From Marsupella aquatica (taxonomy: Eukaryota > Plantae > Marchantiophyta), in the NCBI GenBank assembly GCA_973895155.1, contig OZ316899.1, positions 11,337,675 to 11,401,674 of the forward strand: 64,000 nt of DNA, read 5' to 3'. The translations under genes were made by a program, and so were the position numbers. Shown here in pieces: positions 1 through 64,000 of this stretch. Under the pieces are notes generated by a model. It made no database searches and had not been told where the DNA came from. It saw only the letters and a program-made list of their open reading frames with translations. How positions within the stretch are numbered: position 1 is the stretch's first letter; each line of letters begins with the position of its first letter.

Positions 1-196
1 TTCAGAAAATGGAAACCTCGACCTGGAAAGATTGAAAACACAATTTGGACTGCACGGTGCTACGGGGAAATCATCTCTTCGGCGCCACGCCGCACATATT
101 CCTGGTATCTCCTCTTGCTCTATTTACTCCGCGGGCTCTTTCTCAAAGATATTGGCACTAGTACAAACGGAAAATCCTCAAATCGGAGGAAAGGAT

Positions 197-565
197 TCAG
201 ATTGTGTCCATACAAGCACCAGCGGCTCGACGGGGCTCGCTTTTACGCCTGCTGCCTTCCCGTCTACCAACTTTCACCTTTAGCACTTCCTCTTCGCTGA
301 GTCCTCCTTTATTGGCTGGCCCCAGTTCAGCCTGTTGTACTAATATTTTGAGCCTCTTTCGTTTCTTCCCGGTTTCCAGGCTGTCTAGGCCTTCTGGTTT
401 CGCCTCTTCCGCCTTATTCTCCTCTGCAGGCAGTTCTTCTTTCACGACTTTGCGAGGCCTGCCTCTCTTTCTTTGCACCGGCACATGATTGGACTCGCTG
501 CTCTCAACGGCATCTTTGCAAGCTACTATGGGAGGCTTTTTTGTGATAACCTTAGCCCGCCCCAT
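197..565 (-). CDS. Small basic nuclear protein with AT-hook-like motif (conserved uncharacterised land-plant family); likely the only host gene in the window
   Basis: Intact 122-aa ORF from ATG at 565 (MGRAK...). It has RKRGRPRK, GKKRKR and a C-terminal GSRRKSEPRRAA, resembling the plant MGRG...RRGRP...GSRRKxxPRRAA small proteins. Confidence 0.65.
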   Translation of the reverse strand: MGRAKVITKKPPIVACKDAVESSESNHVPVQRKRGRPRKVVKEELPAEENKAEEAKPEGLDSLETGKKRKRLKILVQQAELGPANKGGLSEEEVLKVKVGRREGSRRKSEPRRAAGACMDTI

Positions 566-1991
566 CTGCTGAGTGCACAAGTGGGACCTCCAGAGACACC
601 GTCTAAAAGTTTCAATGGCTTTGTTCACTGCCTTTCGTGATGGAGGAGAGAAGTCAAAATTTCAGAGAAATCGATAGGGCTGGACTCGATGTTCAGCTGA
701 AATTCGGCTGGAAAACCACGAAAGAAAAGCCAAGAAATCCAGAACAAGGGCCAAGACTCAGAGCCCAAAACAAAGATTTCAATTCTACTGCAGGGTCACT
801 CTGGACTCTGGGAATCTCGCCGAAACTTACACTCCCTTCCGTCGGAAATGTCAGACAGTGAGAGACGCAATAATGTAGGCTACCTGAAACCAATCAACTG
901 GATCTCTGACTGTAAATTTGAGAAGTATAGTCATACGTTCTCATCAACGGGCTGAACCCAGTACCCATGCCTCGCCATCCCATCAATAAAGTACGTAGTA
1001 ACAGTCGACAACAAAGCCCGAAAGATTCGCGTGGCGTACAACCTGGGGTGGGTGGGATGAGAGTACGACGAAAGAGATCGTAGAGAAAGTTGTAAATTTG
1101 ATCTTCCCTTTTAAGATCTTAGCCTGAGACGGACGGAGACAGAGCCAGGGTGCATGCTTCGGTGCAAACCCTAGCACCCCCACGAAATACCACGAGTAGT
1201 CAGCCAACCAATGTCCACGGTGCGCTACTGGGGTAAATCTTTCAAGTACATTCGCAGTAGTACCCCAGCAAGTAAATTGACTAGCTCCTTCTACCCCTTC
1301 TTTGAAAGTCAATATAGATGAGGACAAAAAAGTGCTTGAGACAAAATAGATTTGAGAAAGTAATAAGGATAGTGTATCAAAAGACAAAGGGAAACCCCAC
1401 TTGAGAAATTTTTTCATCAAGACTCAAAACTTGATGGTAAAATGGTTCAAGTGTGAGAAAACCCTAAATTTTATTCAAATGGTGAAAATTTGAACATAAG
1501 GTATGTTAGATGGCTTGTAGATGTCAACATGACATACAACAATAATGTCATATGACAGCCACCATGAAATAGTCCATTGTAGACTACACATCTGCTTGAA
1601 TATCTAGAAGTGCACCATTTGATTGGAGAGTGGAACCAACCAAGCAACCAAAACTACAACTGCAAAAACACCCAAAAGAAGAAGCCAAAAGAACGATCAT
1701 AAGAGGAAATCAATTGCAATGGATCTAATGCATCTAGAATGATGGAATATAAAGAGAGTGGAGTAAGCAATATAACCCTCTTCAAAAAGATCCCAGGCAA
1801 GTGCCAAGAAGATCCAATCATGACATCAAAAGAGGGTCAAGTTAGTATTGAATTAAATTGAATGTGGAAGGAATATTTACCTGTCAATTGATTATCGAAG
1901 CTCGGAGTAGAGAAGCTGTTCTATCAATGCATTGGCTCGTGCTAGTGTAACCAAGAGCTCAATGGATACACACCCTCCCATGATCATGCAG

Positions 1992-4900
1992 TCATCTTAA
2001 AATCTCACGGTATACAACATTCCTTGTGTAAAGGTCATCCTTATTGGGATATGCATTCCGTGCTATCATAATGTGAATACCAGTCCGAGCACCAACCCTA
2101 GACAATGCCACATATAATTGACCATGCAAGAAAACTGGGTTTGGTAGAAATATCTCAATCTTTGCCAAGGTTTGACCTTGAGACTTATTGATGGTCATAC
2201 CAAAGGCAGCACGGATAGGAAACTGAAATCGACAAAGATCAAATGGTAACCCTGATTCGGATGCAATAAGAGGAATGCATGGAATGAAAAACACAATCTT
2301 TGATATTCTTCCCTGTGATGATCTGTGCATCTATGACATGACGCCCAAAACCACAAACTATCAAGCGAGTGCCATTAGCTTGTTCTCTTGACCCATCCAT
2401 GTTTTTCAAAAGCATGATGGGCGCACCAATCTTCAAAATCAACTTATGTGGAGGTAAACTGGATGACAACAATGTATTGAGGAATTTTGTGTGGATACAT
2501 GAAGGCAGTGCTTCATTGGGGATTGAATCTGCACTCAAAAACTCGTGTTCTTGCAAAACACCATGGATAAAAATTAGAAAGTTACTAACTTTCATTAAGA
2601 AAATTTTCCTTCAAGGACAAAATTGAAAGTTCTTCATGTTGCTAGTGGTAAGAGATTTACCTCTCCAAGAAAGCCACGCAACACTTCCTCATTGACCTTG
2701 TCCACATCTTTGTTTGTGGTGGTCAAAATAGCTCTATCTTTTAAAAAGTTAGCATTGTTGAAGTTCATTGGATCTGAGCCATAGATCTCAACAATTAGGT
2801 CACTAAGATGGTCAGTTGGCATTATCAGGTCCTCGGGGGTTTCACTCCCACAAAAATGGCATACACGTGCAATGAAGGATATGGTCATTTTATTGGTTCT
2901 AAGGGCAGACTTAAGAATTTTTGTAGAAGAACAATATGGTCCTTTAAATTCAATTTTGAGACTTATAAGAATATTAGAGTCTTTTTAATCCAATTTTTTG
3001 AATATTCCAAGAATATTCCAACTTTATAGGGGTTAAAAATAAGTTTTTTCTTACATTTTAGGGGGTCCAAGGCCTAAAAACATCGCAGGTGATGGAGAGG
3101 TCCCCATATAGTGAGACCCCCGAGATCAGGTCATGTGGCAAACGAATGACATCATCACCCAAATCAGACTCAGTTGACAAAGTTTCCTCTCCAATTGCTA
3201 GTAATCAATCGCTAAAGCCTTGTTTCTCAAGCGCATCTTCCCCTGCATATACAAAAATCAATAAAGGTTGTCAGTTTTTTTTAAAGCAAATATTAAAGAA
3301 GTATATTTACTTATTTCAACATGGAAAAGTGAATACTAAGATAAATTAACATTTCATAAACTAAATCGTGAAAATGATACTCTATAAATATCTTAACACA
3401 CCAAGTATAAAATATACATGTAAAACAATTCTTGATAATATAACAATTCTAGTGTTTTATTCTCATATTCTTACTTAGCCTCATCACTTTTATCTTTGAC
3501 CATATAAAAGATCTTTTGAAGGTGGCTCGAATGATGGCCGCTTGATCTCCATGTTGAACTACATGAAGCACTTGGCAAAAATCACCATTAAAGACCATCA
3601 AATTTCCTCCAAACGGCAAGTTGCATATCTTGAAGTGTTCGACTAATAGTCTCAAAGACATGTCTATGAGTCATGGGTGATTCATCCCATATGATCAATA
3701 ATGCACCTCACTCTCCATTACTATGCTGCACACCATCATCACAAAAAAATAACATTTGTACTATAACATTTGTACTATAGTATGAGATTTTGAGCTATAG
3801 TATGACATTTGTACCAATAGCTCAAAATCTCATAAATTAGTATTTTTTATGAACTCAATCTCACTATCAACACAATTTTAACTTTTTACTTGCAAGTAGA
3901 GCTTTTGTGAACAATGAGTGGAATCTTGAATCATAAATGTGCCATGCGACCTCCCTGTAATAGTAAGGCTGCAATCCCCGATGATGCCATGGCAAGAGCA
4001 ATGTGCCCCTCACATCTGACCCTTGCTAGTAGAAGATTATACAAAAATGTCTTTCCAGTTCCATCTAGTCCATCAATAAAGAATAGATGCTCCTAGATAA
4101 ATCAAAAAATCTTGAGTTAGACATGGAAATCATTCATAGTGTCAAATAAAGCATCTCATAATCATGTTGCAAAGCTATATGAAAGGTAATGTATATACTT
4201 ACCCAAGGAGATTCATCTTGCAATATGGTCTCACAAACATCATTCACTTGTTGCCAAATTAAATTTTGTTTATTATTTAGTTTTTCTTCTCACTCCAATG
4301 CACATGCACGTAGTGCAACATGATCTTATGAGAGTTTCTCTAACTCCAAATGAGAATGAGTCTCTTCATTGCAAATAAAATTTGCTTAATACATGTCAAA
4401 AAATTGAGATAATCTTTTGTTGTGATCTTGTAAATAATGATAAATTTTCAATAATGCATTATCGATAACAACATGTTGAGAAAGATCAGACATTCCAAAT
4501 TCCTACAAATACAATGTGGTTGACCAATATTAGTTTGCAAGACAAATGTAGCACATTAAATCATTTCATTAGAAGTTATGTAAAAAAATGAGTAAAAAAA
4601 TGGATTTGAGTAGAAAAGAATATTTGGCGTCTCAAATACAATAGATCCTCTATCATGGATGTTACAAATTGATCCCATAACTCTGTAGGGCGTGTAGGTG
4701 TGTTGTAGAGAAGAATGATGACAAAAAGTTGATGGACTTTACATCCAGTCTGAATCTCTAAACATTCACTCAAACAATCAATAACCTCTAAATCATCTTC
4801 CAAGAGTCCCAACTTAATTGGTGTCTCTTTAAAAGTGGGCATGACTATGCCAATAATTGTTTTCAAACTATCAAACTATCATATCCAATAGCTAATATGA

Positions 4901-5340
4901 TGAAGAAGTAACTGCATCCAATGACTTTCTCCTTCATCTGCACAATAAAAAATTATTAAAATGAATATTTTGAATATAATAATAATGAATTCAATTATTT
5001 GAGTGCAATTAAGTCAAGATAAAAATAATACTTGGATGAGTCAAATATAAACAACCAATGGGATATCCGAAGTCTCTAATCTTTTTCTTACATATGATCC
5101 ATTTTATTGGTTCTTGTTCCAACTAAATGAAGCGAAAACTCATGGTATTTATATTGTCATGCCCTAGGATTACTAACATTCATTGCAAACCATTCTGTCA
5201 ATGTGGTTGCCATCCTCCATTGCAAAATCTCCTTGGTCGTTACGTTCTCACTAAAAACAACACTTTGTTCATTCTCAAGATGAACAGTTAATCGAACTGT
5301 AGTATCATAACAGGGACATGAATCAACATTTAAGGTCCAA
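1992..5340 (-). pseudogene. Helitron RepHel, PIF1-type helicase half; degenerate and intron-containing
   Basis: PIF1 motifs in order: QFPIRAAFGMTINKSQGQTL, FLHGQLYVALSRV, LPPHKLILKIGAPIMLL, RAILTTTNKDVD, PFGG..VFNGDFCQVL, Walker A-like GTGKTFLY near 4045-4070, and RLTVHLENEQ. Coding blocks are separated by AT-rich gaps; many stops. Confidence 0.9.
2832..3124. mobile_element. 293-bp MITE / non-autonomous TIR element inserted in the Helitron helicase exon
   Basis: TIR CTCGGGGGTTTCACT (2832-2846) vs AGTGAGACCCCCGAG (3110-3124), 14/15 match. 8-bp TSD ATCAGGTC (2824-2831, 3125-3132). Removal restores IRLPHDLIMPTDHL. Confidence 0.85.
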
Positions 5341-5696
5341 AACTCGGTATTCGTTCCCATGGAAGAACATGTAAGGAATAATTTATAATTAGTGAACACT
5401 TATGAATGACTTAAGTAACAAAAACACAAGTTTGAGCCTTTTACTATGGTTGCTCATCAAGGCATGGTTTTGAATGTTTGCTTAACATTGTAAATACAAA
5501 TAACAAATGGAAACAATTAACAAAAGACAAGGAATCTTGAGGTATGATGAGGGAGTTAGGAAACAACCAAGGTTACTCCTCAACATAACTTCATTTGATG
5601 TGATTTAGGTGGTATATCCATAAGAACATTTCTGGAAATGATTATTGTACTAGAATGATCACTAAAATGTTGTCAACATGTCTCAACTTTTCCTTC

Positions 5697-8021
5697 AATC
5701 GCGGAACTTGACTACCTTAACACTTAGCCCCAGCGTTGCTAACTCCGACGCCGAGCTCCCTTATGGTCCAGACCCAAACAAGCCATTTGGGGAGGACTTA
5801 GCATGGGGAGACTTGTGAGCAATGGGGCGTGGCACTGGCGAAGGCAAGGCGCTAAGCTAGTGACACGCACTAAGGACTTAGACTAGTTGTGGGCTCGTCG
5901 GGTCAAGGGGGAAAGGGGTCGGGCTCAAGGGGCGACCGTCCAGACCCCAGACGGACTTTGAGTTTTGAGGGCTTGAGTGAGAGCTTCTCTTGGGCCCAAG
6001 GCCAATGGAATTGAGTGGAGAACCTTGCCACCCAGCGCCCTCACCAATCCCAACACTTGCGCCTAAGTGCCCCTGGTGCCCGAACGCCTCCACGGAATAC
6101 CCTTGAGCAAGCACCCTAGTGCCCCTTGCACCGCCAGCGGCTCCTCCCATACAAAGCCGCACTTGCTCACCTACACGACCGCTACTCAACGGTCCTCACT
6201 GTCTGCACAAGCAACCAAGCACCTCGGTAAGTAACCCCTCAGGATCTAGAACTCGCCAAGTCTAGCATCCTAACTCAAGCTCAACAAACATTGGTAAATA
6301 GGTCAGCAATAGGTCCTCCCGATGTCATAAGCCAGAACCAGAACCCACGCCCACTGTCCGTCCAGGATAGCTACTTCCTTGGGCACGGCCCGGGTTCCCC
6401 CTCGTACCTATCCATCACCAACTGACCGCCCTAACCTCAGGACATGCTCATGGCCCAATTAGCATATCTTGTCCTAAAGCTTGTCCCAACACGCCGAGAC
6501 CAAACTGGTCCCGACTCTAGCAACCAACTCCCGGTTTGCCCCACTAATGGTCCAGGGGCCGGACACTCTTGGGACTCAACCTCGTTACCTACTTGGCCTT
6601 GCCTCCCCAATGCAAGCTCCCTTGGGAGACTGAACGAGGCTTGGCTACTGTTCGGCAGGATTTGGCAAGCGGACGAGTCAACACCCCCAAACCCCGAGAA
6701 CCCATAGTGCCCCCAGACCCAGCTGAGCTCAGAAGGGCGTAGCCCTCCTCAAGAGCTTTCCAATGCATCCAAGAAGTCCTCCAACAAACTTCCCATTTGG
6801 AAGATATCGCCGTTTCCGTTTGACAATTTTCTTTAGTGTCGCGACCATCACGGCTCACGACTTCGGCTCGCCCTTAACCCCCAGGGAGACACCACTCCCC
6901 TCATATATGCTTCTGGAGACCTGCCACCCCCGGACCAGCTTTGGTCCCTAAACATTTGGCCCCCAACCCCGAACCTATCGCGCCTAATGGGCGCGCCATC
7001 AACTGGCAACGCCCATAACTTTCTCGTTAGGCATCCGCAAGCGGAGTGCCTTAGCCTACTGTGATCGGGCCGACCCAATGCTCATACCTAGGCCCTCAGG
7101 TCTGATCACCTCTCGGGGCCCCCGACCGGCCCAACCCGGATCGGGCCACAACTTGCGCCCCAAGCGTCCGTTGCCCATGGCGTCAACTCCATTGGCCTTG
7201 GGCCCAAGAGGAGCTCACACTCAAGTCTTAAGAACTCAAAGTGCATCCGGGGGTCCGGACGGCCATCCTTGAGCCCGGCCCATTTCCCCTTGACCCGACC
7301 AACTATCAGCTAGTCCAAGTCCTTAGTGTGTGTCCCTAGCTTGGCTCCTGCCTTGCTAGTGCCGCGTCTCATTGCCCACAAGTCTCCCTATGCTAAGTCC
7401 TCCCCGGATGGCCTATCCGGGTCTGGACCGTAAGGGAGCTTGGCGTTGGAGTCAGCGACGCCGGAGCTAAGTGTTAAGGTAGTCAAGTTCCGCGACGAAT
7501 TGACTCCATGGGCAATGGACGCTTGGGATGCGAGTTATGGCCCAATCTGGGTTTGGCCGATCAGGGGCCCCAAGTGGCAATGAGATCTGAGTGCCTAGGC
7601 ACGAGCACTGGGTTGGTGCAATCACAACGGGCTAAGGCACTCCGCTTGCGGACGTCTAACTAGGAAGTTACGGGCGTTGCCAGTTGGGGCGCGCCCAGAC
7701 ATGCGTGTTGGGGTCCAGCTGGGGGGCCAAAATTTAGGAACCAAAGTGTTCCGGGGGTGGCAGGTCTCCAGAAGCATATATGAGGGTAGTGGTGTCTCCC
7801 TGGAGGCTAAGGGCCAGCCGAAGTTGTGAGCCGCGACGGTCGTGACACTATGGGAAAATGTCAAACGGAAATGACGATAACTTCCCAATGGGAAGTCCGT
7901 TGGAAGACTTATTGGATGCATTGGAAATCTCTCAAGGAGGGCTATGTTCTCCTAAGCTCATCTAGGTCTAGGGAAGCCATGGGGGGGCTATCTTACCCGC
8001 TTGCCAAATCCTGTCGACAGT
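5697..8021 (+). repeat. Truncated chromovirus LTR (+ orientation) interrupted by an inverted solo LTR of the same family
   Basis: Begins A(A)TCGCGGAACTTGACTACC, the LTR start. Continues at 7503 after the insertion and breaks off near 8021 at the Copia PPT. Confidence 0.85.
6014..7497 (-). mobile_element. Chromovirus solo LTR (~1.48 kb)
   Basis: Colinear with LTR 16392-17876. 5-bp TSD AATTG (6009-6013, 7498-7502). Confidence 0.9.
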
Positions 8022-11000
8022 GCGCGCTCCCCCTGAGTCTTGGAAGGTCTTTATGTGATTCGCTTATCCTATGACAGTTCAGAAAGGCTACGCATTCCAA
8101 GTAACCGGATTAGTGCCTTATGTAATACTGGAGGTAGAGATTTTGTGAAGAGGTCTGCAGCGTTCTTCAAACTCGGGATCCACCGAACGTTAATTGTATC
8201 GCCATGTTGTTCCTGTGTAAAGAATGTTTTTGGGGAAATGTGTTTTGTCTTATCACCTTTGATGAATCCTGCGGAAATTTGTTCTATGCATGGTCTGTTA
8301 TCTTTGTAGATGACAGTAGGGGAGTTGAGTTTAGGTTTACCTGTGGTTTCTTGAAAGTAATTGATTACATTGCGTAACCAGATGCACTCGCGGCTTGCCT
8401 CATAGAGTGCAATTATTTCCAAGTGATTTGAAGAAGTGGTGGTAAGTGTTTGTTTTGTGCTCCGCCACGAGATAGCTGTAAGTCCAATTAGAAAGACGTA
8501 TCCGGTCTGGGATTTGGCGTCCGTAGTGTCGGATAAGTATCCAGCGTCAGCATAGCCGGTTAGTGTGATGTCTGCTTCATTGTAGTAGAATAATCCAAGG
8601 TCAATGGTGCCATTGAGGTAACGGAATATACGTTTAATCCCGTTCCAGTGTCGGATCGTGGGTTGTGAGCTATACTTGGCTAGCAGGTTGACTACAAAAC
8701 CAATGTCAGGTCAAGTCTATGAAGACAAGAATAAAAGTGCGCCAATGGCCGATAAGTATGGCTTCTCGGAGCCAAGCAGTGGCTCCTCTTCATTTCTTTT
8801 CCGGAAAATGTCTTTATCTCTGTCGAGAGAACGTGTGTCCATTGGTGACTTGATTGCCTTTTTGTTATGCATATTGAATTTCTTTAGCATCCTGCGTGTG
8901 TATGTAGATTGGTGGAGTAGTACTCCGTGTGGTAGGTATTCGAATTGCAATCTGAGGCAGAATGTAGTTCTGCCTAAATCTCTGATCTCAAACACCTTGT
9001 TCAGTTGTTTGATTGTGTCTTGCAAGATCCTTGGTGTTCCGAATAAATTCAAGTATATTGCGACTATGATGATCTCTTGTCTTTCTTGTTTGATGAATAA
9101 GCATGGGGAAAGGTCTGAAGTTTTGAAACCCATTGCCATCATCTATGTCTTAAAATGTCTGTACCAGGTATGCCCACTCTGTTTGAGTCCACACATGGAT
9201 CTGAGGACTTGGACAGCAAATCAGTTCCGAGCAGTAAGTGTTTTCGGATCTGTTCCCTGTTTAGCAGGGGCCTTCCAAGCGATTGCTTTGGCGGTAGTGT
9301 GTAGCACTTTCTTGTTTGTGTGGCCAAAAGGGCCTTCATTCTTGGTGGGAGCGTTTTGTAGTCTGTGCTCCCCCTGAATATGGTAATGAACTCTGGTTAG
9401 TAATTCAGGAGGGGCTTCCATGTAAATAATGGTGTCAAGATGTCCATATAGATAAGCAGTGACTATGTCAAGTTGATGCATTGTCAGTTTATGATGTATT
9501 GCAAATGCTATCAAGTATCTATATGTGATCACGTCCATGACAGGTGAGTAGGTGAGGTCGTAATCTGAATCGGGTATCTGGGTAAATCCTTTGGCCACTA
9601 GGCGTGCCTTGTATCTGACTATTTTGCCTTCTGCATTCCTCTTTTTGACGAATGTCCATTTGTATCCGGTGAGGTGAGTATCAGGAGTTACTGGCGTTAT
9701 TGGTCCAAATACTTGTCGGGAAATCAAGGAGTCCAGTTCTGAATTGACTGCCTTCTGCTAGTCTTGCCAATCAGGTTGTTTTCTCGCTTCTGTTATGGTT
9801 AAGGGATCAGGTGAGTCCTCCATCATTGTTGTTGATATTTGGAATGCGAATGTGTTGTCTAGTATTGTGGTGGGTCTATAGTGGATTTTGCCTGTGTAAT
9901 TGTAGTTAATGGCTATTTCTTCGTTCTCTGTTGGGGTGGTTAGTTGGGCCCTCCTCTGGTGAGGGTGTTTATCCACAGCTCCAGGAGGTCTTCCTCTTTT
10001 CTTGCGTGGTTCAATGCTTGTGGCTGGCTGGTGGTCCATATTTATTCTAGATGGTGCGTTGGTAGCTGGGTTATGGGATCTGGTCACTTTGGCAACATCC
10101 GCAAATGCATCGGGTAATTCTTCCATTACTCAAGTGAGGTGTAGTATTCGTTGTACCTCTGTATCTGTTTGGGAAGTTCTGGGGTCATTCCAGAATTGGG
10201 AGTTGATTTGCCAGGCTAGTAGTTTAGTTGCAGGTTCTGATGTTTTTGTGTGGTGTTTAAGGCTGGGAATACTGTCTCATAGAAGTGGCAATCAGCAAAT
10301 CTAGCTTTATATACGTCAGCAGTTGTAGGTTCTAGGTATCTGATAATGGATGTGGAGTCGAAACCTATGTAGATCCCCTTCTGTCTCTGGGGTCCCATTT
10401 TAGTCCTCTTGGGTCCCATTATGGGAACCAAGGCCTGGCAACCAAATGTTCGAAGGTGTGCCAGGTTGGGTGAGATGCCAAATGCAAGGTGGTATGGGGA
10501 GCTTGTGTTAAAAGCAAATGGCATGTATCTGAGGAGTGCAGCAGCGTGTAGGATGGCGTGGCCCCAGGCAGAAGGTGGGACACTGGTTTGCATAAGGAGT
10601 GGTCGAGCTATTGTCTGTAGATGTTTAATGAGGGATTCTGCAATCCCATTTTGGAAATGAACGTAGGCTACAGGGTATTCAACTTCAATCCCAGATGCAA
10701 TGCAGAAGTCGTCGAATGTCTCCGATGTGAATTCTCCCGCATTGTCTACTCTTAATGTTTTGATGGGGTGGTCGGGAAATTGTGCTTTTAGGCGCAGGAT
10801 GTGGGCTAAGAGTCGGGAGAAGACTAAGTTGCGTGTTGATAGGAGGGAGACCTAGGACCATTTTGATGAGGCGTCAATGGTAGCTAAGAAGAATCTGAAG
10901 GGTCCGCTTGGGGGATCGACAGGGCTGCATAATCCGCATGTATTCGCTCAAGGAATTTGGGGATATTTTTGTCTGTTGTGGATGGGGAAGGTCTCATTGT

Positions 11001-13037
11001 GAGTTTTCCCTGTGAGCATGCAAGGCAAGGAGATTGCATGGAGGTTGGGTGTACTGAGGTGGGTATTCCCTGTGTGTCTTTGAGGATCTTATGGAACATC
11101 TGTGTGTCTGGGTGTCCTAGGTGACGATGCCATGTTTCGGTTATAGTCTGTGTGGGGGTCTCAGTGAAAAAGGTGTGGATTCTAATGGCGTAGAATCCCA
11201 ATGGAAAAGCTATCAGGGTCTCTTTTATTTCTATGCCATTCTTGGTCTTTACCACGATGTGTAATACTTCTTGGGATTCGTGGATGCTGGTGTGGATGTG
11301 CAGGCCGTTCTCCCGGATGTCCTTGAAACTCAAGAGCTTACGTGTAGCCTTCGGGGCATATATTGCGGATTTGATGTGTATAACCGTGCCCTTGGGCAGG
11401 ACCAGGTTGGCTGGGCCATTGCCCTCTTCTAGCTGGTGGTTGCCCATAATTGTGGTAACCCTCCGTTGGGAAGGTACGATCTGGGTAAATAACTTTGGTC
11501 CTTAATATTGAGTGTGAGGTCCCGCTGTCTAGTATGCAGCAATGAGGGTCATCCAGGGCTTTAGACATTTCTGACTGGAAAGCGAGGTGCAGTTTGGGTA
11601 AGATCTATGGAGTTTCTAGGAATGCTCCATGTGTCTCGTATTCATCATTATGTAAGTTCTTCTGGTATAGTGCGACGAGGTGTGCTGGGGTCCGGCAAGT
11701 TTTCCTAATGTGACCTTTAGTCCCGCACCTATGGCAAATTGGGGGGTTGTCAGACTTATCTGTATGGGCATTCTACAGTTGTTGATTGTCGTTGTTCCTT
11801 GGCCAGTTGTTGCGGAAGTTTCCTGGTTGCGCTCTGCCCCAACCCCTTCCTCCACGGTAATTGCTCCTTCCGCCCCGCTGGAAATTGTTGCCCGTCCATG
11901 GAAGTTATTCCTTCCGTGATAGGTGCCAGAGCCTCGTCTCCACGTATTGAAGTGTGTTTTGGGATTGGTCTGTGGGGGTAGGGTCCCAAGGGGTCGCTGC
12001 TTGGTATTCTGTAATAGCAGGATTTGATACTTCTCTGCTAGCAACATGTGGGCGATCAGTTTGGAGTATGTCATGAATCTCATGTTGCGGTATTGTGTGG
12101 ATAGTACTAAATTGGTTGAGTGGAATGTTGACAGGGTCTTTTCAATTTGTTCCTCTTCATCGACCGGGTGGCCACAAATTGCCAATTGTGATACAATTTG
12201 GAAAAGTTTGCTATTATACTCACCGATCATCTTGTGGTCCTGTACGCGGAGATTAATCCAGTCATGCCTCGCTGTCGGGAGGAAGATCGTGCGCGTATGG
12301 TTGAATCTTGCATGGAGCTCGTCCCATAGAACTCGGGGGTTGTAGGCATTCATATATTGGCATTTTAGAGAGTCGGCAAGGTGGTGTCAAATCAGGATCA
12401 GGGCCTTCGCCTTCTCTTGTAGAGTGGGGCCATTGTCTGTTAGGATTGTGTCTTCTAGGTTCTTTGATGTGAGATGCGCCTCGACATCTAGTGTCCATGA
12501 TAAAAAAATTGATCCATCAATACATAATGCTTGGAAATACAGCTTCTCAATCGCATTTGTTGTCATTGTATTCAGTGATGAGTGTAGTTTCGGAGGATGA
12601 TTGTGTAGATCCGTCTCTGCTCAACGATATGTTGTGATGTGTAACATTCGGCAGATGAATCTGCCTCAGATTGTAATAATTGGAATTTGTTGAATTGTTG
12701 TCGAGAATGTATGTTGATCATCTACGATCATCTTCCTTTCATCAAATCGTGAGTGGATAGGAGGAGAATCAGAAAAAAAACTTTGGTCTGGAATTTTGGT
12801 CTTCAAATTGAAATCAAAATTGGAATTGGGATCGGTTTGCACTGGTGGGTTGGGGAAGAAAAATCTCAGGAGCACACTCGTGTTGATAACGTGTTAAACA
12901 TCACAATAACACCAACTGTTTTACTCATCCAATTCCTTCATATACATAGTTGGTTGTCTAGGTGGTTGGTTGTATAACCGTCATGGGTTAGGGGTTTAGT
13001 CCTAACCTTAGGTACACTTGTTCTAGGGGTTGCAACA
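8022..13037 (-). mobile_element. Ty1/Copia retrotransposon, Bianca-type (copy 1); 3' LTR missing, degenerate gag-pol
   Basis: Gag with knuckle CHRCGTKGHIRKTC; protease ILDSGTSHSIL; GAG-pre-integrase WHRHLGHP; integrase DNAGEF; RT YKARLVAKGFTQ, with the VDD of YVDD deleted near 9053; RNase H KHISPK..ADLFTKSL. PPT CAGGGGGAG at 8027-8035. Bianca-type PBS CGTTATCAACACG next to the LTR. Confidence 0.9.
12892..13037 (-). repeat. 5' LTR (146 bp, TGTT...AACA) of Bianca copy 1, PBS at ~12878-12891
   Basis: TGTT/AACA ends, directly followed on the - strand by CGTTATCAACACGAG. No second LTR is available for confirmation. Confidence 0.7.
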
Positions 13038-13049
13038 AAAATGAAATAA

Positions 13050-13225
13050 ATACCGTGCATCTCAATATTTTGAGACCTCATCTATTTATGCCTCCATCTC
13101 AATTGTGCCACCAACTTGTGACAATCGGACCAAAATTGCGTCGGATCCCTTGTACACATATTTATAAATATACTTCACAGCAACAATGCCATTTGTAACT
13201 TCAAGATTTATGAGAATTTTGTCAT
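13050..13225 (-). pseudogene. Helitron RepHel fragment (Rep-helicase linker), upstream part of the same Helitron
   Basis: INLEVTNGIVAVKYIYKYVYKGSD...DEVSKY*DAR followed by a GT donor. In Helitrons this precedes the RLxVHL block seen at ~5290. Confidence 0.75.
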
Positions 13226-13341
13226 TGAGGAGGACATGTAGGAATGTTTTTTTCTTAGAGGGATAGTTGGCAGTCATCAATTTTTGTGGAGCCGCCTGTG
13301 AGGGTGCCAGATGATAAGTTTTGGTCTCCAGACTAAGCAAA

Positions 13342-14401
13342 AGGGTTGGCCGATCACAACGGCTACGACACTCCGCTTGCAGACGGCTAACTAGGAAGTT
13401 ATGAGCGTTGCTAGTTGGTGACGCGCCTAGACATGCGAGTTGGGGTCCAGGTTGGGGGGCAATATTTGGGGACCAAAGTTGGTCCAGGGGTGGCAGGTCT
13501 CCAGAAGCATGTATGAGGGGAGTGGTGTTTCCCTGGGGGCTAAGGGCGAGCCAAAGTCGTGAGCCGTGGCGGTTGCGACACTAAGGGAAAATGCCAAACG
13601 GAAATAACAATAACTTTCCAATGGGAAGTCCGTTGGAGGACTTCTTCGGTGCGTTGGAAATCTCTTAAGGAGGGCTACATCCTCTTGAGCTCAGCTGGGT
13701 CTAGGGGTGCCATAGGTTCTTGGGGTTTGCGGGGGCTACCTTGCCCGCTTGCCACATCATGCCAAAATAGCAGCCAAGCCGCGTTTAGTCTCCCAAGGGA
13801 GCTTGCATTGGGGAGCCAAGACCAAGTAGGCATGGAGGTTGAGTTCCAAGGGATCTTGGCCCTAGACCATTAGTGGAGCAAGAACCGGGTGTTGGTTGCT
13901 AGAGTCGGGGTCATTCTGGGCCCGACGTGTTGGGACAAGCTTTAGGACAAGCTACGCTATTTGGGCCATGAGCATGTCTTGGGGGCAGGACGGTTAGTTG
14001 GTGATGGATAGGTACAAGGGGGAACCCGGGCTGGGCCCAAGGAGCTGTTCTGGACAAACAGTGGACATCGGCTTTGGTTCCGGCTTATGGAATCGGGAGG
14101 ACCTATCGCTGACTGACTTACCAATGTTTGTTGAGCTTGAGTTACGATGCTAGACTTGGGGAGAGATCTAGATCCTGGAGGGTTACTTACCTAGACGTTG
14201 GGTTGCTTGTGCAAATGGTGAGGACCGTTGAGTAGCGGTCGTGTTAGAGAGCAAGTGCGACTTTGTATGGGAGGGTTGCAAGTTATGTTGAGGGCACCAA
14301 GTCGCTTGCTCGAGGAGTTCCGTGGAGGCATTCAGGCACCAAGGGCACTTAGGCAAGGGTGCTGGGATTGGTGAGGGCGCTGGGTGGCAAGGTCCACCAC
14401 T
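13342..14401 (+). repeat. 5'-truncated chromovirus LTR (+ orientation)
   Basis: Matches the distal ~1.06 kb of the LTR and ends CAAGGTCCACCACT. Abuts the Bianca copy 2 protease region. Confidence 0.85.
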
Positions 14402-16391
14402 CCACTCAATTCTGCGCAGCAAAGAATAATTCAAACAAATCATCCCTCACGTACATCGGAATGTAACAACAATAACAGGACAGTAGCAGATCGAGGAGGG
14501 GTATGGCCCAACCACGATTATTCCACCCAATGGAACAACAATAAACATCAAAGCGGCCATATACGCTCCATGAGCCACAAGAAGCCTTCTGAGTTTTAGA
14601 GATATTTGGGACAATGGCTTGCATGCTCATATTGATGCAAAAAATGCACAAGAAGTACTGCACATGATAAGCAATACCCCTAGAGGTACAAAAATTAAAG
14701 AGACACTAGTAGCATATCTAGCTAGCTACTACATTACCAAAATACATAGCTTCCACATGGAAGCACAGACCTACAGCATTATGGAGACCTGGCATAGAAG
14801 ATTGGGCCACCCAAGTACATTGATGTTCTTAGAAATTTATCAAGGATACTAAAGACATTCTGCATACAGTCACCCACTACCATGAAGGGACCATGTTTAC
14901 CCTGTTCACAAGGCAAATTTATAACCAAACCTTCACCACCTACAACAGAAAACAGAATCCCAAATTTCCTTGAGAGGGTCTATGCGGACGTGTGTGGACC
15001 AATTGATCCACCAAGTGGACTTTTTAAATTTTTCCTGGCCATAATTGATGCCTCCTCTAAGTGGTCACAGGTCTCCAGTGGTGGACCTTGCCACCCAACG
15101 CCCTCATCAATCCCAACACCCATGTCTAAGTGCCCTTGGTGCCCGAACGCCTCCACGGAATACCTCGAGCAAGCAACCTAGTGCCCCTTGCACCACCAGC
15201 GGCCCCTCCCATATGAAACCGCACTTGCTTTCCAACACGATCGCTACTCAACGGTCCTCATTGTCTGCACAAGCAACCAAGTACCTCGGTAAGTAACCCT
15301 TCAGGATCTAGAATTCGCCAAGTCTAGAATCCCAACTCAAGCTCAACAGACATTGGTAAATAGGTCAACGATAGGTCCTCCCGATGCCATAAGCCAGAAC
15401 CAGAACCCACGCCCATTGTTCGTCCAAAACAACTCCTTCCTTGGGCGCGGCCTGGGTTCCCCCTTGTACCTATCCATCACCAACTGACCGCCCTGACCCC
15501 AGGACATGCTCATGGCCCAAATAGCGTAGCTTGTCCTAAACCTTGTCCCAACACGTCGGGACCATAATGGCCCTGACTCTAGCAACCAACTCCCAGTTTT
15601 CCCCACTGATGGTCTAGGGGCCAAGCACCCTTGGAACTCAACCTCCATGCCTACTTGGCCTTGCCTCCCCAATGCAAGCTCCCTTGGGAGACTGAACGTG
15701 GCTTGGCTGTTGTTTCGGCAGGATTTGGCAAGCGGGCAAGCTAACACCCGCAAACCTTGAGAACCCATGGGTCCCCTAGACCCAACTGAGCTCAAGAGGG
15801 CGTAGCCTTCCTCGAGAGCTTTCCCAACGCACCCAAGAAGTCCTCCAACGGACTTCCCATTGGGAAGATATCATTGTTTCCGTTTGGCGTTTTCCCTTAG
15901 TGTCGCGACTGCCGCGGCTCACAACTTCGGCTCGTCCTTAGCCCCCAGGGAGACACCACTCCCCTCATATATGCTTATGGAGACCTGCCACCCCCGGACT
16001 AGCTTTGGTCCCTAAACTTTTGACCTCCAACCCGGATCCTATCGCGTATAGTGGGCACACCACCAACTCGCAACGCCCATAATTTCTCGTTAGGCGTCCG
16101 CAAGCACAGTGCCTTAGCCCATTGTGATTGGGCCAACCCAGTGCTCATGCGTAGGCCCTCAGGTCTCATCACCGCTTGGGGTCCCCGATCGGCCAAACCC
16201 GGATCGGGCCATAACTCACGCCCCAAGCATCCGTTGCCCATGGCGTCAACTCCATTGGCTTTGGGCCCAAGAGGAGCTCACACTTGACCCCTCAAAACTC
16301 AAAGTCCGTCTGGGTGTCCAGACGGTTGACCTTGAGCCCGACCCTTTTTCCCCTTGACCCGACCAGCTCTCAGCTAGCCTAAGTCCTTAGT

Positions 16392-19300
16392 AGTGGTGGA
16401 CCTTGCCACCCAGCGCCCTCGCCAATCCTAGCACTCATGCCTACGTGCCCTTGGTGCCCAAACGCCTCCACGGAATACCTCAAGCAAGTAACCTAGTGCC
16501 CCTTGCACCGCCAGCGGCCCCTCCCATACAAAGCTGCACTTGCTCTCTAACACGACCGCTACTCAATGGTCCTCCCTATCTGCACAATCAACCAAACACC
16601 TCGGTAAGTAACCCTTTAGGATCTAGAACTCGCCAAGTCTAGCTTCCTAACTCAAGCTCAACAGACGTTGGTAAATAGGTCAGCGATAGGTCCTCCCGAT
16701 GCCATAAGCCGAAACCAGAACCCACGCCCACTGTTCGTCCAGAATAGCTCCTTCCTTGGGTGCGGCCCAGGTTTCCCCTTGTACCTATCCATCACCAACT
16801 GACCGCCCTGACCCCAGGACATGCTCATGACCCAAATAACGTAGCTTGTCCTAAAGCTTGTCCCAAGCTTGTCCCAACACGTCGGGACCAGAATGGCCCC
16901 GACTCTAGCAACCGCTCCCAGTTTTCCCCACTAGTGGTCTAGGGGCCGAGCACCCTTGGGACTCAGTCTCCGCACCTACTTGGCCTTGCCTCCCCAACGC
17001 AAGCTCCCTTGGGAGACTGAACACGACTTGGTTGCTGTTCGGTAGGATTTGGCAAGTGGGCGAGCTAACACCCGCAAACTGTGAGAACCCACGGCACCCC
17101 CAGACCCAGCTGAGCTCAGGAGGGCTACTGAGAGATTTCCAATGCACCTAAGAAATCCTCCAACAGACTTCCCATTGGGAAGATATCGCCATTTCCGTTT
17201 GGCGATTTCCCTTAGTGTCGCGACCGCCGCGGCTCACGATTTCGGCTCGCCCTTAGCCCCCAGGGAGACACCACTCCCCTCATATATGCTTTTGGAGACC
17301 TGCCACCCCCGGACCAGCTTTGGTCCCTAAACATTTGGCCACCATCCCGGATCCCATCGCGCATAATGGGCGCGCCACGAACTGGCAACGCCCATAACTT
17401 TCTTGATAGGCATCCGCAAGCAGAGTGCCTTAGCCCGTTGTGACCGGGCCGACCCAATGCTCATGCCTAGGCCCTCAGGTCTGATTGCCGCTTGGGGCCC
17501 CGACCGGCCCAACCCGGATCGGGCCACAACTTGCGCCCCAAGCGTCCGTTGCCAATGGCGTCAACTCCATTGGCCTTGGGCCCAAGAGGAGCTCACTCCC
17601 AAGTCCTCAAAACTCAAAGTCCATCCGGAGGTCCGGACGGCCATCCTTGAGCCCGACCCATTTCCCCTTGACCCGACCAGCCATCGGCTAGTCCAAGTCC
17701 TTAGTGTGTGCCCCCAGCTTGGCTCCTTGCCTTGCTAGTGACACGTCTCATTGCCCACAAGTCTCCCTATGCTAAGTCCTCCCCGGATGGCCTATCCGGG
17801 CCTGGACCATAAGGGAGCTCGGCATCGGAGTCAGCGATGCCAGAGCTAAGTGTTAAGGTAGTCGAGTTCCGCGACTTGCACCCCCCTTAAAAATGGTCAC
17901 GTTTGCGTGACCTCAGTAAACGTTCCAACGCGCCTAGACCACTTTGGGCCTTAAAATTTTTATGAGGTAACAAATGGTTTGCCCATAAGGCTGATGCAAA
18001 CCAGGTTGGTATGCGCATTCCAGACTTAGGAAATTCCAACCTATCCCACTTATCCAAGTAGGATGTCAGTCCAAACGGGTAAGCTAACTCCAAACTTGTC
18101 GGACCCAATGTCCTCCCCTTGGGGCACTCCCCTTTGGTTTGAACTAACCCGCCCACAAGATGTAGGGCGGGCACCATCAACTTCCACTCGCAAAAAGCAA
18201 ATTGGCCGCCCAACAACCTCTAGCACCAACGCAATCCAACTTTATCCTTAAGAGGCCAAGAGGAGTGAAACTAGGATACAACTCACAAAGGTGGCTACAA
18301 CTGCCTATACCAGTTCACAACAGTGGTAGGCCGCTTTGCTTACGATAGCTTCCAAGGATCTCTGAGGCATTACCCAAATTTTCCTTTGGTTCCCAAGTAC
18401 TCTCGGCCTGATCATAGCCAGCCCACTTCACCAAATACTCTAAGATTTGCCTTCCCAACTTGCGATTGTAACGGTGGTCCAGAATTGCCTCCACCTCAAA
18501 CTCCTCAGCATCCTCCACCAGCATGGCGTCTGGACGCAAGACTTGATACCGGTTGGGATCATTGTCTTTGACAAACTTCTTGAGCCGATTAACATGGTAG
18601 CTTTTGCCCACGCCCATTTCCTTGGGTGTCTCTAACACCACCAAAACCGGATTATCCTTGTGGGCCTATCGTATAATGCGATAGGGCCCCGCATATCTGG
18701 GAGCCAACTTCCTACTTATGTTCCCGTGGTATTGCTCAGGTCTCAACTACAACCAGACGCTCTCCCAAATTTCAAAGCTTACCTGGCGTCGATGTTTATC
18801 CCCTTGCTCCTTGTACTGACTTTGGGCAAGGGTCATACCCTTGGTAGCCGCTTCCACAACTAGGCGCCGCTCTCGAATAAAATTGTCCGCAAAAGGAACC
18901 TTGCTTTCCGTCCGCCAAGCTTCCGAATTTATAAACCAGGAGGGCGCCCTTGGCGTCCTCTCTATGGCCAACACAAACGGCGCAAACCCTGTCGCCGAAT
19001 GCTTGGTTGAGTTATACCTAAACTCGGCCATTGTTAAATGCTTTGCCCAATCCTTTTGATTGGCTGTCACAAAGTGACGCAAGTAGTCCTCCACGATACC
19101 ATTAACCTATTCCGCTTGGCCATCCGTCTCATGATGATACGCTGATCCCCTAGTCAGATCTGTTTCGGATAACCGGAACAACGCCTTCCAGAAATGGCCC
19201 GTGAACTTGGTATTGCAATCGGACGGGATGTGCAACGGCAATCCCCATTCTTGGAAGACATTGTCAAATACTAGACCGGCAACCTCTTGGGCCGAAACCA

Positions 19301-22300
19301 TCTTTGTAGTAGGCAAGAAATACGCCATCTTGGAAAAACAATCCACGATTGTTAAGATGGAGTTACTGCCATAGGACTCAGGTAACCCAACAATGAAGTC
19401 CATGGAGATAGACTCCCATGGGGCCGCAACTACTAATAAGGGTTGCAACAGTCCTCCTTTTGCCCTATAGACCGTTCGGTTCTTTTGGCACGAGTACCAA
19501 CTTTGCACATGTTGAAGGACCGATTGCTTCATGTCCGGCCAATACACATCTCGCGACATGCTGCGATGCGTAGCAGCTTGTCCTCCATGCCCTCCCCAGG
19601 GTGAGTCGTGGTACTTTTGCAGAACCTCTAACCTTAGAGATTCTGGTATGTACACATGCCTCTGCTTGTATCACCATAATTGAACATTATGCGTCGTATC
19701 CAACCCCAATGACACGTGCCTTACCTTGCCTTGGCTACCCCTATTGCTTTGCCATTCCTTAGCTAACCTATCATCCCCATACGCCGCGGCCAGAACCTTT
19801 GGCCACTCGGATTTGAGCATTGTGATCCCATTGACACGATATTGGTCCTTACGCGATAACGCGTCCGCTGCCGTATTTGTCTTCCCTGGAACGTGGCGGA
19901 CTTCGAAATTGAAATCCGCCAAGAACATCTACCAGCGCATTTCCTTGGGGTTCACCTTGGCTTAGAACTGAAGTACTCGGCCGGCGAGCTATCTGTGTGG
20001 ATTACCACTTTGGGACCGTTCTTAAGGTAAATCTCCCACTTCTTCAACGCATACATCACAGCATATATTTCCCTTTCCGACGTGATCCAGTGATTTTCCA
20101 ACTTACATGACTCAAAGGCCACAAGACGGCCATCTTGGTGAAGACAAGCGCCAATGGCATAATCACTTGCGTCTGTCCAAATCTCGAATGGCTTCCCCAT
20201 CTCAGGTAACTTTAGAACCGGCGGCGTTATCATTAACCACTTAAGTTCTAGGAATGCTAACTCGCAATCCCGTGTCCACACAAACACTTTGTTTTTCAAC
20301 ATTAGCGCATTTAGGGGCCTCGCGATCCTTGCATAGTCTTTCATGTATCTTCGATAGAACCCCGTAAATCCTAAGAAGGCTCTAACTTGCATTACATTGG
20401 ACGGGTGCTCCTATTCTTTGATCTCCTTAAGCTTGTCCTGACTAGGCGTAATCCCTTCCGGGGTAAAGGTATGGCCAAGGAACTGAATCTCGTTCATCGC
20501 AAACTTGCACTTGCTAGGTTTAGCAAAGAGACGAGCCTTCCGAAAGCGAGAGAACACTTCTCTGAGCAACTGCTCATGTTCCTCCAACATTTTTGAGTAG
20601 ATTAGGATGTCGTCAATAAAGACGACCACTCCTTGGTCCAACAAGTCATGAAAGATGGTATTCATCATCTTCATGAACGTTGCGGTTGCATTACACAACC
20701 CGAATGGCATAACCAAAAACTCATAGGATCCGAACCTTGTGCGCATTGCGGTCTTATACTCGTCTCCCTTAGCCATGCGGATCTAGTAATACCCAGACCG
20801 CAAGTCCACCTTTGAAAACTTCTTAGCCCCGGAGAGGCAATCGAAGAGGTCATCCATATGAGGTAACGGGCACTTGTTCTTTATTGTTTGCTTATTGAGG
20901 GCCCGGTAATCTGCACACAATCTCAAAGTATCATCCTTTTTTGACACAAACAGTGCGGGCGCCCCGTAAGGACTCTTACTAGGGCGAATGAACCCTTGAT
21001 CGATCAACTCTTCCAAGGCGTTCTTCAACATCATTCACTTGTTTAGGTTCAAACGATAAGGAGCTTTAGCCTGAGGAGCCGATCCCGGCTCCAACTCAAC
21101 TTGGTGATCCACTTCTCTCCGCGGGAGTAAACCTTTAGGTAGCTTGTGAGAGCACATCGTTGAATTCCTCTAAAATTTCAGGAATTTGACCGCCCCCTCA
21201 GGTTGCTTACGCTTATTCCTGGGACCTTTCGCTTTCCCAGCTTCCCCCTCAAATCCCTTGCCACCCACCTTTGCCAAGTCCGGTCGGTTATTCACCAACG
21301 TAGTGGCCTTGTCGAAGGCGTCAGAAAGCGTTTTGAACTCATGACGCTTTTCTTGCAACTTTTCCCTGAGAAATGGCGGGAGCTTCACGATAAAGTTGTG
21401 AAGCTGTGTATGTAGGGTCTCTTGTCTCGTCGGGATACACGCCAACTGATTCTAGTAATAAGTGATGAACTTTTGGATATCACCCTTGAAGCTCATATCC
21501 CTTACACATTTCTGAGCGTGCCGCTCCGGGTACTTAGTGGTGACATGAGCACGGAGACCCTCAACCAGGTTTTCCCAAGTTAACGGCAAGGAGGAGTCCT
21601 CTCGTGACTTCTTCCATGACTTGTACCAAGTCAAGGCATAGTCCTTCAGGTAAGGAGCGGCTGCGGGTAGCCCAAGTGGAACGCTCAACGCACGCTTGGA
21701 GATGAATCTCCATCGTGGAGAGCCATCTTAAGAACTTTTGTCCACTTTGTTTGTAGGCCCCGTTGTAAGTTGGAGGGGTCGGTAGCTGGTTCACTTGGAA
21801 CATACTCCGTCCAACTACCATTCCCCCCTCGGGACGCGACGCACTCTGACTACCCAAACTAAGTAAGTACTTAATCTGGGCCCCCTTGTTGTGTTCCAAC
21901 TGCTCATAGATGAGTCGTTGGTCTTGAGTCAACGGACCCAGACCGTCGTCAGCGGCCGGGCCCTTGCGGGTTGTATGAGAACGGTCCTCCAACCGTCTTT
22001 CCTTTGCGGGCCACCTGTCCTTAGGTTCTCTTGTGGATTTTGGTGATACCCCTCCTGTCTTGCGAGCACCATGACCTCCCGGGACTGAGGTATCACCCGC
22101 GTCATCCTGGTTCTGCTTGGTCAAATTATCCACAATGACGTCCGGCTTGACATCATCCTCTGGTTCCGCATTCAGCCCTCTCAAGGCTAGGATCAGTTCC
22201 TCCTCTGGGTCCTGACCCTCTTCCTCTGTTTCGGCTTCAGCCTCGTCGTCGCTTCCTTTTGCGTCGGAGTCGTCGTCATCCGACCCATCCTCTGAAGGAT

Positions 22301-23291
22301 CGGCCACCTCCTTCGCTTTAAGTCAACAACGCTCTACACTTGACGTGTTTTCCGCAACGGTCAACGGTTTGGCCATTGCGTCTTCTTTGTCCTGCTTGTA
22401 ATGTTTGTCTAGGGAAGTCGACCTGTCCTTCTTTTGTTCATCTTGAACTTGGGCTCTCCCCTTGGTGGGAGGAGCCTATTTGCCACTCTTTGATCGAGTG
22501 TTTTTAGCCATGTTCCCAATGACCAAATCTGACGGTAGTCGACCCGCCGGGCACGTTGAAGCACTAAGTCCCCGCAAAAATTGGTTAAGATTTTTGGATT
22601 CCAACTTAGCACAACCCCGGCCCGGTGTCTATGCCAACAATCGCTCTGATACCACAAGTGGTGGACCTTGCCACCCAGCGCCCTCGCCAATCCCAACACT
22701 CACGCCTAAGTGCCCTTGGTGCCCGAACGCCTCCACGGAATACCTCGAGCAAGTAACCTAGTGCCCCTTGCACCGCCAGCGGCCCCTCCCATACAAAGCC
22801 GCACTTGCTCTCTAACACGACCGCTATCCATAAGCAGAGTGCCTTAGCCCGTTGTGACCGGGCCGACCCAGTGCTCATGCCTAGGCCCTCAGGTCTGATC
22901 GTCGCTCGGGGCCCCCGACCGGCCCAACCCGGATCGGGCCACAACTTGCGCCCCAAGCATCCGTTGCCAATGGCGTCAACTCCATTGGCCTTGGGCCCAA
23001 GAGGAGCTCACTCCCAAGTCCTCAAAACTCAAAGTCCATCCGGAGGTCCGGACGGCCATCCTTGAGCCCGGCCCATTTCCCCTTGACCCGACCAGCCATC
23101 GGCTAGTCCAAGTCCTTAGTGTGTGCCCCCAGCTTGGCTCCTTGCCTCGCTAGTGCCATGTCTCATTGCCCACAAGTCTCCCTATGCTAAGTCCTCCTCG
23201 GATGGCCTATCCGGGCCTGGACCATAAGGGAGCTCGGCGTCGGAGTCAGCGATGCCGGAGCTAAGTGTTAAGGTAGTCAATTTCCGTGACT
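16392..23291 (-). mobile_element. Ty3/Gypsy chromovirus with both LTRs, degenerate
   Basis: TSD TTAGT (16387-16391, 23292-23296). 3' LTR 16392-17876. 5' LTR 22657-23291 with an ~850-bp internal deletion near 22826. tRNA-Met PBS TGGTATCAGAGCGA at 22641-22654; PPT near 17881-17893. Confidence 0.93.
18315..22307 (-). pseudogene. Chromovirus gag-pol remnants: Gag, RT, RNase H, integrase, chromodomain; no protease seen
   Basis: [29 protein letters not shown]; RNase H WTDASDYAIGA; integrase PWESISMDFIVGLP; chromodomain EFEVEAILDHR...YLVKWAGY...STWEP at ~18350-18510. Multiple stops and frameshifts. Confidence 0.9.
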
Positions 23292-26200
23292 TTAGTGTGT
23301 GTCACCAGCTTGGCTCCTTGCCTTTGCTAGTGCCACGTCTCATTGCCCACAAGTCTCCCCATGCTAAGTCCTCCCCGGATGGCCTATCCGGGCCTGGACC
23401 ATAAGGGAGCTCGGCGTCGGAGTCAGCAACGCCGCAGCTAAGTGTTCAGGTAGTTGAGTTTTGCGACTTCTCCCTACTCTCCACACACAACCTAGTTTTT
23501 GCTTGAAACTGACTCACATCTTAAAACTGAAGGCTCAATTCCCGGACCACCCTATCAAAATACTTTGGGTGGACAACGCCAGCAAATTTACGTCCAGAAC
23601 ATTTGATGAATTTTGGACATCTGTTGGCATTGATACATAGTACCCCATTCCCTATGTTCACTTTCAAAATGGGATAGCAAAGTCCCTAATCAAGCAATTA
23701 CAAATGATCGCCCGTCCTATGCTCATGCAATCAAATTTACCTACCTCCACCTGGGGACACGCTATTCTACATGCAACAGCGATGCTCCAGTATTGGCCAT
23801 CAGCATTTAATACGAGCATGCCTCACCATTTAGCATTTGGAACTATTCCTGACATCTCACACCTGCGAACCTTCGGGTGTCAAGTGTTAGTGCCAATCAT
23901 AGGCCCTAAGCGAGCAAAACTAGGCCCTTAATGGCAGAAAGGAATATATATATAGGCTTTGACTCGACAACAATTATACAGTATCTCAAGCCCACAACAA
24001 CAGATGTATTCAAATCTAAATTCACAGACTGCCATTTTTTTGAAAATGTTTTTCCAACACTGAGCATGCAGAAAGGATCCAATTTAAAGGCCACAACAGA
24101 AGTCCAATGGCAAATACAAACCAACTTTTGGAACAACCCTAGAACGGCACAATCAGATATAGAAGTACAAAGGACTCTCCACCTGCTGTGGATGATGGAA
24201 CAACTCCCAGGCTCTTTTGCAGATGCAGTGAAGGTTACAAGGTCTCACACACCCGCTGCCAATACTCCCTCAAGGATAGAGATAACAACTGAACCGGCTG
24301 CAGACCAGGCTCCAAGAGTAAAGCATGGCCAACCACCAGGATCTGTTGATAAACAACCGCGTCAATGGAGGCCAGTCAATAATATCCAACAAACTCTTGC
24401 CGATACGGTAACTATCCCTTCCCAAACTGTAAGGCGTGATGACAATGAAGAGACGGCCATGCACTATAATACAACAGGGAAGATATGGGATAGAACTCAG
24501 ACAATACTAGATGAAATTTTTGCTTTTCAAATCTCACAAGAAATGCTTAACAAGAACCCTGATGCCCGAACAATAAAGGAAGCACAGAGTCAACAAGATT
24601 GGCCTGAGTGGGAGACAGTCATACACTCACTTGACTCATTAATCTCATGATAAGTCTTTGGTACAATTACACCAGTAGCACGGGATAACCATCTCACAGG
24701 CTATAAATGGAAATTTGTCAAAAATAGTAACGCTGAGGGAAAAGTAGTGAGACACAAGGCACGATTAGTTGCTTGGGGATTTACACAGGTACCAGGGAAA
24801 GATTATGATTTAACTTACTCCCCAATAATGGATTTAATTACTTACAGATACCTTATAGCCTTCTCCTTGAGGCATAGATTATCCATGCATCAACTGGACA
24901 TAGTGACTGCCTATCTCTATGGAAAATTGGATAAAGTCATCCACATGGAAGCTCCAACAGAATTAATACAAAGGGTCCAACACCACTGTAAGGGGGAGCA
25001 GTGCAAAATGAGACCACATAAGCCACCTGAAGGAGGGTTTGGGCATACAGACCAGGATACGCTCTGGTCAACATCACAAGCCATTATAATGAAAACCACT
25101 TCCAGGCAAGAACCGGATAAGAGGGCTCTATTAGGCAAAACCCGGTTCTCAGTTCAGGTGCTTTGCTCCATGTATGGGCTTAAGCAAAGCGGCAGGACAT
25201 GGTACAATGCTTTCAAACAGAAATGTTAGCAATGTGTTTTAAGAATTTGGATATCACCCCATGCCTCTTTATGAAAAGAGAAGGCCAGGGATTCATCATT
25301 GTGGCATTCTACGTAGATGATAACAATCTGTTTGGCACCAGCAAAATAATCCTGGAAATGATTAGACTGCTAAAACATGTATTTGAAATGAGAGATTTGG
25401 GGTAGACTACCTTCTGCCTCGGACTGCAATTTGATTATTTACCTGATGGCATTCTTTTACATCAAACAACATACACAAAAAGAATATTGAAACAATTTAA
25501 CATGGATAAGGCCAAAGCAGTAACCTCTCCAATGGACCTGCGATCACTGGATCAACAAAAAGACATTTTTTGTCAAAGAGAGGAGGACGGGTTTTGCTTT
25601 GAGGAGTTGTCATCAAGGTAGGCCGAAGGCAAAACTGAGGCGGAACTGAGGCGGAAGTTGGACTAGGAAATAGGAGACCTAATCGATCGCAACTTTGGCA
25701 ATACGGATCTTCAACCAGGAATTTCTAGTGCAACGGGATCAGGGGAGCAAGGGGATTCTTCTGATAGCATCGAAAGATGGATTGAGCAAGGCTAGCAGGA
25801 GCGGAAAACCGGAGGAAAACGGCCAAGGAACAACTTTGCGTGTTCAATCGACAGAATTGTAGGGCAAGCGGCTTTTTCCTTAGCGAATGCTGGTCCTTGG
25901 GAACGCTACAGAGAGTGGAGATCACATTATACCCGTAAGCTTAAGCTTTGGATTACGAGTGACGTTGAAGGAGCGGCCTGTTGCCTTGTCTGGAAGAGAC
26001 TACGCTTAGCGTGCAGCTGAATTTAACTATCGTGGAGAGAAGCTGCAACGAGAGCACCATCGAATTGATACCGGGCACACTGAATCCAAAATAGGTAAGA
26101 CAACTAGCTGCAAGGTGTCAAGCCGTTTAAGAGATTTGCTAAGTGCATAAGGACATTCTACTATACTAGGGTCTTTTAGGGATGGAACACGCCCGGGATC

Positions 26201-26340
26201 CTTGGTCCCTCTTTCCCGGTGGGGTTTCTGGTGGCCGTGCTCTGTCAGGATGAAGTGGTGGAAGATCGCTTGGTGGGCGTACTGGTGGAAGCCAAGGGAC
26301 ATTACCTGATTGCTATAATAGGAACCCTCGGAATTTCCTG

Positions 26341-28203
26341 ATGAATCAACAATACTCAGCTCAGGACGCGCGCGCCGGTGGGGTGTCACTACAACGGCCC
26401 TTTGATTTGGCATACAACGAGATGGGAGATCGGTCGTCTGCGCAGGCGAGGAAGGAATCCACTACTTTCCTATCAGCACAGGCAGAATGGGAGAAACAGA
26501 GAACAGCAGAAGATGGTGGGCACAAAGAGAATGAATTCAACTATGGAACTCAAGTGGGGCCAGCGCAAATTGAGCATCGAAGGGAAAACATGTATAGGGG
26601 TCACATGAGCTCCTTTAGCGACAGGCACTATGGAAACGATCGACCTCAAGACGCAACTATGATGGACCACCAAGAGACTGAAGAAGTTACAGAAGAATGT
26701 GTTAGAATTCTAAAAGGGATCGCAGAGAACTCAAAAGAGAATTGGGAAGACAGCCTCTATACTACTATGGAATGGAGCCTAGAGGAAGCAGCTGTAAACG
26801 TCCGTCAACTGTACAACTGTGGAGCTTTGTTTTACTTCACTGACAGGACACCGCTACTGCAGGTTTTCAGAGAATGGATTGAAGAGACAATGGTTAAGGA
26901 GATGAGGTGGCCGGTGGTCTAGGTTAAGTTTGTAGGTAGGAACTTCTACCTAGTGGTCTTTGAGCAGCCCGACCACAGAGATGAAGCACTTGCATCGGCC
27001 CCTTGGTTCATGGAGAGGAGATTTGTATATGCATTTGCATGGGAACCAGCGTTTGATGTTAAGAATGAGAGCTTCACCAAGCTCCCGATTTGGATTGAAA
27101 TTCCGTTTAGAGCTTTGATCCTGGAAGGATGCTGCCGGATTATTGCTGAATCTTTTGGACCACTCTTATACTACATACAAGGAGAGGAATACAGCTCATA
27201 CCCGCACGATAGAGCTTGTATCTTATGGGATACAGAAAGAGAAATACCGGCTAGCGTGCAGATTCAACTGAGAGAAGACATTGTGATATGGCAACCAGTC
27301 ATTTTCAGGAACATCCCCTTCCACTGTTACAAATGCAACGTCAAGGGACACCTTGCACGAGACTGCACTACGGAATTGCAAGAGAATGACAAAGTTGGGA
27401 AGGGGCAAGGTGGGACTTTGGGCCCGGAGAAGAAGGAAACAGGACAAGACATCAATAACACAATCACAGAGATCCACGGACCTGAGGAGATGGGCCCTCC
27501 CTTGGCTGTTTGCGCAAATGCCACCGTACGCCAAGAAGGAGATGCTTTTGAAGGAGAGGAAATGAACCAAAATGCAGAAATTGAGCAGGATTTAGAACCT
27601 CGAGGTGCACGATCTAACTTGCCTGTTGCTCATAGTGGTGGGGTTATCATTTTGAGCCTGCAGGGCCGTGTGGGGGAGCCCTCTTTCCCTCATGAGGGAA
27701 TGGACTACAGGTCCATTGTACCTTTACAAGTCTCAGGGAATGCCTTGAAGGAAAGCAACACTGAGAGTCGTCCCATGGGAAGACTTGACCCGGGAGCGTC
27801 GAGCTTTGAACCTGTGCCCTTAGGACGAACTGTAAAGCCGTCTGGACAAATCCCTGCTACTCCTAACTCAAGCGCTGGAGGAGAGGAAACATTCTCCTAT
27901 CATGGGGACTCAGATATTGAGATGTCTGAATATGACGAATACATCCTTCGGAGCCAGGCTAAGGCGTGCGCACGGAAGCAAGAAATGAGGACACCCCAGA
28001 GAGAAAAGATTAATAAAGAGAAATTAGAAGGGAAAAAGCAACGTTCTCTCCTGTTCTCACACAATAATCTGATGGATGCAGGTTCTGAGGAGCAATTGGA
28101 AGGGATCGATCGGGAGCAAGGCCGCTGGGACAAGGAGAGACCTAGATCTGCGGATGGTAGATCGGAAGGGAGGACCTCGCCTCTGAAGAACCTGGCTATT
28201 TGA
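26341..28203 (+). pseudogene. LINE ORF1 (DUF4283/RRM-like plus zinc knuckle), one in-frame stop at 26920
   Basis: ALASAPWFMERR..FAWEPAF, LPIWIEIP, CYKCNVKGHLARDC. ORFs 26341 and 26953 are in the same frame. Confidence 0.85.
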
Positions 28204-28248
28204 CCCACTGATAAGAATGGCTAGACTGTGTCCTCACGGCCTTCCACG

Positions 28249-31200
28249 TGTAGGAAAACCGTTAGCTCCATCCTAGACAGCAATGCGGAACATGAGAGCA
28301 CTCAATCTCACACTACACCAACAAGACACCACGATCATGGAGAAACTCTTGAAGGATCCATAGCTCATGAGATTGAACATGTGAAGAATGAGGGAGAGAA
28401 TGCTCTCCCTCCAACCTATACCCCCAAGGGGGACAAAGATGTGTGGGCCTAAATAAGTGGACCTTATCCTTAATTAACCAAGGGTCAATTAACCCTAGTA
28501 AGGCCAAACTAACTATAGTCGGGAACTCGAGTCAATTCCTAACAATCTCCACCTTGACTCCAGTTCACACAATGAGTCAGGTGATAAACAATATGTAACT
28601 AAGTAACATATCTACATAGTCTCCGGTTTGGCCCTAACATTAATAATATCCACACAATGACTAAAGCTATTGGTAGGTAAAACTTTGGTAAGCATGTCTG
28701 TTGCATTCTCCTCTAAAGCCACCTTCTCCAGAAACATCTACTTTGTCTCAATCACCTCACGGATGAAGTGATAACGAATATCAATGTGCTTTGTCCTAGC
28801 GTGGAACACAGGGTTCTTAGCCAAATGCAAAGCACTTTGACTATCACACAACAGCACCGGTCTTTCAGGTGAAAGACCTAAATCACTCACCAATCTCCGT
28901 AGCCAGATCAACTCCTTGGTTGCCTTGCAGGCAGCCATGTACTCAGCCTCAGTAGTAGACAACGCAACACAGGATTGAGTTGCTGACTTCCAACTGATAC
29001 AATCTCCACCCAACATAAACACATAGCCTGTAGTAGACTTCCTATTATCCAAGTTACCAGCATAATCTGAATCTACAAAACCTCCCAACTCTAATGTAGA
29101 GTCTGCTTTACCGTCAAATAGAATCCCACAATCTAGGGTACCTTTCAAATATTGCAAAACCGACTTCACTGCTTCCCAATGAAGTTTACCAGGGTTTGCC
29201 ATAAATCTACTCAAAATGCTAACGGCGTGGGCAATGTCAGGTCTAGTGCATGTCATTGCATACATCAAACTACCCATAACACTATCATAGGGAACCTGTT
29301 TCATCGCCAGTCTATTACTCTCACTAGAAGGGCAATCATTCTTTGAGAGTTTAAAGTGGGAAGCCAATGGAGTACCAGCTGGTTTTGCATTCTCCATCCC
29401 ATACTTGGCAAGTACTTTCTCTAAATACTGCCTCTAAGACAACCATAATTGCCTCTGCTCCCTATCACGATGAATCTTCATCCCTAGAATCTTCTTGGCC
29501 TGACCTAAGTCCTTCATTGAAAACTCCTTACTCAGCATTGCTTTCAGATGGGCAACATCAGACTTATTCTCAGCCAGGATCAGGATGTCATCCACGTATA
29601 GTGCCAGCACAATGTAACCAAAGCGTGAGTAATTCTCCACCTCCTTCATGTAAATACAACAATCATGTTCACTCTGCGTGAACCCTGTGATAACATGAAG
29701 GAATCAAAATGCTTATTCCATTGTTTGGGACTCTGCTTCAATCCGTATAACGAGCGCAAGAGCTGACACACCAAGTGTCTGGTCTTCTCGTCAATAAAAC
29801 CTGGAGGTTGAGTCATATAAATCTCCACATCAAGCAATCCATGTAGGAAAGCAGTAATTACATCCATTTGATTTAACTCAAGATCATAGAATGCCACAAT
29901 TGCAAGTAAAACACGGATAGTAGCGAGTTTGACAACTGGTGAGAAAATCTCCGTGTAGTCCAAGCCCTCTAGCCTTCTGGGTGTACCCTTTGGCCACAAG
30001 GCGTGCCTTGTAAGTGCCATCCTGCTTCTTCTTGTACAACCATCTACACGGAACCAATGTCTTCCCGGTAGGCATGTCCACTAAGCGCCAAGTTGAATTC
30101 TTCTTCAAAGAATTCATCTCCTTCAACATCGCCTCCATCCACTTATCCTTCTCTGGAGAGGCCATAGCTTCTTCATAGCTAGAGGGGTCTCCATCTTCAG
30201 TGAGCAATATAACACCGGGATCATCGTCGTGCTCAACAACATGAACACAAGGATCTATAAAACCAAATCTATCAGGGGGTTGGCCAAGATTGGCCCTTGT
30301 GGATTGCCTCAATTGAGGGACTGCACCTCTACCATAGGGACCAGCAGCTTCCTCAACACCATCAAGCTCCACCGTAGTGGGTTCCTCCACCTGCTCCTCC
30401 TGATCATCCCGGGTTCTTGACAACCATTCTTTGTCAAAAACAACATTTCTGCTCACAATTGCCTTGCAATCGACAGGATCCCACAATTTGTAGCCCTTCT
30501 GCCCGGGACTAAAGCCTAGAAAAATACATTTCTTAGACTTGGGATCCAACTTAGACCTGTGTGTCTGCTCAATGTGAACATAGGTAGCACACCCAAAAAC
30601 TCGGAGTCTATAGTAATCAGCAGGTCTCTTATACCACAACTCAAATGGAGTCTACATCAACTTACTACTGTGCGGTGACAGGTTGTAAACGTATGCAGCT
30701 TGGTTGACAGCTTCAACCCAAAAATTATGGGGCAACTTGGACCTACATAGCATGCTGCATGCTTTCTCCAGTAATGTCCGATTCAACCGTTCTGCCATTC
30801 CATTCTGCTGCAGGGTCTTTGGTACAGTGTAATGACGCTTGAGGCCAAGGTCCCGACCAAATTGGTCAAACTCATTGGACTTATACTCGCCACCATTATC
30901 TGACCAAACACACTTCAACTCCTTCCCAGTTTGTAGCTCCACCATGGCTTTCCACTCCTTGAAGATCTCAAATACTTAAGACTTCTCCTTCATGTAGTAC
31001 AGCCAACACATTCGAGAGTAATCATCTACAAACGTCACAAAATATCTGGCTCCACCCAACGATGGCTCTGATGCTAGACCCCAAACATCTGAATGTACGT
31101 ACTCAAGAATCTTATGAGAATGGCAGGAACTAGAACTGAAACTCACTCTCCTCCGCTTGCCGTAGATGCAATCTTCATAGAAATAAAGTTTTCCAGATTG

Positions 31201-34073
31201 TGCGCCTTGCAGCAAATCTCTGTTTGCCAAGGCTGCCAATCCTTTACCACTCAAGTGCCCCAATCGTGCATGCCATAAATCTATGGCCTGTGTGCGACCA
31301 GATGTTGATGGTGCTTCAATTGAAGCAACCGACAATGCCATTGCATCCAAACGTTCCACCATAGAATCCACATGCTCCACTCTAGGAGCAATCACATCTC
31401 CTTGCAAGATGTACAAATTATTCTGCCGTAGCGCCTTAATCAAAGTTACCTCACCTTTGACAACAAAGAGTGCACCATCACGTGCAGTGAAATGATATCC
31501 ACCAGCTTCCAAAGCACCAAGAGAAATCAAGTTCTTAGAGATGTCTGGTATGTGCGTGACTTTCGTCAATGCTCGCACAACACCATCAAACATCCGGAAT
31601 TTGATAGTCCCCATGCCAACAATCTCACATCGGACCCCGTTGCCGATTTCCACGCTACCAGTACACGGTTGGTAAGTAGAGAAATAAGATCGCATTGGAC
31701 ACACGTGATAAGAGGAACCCGAATCCAACATCCATTTATTGTCATACACAGAATTAATAGCACCAATACATAGCACTTCGGCACCATCCTCATTATCAGC
31801 AATCACTATGCCAGTTGAAGATGAAGATGCACCATCAAAAGTAGGACGCTTCTGCTTGGTCAAAGAAGGGCAAGACCACTTGGTGTGGCCCTTCTCATGG
31901 AAATGCCAACACTGAACCTTCTTACTACGGGACTTAGATTTAGATTTGTTCTGAGATCTAGATCTAGATTGATCCGCAATACGCTCAGTGGATGTACCTC
32001 TAACCATTAAGGTAGCAGACTCATCATCATGGGAAGATAGATGTCGCTTGCTCCATTCTGCAAGAATAGTAGCCTTCACCACATCCAGCTTCAACGTAGG
32101 CTTGTCATGCGTGATGACCGTTACCAACGTTGAAAAGCTCTTTGGAAGCGACATCAACAAATGCATTGCAAGGTACTCATCGGTCAACTTATCTCCCGCC
32201 GTGGTCACCTCGTGCACAATCTCATCGAAGAGACTAAGATGATCACGCATGTTTCCACCATCCTGCAACTTCAACCTGAATAGCCGCTCCAACTGGTAAA
32301 TGCGAGTAGTCAATGAAGTACTTTGGTATAGTTGAGTAAGCGTATCCCAAATCTTCTTGGCGTTGCGATCCATCCCCAACACAATCTTGAGAATGTTGTT
32401 TGCCAAGAACAACTCAATTGTACTACATGCCTGCACCAACATGTCTTCCCACTCCTCATCTATAAGGGTCGAGGGCTTCACTCCAGTGATGGTCTTCTCA
32501 AGACCCTGTTGGATCAACACGTTGGTCACCTTCCGAGTCCAGAGGCTAAATCTGACCTTCCCATCAAACTTTTCCACCTCAAACTTTGGCGCCGCAAGCT
32601 TTCTTGAAGTCATTGATGCTGACACAAACACACAGGAAACACAAGTACCAAAATACCTCTACACACAATCACCAAAAAATGAAAGTTGGCAAATGTGGAA
32701 CTGTAATGCACCACCGCGTAGCCTGCAAGGTACACTACCAATATTTGAAAACGATTTGGCAAAAAACTGCTTCTGAAAAAAGTTATCCAAAAAAAAGGTT
32801 GTTTTTTTCCCCCTTTTTTTTCTCCTCCTCAAAGCACCCGCGGAACGGTGTTCCGTGGGTCCCTGTTTTTCCCCACCGCAAAGCTATCACGGAACGGTGT
32901 TCCGTGGATCAATGTTTTTCTTCACTGCCAAGTTGTTGTGGAACGGTGTTCCATGGGTACTGTTTTTTCCCACCAACGAACCGCGACGGAACAATGTTCC
33001 GTGGGAGACTGTCTCACCACCACTGAGCTGCGACGGAACAGTGTTCCACGGGAGACTATCTCACCACCACTGAGCTACGACGGAACAGTGTTCCGCGAGT
33101 GAAATTTCTCACCACCACTCAGAACAAGCGCTAAACACGGCATGATTTCTGGACAAAATCATTGTTCACTTGTCATTTTCTGTTTGCCCTGAGTAACAAC
33201 CACACCTCATCACTACAATGCCCGGCAGCTACGTACTCCACTCGTACTCCACCGCACAAATTGTCGGCGTCACCGCAAATTGTTGCGCAACGTGACCCAA
33301 GAGGTGAACGAAGAAAAAATTGAGAAAAAACCATGAAGAAAAAAAAACATCGATATTTTCCCGAGAAAACATCAACCCAAGACCCCGTAAGAGATCAAGC
33401 CGAGCACAAAGACTCCATAGCCAAAGAGATTAGGCTACAAACAGCAAAATGTAAAACGATATTGCTTCGCACTCGCTTGATGAAACGCTGTGAAAATTTC
33501 ACCGAGACGAAGTGCTCGCCGATGCGCACAATGAAACGCAAGACTGTCCGCCCGGCAGTATTCAGAAAACCAAAGACACATCCGACACTTCTGATGTGAA
33601 GTTTCAATCGGGAAACCATCACTCCTTCTGAACGCGAAACCTCCAGCGCACAACGACCAGTGACACAATCATACAAATTGTTGAAAACAATCTGATGTGT
33701 CACCACGATTCAACACAAAGAATACTCTCACCACTGTCCAGGCAACCGAACGTCGAACACGAAGCTCTGATACCACTTGTAGGAAAACCGTCAGCTCCAT
33801 CCTAGACAGCAATGCAGAACATGAGAGCACTCGATCTCACACTACACCAACAAGACACCACAATCATGGAGAAACTCCTGAAGGATCATAGCTCATGAGA
33901 TTGAACATGTGAAGAATGAGGGAGAGAATGCTCTCCCTCCAACCTATACCCCCCAAGGGGGACAAAGATGTGTGGGCCTAAATAAGTGGATCTTATCCTT
34001 AATTAACCAAGGGTCAATTAACCCTAGTAAGGCCAAACTAACTATAGTCGGGAACTTGAGTCAATTCCTAACA
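28249..34073 (-). mobile_element. Ty1/Copia, Tork/Tnt1-like, structurally complete, inserted between LINE ORF1 and ORF2
   Basis: 296-bp near-identical TG...CA LTRs at 28249-28544 and 33778-34073. TSD CCACG (28244-28248, 34074-34078). Met PBS at 33764-33775; PPT at 28545-28556. Polyprotein 32631 to ~28620 (FEVEKFDG, LDSGSSYH, WHARLGH, HSDVWG, LYVDDIL, RTKHIDIRYHFIR) with a few stops and frameshifts. Confidence 0.95.
32838..33097. repeat. Tandem repeat in the Copia 5' UTR, ~48-bp period, ~6 copies with palindromic core CGGAAC-N3-GTTCCG
   Basis: Cores near 32841, 32890, 32939, 32987, 33033 and 33081. Confidence 0.8.
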
Positions 34074-37000
34074 CCACGCCCATTAGTGGTGGGAGGGGTG
34101 CTTCTCCTGGAGGGCGCCCCCGTATCTAATCTCTAACTTTGAATTCTGGGAGCCTCCTTGCGCTCTAAGAAGATGGAGGACCGGCTGAGAATGGCTTCAT
34201 GGAATGTATGTGGGTTAGGTGAACTAAATAGGAAACAACTAGTCAAACAGTGGATAAAAGGATTAATTGCTCCGCTTGGAGCGCTGGCTCTTCAAGAAGT
34301 CAAGACAAATAGCTTTAGATTAGATTTAGCACTTCGAGCAATTCTACCTGATTACCACCACTTCATGTCTGAACCAGAGGAGGGCAGAGGGGGATCGACG
34401 CTATCTATTCACCCAAAGTGGAAGGTGCTAAATCAGGGAATTTTAGATTTTAGATTTTAGAATAAGAGCTATATGGGTAATTCTAGAACATAAGAAAGGG
34501 CCGATTGGAATTGCCAACATTTATGCACCAAACTCAGCCAGATCTCGGGCGGCTGTATGGCATGAACTCAAAGTGGCTCTACCTCAGGCGTATTGGATTA
34601 TATGCGGGGATTTCAACATGATGGAAGATCGTGCGGACTCAATGGGAGGATCTTTGCTTATTAGGGGGCTGGAATTAGAGTTCTGGCGCTTCCTGACAAC
34701 CAGGTTTGATTTGGTGGATGCATTGAAGATCGGAGGGCTAAAGTCTGGTTCTCTATTCACATGGAGGAGATGGAGAGGAGACGAGCTGATGCAATCAAGG
34801 TTGGATCGCTTCTACGTTAGCGATGGAGGCTGGTGGGTCTGTGGTCCGGTTTGTCTCATGCACGATGGTGGGTCCATGCTTTCTGATCATGACCCTATCC
34901 TGTTGGAACTTTGACTCCAAGAGGCTAGGGAGTGCGGAGGGCTGGACCGGGTTCACCTCTTTAAGGCTGACCCCACTGTACTGAGAAAAGAGGAAAACAG
35001 GGAGAAGCTCGAAGCTACCTGGAGGACCGGAAAGGACAATGCTAGGGATCCACACGCGAGATTTGCCATAGCTTGCAGCTCACTACGGAAGGCTTACAAG
35101 GAAATACAGGCGCTACCAAAGAAGAAGGAAGAAGAAATGAACTTCTTAAGAGCCCAACTACAGAATCTGAAGGAAATGTTAGAAAAATTCAACTCTGAGG
35201 AAACAGTGACGGAGTACATCCTGGCGGAAGATCAGCTTCACCTGGCTGAAATGGAGGAAGCGATGCTAGGCAGAAGATTGGCACAAATTAAATGGCTTGG
35301 AGAAGGGGAAGAAAGCACTAAATTCTATTTTGCAACGATTAAAGCCAAACGAGACCGAGAGAAGATTCCTTCCTGCAAAGGGAGGATGACTCAACCATAG
35401 TGGACCCGACGCTGATAATGAGAGAAGTGGAAAAGCACTGCAACAATCTATACTCCCCTGAGCCACTTTCTTACTCGGAACACCAGGATTGTTTGGCTGC
35501 TCGGAAGCGGCTGCTGGAGAAAATGAGGCACTCTCTTACTGCAGCTGAGATTTGCATGATGGAAGAAACCCCATCGGCAAAAGAGGTTAAAGACGGACTT
35601 TGGTCTCTCCCACTTGATAAGACTCTAGGACCAGGCGGACTAACGGCAGGGGTCTTTAGGGCAGGCTGGGATTATATTCACACGGATCTGCTGGAGATGA
35701 TACAAGACTACTGGTTAACAGGCAAGCTAGCGGCAAGCATCAAGCTGGGCATTATCAAGCTGATACCCAAGAAAGAGGACAAAAGATTCTTGAAAGACTG
35801 GAGACCACTGACCATGCTAAACACGATTTATAAATTGATTGCTAAGCTTTTGGCTGCCCGGATGCAACTGGTCATCCCTAAGTTGGTTAACAAGCAGCAA
35901 ACTGGGTTCATCCTGGCTGTCACATCTTAGAGAATATATTGGTAGCATGGCTCACGGGAAAATGGGCTCGGAAGACAAGACGTCCGACACTCTTTCTGAA
36001 GCTAGACTTCAAAAAAGCTTTTGACAGGGTAAATCACGATTACTTGTGGGAAACAATGCTTCTCCTAGGGTTCAGTAGTTGGACCATTCAGCTAGTTCAA
36101 GCTCTGCTCTCGGTGGCTTCTTCACGGGTGGTTGTGAATGGGCTTATCTCAGAGGCAATTGTGTTGCGTTGGGGGGTGAGGCAGGGCTGCCCCCTCTCTC
36201 CCTTACTCTTTGTGCTGTCCACCCAACCGCTGATGACGTTCTTAGATTCAGAGATCAAAGAAGGAAGAGTGCAGGGAATCAAGATCAGCGAACAATGTAC
36301 TATCTGCTTCAGACTCTTTGCAGACGATGTTGGAATGTTTATCCCTGCATGTGAGACTGCTTTCTCTGAGGCTAGAGCAACGCTGGCCTGCTATGAGTGC
36401 GCGTCTGGTGCTAGGCTGAATCTCCAAAAATTGATTATCATACCATTTGCGCTTGAGCGCATTCCAGAATGGCTAAGCAAAATTGAATGCAGGATCAGCA
36501 AAGCAGGAGAGCTGCATATCTATCTTGGGGCGCCATTCGGACTAGAGCTTGGGGCGGATCAAATTCACAAATTCTGTTTAGACAAGATCGCTAAGAGATT
36601 GGCTTCCTGGGCTAACAAACTGATCTCATTCACAGGAAGGACTCTGCTGATTAAACAGGTTTTGTTAATTGGCTATCCCTATCTACCATGTGATGCACTT
36701 GAGATCATTTGCTCGGCTGGCAAAGAAATTGGTGGCGCTGTGCAGGGACTTTCTGTGGGGCTATAATCAAGAGGGGAACAAGAAGATTCCTCTGGTGGCC
36801 TGGACAAAGATGGCACGGCCTAAAATAGATGGCGGACTTGGTTTCAAAGACTTCCGCACTCACTCTGAGGCTCTACTTACCCAATGGTTCATGAAGGCTC
36901 TGGATTGCCCCACTGCTGAATGGTCGCTACTGCTGCAGGCTAACCTTGATCTCATGGGCTGGAGGCTTTACAAGGTGATACGTCGGAACAATTACACTTT

Positions 37001-37094
37001 CTAGGATAAGTTATCAATGTGCTCGCCACGGGCTAGCGGAGGAATGCCTTACACATGGATCAGCCTATTCATTAAAAGTGTATTATTATTTGAT

Positions 37095-37422
37095 TTATGT
37101 ACATTTGGGCAATGAAAAGTGTACTTTTGGGCTTGGAAAAGTGTACATTTGACCAATGAAAAGTGTACATTTGGGGATAAAAAAGTGTACAATTGGTCTA
37201 AAGAGTGTATATTTGGGCAATGAAAAGTGTACATTTGAGCATCAAAATATGTACATTTGGCTTAAAAAGTGTACATTTTAGTACATTTGGCCTAGAAAGT
37301 GTACATTTGAGTGAAAAAAGGATACATTTGGCTTAAAAAGTGTACATTTCAGTGCATTTAGTCTAGAAAGTGTAGCTTTGAGTGCAACAAAGAGTACATT
37401 TGGCCTAAAAAGTGTACATTTT
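37095..37422. repeat. Left subterminal repeats, ~16 copies of AAAAGTGTACATTTG with ~21-22-bp period
   Basis: Directly visible; the motif also overlaps the inner part of the TIR. Confidence 0.9.
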
Positions 37423-37642
37423 CCTGAAAACTTTTATTGTAATCATTTAAAATAAAGAAATTAATAAAAAATATTTTTAATTATGCAGAAAAAATAAACA
37501 TTCATATTCATAATAATCAAAAGTTTAGAAAATGAGTAGATAGTCTACTAAGTAACTAAACACTCAATGGCATGGTCTCACAATATATATAACTCTTACA
37601 TAAAAACTAGTAACTATCTAATTATATCTTAGCTAGTGACAA

Positions 37643-40600
37643 CTAAGTGTACTTGTCCATCCTTTGGAGATAACTTTGGACAGTTTGTAGAACATTTCGA
37701 GGAATCTTCAAACCTCTGCCAACCATGTTTTCTTCCTTCATTCCAGATTTAAAACCATACATTGCAGAATTTGCATACTGCCAATGTTGAGTGTTCTCAC
37801 CAAATCCTGGATCTCGTTCCCATGTCTTGGTGGACATGAAACAATTGAGATACCTAGCACTCTCACTCACATCAAGTTTAGAGTGTTTAGGCCTCCACCA
37901 TTCCACGGGGAACATTGGAGCATATTGTTGAGTCAAAGGAGGGTCTCTTGAAGATGCAATTGGGACTTCATGCTTAGGGTCCACCTGACCCAAAGCTCTC
38001 ACCAACCAGAAATGACCTCCACCATTTTTCTTCTCCCAATCATCCTCGGGTCGAAGAAACACAAAGTTTCCTTCACAAATATCCTGGAGGGGAATCCACC
38101 GTCCTTGTTCTCTCTCAGCTCGAGATCCAACAAATGGTGCTGCTTGATCTTCCATCTCTTCCAAGACTTCATTTTGAAGAGCTGTCATCTCTGCATTCTC
38201 CTCATCTTCACTTAGAGGACCACTCTGTTCGCATGCCGATTGGTTGACCTTGTAACCAGTGCTGTGGTTAGTCTTAGGCCAAAATCCATTTTTCAATGGA
38301 AATTGATTATTTCCCTCCCCTTCCATTGCAAGCCCATTTGACAACAGCTCCACAATTCTTTCCCAATATTTAACAAGAGGAAATCTTTCCTTGTATGCTA
38401 TTGACGTCTCATCAATGCAACTCCTTCTAAAAAAATCAAGGTACTTGTTAAGGAATGGGATTATCTCTTCTGATTTTTTGTGTATCTCTCCTATGGATTT
38501 AGCTAAGGGTTGTCCACTGGGTAAAAGAAGAGAATTTGTTATTGGATCAGTTGCCCAAATGCACCTTCCGCCAACGGGAGCCCAAGCTTGCTTAACATGG
38601 GACTTATACTGAAATATTGGTACATTATCTCTCATAGAGAAAAGAAATGATACCGGTTTTGAGTGACCTTGAATATCTTTGACCTTAAAACTTTGAAGAT
38701 ATTCTTTGTAAGATGCAACTTCTTGTATCAATCTTGGAACTGGATGAATGCTCTCACATTCCCAAACCTCTGCCATTAGTGCAAGAAGGGTTGCAACTTC
38801 CTTGTGCTGAACTTGATATGATACCTTGGAAAATAGTGCATCAACATCTTTGTGCGTATGACCAACCATTAGAAAGGACATTTGAACAGTTTCAAATATT
38901 CCTCTACTCACAAGCTCCGAGCAAAATGCCATGACCGTTTGGTTTTTGTTGTCCTTTGCTGAATTATCCATTTGCAATGTTAGGTGCCTTGGCAAGGGCA
39001 TGAACAACGGACTGCCCTTCTCGCCACCCACGTCCCCTCCATCATCCTCATCCTGTCGGGTTGGGATGGTCTCAGTCTGACTGTCGGCAGCTCCATCTTC
39101 AGAACCAATATACCTATTTACTTGAATATTCTTTGGTTCCAAATATCCCGACAAAATGCATCAAAGTCAAGTAGGGCTTGAAAGAAAGGTCTGTGAGGTT
39201 CCCAATGCAAGCCATCAAGCATGTCACCTGTCTTGTCTCCATTGTACTCTTCAAGATCTCGAAGACACTTAGCCAAGGATGTCACTGTGAAATTTGCATC
39301 TCCTGGCCAAAGGCCAGTGACACTAAAGTGTGCATATACTCCTGGATCTCTCCCGTGGGTCAACATCCCTGTGAGAGCGATAGGTAGCGGCATTCCATGA
39401 CCCGAAAGTGATTTAGGAGTACTAACCATTTTTGGAATCCATGTCTTTGCTTGATCCATCTTGTCGTGAATAATGCAAAGATATTCTCCTGGATGTTGCT
39501 TGGCCATCACTCGATGAGCGTAGTAAACATATCTACGTGACATTTGCTCACGAAGATGTTGAGCTCTTTTTTCTTCAATTTCAGCACGTTCTTTTTTCCT
39601 TATCTCTCGCATCAAACTGTCTTTGTATTCACAACAAAGCGTACACTTGGCAAATGCGCCATCCTTGTGAAAACTGAAGTTTGCAAATGATGTGCTCCAT
39701 ATCTTGTAGAGAGTGTTATCCGTAACAGGAGGAAGCCCTTCTTCCTTCATCTTTGTTCTCACATCTTCCAAAATCTCTAACTTTTTGTAACACGCTGGAA
39801 GTCGATACTCAATGTTGTCTGTCCCATGAGCCCCTCCATAAGGCATATGAGGCATTGGCTCTGCATTTTGAGTCAAAAATGCCTCTAGAAGAGCTCGCGC
39901 ATGCAAGGTATTTGACCTTGTTTTCTTCAAGCCTGTGTTCCCATGGAACCCAATTTTGCAACCCTCCATGTATCTTCTCTTGTAATCATAATACTTGGTG
40001 TGACTAAAACCATGGATGGTTGCAAATGCATCTTTACAGATGACCATACCTTTGAGAACATGGTGTCCCTTATCACGAACATCATCCTCTCTGTAGTGGA
40101 AGAGGTTGAAAATGTGTGATGTTTTGGACTCGCTAAACATCCCGTGAAATTCCATCCTAACATCTTCTATATCTTCCCTTGGCATAATGAGACAACATTT
40201 ATGCTTGCAGCAATTTACTCTTTTGATCTCATCAATTGCGGCTTCTGTTGTTTTTGAAACTGCCTTGGTTTGCAAGAGCCTCCTTTTCTTCTCAACAGGA
40301 TCAACTTGATTCCTCTTGTTGAAGTTATATGGCCTTTGTCGACATCCGGATGCGGATCCAACCACATGATCCGGATTCAGATCATCCCTATCCATTGACT
40401 CCATATTCTCTGTACCTTCTACCAGAATGTCTGACAAAAATTTTCCAGTTGCTACTAGTTTTGTGTGATCAATTCGCCATCGAACCAAACTAATTACTCC
40501 CTTGTGAATGCTTGGAAAGTATTGCGATTCCATGACATCTTTCACAGCAACCCCTACATAGTCTTCTCCCAGGATTTCATCATCAACAGCCGCCGTTGCT

Positions 40601-41449
40601 TGAGGCACAGTGATAGTCCCAGTGGCAACCTTACTCGATCGTCCTGAACCAATGTATAATTCGACCAACTCTGACATCCAATTGGACCGTTGGTAATAAT
40701 CAGAATGAGTTTTGGTCGATTTTGTTGATGGAGAATGTGAGACAAAACTCTCCTCAATTAAAACGTCGCCATCACCTTGCTTCTTAGAGGAAGACTTTCT
40801 ACCTTCATCAACATTCCAACCTTTTTTATGAACATCGGCCAAGTCCCAGAGAACCCATGAGTCTTTTGCCTCTTCAATTGTTTCAGCCCCATTGTGTATG
40901 TAAGGTAAAGCCTTACTACCATGAATAACATCAGTGATTTTCACACTGATCCGAGACTCACCAAGTAATATGTTGTGACATCGGTCCTTTGGATTTACCT
41001 TGAAAATAACTCCAAGGGCTACACAACACCCATCAATGAGCATTTCAACCTCGTCCCCTTGCCTTAGAGTGTTTGATGCATCCTCCATAACAATTGTAGG
41101 AGATTTATCCAAGTTATTATCTGGTCGAGTTGAACAACTACCAGTACTGATGCGTTTTTGGGAATCTAGAGTTATAGAGAGATACGCGCACGAGATCTCC
41201 CAAATAACACATGAGTCAATGGCATCAAAAATATTTTCTACCCTTGGTAGTGGAAATGGTAGTTTTCGAGTTGGCTCGAAAACCTTCTCCACGAGCACAC
41301 CAATTCGATTATCCCCCAACAATATGTTGTGCACCCTATCCTGGGGGTTAATTTTCTGAACTGTCCCACAATCAACATCATATCCATCAATTGTCAAGGT
41401 CATATCATCACCTCTTGAAAACCTTCCAGTCATTCTTGGATTTAGTAAC
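37643..41449 (-). pseudogene. Sola-like (DUF7869-type) DDE transposase, ~1270 aa, one frameshift near 39140
   Basis: CCKHKCC; FAKCTLCCEYK; CIIHDKMDQAK; LTGMLTHG; LTLQMDNSAKDNKN; FLMVGHTHKDVDALFS. Three N-terminal repeats of the VAxGxV..P..HNILLG...LP...A..SxVxW type. AG acceptor at 41450-41451 suggests upstream exon(s). Confidence 0.8.
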
Positions 41450-41569
41450 CTGCACAATTTTCAGAAAAACCATCACAAATCCGAATGACAAGAATTTGAA
41501 GAGACTCACAATTATCCATACGGTCATTTGATTGCCATTCCGAGAATCCAAACATTGGCTCAACTATCA

Positions 41570-43010
41570 CGCTTGGATTGGGGTGGTCCAAATCAAAACC
41601 ATGAAGATTGTATTCCGAAGGTCAAATTTAAGCATCTCACTTGAATTGGGATCGTCCGAATCCAAACCAACCTCTATCCAACACACCCTCTTGGATTTGG
41701 ATGGTCCGAATCCAAACCCAGATGGGATCCCAAAGGTCCCAATTCAACAAACGCGCTTGGATTGGGATGGTCCGAATCCAAACCCAGATTTTATTTCAAA
41801 GGTCCCAATTTGAGCACCGGGCTTGGATTCGGATGGTCCATCCGAATCCAAAACCAGATTGTATTTCAAAGGTCCAAATCCAACCCACCATCTTGGATTC
41901 GGATGGTCCAAATCCGAACACAGATTCTATCCCGAAGGTCCCAATTCAACAAACCGGCTTGGATTGGGATGGTGCGCGAATCCAAACCCAGATTGTATTT
42001 CAAAGGTCCCAATTTAAGCATCGGACTTGGATTCGGATGGTCCAAATCCAAAACCAGACTGTATTTCAAACGCCCAAATTCAACCATCTCGCTTGGATTA
42101 GGATGGTCCGAATCCAAACCGAGATTGGATCCCAAAGGTCACAATTTAAGCATTGCACGCTTGGATTCAGATGGTCCGAATCCAACACACCCTCTTGGAT
42201 TCGGACCATCCAAATCCAAAACCAGACTGTATTTAAAACGCCCAAATTCAACCATCTCGCTTGGATTGGGATGGTCCAAATCCAAACCGAGATTGGATCC
42301 CAAAGGCCACAATTTAAGCATTGCACGCTTGGATTCGGATGGTCCGAATCCAACACACCCTCTTGGATTCGGACCATCCGAATCCAACACACCCTCTTGG
42401 ATTCGGACCATCCAAATCAAAAACCAGACTGTACTTCAAACGCCCAAATTCAACCATCTCGCTTGGATTGGGATGGTCTGAATCCAAACCGAGATTGGAT
42501 CCCAAAGGTCACAATTTAAGCATTGCACGGTTGGATTCGGATGGTCCGAATCCAACACACCTCTTGGATTCGGACCATCCGAATCCAAAACCAGACTGTA
42601 TTTAAAACGCCCAAATTCAACCATCTCGCTTGGATTGGGATGGTCCAAATCCAAACCGAGATTGGATCCCAAAGGCCACAATTTAAGCATTGCACGCTTG
42701 GATTCGGATGGTCCGAATCCAACACACCCTCTTGGATTCGGACCATCCAAATCAAAAACCAGACTGTATTTCAAACGCCCAAATTCAACCATCTCGCTTG
42801 GATTGGGATGGTCCGAATCCAAACCGAGATTGGATCCCAAAGGTCACAATTTAAGCATTGCACGGTTGGATTTGGATGGTCCGAATCCAACACACCCTCT
42901 TGGATTCGGACCATCCGAATCCAAACCAAGATTGGAATCTGATCAGATGGTCCCAATCCTAGAAATGGATTGGATTCGGATGATCCGAATCCAAACAACA
43001 ATCTAGGATT
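41570..43010. repeat. Array of the 25-bp palindrome TTGGATTCGGA-N3-TCCGAATCCAA with a ~168-bp higher-order unit
   Basis: Higher-order units start near 42051, 42219, 42421, 42588 and 42756, each with three palindromes (one has four). Degenerate copies lie on both flanks. Confidence 0.92.
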
Positions 43011-43978
43011 AGGACCATTATAATCCACACATCAAGTCTGGATTCAAATGGTCTAACTCCACAATGAAGATTATGTTGAGATGGATATATTGAGATTGAG
43101 ATCTCTTCCTAATCAAATTTAGACATTCCGGGTTTTTCGGAACATTGGGTAATTCATGAAATAATAATTGGGAAGTCACTAGAATGCAGAACAAAGTGAA
43201 AGGGTTTGTCTCTCTTCCCTAAGAACTCAAAATAAGCAAAGCGACTAAGACCATAACTCACCTCAGCAGTCTTGTTTTTCCAGTATGTCTCCAAGGTTGG
43301 CTCTGCTACCTCTAAATTGATGAATAAGTTCATATCAAACTGACTAAGAAAGCTATCAAAGCCACTTCAAGTCTAAACTCCATCAGAGAGAAGAGCTGAG
43401 GAGGAGTTGCGCAGACCTGGATGCCCAAGTGAAGATATGAAACTAAAACAACAATGATGTCCGTAGAGTACCTCTTATACTCGTGGGTTGGTATGTTCGG
43501 CCCTGAATGTGCGATCCGATAAGGTTGAGGCAACACCGAGTATCGCGGTTAGAACAATCATCCAATCCTTTTTCAATCCATTGTGTCAGACAATACAGCT
43601 AGCGTCCCACCCAAACTGATAGGACCAGATCCCTTCTTGGTCTCTATCCGTACAGAGATGATCCGTACAGAGATGATCCGTGCAGCGATCATCCGTACGC
43701 AAACAAGCCTTTCAGGAGGGGGTAAAGGGAGTACGAGGTCTTCCACAGACCTCATTGTTGTTTTGCTCTCTGTCGCTCCTCACTCTCGCTCCTCCCTCTC
43801 GCTCCTCACTCTCGCTCTAGCTCCTCATTCTCGCTCCTCGCTCTCGCTCTTGGCTGGCTGCCGCCGCTATCCCTTGCCCTTGCCCTAATTGCCTTCTTGC
43901 CCTAATCTGCTGCAACGCCCTAGATCTTGCCCATCTTGACGTGTCCTCAATATATCCTGCCACGTGTCACTCGTAAAA

Positions 43979-46900
43979 ATGGAAGTTGCCAAGAAAACCG
44001 TCATCGTCCTGCTCGCCGAAGAATCTGATGACTTGGATCTCTCCTCTGTCGGTGATCTTGTGGCCCTAGCGCTTAGGGATTCCCAAGAATTTCAATCTCA
44101 AGTCCAAAGTAAGTTTCCGGAGGTTTATTCATGCATCTTAAGTTGTTGGATTCGGATGGTCCGAATCCAAGAGCGTTGTTTGGATTCGGACCATCCGAAT
44201 CCAAGTGGGTTGTTTGGATTTGGATGGTCTGAATCTAAGAGGGTTGTTTGGATTCGGACCATCCGAATCCAAGTGGGTTGTTTGGATTTGGATGGTCCGA
44301 ATCCAAGTGGCTTGATTGGATTCAGATGGTCTGAATCCAAGAGGGTTGTTTGGATTCGGACCATCCGAATCCAAGTGGGTTGTTTGGATTCGGATGGTCC
44401 GAATCCAAGTGGCTTGATTGGATTCAAATGGTCCGAATCTAAGAGGGTTGTTTGGATTCGGACCATCCGAATCCAAGTGGGCTTCTTGTATTGGATTCGG
44501 ATGGTCCGAATCCAAGAGCCCTCAATCTCACTTTAACAGTGATTTCTTAAAACAAATTTCATGGATTTGAAGTCTAATATGAATTTTCACTCTCCAATGC
44601 AGAGAGTGATCTGGTGAATACAACTCTCGCCATTTCAGAGGCAGACTGCGACGATGGGCTCATTTTGGAGGACCGCGATCCAGGATTTCGGTGGGGACTT
44701 GAGTTCTCGCAAGTTAACTTCCGCCTGAATTCCTTTAACATTCAGGATCCAGTGTTATGTGTCAAGATCAGGACAGGCAACAACCAAACATTGGTCATCG
44801 GACCCGTGGTCTCTGTGGGAATGATAGGAAGAGGAATGAATTCTATCATTGTAGAGGTGTCGGACACGATGAGGTGGGCAAAGTTGCAGCTCCCCACAAA
44901 GGCTTTCTCGGCCGAGTTCAATGTGGAATGGTATGCAAGTGGGGAATTAAGTGTGTTGTCGATGGGATTCTTTCCAAAATCCTACACAAAGGAGAAGATT
45001 ATTGGAGGACTGAAGGGAATGCTTCCTTTGGACATTTTTTATGGGTTTCTTTATTTGAAACTCAACATTGTAAACAACCCATCAAAGTTCTCTCTTCCAT
45101 CCACATGGACTCTTAACAATTTGCTTGAGAAAGCAGGTCTGGTGTCACCAGACTCAAATGTTTGGATCGCCAAGGCACTAGCCTTTGCACACACGCTTGA
45201 CCTGGAAAAAGCAAATCTATGGGTAGAGTCTTTGGTGAAGTTGAGAAAAAGTACACAACCACAGAAAATAATTGAGTCTACGCCAGCCAAAGGAACTCCA
45301 GCAACTACGACGGAGACAGCACAAACTACTGCAGCAACAACCATGGATAGAGCGGCAGGGAAGCGAAAGCAGAGGGAGAAGAAGCTTCTGGTTGAGAAAC
45401 CTACTTCAGTTGAGAAGAAGATCACGGCTCCAGCCAAGAAGAAGAAGCTTCCAGCCGAGAAGAAGTCGAGGGAGAAGAAGAAACAAAAAACCGACACCGG
45501 AGTTGTGAATTCAACTCCTATAGATTTTTCATTACATGCTGAAGATGAGGGTGATAGGCCACATGCTCCAGAGGAGAAAGACGTCTTAGAAGGGAATGAA
45601 GTTCTTCAACAAATGGAGTAGTACTATACTTTTGGGATAAACAAATTTTTTCTGATCCCAGTTGAAAGTATTTTTTGCCGCACCAGCGAGACTATGCTAT
45701 CGGATGATGAATTTTGATCATGTGCAAGACATTGCTGATTCCATGATCAAAACACCTGGGCATGAGCCACATGTCGCTGATTTGATTCCTTTTAACGTCA
45801 AGCGAAGAAAGGTACTCCACTTTGAGAATACGGAGTCGGACCGGAAGGATTTTTTGGCCGGAGTGAAAAAGGGCAAGGTCCAATTTCTAGCCGTTAGTGG
45901 TCAGCACTCTGCGAGAGCTGCGAGATGGATTCATGATTGGGCAACGAAGGATGCCAAGCTCACCCAGTTGGCCAAGAAGTTAGAATTCAGGAAATCCAGA
46001 ATATTGTCTGATCGCACACCGTCTTCAATTCTTGTTGAGCACTCCATGAGATCGAACGCCATCAATAGCACGATGGTGTTTCAGTCTTGCTTTAAAGATA
46101 CAGTTGTCCATGCGAGGCGGCAGTTTGTTGAATGTGGAAATCCAGACAAACCAAAACATGGCGACAACAAAACAAATGCTCAAGACAACCAAAAATTTCA
46201 GGTAAGAAATGTGATTACTTTGTATGCATTTCTCTACCATAGAGAGTAATTCTATTTTGGATTCGGATGGTCTCAGTCCGACACGATTTATCAAAGAGTA
46301 TTGGAACTTTTGGAATGTTTAGTACGAGTTTTGTTTTTGATTGAGACCATCCGAACCCAAAACTATTATCGCACATTAGAATCCTTTTTTTCCAACCCTT
46401 GCGTTGGGGATAACTGTCTAGCTTTCCTTTTGGATTGTAGGATTGGTTGGCTCTGGCAAGAATGACTATGGGCAGGAAGGACTTGCAAAATGTATACTGG
46501 CTACTTTTTGCGGACAACGATCTTTTTGAGTTGTGGCGGTTAGTCTGTGAGATGTGGTTGCATGGGAAACTTCCTGATGGAGCTGGGATGGAAGGAAATA
46601 ACAAGTCCAAAAAAGCAATTACTGTTGCCATGTTTCGTCCCTTTGATGGTGAGTTGATCTCACAGAAAGACATCACAAAAATCCTGACACAAGTGAAGTC
46701 AGGAAAGGCATTGCTGAAGAAAGATGCCACAAATAAATCTGACATACCCTCAATAGAGGAGCTTGCGAAGGATGTGAAAAAAGTGAGGAAGCTCAAGTCT
46801 CTCATTGAGGAGTACTACTTTGGCAAGGATCCAAGGAATTTCCCTTTGGATACCGACTGGAAGAAAGTTGTAGAGGTTCTGCCATTGTTGAGTGTTGACG

Positions 46901-48816
46901 CAAAATTCAGTAGATGCAGAAGAGCGGCTGGTGAAGTTTTTCTGTCAAATCTGTTGAAGCCAAATCATACCAGGGAGAGTGCAATTTTGCCAATAGCTCT
47001 GGTGATGCGCCTTGATGACATTTATTGCCAGAAGTTTGGCGGAGGGACACATTCTCGGAGCCAACCGTGGGTCACGTTCTTTAGTGACAATCTAATGAAA
47101 ACAGTTGATCCACCAGCAATAGAAGAATCATCTCCAACGTGCTCACTTGCCATTGTTGACTTCAGTCGAGATCACCAGAAGCTGTGGACGGAAGCAGAAG
47201 TTTTGGTCTTTCTGCAATACATTGTGGAGCTACCACGAAATCTTACAATCGTTGTAGCCATAACTGTTCATCCGGGGCCTCTTGCAATGAATGTCCTAAG
47301 CTCACTTCGAAAATTGGGACAAGAGAAATCTCTCACCATTCACATTGAGTATGGGAGTTATTCTCGAGAGGATCAACCGCACCCGCTTGATTCGTGTTGG
47401 GGAGGCGGAATTGAAGAAGTTATATTCGCAGGAATTTCTCGAGATGAAAATGTGAATTGGAATGATGTTTTCAAACCCAATCACCCAAAGCCAAAATTCT
47501 TTTTTGGTTCAAAAGATACTGATTTTGAGGTCACCAAGATTGACACTGGGAAGGCAAAGGTTGACACAGACGACGTGTCAAAACCCGAAGATCTAAAAAT
47601 GATGCTGACCCCAGAAGAGGCGACCAAGGTTTTGCACATGGCCCCTTGATTTGAGATAGTTGGTGCTTGTGGTGGTTGGGTGAATCCACATGCCAAACCC
47701 ACGCGGATGATACAGAGGATTATTGAATCCTTGTCAGAAGCTGGAGACTTGATTCTTGATTTTTTCTCGGGTGGTCAAGTGATGAAGACAGCATTCTTGG
47801 TGCAACGCGAATGCTTTGTTTATTGTGACTCTCAAGATGAGAGACACTTTGTGGAAGCGTATGCTTCATTCCTTTGCGAGAGGGTCCCCTCAATCAAGGA
47901 AAATTGGGATCCTCGTGGTGGGAGTTCTAGGCATTGGAAACCCACTATTGCGGATGTTTCTGTCGAACATGAATCAGCTGATAATTCCGAAGAAGTGGGC
48001 GCTAAGTCAGTCAAAGATGATGGGGCATCAGAGGTGGCATATGCAAAGAATTTGGATGACCGTGTAGGTCAAAGTGAAAGCATAGAACCCTACGATGTTG
48101 ATGATAACGTTGGTCTTGCACCACGCCCTTCATCACGTGCAGATGACGTCCCTTTGGAACCCTATGAAGTTGAGGTTGATGACAACTTGGACAAGGATGG
48201 TCTCAATCCAAATGTGGTGCAACAAGAAACGGACGAAATTGGTGATCCGATTGACATTGATACATTTGAAAATCGTTTGTCAACCAATTTGGTCGCGGAC
48301 GGTGGAGACAGACAGGTCAATTCGAATGAAGCTGACACCCAAAATTTGATTCCCGGGACGGCTGTCAAAGTACGTGAGATTCCCATGACCCCAGAAGCCC
48401 GTGCATCAGCGACTGTTGACAACCAGGCAGGTGCTTCAATTTGTCCTGACACACTCTTTTCAGCTTCTGATGACAAATTGGTTTTTGTTCGTTCACACTC
48501 GGGAAGTCCAGTTGTCCTTCCTCTCTCAAAGAAAAAAGGGAATAGAGTTGGATCAACCGGATGGAGGTCACTTGAACGTGATGCACGATGTTATGTGTGG
48601 AAAAGTGGGCCAAATAGAGGCCAAGAAGTTTCATTGGATGCTGCTCCATCGATTCTTAACAGGAAGGAGTATAAGAGAGGAGAATTGGGATTGATAACTC
48701 CTGTTTGGACGTCACCTTATTGGGTAGAACAAAGTACTTCAGATGTCAATTTTGAAATCCAAGAGGAGCTGGGTGTTGACATTATTGATGAATACGGATC
48801 TCTTTTTTCAGACTGA
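43979..48816 (+). pseudogene. Spliced cargo gene (~1370 aa): Lys-rich region, ParB/Srx-like domain, beta-class N4C/N6A DNA methyltransferase-like domain, acidic tail
   Basis: Exons 43979-44108, 44603-46201 and 46441-48816, with GTAAG...AG introns that keep frame. ParB-like: HVQDIADSM...FLAVSGQHSARAA. MTase-like: NPHAKPTRMIQRIIESLSEAGDLILDFFSGG. Lesions: TAG at 45619, frameshift near 45672, TGA at 47647. Confidence 0.68.
44147..44515. repeat. Second array of the same 25-bp palindrome: 11 copies, ~34-bp period, inside cargo intron 1
   Basis: Copies near 44147, 44180, 44214, 44248, 44282, 44316, 44350, 44384, 44418, 44452 and 44491, mostly with 9-bp spacers. Confidence 0.92.
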
Positions 48817-48877
48817 GATCAAACCGTCTGACTTTCCATTTTTTCATACCAATCTAAAATACTTCTCGGTCTCACAG

Positions 48878-50087
48878 AATGCGGTCAGCAATTAGAGCCT
48901 CGATATCCACCTACGCTCTTTGGGGCTTCTAAAAATGGTATGTAGGTTTTCTTTGTTGTTAGTCCTTGTCTTTTATTTTTGGACTGAGACAATCTCAGTC
49001 CAAAGTTCAAATTTGGTTTTCTTTCTAAGAGTTGTATTTGTTGCACTTGCAGAATCGAGACCTTGTCCCATCAAGCGGAAGTTGCTGATTTTGGATCTTA
49101 ACAAAATACTTTGGGATTCACTTGAATTCCAAAGCAAGGGCAAATCCAGAAACATTGTGACCCCAAATGGAGTGCATTGGGATAGATCAAATGGAACTAG
49201 TCGCATGTATACACAGAGGCCAGGGTTCCATGAGTTTCTAAAGTTGGTTTTTGACCGGTTTGACGTTGCAATTTGGACATGTGCTGGGATGCCACGGACA
49301 GTGAAAATGTTGAACATGATGTTCACTGTTGAGGAGCGGTTGAAACTGAAGTTTGTATTCACACAGGTGGAAGCCTTTGACACAGGCATTCAAAGGCGTG
49401 ACATTACAAATGGAAAGGCAAATGTGCTATTGAAGGATTTTCGGGTGGTATGGAGTGCATTTGGAAATCTATATGATGAAACCAACACACTCCTTGTGGA
49501 TGACTCCCCCTTGAAGGCATTTGCCAACCCAGACATGACCGGACTATTTCCAGTGCCCTACACGCATGCCAATTGTGGAGACAATTTTCTTCTAACAATT
49601 CTTTGGCCATGTCTTGAGAAACTGTCACATGCAAGTGACATTCGTTGTTATCTTCTCCTAAACTCTCCAATGGTCTCTATTGCACATTAAGAGAGACAAG
49701 GCAAAAAATGAGATTACTTATGATCAACTTAGTAAGAGATGTGCAGCAAAAATTTGGAAGTCACAGTATAGGCATAGTGTGCTGGACCTCAATAGCAATG
49801 AGATTCCTTGGGCTGTGAAGCACCGTATATGTAGCTTACGTCCTGAGGTGGAACTTGACGATGCACTTGTCACCTCACTTGCTAGATCATTTGTAGGACG
49901 GGAATATTCAGGTCTGTATAGAGAAAATCCCAGACACTTTTTGCAGGAGATTATAGCAGTTAGGAACAACACCACCAAATTTCATCTCCCTGAAGATAAA
50001 GGGAGTTGCAACTGTGACATTAGGGTAGATAGTAAAGGAGACAAGGGCACGTGCTCAAATAAATATTGTAAGGAGCACTTTGTTTAG
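48878..50087 (+). pseudogene. FCP1-homology / NIF-family HAD phosphatase-like cargo, frameshift near 49668
   Basis: KLLILDLNKIL (motif I variant), RPGFHEFL, FDVAIWTCA, KDF, NTLLVDDSP.K...NP. Exon 48878-48937 splices in frame to 49053. C-terminal CNC..C..YC. Confidence 0.8.
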
Positions 50088-50333
50088 AGATCTGACTCAT
50101 GTTAAGCCCATTAGATAGTAAAAATGGGTGCCAGCCCTGGATATTCATTGTAAGTTTGGACACAATTGTATATAATTATTTCACACATTATCAATCAATG
50201 GTCCTTGCCTAGGCTTCTTTGTGCGTAAATGTTTTTACAAGTATGATCTCTATCCCATGGTTCTTTGTGAACTAATAAGTAATATAATACTATTATAATA
50301 AATATAATATAATACTAATAAGATTTGGCCTAT

Positions 50334-50391
50334 AAAGTGTACATTTGGGCTTCTTAAAGTGTACATTTGGGGACATAAAAGTGTACATTTT
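50334..50391. repeat. Right subterminal repeats, 3 copies of AAAGTGTACATTT
   Basis: Same motif and ~22-bp spacing as at the left end. Confidence 0.85.
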
Positions 50392-53300
50392 AGGACTGAT
50401 TTGTGAACAAAAGAAAATACACTTTTAATTAATAGGCTGATATGGGGCCTGTGGAAGGCCTGGGACACCTTAAGGCGTGGCCTCTCTTTTGTGCCCGGTG
50501 TGGACGGTATACCTGGCAGATGGAGCATTCAGGACTCAATTCGATGTCTCGCCGGGCCTCACTCCTGGCCGGTCACTGATTTGGAGGAGGTCACAAAGAC
50601 CTTAGGGAGACTAGGAATTAGGAAAATAGCTGATTGCTGGTCTGGGGGCTCAGGGGTATGGATCGACCTTTCCTGTCGCTGGCATTATCTTAGAGGTGTC
50701 TCTGAAGAATGTAAGTCACAGTGTGCACTCCTGCTAGATGTCATCCATCGTGGTCACTCCTGCTGGCTGGACCTGGAATCGGGTGCTAGGCAGTGGCGCT
50801 GGGCTGACACTTGGGCTTTCTCAAAGTCCTTTCAAATTAACAACCAACGAGCTTACAAACTCTTGAGGGACAAAAGCACTGACTTTGAGAGATGGAATCA
50901 AATTTGGGGATGCAGGCGATTGGAAACAGAATGGAATTCTGTCTGGACTTGAATTTGGAGTTCTGATTTGTCTTCCAGGGCGAAAACATTCATTTGGCGC
51001 TTGATAGTTGGTGGTCTCTTCACGGGATCTTGGGCTGCTAAGATTGGTGCAGGCTCAAGTATATGCCATGTTTGCCCTGGGAGAATTGAAAGCATCCCCC
51101 ACCTTTTCTTTGGTTGTGCTCACGCCATGCTCTGTTGGGGAATCGGAGAGTCCAGCTCCTTGAGACAACTGTTTGGCAGGGGTTGGGGTAGCCTAGAACT
51201 CCTTGTTGCTGTTGATTCCAAAACACACTCAATCTGCTTGCTTTTTCCTGCATTATCAAATGTTGTGGGCTTTATGGATGGGACAAAATGAGCAGATTTT
51301 TGAGAAAATGCTGATCCGAGTATTTGATTTTGGGCTGGTCCTCTTGGAAACTGAGACTCACTTGCGTGCTGCGGACTGGTGCCTCCCCATTGGTGGGCGG
51401 CGCATCAGACTGGCTAAGGCTAGGGATCTCATAGCTTTAGAACGACGATACTGGTTTGCTAGGAGTACTGGCAGAGTCTCCTCAGTGGCTGCATTGCTGG
51501 TCTAGGAGTGATAGTTATTGGAAGAGGGTGAATGGGTTACCTCGCTTATCGGCTCTAGGGCTCTACAAGTTGACATGATGTGTGGGTCACTCACGTTTTG
51601 GGCCACTAGGTTTAGTCTCCCCTTTTTATTGTGATTCTGGCCTTTGCTTTTGCCAGCTGGCCTCCCTGAGGGAGTTGTGCTGTTATATATATGGGGCTGT
51701 TTGCTTCCCCCCGGCCGTGGGGTTTTCGCGGTCTCACCTTTTTATTATAAAAAATATTTTCCCAGGAAAGAGAGGAGGACGAGCCACTTCTGAGCTTTGA
51801 GAAGCCCTACCTATATGCTATAGGGGCTCTCATGTTCTTGGCTAATCAGACACGTCCGGACATAGCGTTTGCAGTGAGCCTTCTAGCTCGACACAGCTCA
51901 CAACCAACCATCAGGCATTGGAATGGTCTGACAAGAATTTTCCGTTACCTAATTGGTACGGTGGACATGGGCCTGCATTTTCTTACTCAAACAGATGGAA
52001 TACTAACCGGCTATGCAGATGCCAGTTACCTTTCTAAACTTGCAGATGCTAAATCCCAAACAGGGTATATCTTTTTAATTGGCTCAACAGCGATGTCTTG
52101 GAAAGTACCAAGCAAACCCTTACTACAACTTCATCAAACCATTCCAAAATTATTGCTCTATACAAAGCCAGTCGTGAGTGCATCTAGCTCTGAAATGTAA
52201 TCAGTCATGTCTCACAGCATACAGGTACGCCAAAACTCACCTCTCCAACGATTATTTTTTAGGACAATTGTCCCTGCGTTGAACAAATTGTTGCTGGATT
52301 TATTAAAGGGGAAAAAACAAAGCATATAGCCCCCAATTTTTTCTTTACTCACGAACAACTGGAAGACACTATTACTGTCCTAGCTGACAAAACTGTGTCG
52401 ACCTACTAACCAAAGCATTGCCCCCATCTATCCATAGTGAACTAACAAAGTCCATAGGCATGCAAAGATGATCTTCTTTTATACAAGGTTCACTCTGAAG
52501 TGAAGCTGAACAAGTAAACGACAAGCCCAGGGGGAGATTGATACGATTGTACCTGGGAGAGCTTTATGGTTACACATGTAATACTGTGTGCAGAATTTAG
52601 CAAGCTGTTAGCGTTATGGAGAGGCTACCCATTGTCAAATCAGTTGTTTTTGGAGCCAACAACAACGACAAATTGTAGTGAGTCTACAAAGCTATTTTGC
52701 TCTCAACTGTAACAAGCAAAACCAGTGAGAGATTAACCTGATCAAGACAAACACGAGCGCAAGCCAGTGATGGTGTTTAGGGATAGCGATGGCCTTCATT
52801 ACAGAGCTCATTGGAAAATAGATTTGGCCGGGCATGAAAGACCAAGTGCGCCAAACAGAACACGTTCAAGCAGGCGCACTGGAGAAAATATTCTACCAAT
52901 TAAAAGGTGGACAAAGGCGCAGCCAAGTACTTACCACATTGATCACAATTCTGTACTATGAACGTTGCCTCTGATCCCCGAAGCCATCCATTCCATTCCT
53001 TAGAACTTCAAGCTTACAGTCCAAGATCAACTACACAACATATATGTCACGCCAAAAGAGTCGCCCTTACGCGGATTTTGGCTTAGGCGGCCATAAACTT
53101 TGTAAATATTGAGGTTTCGAGCAAGGAGGGACGTGCAAACAGTACTTATTCTCGTAAGTGGACTCTAACCACATCCAATTCTAATTCTACACACATCATA
53201 GGTATGTTTTGTGTTCCGCCGCCGGAACGTACCTTAAGTCAATGATTGGATTGACCCTGGCTTAAGGACTTCTAAGCCTTTGCATTATCCGCCTCCAATG

Positions 53301-54699
53301 ATACAGGTATCTAACCCAGGCTTGCAACCACTATCCGCAACCGTCACCCCATGCGCAGCTTGTACAAATGAATGCATTTGGCCAAGCGTTCTATACCCGT
53401 ATACAAGATTTATGACCATAACAGATTCCACAACAATCAATAGTTTCACTAATTCTGGAATATTATTAACGGTTTGGAAATTTCATAACAACTTTTTGGA
53501 AATTTAAATCAACTAAATTGTAGATAAATATGAGACTTATCAATATCATATTTGAAATTTTTTGATCAAGATATATGAAGCTTAACAAGCTACTCCTAAT
53601 AAATCTATGCATAGCATACAATGTACTCTAGAACTCAAGTTATAGGGAAAATAATAATTGGTGTTGGAAATTTCATGATAAAAAATTCCCGGGTATGCAA
53701 CTCCCCTTTTTATAAGGCAAGTTTTTAATTCCTTATAATGGCCATATATCCAATTGACCATCTTAGATTTTATTTTAGTCTTCTAAAATCTTGTACCTCT
53801 CAACTTAAGGAATCCAAAAATGTAACTTAAAAAGAAAACCAAACATGTTTTGATGTACTAAAAGTTGATCAAAACCAAATTATATGGGTTTTTTTTAATA
53901 CAGGGGTCTACAGCCAAACTAGCCAGCTTTTCAGGATTTTTATTAAAATTTTAAAAATCTTTTAATAAAAATTCCAGCATGTGTAGGAATATTTTTTAAT
54001 TTCATATGGAAAAGGAAGACAACCAACCCTTTTACATGACTTGAAAATTTTAAAAAGTGGAAAACCCAGGTTTTTTGAAATTTTATTATTTTGTATCGCC
54101 AACTTTTTAGTCCATATAAAAATGTAGACCCCTGCCGATTATACAAGAGTTGCGTACCCGGGAAAAAATTGGACAAAAGAATGTCCAGAGTTAGTGAAAT
54201 CACTGATAACATACAATCTCGGTTTACACAAAGGAAATGATGGGGGAAAGACTTTTAATTAGAAATCCGTCATATACACATACACAGTTGACTTGACTTC
54301 TTTGGGAATAACAGGCCCAATGGCAGGAATGTGTACACTACAATGGAGCCCGGCTTTGCACTCGCTTGGCAAGCTTAGTTGTACCCTCCCTCCGTGAAAC
54401 TCTTTCATTCACTAAGGTCAGGACTCCCCGCACATCCGCGGATACCCGATTCTAAACCTAAAGTACCCCCTCGCGCTGCCCCTACCGAGGGTGCACTAAA
54501 TACTAACTAAGAGCCGTGGTCTGGAACAATCACATGCTTGAATCTAGTCTATTCTAATTTTAGCTAAATGCCAGGCCGTAAAAGGGCTTGTTTCTATCCT
54601 AAGATTCTATACTAAAAGAGGGTTGATAGCATCGCTAACTAGTTTTGGCGTTTGTCTGCAATGTTCAATTTCCTTGGCTAAACCTACGCTATTCTAAAC

Positions 54700-57071
54700 T
54701 TGCCGCACCGCTAATGTCTGGCATGTTTGCCAGACCCGCCCAAGTGGGACTTGGAGCGGCCATCCTATTGCCTCCTCATCCGGTCGGCGTCTTGCTTGAG
54801 GATCTGGACTTGGTCCAGGAGAGACTCGTTCTCTTGTTTCACCGCGTTCGTCTCCTCTGTGGCCTCCTAGCACGCCTCTTCCAACTGCTGGCCGTCGATT
54901 GTCAAATGTGCCACCAATTGGTCTTATTTAGCGGCTTCCTATAGAAGTCGTGACACTTTTGCTTTCAGGGCATCCACCTCGGCTGTATCCCTTTGGGCCC
55001 GAGCGTCGGCCTCCTCTACGTCCTTCTACTAGATTACTCCTTGTCCTTTCAAGCCGTCAATTTGGGCCCAGAGCCGTGAGATTTTGGCATCCTTTACGGC
55101 TCCGGCTTGTATGGCCAAGGCTAACTTGGCTTTGGCGTTGGTGACCTGAGCCAGAGCGGTCGTAAGCTGAGGCCGAAGAAGTTGTAGCTCGGTCAGTCAA
55201 GTTGAGGCTTCATCTAATAGTTGGGTTGCCTCCGCCCAATACCGCTCAATCTTGGCTGTAGCTTCTGCTTGAGCATGCCCTCCCTTTACTGCCGCCACCA
55301 GCTCTTGGCTGAAGAAGTAAGCCACCTTGCAGGCCATGAACTCCCCCATTTCCCGACTAATCTATTGGGAGAAGTTGCCCAGCAACACATTCAAATACGT
55401 GCCCGGTGCAAAGAGTTTTGGGTTCAACAGGCTGTGCCCAATCGGGTTAGTGCAGGAACAGACCTCTACCCAAGCAGAGGCCGGGGTTGTTACGTCCAGC
55501 CCTGGGGTAGTAAGGGTAGAAGGGAGGGGCATCCAGCAAGGGGATCCACTTGCACAACCGCAAAGGGTATCGTGGCTTCCTCCGGAATTATGGCCTTGGG
55601 TTCGGGGCCAGCTTCAACCCGATCGGTTGTGACAGCACAAGCCTGGTTTTGGGCATCTAGGGTTGCAATAACCACTGAGTCTGGCATAGAAGAAGGTGCC
55701 TCAATAGCTGTTTGTGGAGCCAGGGTGGACACCACTGGTGCTGGACTGCGGCTCTTGGGTTGTGGCTGCCTCTCCTGAGCTGGGAAGACCCATCTGGGCG
55801 GGGTGAGTTTGGGCTTGTTGCACCTCGGGAGGGTTTGTTGGTCAAACTGGGCATACCACTCAATGATGATCTTGGTGTGGCTTGCAACGTATGCCTTTCC
55901 CCCGAGGTACAAGGTCTTCCTTTGTCATTCCATCTCCTCGTGGAACTTCTTGACGAAGAAAGAAGCCCACTTCCTAGGCCGGTAGTTCTCGACCTGGATA
56001 ACCTGGGTGGTGGATATCTTGCCCCGCGGCTCCATCATGTGGATGGTGTACCGCTGAAACTCCAACCGCTCTTTTTTGACTAAACTTGTCCTAACCATCA
56101 TGACTAACTAATTTTGTGTCGCTATGCTAATAACTACGGACTACTAAGTCCACTTTGTACGTGCTTAGCACGAGTTAAGCCAAATTGCTTATTACCAGCT
56201 GTGCTGGCGACGTCACATAGCTCCCTACTTAATTGTGAAGCGTCCTCACAAACATCGCTATCGGCGGTGTCATCTTGATGATGGTACTTTTTCACATGGT
56301 CATAACTAACTCGCGTGGGAAGTAAATCGTCGATGTATGTCGCGAGCTTGATGGACAAGGAAAGGTCCCAACCAGCGAGTATGCAGTTTCCCGGGAAATT
56401 GCATGTACCTGCTGTTGTACAAGAGGACCAGGTCCCCTATCATGACGTCAATCTTCCGTAGTCCTTTGTCGTGCTACTTCTTAGATAGAAGTAGCCTGCT
56501 GCTTTGCTACGTGTCAGGCAGTGAGTACCCGGTCTTTCTCCAATACCTCTATCTGATAAGCTCTATCCAAAGAACCTTTTGGCTTTGGGTAAGCGATCCC
56601 GAATACTCACCCGCGGCGTGTGGATTTCAAACTTGACCGGTACTAGAGAGTGTTGCCCGAACACAAGGAAGTACGGACTATGACTAGTAGTAGTCTTGTA
56701 GGCCAAGTTGTATAAGTATACAGCAACATACAACTTGTCATCCCAATTTTTCTTGTGTGCGGCTACCGTTTTGTTGAGAATCTTTTTGATGATCCCGTTT
56801 GCTCTTTCCGTCAGACCGTTGGCTTTAGGATGGTGCGGGATGGTCTTGCGATGTTTGATCAGGTACCATTTAGTAAGTCACTCTACTGTCTCATTGATGA
56901 AGTGCGTTCCCCGGTTGCTAACTATCTCCAGAGGTGGCCTGAAGCGAGTGAATATTTGCTTGTATAAGAACCTGGCACTAGTGGCCGCATCATCCTTTAC
57001 CGTAGCTTGGGCTTCTACCCATTTGGTCAAATAATCAATAGCAAGTAGAATGTACTTGCACCGGTGTTGTG
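54700..57071 (-). mobile_element. Older non-chromoviral Gypsy fragment: integrase core (56640-57071), integrase C-terminus (~56200-56330) and a decayed extra ORF
   Basis: KYILLAIDYLTKWVEA...SNRGTHF...KANGLTER. 56213-56254 resembles 61781-61822. Left boundary not resolved. Confidence 0.7.
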
Positions 57072-57173
57072 CGTCCCATGGCTCCCTAAACCCAAGAAAC
57101 CCCCCTGCACAAGCCAATTCCCGTAGGTTTCGCTCTTGGCAAGGCCGGTTCCACGGCTTAGCGGCATGGGACA
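57072..57173 (-). repeat. Candidate 102-bp 3' LTR
   Basis: Inverted termini (C)GTCCCATG...CATGGGACA, preceded on the - strand by purine-rich AGTAGAGAGTTAGGAG. Truncates another element's integrase at 57071. Confidence 0.6.
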
Positions 57174-57958
57174 CTCCTAACTCTCTACTAACATTTTACA
57201 CACATATACTGGACAGATCCTTCATCAGGTCATGAGATACGTAGTTGGCCTATTCTATGCCTTCCCTTGTCTTCCTCTGGTGGTCTTCCTTTAGGTATGT
57301 TTGGATTCCGCCGCCGGAATGATCCCCAACTGGCTTGGGTAAGCCGCTAAGACCTCTCTCAGCTTGACACATCCAACTCTTACTACCTTGCTTACTTCCT
57401 TCTCTTGATTGATGTGGGCAATCTTCAAACAAGTTAATGCGACACACAAATAGCAAAATGACTCCTTCTGACTGAATTATACCATGCACTTGCCATACAA
57501 ACAGTACTTCTCATACACAAGATCTGCGAACTAAGCCGTGAGGCCAACTCTATTCATCTCTTAGGCATGAGGAAACATGAATATACACAAGGGTCACAGT
57601 ATAACTAACCAAGAGCTTCTTTTACTACTTGATCCCAACCCTGCTGGTGCACTAAAAACTTGCTAAGGAAGAGGGCCCTGAACTCCCCGTTGCCCAGGTA
57701 CTTATCCTGGCAGTGGATCCGCCTAATTCCTTGCAGCGTAAGCCTAATCTATTCTAATTGTAATCTACCTATGTACAGCAAGGCAGGAGCACAAGTGTTA
57801 CTCTTACCACTGGATCCGCAATCCCACTAATCTAAGTGTCAGGGCCGCCTCTTGGTCCTGATCCTAATTCTAAACTTGGAGATCTGGGCCTGCCCTGCCC
57901 ACTCACGCCTCCTCCCTCCACGTTCGCCCTCCTTAAAAGGAGCGGCCCTCCACCACCA

Positions 57959-60900
57959 TCATGGTAGCGGTGGCTGATCCTCAATGGATGCCCCCAACGC
58001 TTCTTCCGTAGCCACTGCCGTAGGTCCGTCCTCTGACGGATTACCTGCCCTAGACCCAGTCAACTCACCTGCGGCCTGACCGGGTCCACCCTCGGCTTCG
58101 GCCTCAGCATCGGCCATGGCCTCTAATATGGTGACGGCCTCCCCGACATACTCTAGTGGTGGATCCGGTACCCCGGCTTCATCACTGAGTGTCCTGGCCT
58201 CGGCTTGGCCATCCCCGCCTTCTAAGCCAGTTGGATCCTCTGCCGTGACCCTACCTGAGGTTGGTGTCGGGTTCTCCTCCGTGGTCACGACTGCTTGAGA
58301 AGCCGTGTTACTCCCTGACCCAGAAGGTTTACGCTTCTTCTTCTTCCCTGGTTCGGTAGCTAGTCCCTTCCCCTTGCCATTTACTTCCGGCACTGGTGCA
58401 AGTGTCGCGGCTTGTCCTTTGGCCGGTACTACTCCTGGCAACTTGGTTGCCCCAATTGGAGTTGGAACTGATGAAGCCAAGCACTTAAATACTGCGGCTT
58501 GTTTCTTTAGCCGCTCCGTTTGGTTGTCGGCCCGCCGTTGTAAGTTCTCCATCTTCCTTGTGCTTTCTTCCAACTCCTCCTGTGTTTTGTCTAGGTCCTT
58601 CCACGCCTCCTCCAGCTCCTTTTGGGCTTCCTCCAATTCCTTCTTTAAGGTAGCCCTCTCCTCTTGGGTTGCTCTTAGCTCCTTGTCGAGCTCCGTCATG
58701 ACCTCAGACTCCATTTTATTCATCTTGGCATAAGTCTGATCAAGCTGGTCGTCTTTCTCACGCAGGTCGGCCTTGAAGCTGGCCATCAGGGATGCAAGCT
58801 CCTACTGTAGCACAATAATCCTTTGATAGGATTTCCCTAACTCGACCTCCTTCTGCTCAAGGGCTCCACGGATATCCTTGAGCTCCCCCTTCAATGCCCT
58901 CTCCCTCCTCTGGGTCTCCGCCATGGCCCGATTGTTGGCTGCTATGTGGGCCTCCTCTGCGTCCCTCAGCTCTTGCTTCCAGTTCCCCCTTTCCTTGACC
59001 GCATTGGCCAACTCTCCTTGGGTCCGAGTCAGTTTATCCTTGATAATCTGATTATCAGACTGAGCGGTATCTAGTTGCCCTTGCATGATGTTTAGCTCGT
59101 GCCGCTTAATTTGCAGCTCATCTTGGGCTTTCTTGGCCGCCTTCAGGTCCTCTACCTTGGCTACCTTCTCCCTAAGCCGTCGGATGACCTCGTCCTTCTT
59201 TCTTCTCTCCAAAGCCACCGCTTCTTCCAATCGGCGTTTCTCCAACATCTCCCTCTGGAAAAAGGGTCCCTGCTCCAACTCCTCCCCAAAGATGCTGAGC
59301 GCAAGTTCCCCACACATCTCCTCGTACTCCATGGCCTCTTTCTTTAGCATAGGTGGAGTGAGTAGAAGTCATCGGCATCAACCACCGTGGCCTTTGTTCC
59401 CAAGCCGCCTTCCGTATTTCTTCTATTGTGGCTGGAGGACTGCCCCGTCTTTCTGCAAGCTGCCGAATGTCCTCTAGCCATTCTCCCCCAGGTAAATCCT
59501 TCTCCTTAGCCAGGGCTGCCTCCTCTTCTTCCTTGAGTTGCTCCTGAAACTCCTGCGCTGTCTGTTTTATTTCGTCAAAGCTCGGGGGCAACATCTGGTG
59601 GGGGAGACTCGGGGCTGTTCTGCTGGGTGGGGTCCCCTCGAACTACTCTTGGAAGCAAGGGGATGAACCGGCCATAGGTCCTTACTCCTAGAACATGATG
59701 GTCTGACCCGTAGTCGGAGTTATCATTGCCATAGTCCTCCACTGCCTCCTCCGTGGCTTGGACTACCGGCTCCCCCCGCTGCTCCCCTGGTCTTGCTGTG
59801 AACAGGGCCTCACAGCTCACGGGTCCTATTTCCTCCTTTGGCTTCCAAACTGTCTTCTCCCTTTGTTTACCGCAAACAAGAGCTTTAGGCTGCTCTCCCT
59901 CGGATTTGGGGCTTGAGGCTCCCACATACATTTGAACCCCTGGCTCGTGTTCCGGCCTCCTTCTCTGCTTGGCTCTGGTAAAGGGGTTTTCCCTTGTAAG
60001 TTGGCTTAGGCCGACTTCTGGAGCAGTGTTCTGTACCAGTGTTGTTGCCGTTGTCGTTCTCTTTTCCTTCTCCAGCAATATCAGCAATTTCAGCAAATTC
60101 TGCATGCCTGGTTGCTGCATCGGCAAGTCTTTCGTCCTTGGTCTAAACACCTGCTTGATTGTAGGACTGTCGGGCTGGTTGGGTTTCTCTACTGTCGGCC
60201 TCTGTTCTTGAACCTCCTTTGGTGCCCTTGCTTGCAGGGGAAGTACTGGGGCAAAGATCTGATTTTGGGCATATCGGCACAAGAGCAACATGTGATAGCC
60301 AAGCCGGGACACGCTTCCCTTGCCGATCACCTATTGTTCCTCCTTCAAGATCTTCTTAAGTTGGGTGAGGAGGTACCCGTTGTAGTCCCAACTTGGGTCT
60401 GGCCTCTCCGCCAGGTAGACCTGTGCCTTGCTGATCTCTGGCCTTGGCAAGTTGCAATGCATGGTTACCCGCAAGAAATTGATAATCTCTCCGATGTGCG
60501 GGTTGGTGCAGGTGTTTCGGAAGAAGGCATTCTTTGTTGATGTCCCTGGGAACGACCGGAACTCCTGGTCTGGCAAGGTCTTCCTGGTATCTACTTTGGT
60601 CTTCCATCCCATTGGCAAGCCAAACGCTTCGGCAATCACCCGGGGAGTGAGATAGAAATCATTCCCATACACCCTTGTGGAACTGGTCTTGGGCTCCCAT
60701 GATCCCACAAATTCTAATGAGTCTGAATCCGGCACCTCCGGCTTCAGCCATGGTAATTTCACGAAGGCTTCCAAGCCAGATCCGGCCATGAAGCCCTGGT
60801 ACTTCCGAGTCTGCATAGCCGTAAAGCATGCATCCTCTTCACGTGCAAAGTGTAATTGCACTTCCTTGGGGAGGGTTGCCGCCCAGCCTTTCCAAGTGTC

Positions 60901-61407
60901 ATCCCTTGTTGGAACGACATTGATGGGGTCCACCTCCTCTTCTTTGGCTTATTCCTGCCTCCTGCTCCCTTGCTCGGCTGGCTTCCTTGGTGCCGCCGAC
61001 CTCGTTCTCTTCGGAAGGGTGGTCTCTTCGTTGTTGTTCCCTTTCCTCTTCATAGCTGCTGCCATGGATGTTTCTCCGAGGACAATTGCCTTCGTCCACC
61101 CCTCCGTGCTACCCTTCAACTCCCAGTGTATGTCGTTGCAGCGGTTGATGGCTTCCTGGATGCCGACCATTCTGTTCTTGCAAAACAGAAGGTCGTCTAG
61201 CTTGTCGCTAGTAGGTGTCCACAGGAATTCAGCTGTGATGAGTTCTCCTCCTAAGAAGGTAGACTTTTGCAGCTCCCACAGTCGAGCGAGCTCCTGCCAT
61301 TCTCGAGCTGCTCTTTCTGATTCTTTGTCCTCGTAGGTCCCAATGTACTCAATTGCCCGTTCTAACAGGCATCCCCAAAAATGAGCAGCTTGATTGATGT
61401 TGCTCAT
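57959..61407 (-). pseudogene. Extra ORF of the Gypsy element (~1150 aa): plant-transposon-protein-like domain plus long coiled coil
   Basis: ORFs starting 61407, 60933 and 60330 share one frame, separated by single stops. Frameshifts lead into the E/K/Q-rich heptad ORFs 59350-57959. GLEAFVKLPW...EFVGSW...LTPRVIAEAFGLP resembles Athila-type extra-ORF domains. Confidence 0.65.
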
Positions 61408-64000
61408 ACCTTCTTGAGTTGATAGTTGGTATCTGCTCCCAACCCGAGTGCTTGCCTAAGCAGCTGACAGTAGTTGGCCTCCCGTAGTCGTTTGCTTAGT
61501 TTGTGCTTGCACATGAGCCATCATTCCTTGCGACCGGTCCTTACCCACCCCTCTTGCCTGGTCTTCCTTCCCGTTGGTTACCCATAGCCGTCGACACTTA
61601 GCGCACCCTAACCCTAATCATGTTCCCTCCCCCGGTGTCCTTACTTCTGGCCTCGACTCGGGTTCCATAGTCACCCTCAATTGTTTATATTTTCCATGTT
61701 TTTGTTACTATACTGATGTGTTTCTAGGGTACACTCCTGATTTTACCATTTAAACTGGCCTAGTGATTCCTGGCTAGGCATCACATAGCTCCCCACTTAA
61801 TTGTGAAGTGTCCTCGTGAACAACTTCATCTTCGTCCATATAGTATTTCTTGAGGCGGTCGTAGTGAATGCAAACTGGATACACCTCTCCAATAATGTTG
61901 GCCAATTGTACGGAGCCATTGGAGAACTTCATGGTCACCCTGAAGGGTCCTAACCAGCGAGTGTAAAGTTTATGTGGAAACCTACTATACCTACTGTCAT
62001 AAAGTAATACAAGATCTCCTGTGTGAATACTAACTGGTTTCAACTTTCTATCATATTGTTGCTTCATGGTATTCTGTCTATATTCTACTCTCTCGGTTGA
62101 AATCATTCTTGCCTCTTCTAAGGCCTCTAATCTATATTCTCGCTCCTTTAGGCTTTCCTCCTCTGAGACTCTCTCCTCAATTGTAACTTGAAATGTAGGA
62201 ATCTCAAGTTGCATGGGTACCAGAGCTTCCTGTCCAAAGGTTATGAAAAAGGGTAGTGGATTTATAGGCTAAATTGTAAGCAAAAACAGCAGCAAACAAT
62301 TTATCATCCCAATCGAGTTTGTTTGAGGCTACAGTCTTGTTTAATATTTTTCCTATAATTCCATTGGCTCGTTCTGTCAACCCATTTGCCTTTGTGTGGT
62401 AAGGAGTAGTAGGCCTATGTCTAACTAAATACTGCTCATTTAAACGACTGATTATATCATTCAGAAAATGGGTTCCTCTATCACTAACTAATTCTAGGGG
62501 TGCGCCATACCTGGTGAAGATCCGCTCATACATGAATTGAGCCGTAGTGATTGCATCATCCTTTGTTGTCGGCCTGGCCTCAACCCACTTAGTTGCATAA
62601 TCCGTGGCCAGGATTATGTACTTGTTTCTCCAAGGATGGGTCAATGGTTTCAGAGGTCCGATGTGATCAATACCCCACTTCTCAAATGGTGCCAAAGGTA
62701 AAATAGGGTGCAGTGGATGTCTTGTGGAAGCTCTTGGTCCTCCCGCTTGCTCACAAGGATCACATTGTTTGATAAACTGATAGACATCCTTGTTCAAGGT
62801 GGGCCACCAGTAAAACCAGCATTTAATATCTTTTTAGACGTGGTTATTGAAGCAAAATGTCCTCCTGCCTCCTCTCCGTGCATAGCCCGTAAGACTCATT
62901 TTACCTCTCCCTTCTCCAAACACCTTTGAATTGTGCCGCTGATTCCATACTTGTGTAGCATGCCCTTAATGCACTGATACTGCCCGACCTTCCGCTGAAA
63001 GACTGCGACTTGTTCTCGGCTTAGTCCTGGCTATAATCTAGAGGTGCTGAGAAATTGGAAAATCTCAGGGTACCATGTATTAGTTAATTCCACAACAAAT
63101 AGCTCCTTGTCGGGAAATCGATCATCGATGCAATCCGTGGCAGGTTCACCCGTGATCCTTGAAAAGAAGTCGGCATTGGCGTGTAGCCTCCCCGACTTGA
63201 TTTTTAGCTCGTAGTCAAAATCTTGTAATAGCAATATCCATCTTGCTACCCTGCCTGTAAGGTCCGGCTTATTTACTAAGTACTTCAAACTTTCATGATC
63301 ACTATGAAAGATTACTTTGTACCCTAGCAAATAATGCCTAAACTTTTTACATGAATAAATGACTCCTAATGCTTCTCTTTCTGTGGTGGAGTAGTTTTGT
63401 TAGGCATCGGCAAGCTGGTGGCTTGCAAAGTATATAGGATGGCCCCTTCCTTGCTCATCCAATTGGCTTAGTACTAAGCCAATACAGAAGCCTGAGACAT
63501 CTACAAAGACATGAAGATCCTTGTTCCAGTCTGGTGCTATCATGATTGGGGCCTCCACTAACATTTGCTTTAATTCCACCACCACTGTTACTCGTTCTGG
63601 TGTGGGTTTGAAGTCTGCGCCTGCCTTGAGCATGTTGGTTAATGGTAAGGCTAGCTTGGCAAAATCCTTGATGAACCGGCGATAATAGCCAATGCACCCC
63701 AAGAAGGATCTCACATCCTTTATGTTCTTAGGTTGCATGATATCTAGCCATACTACTAGCTTACCCTTGTCAATCTCAATGCCCTTCTTTGATACCTTGT
63801 GACCTAGCAGCACACCTTCTGTAACTCCAAAGAAACATTTATCTGGGTGTAACTTGAGACCTACCTCTCTGCATCTCATGAAGGTCTTCCCGAGGTATTT
63901 AGCATGTTTTGATGCCTTCCCAAATACTGCAAAGTCATCAATGAAGATTTCCATGAACTTTCTCAAGTAGTCATGGAAAATGTTCACCATTAATTGTTGG

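Follow-up and report, generated by a model that had tools for sequence, protein, structure and literature searches.

A 13.4-kb transposon of the liverwort Marsupella aquatica was found to be a decayed, dead member of an autonomous Sola1-type TIR family of liverworts. In addition to the transposase gene, the family possesses two cargo genes and arrays of palindromes, an ancient multi-gene architecture that has been conserved. The proteins encoded by the cargo genes contain a methyltransferase-like and a NIF/FCP1-like domain, respectively. Since both domains are devoid of the canonical catalytic motifs, neither of them can be assumed to be an active enzyme.

Structure and insertion site of the element

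Within the window, i.e. the whole stretch of 64 kb that was analyzed, the element occupies the positions 37059 to 50441 (13,383 bp). Its TIRs differ by one mismatch and matched nowhere else in the window, while 0 matches were expected from 100 shuffles. Close to the TIRs, 15-mers similar to AAAGTGTACATTTGG were detected, 13 near the left and three near the right end, all on the plus strand (0.22 expected), which are probably binding sites of the transposase. Similar subterminal repeats are present at both ends of a complete copy of Calypogeia fissa (locus L001), and the TIRs of both elements start with ATCA. The insertion occurred in a plant L1-type LINE, whose Exo_endo_phos and RVT_1 domains lie upstream and whose zf-RVT domain lies downstream of the element. 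When the empty site was restored by joining the flanks locally, one LINE frame continued across it.

From left to right, the element starts with the TIR and the subterminal repeats, followed by the transposase gene on the minus strand and array A. The central CT-rich region separates array A from array B, after which come cargo gene 1 on the plus strand, a palindrome and cargo gene 2. Further subterminal repeats and the second TIR form the right end (Table 1). The window copy is disabled by at least five lesions, one in the transposase gene, three in cargo gene 1 and one in cargo gene 2. The initial annotation had described a discrete unit splitting a LINE, with a divergent layout of a minus-strand transposase and a spliced plus-strand cargo and with palindrome arrays on either side of the central region. 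All of this was confirmed by the unique TIRs, the TSD, the rejoined LINE frame and the mapped domains and arrays, the splicing being supported by comparison with homologues.

Table 1. Features of the Marsupella aquatica element (window positions)
Feature	Position	Strand	Evidence
Left TSD copy, ATGG	37055..37058	.	Flanks, empty-site reading
Left TIR, 26 nt, ATCAGCCTATTCATTAAAAGTGTATT	37059..37084	+	One of only two window matches, 0 expected
Left subterminal array, about 13 AAAGTGTACATTTGG-like repeats, period about 22 bp	37094..37423	+	
Transposase gene, about 1,270 aa, DUF7869 DDD core, three tandem N-terminal repeats of ~100 aa	37643..41457	-	
Palindrome array A, about 25 copies, 168-bp higher-order period, adjoins transposase 5' end	41570..43062	.	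Half-site matches 41641-42994
CT-rich (CTCGCT) tract, central region	43753..43862	+	
Palindrome array B, about 11-12 copies, 34-bp period, centre alternating TGG/CCA, directly 5' of cargo gene 1	44133..44515	.	
Cargo gene 1, exon 1 (putative start): lineage-variable N-terminal domain, Lys-rich linker, conserved domain with motif FLAVSGQHSARAA	44578..46201	+	
Cargo gene 1, intron, CAG|GTAAGA ... TTGTAG|G, phase 0	46202..46440	+	Homologues P0095 and P0177 continuous over junction
Cargo gene 1, exon 2: helical region, beta-class DNA-methyltransferase-like domain, acidic linker, conserved C-terminal domain ending IDEYGSLFSD-stop	46441..48816	+	
Single variant 11-3-11 palindrome TTGGACTGAGA-CAA-TCTCAGTCCAA, spacer ahead of NIF-like ORF	48979..49003	.	
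Cargo gene 2 (putative start): NIF/FCP1-family domain with motif I LDLNKI, conserved Cys/His-rich C-terminal domain	49016..50087	+	
Right subterminal repeats, 3 copies	50334..50392	+	
Right TIR, 26 nt, ATCAGCCTATTAATTAAAAGTGTATT	50416..50441	-	One of only two window matches
Right TSD copy, ATGG	50442..50445	.	

The transposase is of the Sola1 type

The transposase gene of the window copy is broken by one frameshift near 39150, the homologue of C. fissa is a single uninterrupted frame. Its core motifs HDKMDQ / MDNSAKDNKN / GHTHKDVD were compared by eye with those of Sola1-1_AP, Sola2-1_HM and Sola3-1_HM (PMC3985635, supplementary file 5) and agree with the DDD RNase H-like core pattern of Sola1, D...DNxxxxN[KR]N...GHT. 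The core of Sola1-1_AP reads FDLEKV / SDNCGGQNRN / ERGHTQS (same file), the liverwort version HDKMDQAK / MDNSAKDNKN / VGHTHKDVD. In 12 DUF7869 proteins, D63, N64, N69, K70, N71, G98, H99, T100, H101, D103 and D105 are invariant. The TSDs of 4 bp are likewise those of the Sola superfamily including Sola1 (Bao et al. 2009, summarised in PMC10741241), and sizes above 10 kb are already known for Sola. The transposase, previously called Sola-like, can thus be specified as Sola1-type at the level of core motifs and TSDs. Unlike Sola1, the liverwort element has two conserved accessory genes, palindrome arrays and three N-terminal transposase repeats. The repeats themselves are visible in the sequence, but their designation as three Tnp1-like domains was dismissed since only one sub-threshold match to PF03017 was obtained. 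A literature search for DUF7869 returned no papers.

Conservation of the family in liverworts

Several copies with the same layout were detected in C. fissa, among them the complete copy at L001 (1060-14386), which has a size of 13,327 bp and the TSD CATA. Gene order and orientation correspond to the window element at the C. fissa loci L001, L003, L006 and L007 (the right end of the latter was not found) and, as far as the cargo is concerned, at L002. Cargo gene 1 is also followed by the NIF gene at L004, L005 and L008, and at least five lineages share the gene order at 30-60% identity. At the Riccia locus L008, palindrome arrays accompany the methyltransferase-like and NIF genes, but DUF7869 is absent within 22 kb. 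Copy numbers in the source and related genomes are high, as in each of four runs with the query 44540-50100 between 140 and 2,530 short contigs were matched at 90-100% identity. These were fragmented DNA contigs, in which no GT..AG joints were detected. Most copies seen were degraded.

All three cargo segments are under strong purifying selection. Between C. fissa subfamilies, their dN/dS values range from 0.13 to 0.34, and synonymous differences are saturated (pS 0.75-0.83) compared to pN values of 0.25-0.43. Codons were counted in the cargo segments, whose in-frame parts on either side of a frameshift were joined without inserting any letters; the transposase rows were discarded because not all of them were in frame. 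The suggestion of a multi-gene family rather than a one-off capture is upheld by the recurrence of the cargo between TIRs with a different TSD in C. fissa.

Cargo gene 1 encodes a methyltransferase-like fusion protein

Exon 1 contains a nonsense codon at 45619 and an additional nucleotide near 45671, exon 2 a nonsense codon at 47647. The exons were searched separately, and the splicing of the cargo is based on comparison with homologues only. On the plus strand, the C-terminal part matched PF01555 (N6_N4_Mtase) with 26.8 bits (cut-off 26.7) and the RsrI profile with an E value of 5e-6. An AF2 model (pLDDT mostly 80-95 over the residues 215-672, with short dips to about 57-63) yielded a Foldseek probability of 1.00 for a methyltransferase fold and VIA-align Z scores of 15.3-17.7 against CcrM, RsrI, BceJIV, MboIIA, PvuII and the rotifer N4CMT. 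The motif order (IV before I) and the Rossmann-like fold are those of the beta class. The C-terminal half is thus clearly predicted to adopt the fold of a beta-class N6A/N4C DNA methyltransferase.

By contrast, the catalytic motif IV (D/N/S)PP(Y/F/W) is missing in 14 out of 14 relatives, none of which contains the relaxed pattern (D/N/S/E)PP(Y/F/W/L/H) anywhere. The corresponding position, the loop after strand beta-4, is occupied by D-F-[SA]-R (AIVDFSR in the window, variants DLLR, DLVR and DTTS) and keeps a nearly invariant Asp. In the SAM motif I (FxGxG), DFFSGGQVL is conserved (LDFFSGGQV in the window), although Gln stands in the place of the second Gly. A VNPxxKP element is conserved as well. 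Of the methyltransferase-like gene postulated at first, the fold was therefore corroborated whereas the catalytic motif IV has been lost.

The ParB part assigned to this gene by the initial annotation was not supported by any profile or fold search. No match to ParB/Srx (ParBc, PF02195) or DGQHR/DndB was obtained with Pfam, NCBIfam, PADLOC, PHROGs and PDB profiles, not even when nine sequences were combined into one profile. In place of GxxR or DGQHR, the proteins have the motif (A/I)SGQHS(A/S)(R/A)AA, in which the Arg is replaced by Ser. The alpha-beta-beta-alpha pattern around the 'SGQHS' motif would be compatible with ParB/Srx, though it stems from AF2 models of low confidence for this region (pLDDT 40 with 3 rows, below 50 within the 22-row model). 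A literature search for liverwort ParB transposons returned no relevant paper.

Cargo gene 2 encodes a NIF/FCP1-like protein

Cargo gene 2, which has lost two nucleotides near 49670, matched the full Pfam profile of NIF (PF03031, 1-160) with 57.2 bits (cut-off 21.8). Its best solved relative is UBLCP1 (3shq). In all lineages, however, HAD motif I DxDx(T/V) is replaced by DxN, so that the general acid/base Asp and the Thr are lost (LDLNKI in the window, LDLNKIC in C. fissa, LDLNKV at L004, LDCNGM at L005), while the first Asp and a distal DD motif are kept. The designation as an FCP1 phosphatase hence holds for the family but not for the catalytic motif. Regarding the start of the gene, a putative donor ATG|GTATGT at 48935 and an acceptor at 49052 fail to connect in frame in the decayed window copy; L004 and L005 likewise lack an ATG at the start of the NIF ORF. 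Splicing of the NIF domain onto cargo gene 1 found no support either, as the homologue P0177 ends with ...EYGSFVKR-stop like the window gene and no GT donor precedes the stop codon in the window.

Lineage-specific palindromes upstream of all three genes

The palindrome unit, TTGGATTCGGA-TGG-TCCGAATCCAA, is not perfectly palindromic over its 25 bp, as two inverted arms of 11 nt enclose an asymmetric centre of 3 nt (11-3-11). Of the 67 half-site matches in the window, 66 fall inside the element (1.4 expected), and the two arrays extend over 41641-42994 and 44146-44515. Palindromes are positioned 5' of each of the three genes. Copies also occupy the spacer ahead of the NIF gene in C. fissa and Riccia, and the intron of cargo gene 1 contains a hybrid palindrome (46257-46281) and a half-site at 46350. 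The sequence of the palindrome is specific to each element lineage and nearly missing from the others (0-5 stray half-site matches), whereas its geometry (arms of 9-13 nt, centre of 1-3 nt) and position are kept. CpG/TCG cores occur in the palindromes of every lineage. A tract resembling the CT-rich tract is present at the equivalent place of C. fissa L003 and, judged by sequence, it is possibly a promoter or 5'-UTR element.

Relationship to known systems

At first, no description of such a combination was known, but red-algal giant elements (bioRxiv 10.1101/2025.02.11.637652) and Sola2-Fanzor elements (PMC3627910) turned out to be close prior art. The closest are the giant Plavaka, Mutator and Zisupton elements of red algae, which carry a gene with PF01555, a ParB-like gene and inverted-repeat arrays (PAG1-3 cassette), PAG3 adjoining the arrays (bioRxiv 10.1101/2025.02.11.637652). 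The liverwort layout resembles these transposons with accessory genes, which had previously been described from red algae alone: both are giant TIR transposons with a transposase and conserved accessory genes, one of them with PF01555, and with inverted-repeat arrays beside the accessory gene proposed as their binder, and self-modification or anti-silencing has been proposed. Unlike the PAG elements, the liverwort element resides in a land plant, has a transposase of the Sola type and not of EnSpm/Plavaka, contains a methyltransferase-like domain fused to a putative DNA-binding part and possesses a NIF/CTD-phosphatase-like gene instead, the proteins having been compared by description and domains. 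Neither the SET domain of the PAG methyltransferase protein nor the 2OG-oxygenase domain of the PAG ParB-like protein was found in Pfam scans of the liverwort cargo ORFs and eight homologues.

The Arabidopsis Mutator elements of the VANDAL group are also plant TIR transposons with an accessory protein, VANC, whose targets are short motifs in tandem repeats of non-coding regions of the element, which differ between related elements (PMC5735166, PMC10398659). A comparable function of the liverwort repeats would be an analogy. There is no sequence relationship, the superfamily is a different one, VANC has neither a methyltransferase nor a NIF fold, and the liverwort motifs are palindromic. The Sola2-Fanzor chimeras of dictyostelids (10-15 kb) have 4-bp TSDs and a non-transposase gene (PMC3627910), but their cargo is Fanzor/TnpB and they belong to the subgroup Sola2. 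A methyltransferase fold that persists despite a degenerate motif IV and acts, or has been suggested to act, as a nucleic-acid-binding scaffold is known from METTL14 and MTA9, dead partners of this fold, and from the methyltransferase-like domain of the DIRS1 retrotransposon, the latter being encoded by a transposable element (PMC4738411). Unlike these, the liverwort domain belongs to the beta-class, PF01555-like clade with RsrI and CcrM as nearest relatives.

Possible role of the accessory module

Of the accessory module that was initially thought to serve anti-silencing or self-regulation, the conservation and the purifying selection have been substantiated; anti-silencing itself is conjectural. 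We give an even chance to a self-targeted regulatory or anti-silencing system composed of pseudoenzyme modules and lineage-specific palindromes, similar in its logic to VANC of the VANDAL elements and to the red-algal PAG cassette as proposed. In such a system, the transposase would attach via its three N-terminal repeat domains to the subterminal 15-mers, whose sequence is conserved between species, and would cut at the TIRs, generating the 4-bp duplications. A dimeric DNA-binding protein encoded by the element would recognize the palindromes 5' of the three genes. Our guess is that cargo protein 1 is the most likely candidate, its N-terminal part being more divergent than any other region of the element; the transposase would be the alternative binder. 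Since the enzyme domains have lost catalytic residues throughout the family (DPPY to D-F-x-R, DxDxT to DxN) and are nevertheless conserved, they are read as binding or scaffold modules. In the way a methyltransferase does, the first module might hold DNA or a base flipped out of the CpG-containing palindrome, and the NIF-like module might hold the phosphorylated CTD or another phosphoprotein. Together, they could anchor the transcription machinery at the divergent promoter of the element or protect this promoter from silencing by the host. On the other hand, the methyltransferase-like domain, which keeps the motif I-like DFFSGG, might have a non-canonical activity, and DxN HAD proteins might have some residual chemistry.

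Active self-marking is regarded as unlikely. In this scenario, cargo protein 1 would be a functional N6A/N4C methyltransferase of a non-canonical kind that modifies the element's own palindromes, the mark protecting from host 5mC or heterochromatin or labelling the element, and the NIF-like protein would be an active Pol II CTD phosphatase. The clear beta-class fold, the conserved DFFSGG, VNPxxKP and near-invariant motif IV Asp and the CpG/TCG core of each palindrome are consistent with it, as is the use of a bacterial-type N4C methyltransferase of the same fold as an epigenetic writer by bdelloid rotifers (PMC8885841). It conflicts with the absence of the xPPx tetrapeptide from all 14 members, the Gln in FxGxG and the DxN motif of the NIF-like proteins. 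It is distinctly improbable that the arrays serve transposition, either as internal transposase or architectural sites (enhancer-like, in synapsis or copy-choice) or in a ParB/parS-like retention or segregation of excised DNA, with the cargo aiding the complex. While array A adjoins the transposase gene, the palindrome spacing of 34-36 bp suits cooperative binding and ParB-type proteins bind inverted-repeat arrays (bioRxiv 10.1101/2025.02.11.637652), homology to ParB was unsupported in every search, it is the subterminal 15-mers and not the palindromes that are conserved between species together with the transposase, and palindromes also occur before the NIF gene and in the intron of gene 1, far from the ends.

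There is little probability that the module is a mobile, host-directed one (for instance a domesticated pair of host genes, or a cassette for defence or addiction), loosely tied to Sola and moving between superfamilies. Although the Riccia locus and the red-algal PAG genes, which hop between superfamilies (bioRxiv 10.1101/2025.02.11.637652), point in this direction, the module sits between TIRs together with the transposase in the window and at four C. fissa loci, and palindromes flank the transposase gene too. Disfavoured, and given hardly any weight, is the view of passenger genes captured once in an ancestor and hitch-hiking without a function for the element, the arrays being drifting tandem repeats. 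Large DNA transposons often contain internal satellites and most copies seen are degraded, but the strong purifying selection alongside saturated synonymous sites, the gene order kept over wide divergence and the palindrome geometry and position kept despite sequence change speak against it.

Returning to the self-targeted system, a more detailed version can be put forward tentatively. A methyltransferase-fold pseudoenzyme on the element's own fast-evolving CpG palindromes and a DxN pseudo-phosphatase holding the phosphorylated Pol II CTD or another phosphoprotein would together form a self-recognition system that keeps the divergent promoter active against silencing. It would have arisen independently of VANC and might be an exchangeable module related to the red-algal PAG cassette.

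Significance

Cut-and-paste transposons are usually pictured as a transposase between two ends. The liverwort family, with two additional genes that resemble modifiers of chromatin or DNA, demonstrates that accessory 'epigenetic' modules with matching cis-arrays, kept here through deep divergence among liverworts, are not confined to red algae or to the VANDALs of Arabidopsis. The lineage-specific palindromes provide a directly testable protein-DNA recognition code, and the fact that both 'enzymes' have lost catalytic residues in a conserved way raises a well-defined question for biochemistry. Should the module prove to counteract silencing, it could be used to control chromatin in a sequence-specific manner in bryophyte models and would help to explain the bursts of DNA transposons in liverwort genomes.

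Element boundaries and target site

The element is bounded by a 26-nt terminal inverted repeat (TIR) with one mismatch between its ends, which are the only matches in the 64-kb window (0 expected by chance). Next to either end lies the 4-bp duplication ATGG, and this together with the TIR pair confirmed that the limits proposed in the initial annotation are exact. Repeats resembling AAAGTGTACATTTGG follow the left TIR (13) and precede the right TIR (three), all on the + strand (0.22 expected). These subterminal 15-mers are kept across species, unlike the palindromes of the internal arrays. The insertion host is a degenerate plant L1-type LINE with Exo_endo_phos and RVT_1 domains upstream and zf-RVT downstream of the element. 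Restoring the empty site in silico gave a single reading frame continuing across the junction. The suggested splitting of a LINE holds. The LINE remnants (APE, RT, zf-RVT) contain several stops, the transposon having landed between RT and zf-RVT.

Positions of features in the window and in homologous loci
Feature	Position	Detail
Element	37059-50441
Left TIR	37059-37084	+ strand
Right TIR	50416-50441	- strand
Host LINE remnants	34573-37058, 50446-51291
Transposase, residue 102 of C-terminal ORF	38839-38850	Lys
Transposase frameshift	near 39150
Palindrome arrays	41641-42994, 44146-44515
Gene 1, stop within exon 1	45619	T, C in other copies
Gene 1, extra nucleotide	near 45671	absent from other copies
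Gene 1, intron donor	46202	CAG/GTAAGA
Gene 1, hybrid palindrome in intron	46257-46281	canonical left arm, TCTCAGTCC-type right arm
Gene 1, lone half-site in intron	46350-46360	~80 bp further on
Gene 1, intron acceptor	46440	TTGTAG/
Gene 1, nonsense lesion	47647	exon 2
Gene 1, terminal stop	48814-48816	end of exon 2
Variant palindrome between gene 1 and NIF ORF	48979-49003	TTGGACTGAGA-CAA-TCTCAGTCCAA
NIF and 3'-terminal part with depth excess	49190-50100
Gene 2, missing nucleotides	49670	2 extra in other copies
Complete Calypogeia fissa copy	L001:1060-14386	13,327 bp
C. fissa elements end to end	L007:3170-3230	...GTAGTGAT / ATCACTAC...
Riccia sorocarpa palindrome arrays	L008:9386-9664, 12537-12752, 18134-18259

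Transposase

The transposase matches Pfam DUF7869, on which no literature was found, and its motifs D-N...N-K-N and G-H-T-H-x-D-x-D are invariant in 12 family members. The cores were compared by eye, at motif level, with the Sola alignments from the supplementary material of Majorek et al. 2014. The regions of the first, second and third Asp read HDKMDQAK, MDNSAKDNKN and VGHTHKDVD in the window element and FDLEKV, SDNCGGQNRN and ERGHTQS in Sola1-1_AP; the supplement gives TDGCAGQYKN and SHG for Sola2, SDNASSYHGN and CRGKD for Sola3. By these motifs, the core pattern fits Sola1 better than Sola2 or Sola3. Sola elements produce 4-bp TSDs (PMC10741241), and the earlier assignment to Sola was borne out by the Sola1-type pattern in combination with the 4-bp TSD. 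Three tandem repeats of ~100 aa were found at the N-terminus, where a match to TNP1/En-Spm was sub-threshold only. The gene forms a single continuous frame in C. fissa and is frameshifted in the window copy. Residue 102 of the C-terminal ORF is Lys in place of a nearly invariant Glu (consensus GHTHEDVD, DUF7869 core), probably an additional inactivating change.

Recurrence in other liverworts

The closest relatives of the transposase C-terminal ORF come from liverworts, namely C. fissa (66% identity) and Riccia sorocarpa, with many 'DUF7869 domain-containing' proteins; the MTase-like cargo exon likewise has relatives in C. fissa. Among loci retrieved around homologous proteins, four from C. 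fissa (L001, L003, L006, L007) keep the gene order and orientation of the window element, with the transposase on one strand and the N-domain/SGQHS exon, MTase-like exon, NIF domain and C-terminal domain on the opposite one, while L002 contains the cargo part only. The complete copy L001 has a 4-bp duplication CATA, similar subterminal repeats and TIRs related to those of the window element, of sequence (A/G)TCA.AGTATTCATTAAAAGTGGA. A search with exon 1 yielded copies on six C. fissa contigs. L004 and L005, both environmental or Logan contigs, and the Riccia locus L008 likewise have an MTase-like gene followed by NIF. In sequencing runs of the window's own genome or of related ones, hundreds of short contigs match the cargo region at 90-100% identity, a pattern typical of high-copy repeats. 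The window element is a member of a conserved, multi-copy, multi-gene Sola1-type family. A one-off capture, the alternative to the family originally proposed, is refuted by the recurrence of the cargo between related TIRs with another 4-bp TSD.

In L007, two family elements lie end to end with their outer TIR tips only CTTT apart, reflecting either insertion beside a pre-existing end or a tandem junction. Riccia L008 revealed no DUF7869 transposase within 22 kb, despite an MTase-like gene, a NIF-like gene and three palindrome arrays; this module may belong to a non-autonomous copy or to an element of another type. Summed contig depth, a weak measure, was ~10x greater over the NIF and 3'-terminal part of the window element than over gene 1, for which 3'-end-only derivatives or an additional family having this part in common may account.

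Cargo genes

Gene models, lesions and the intron were all predicted by comparison with homologous copies. The first two ORFs of gene 1 would form one exon, interrupted in the window copy by a stop and an extra nucleotide, and the predicted intron is canonical and of phase 0. In C. fissa L003, an open frame of 684 codons spans the position of the exon 2 nonsense lesion. Two homologues, P0095 and P0177, are continuous over the exon junction; P0177 is a single uninterrupted ORF of 1,009 aa, and its C-terminal end (...EYGSFVKR-stop) is like that of the window gene (...EYGSLFSD-stop). The fusion is thus real and gene 1 terminates at this stop.

For the C-terminal half of cargo protein 1, the family profile matched M.RsrI (E 5e-6). 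An AF2 model from a 22-row alignment, confident across residues 215-672, strongly resembles beta-class DNA MTases (VIA-align Z 15.3-17.7, Foldseek probability 1.00), the structural matches being CcrM, RsrI, M.BceJIV, MboIIA, EcoP15I Mod, PvuII and the rotifer N4C MTase. The initial annotation of a methyltransferase-like gene therefore stands as regards the fold, but in the loop that follows strand beta-4, D-F-[SA]-R takes the place of the catalytic DPPY. An xPPx tetrapeptide was absent from 14/14 relatives, and motif I is DFFSGGQ. A search of 1.84 billion representatives yielded only 88 relatives, and those that are named come from liverworts and from one fern. The region with the motif FLAISGQHSARAA (SGQHS) had been labelled ParB, an identity that received no support from profile libraries, PDB profiles or a confident model and is not upheld.

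Cargo protein 2 is a clear member of the NIF family (57 bits) with UBLCP1 as the closest solved structure. Membership agrees with the FCP1 phosphatase initially proposed, but all lineages have DxNx(I/V/M) at motif I in place of DxDxT. In C. fissa, the NIF domain is in one frame with the 135-codon ORF that follows it. The same holds for other copies from the genome of the window element, which have two nucleotides more at 49670.

Palindrome arrays

In the window palindrome, arms of 11 nt flank a 3-nt centre that is asymmetric. Half-sites match 67 times across the 64 kb of the window, and 66 of these matches lie inside the element (1.4 expected). Each element lineage possesses its own palindrome of similar geometry and array period, with at most 0-5 stray half-site matches of each type in other lineages.

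Palindromes of the element lineages
Lineage	Palindrome	Half-site matches
Window	TTGGATTCGGA-TGG-TCCGAATCCAA	67
C. fissa L002/L003/L007	GAGCCTCGATAC-C-GTATCGAGGCTC	32-42 each
C. fissa L001/L006	GCCTCGAGA..TCTCGAGGC	22-27 each
Riccia L008	CTGTTTACG-AG-CGTAAACAG	15

Units recur every 34 bp in the window arrays, every 35-36 bp in those of C. fissa loci L001 and L003, and with periods of 48 and 64 bp in Riccia. In L003 and the window alike, one array adjoins the 5' end of the transposase and the other that of gene 1. In C. fissa and Riccia, the spacer that separates gene 1 from the NIF ORF holds additional copies; in the window, one variant palindrome occupies this spacer, and the gene 1 intron contains a hybrid palindrome and a lone half-site. 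As judged from sequence, the palindromes are lineage-specific and located 5' of each gene. Most array variants show CG>TG or CG>CA changes at the CpG present in each arm. Among family copies in sequencing runs, C>T and G>A are likewise the most frequent differences, and both observations would fit deamination of methylated CpG in copies that are silenced.

Possible role of the cargo

The combination was initially considered novel. No literature on such multi-gene elements in liverworts was found, but the concept of giant transposons with accessory genes has been reported for red algae (bioRxiv 10.1101/2025.02.11.637652, where giant Plavaka and Mutator elements from Chondrus crispus are cited as well), and Sola2 elements carrying Fanzor cargo are known (PMC3627910). 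The liverwort family is set apart from the red-algal elements by the clade of its hosts, the superfamily of its transposase and its set of domains, and adds a NIF-like partner.

Between the window and C. fissa, the cargo showed saturated pS (0.75-0.83) and pN of 0.30-0.43. The MTase and NIF segments had dN/dS of 0.13-0.34 between the two C. fissa subfamilies, and the N-terminal/SGQHS exon gave pN of 0.25-0.26 with saturated pS; all figures refer to cargo segments, the transposase rows being out of frame and left out. These values show that selection maintained the cargo through diversification of the family. The cargo is under purifying selection; that it is a neutral passenger is the least probable of the readings considered. 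Hardly more probable is a superfamily-hopping, host-directed module; the Riccia locus speaks for this reading. Active self-methylation by cargo protein 1 would match its fold, but the catalytic motifs of both enzyme-like domains are degenerate by sequence; this reading is unlikely, though the least so of these alternatives. A role of palindromes and cargo in transposition architecture would suit the array next to the transposase 5' end but is somewhat more doubtful; the repeats retained across species are the subterminal ones.

We favour a division of labour in which the transposase would bind the conserved subterminal repeats and a cargo protein the fast-evolving palindromes. In its logic, this would resemble VANC of VANDAL elements, an accessory protein with its own tandem-repeat targets (PMC5735166), and red-algal PAG3, an accessory protein proposed to bind adjacent inverted-repeat arrays (bioRxiv 10.1101/2025.02.11.637652). 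By binding the palindromes, such a cargo protein may regulate or protect the element's own promoters.
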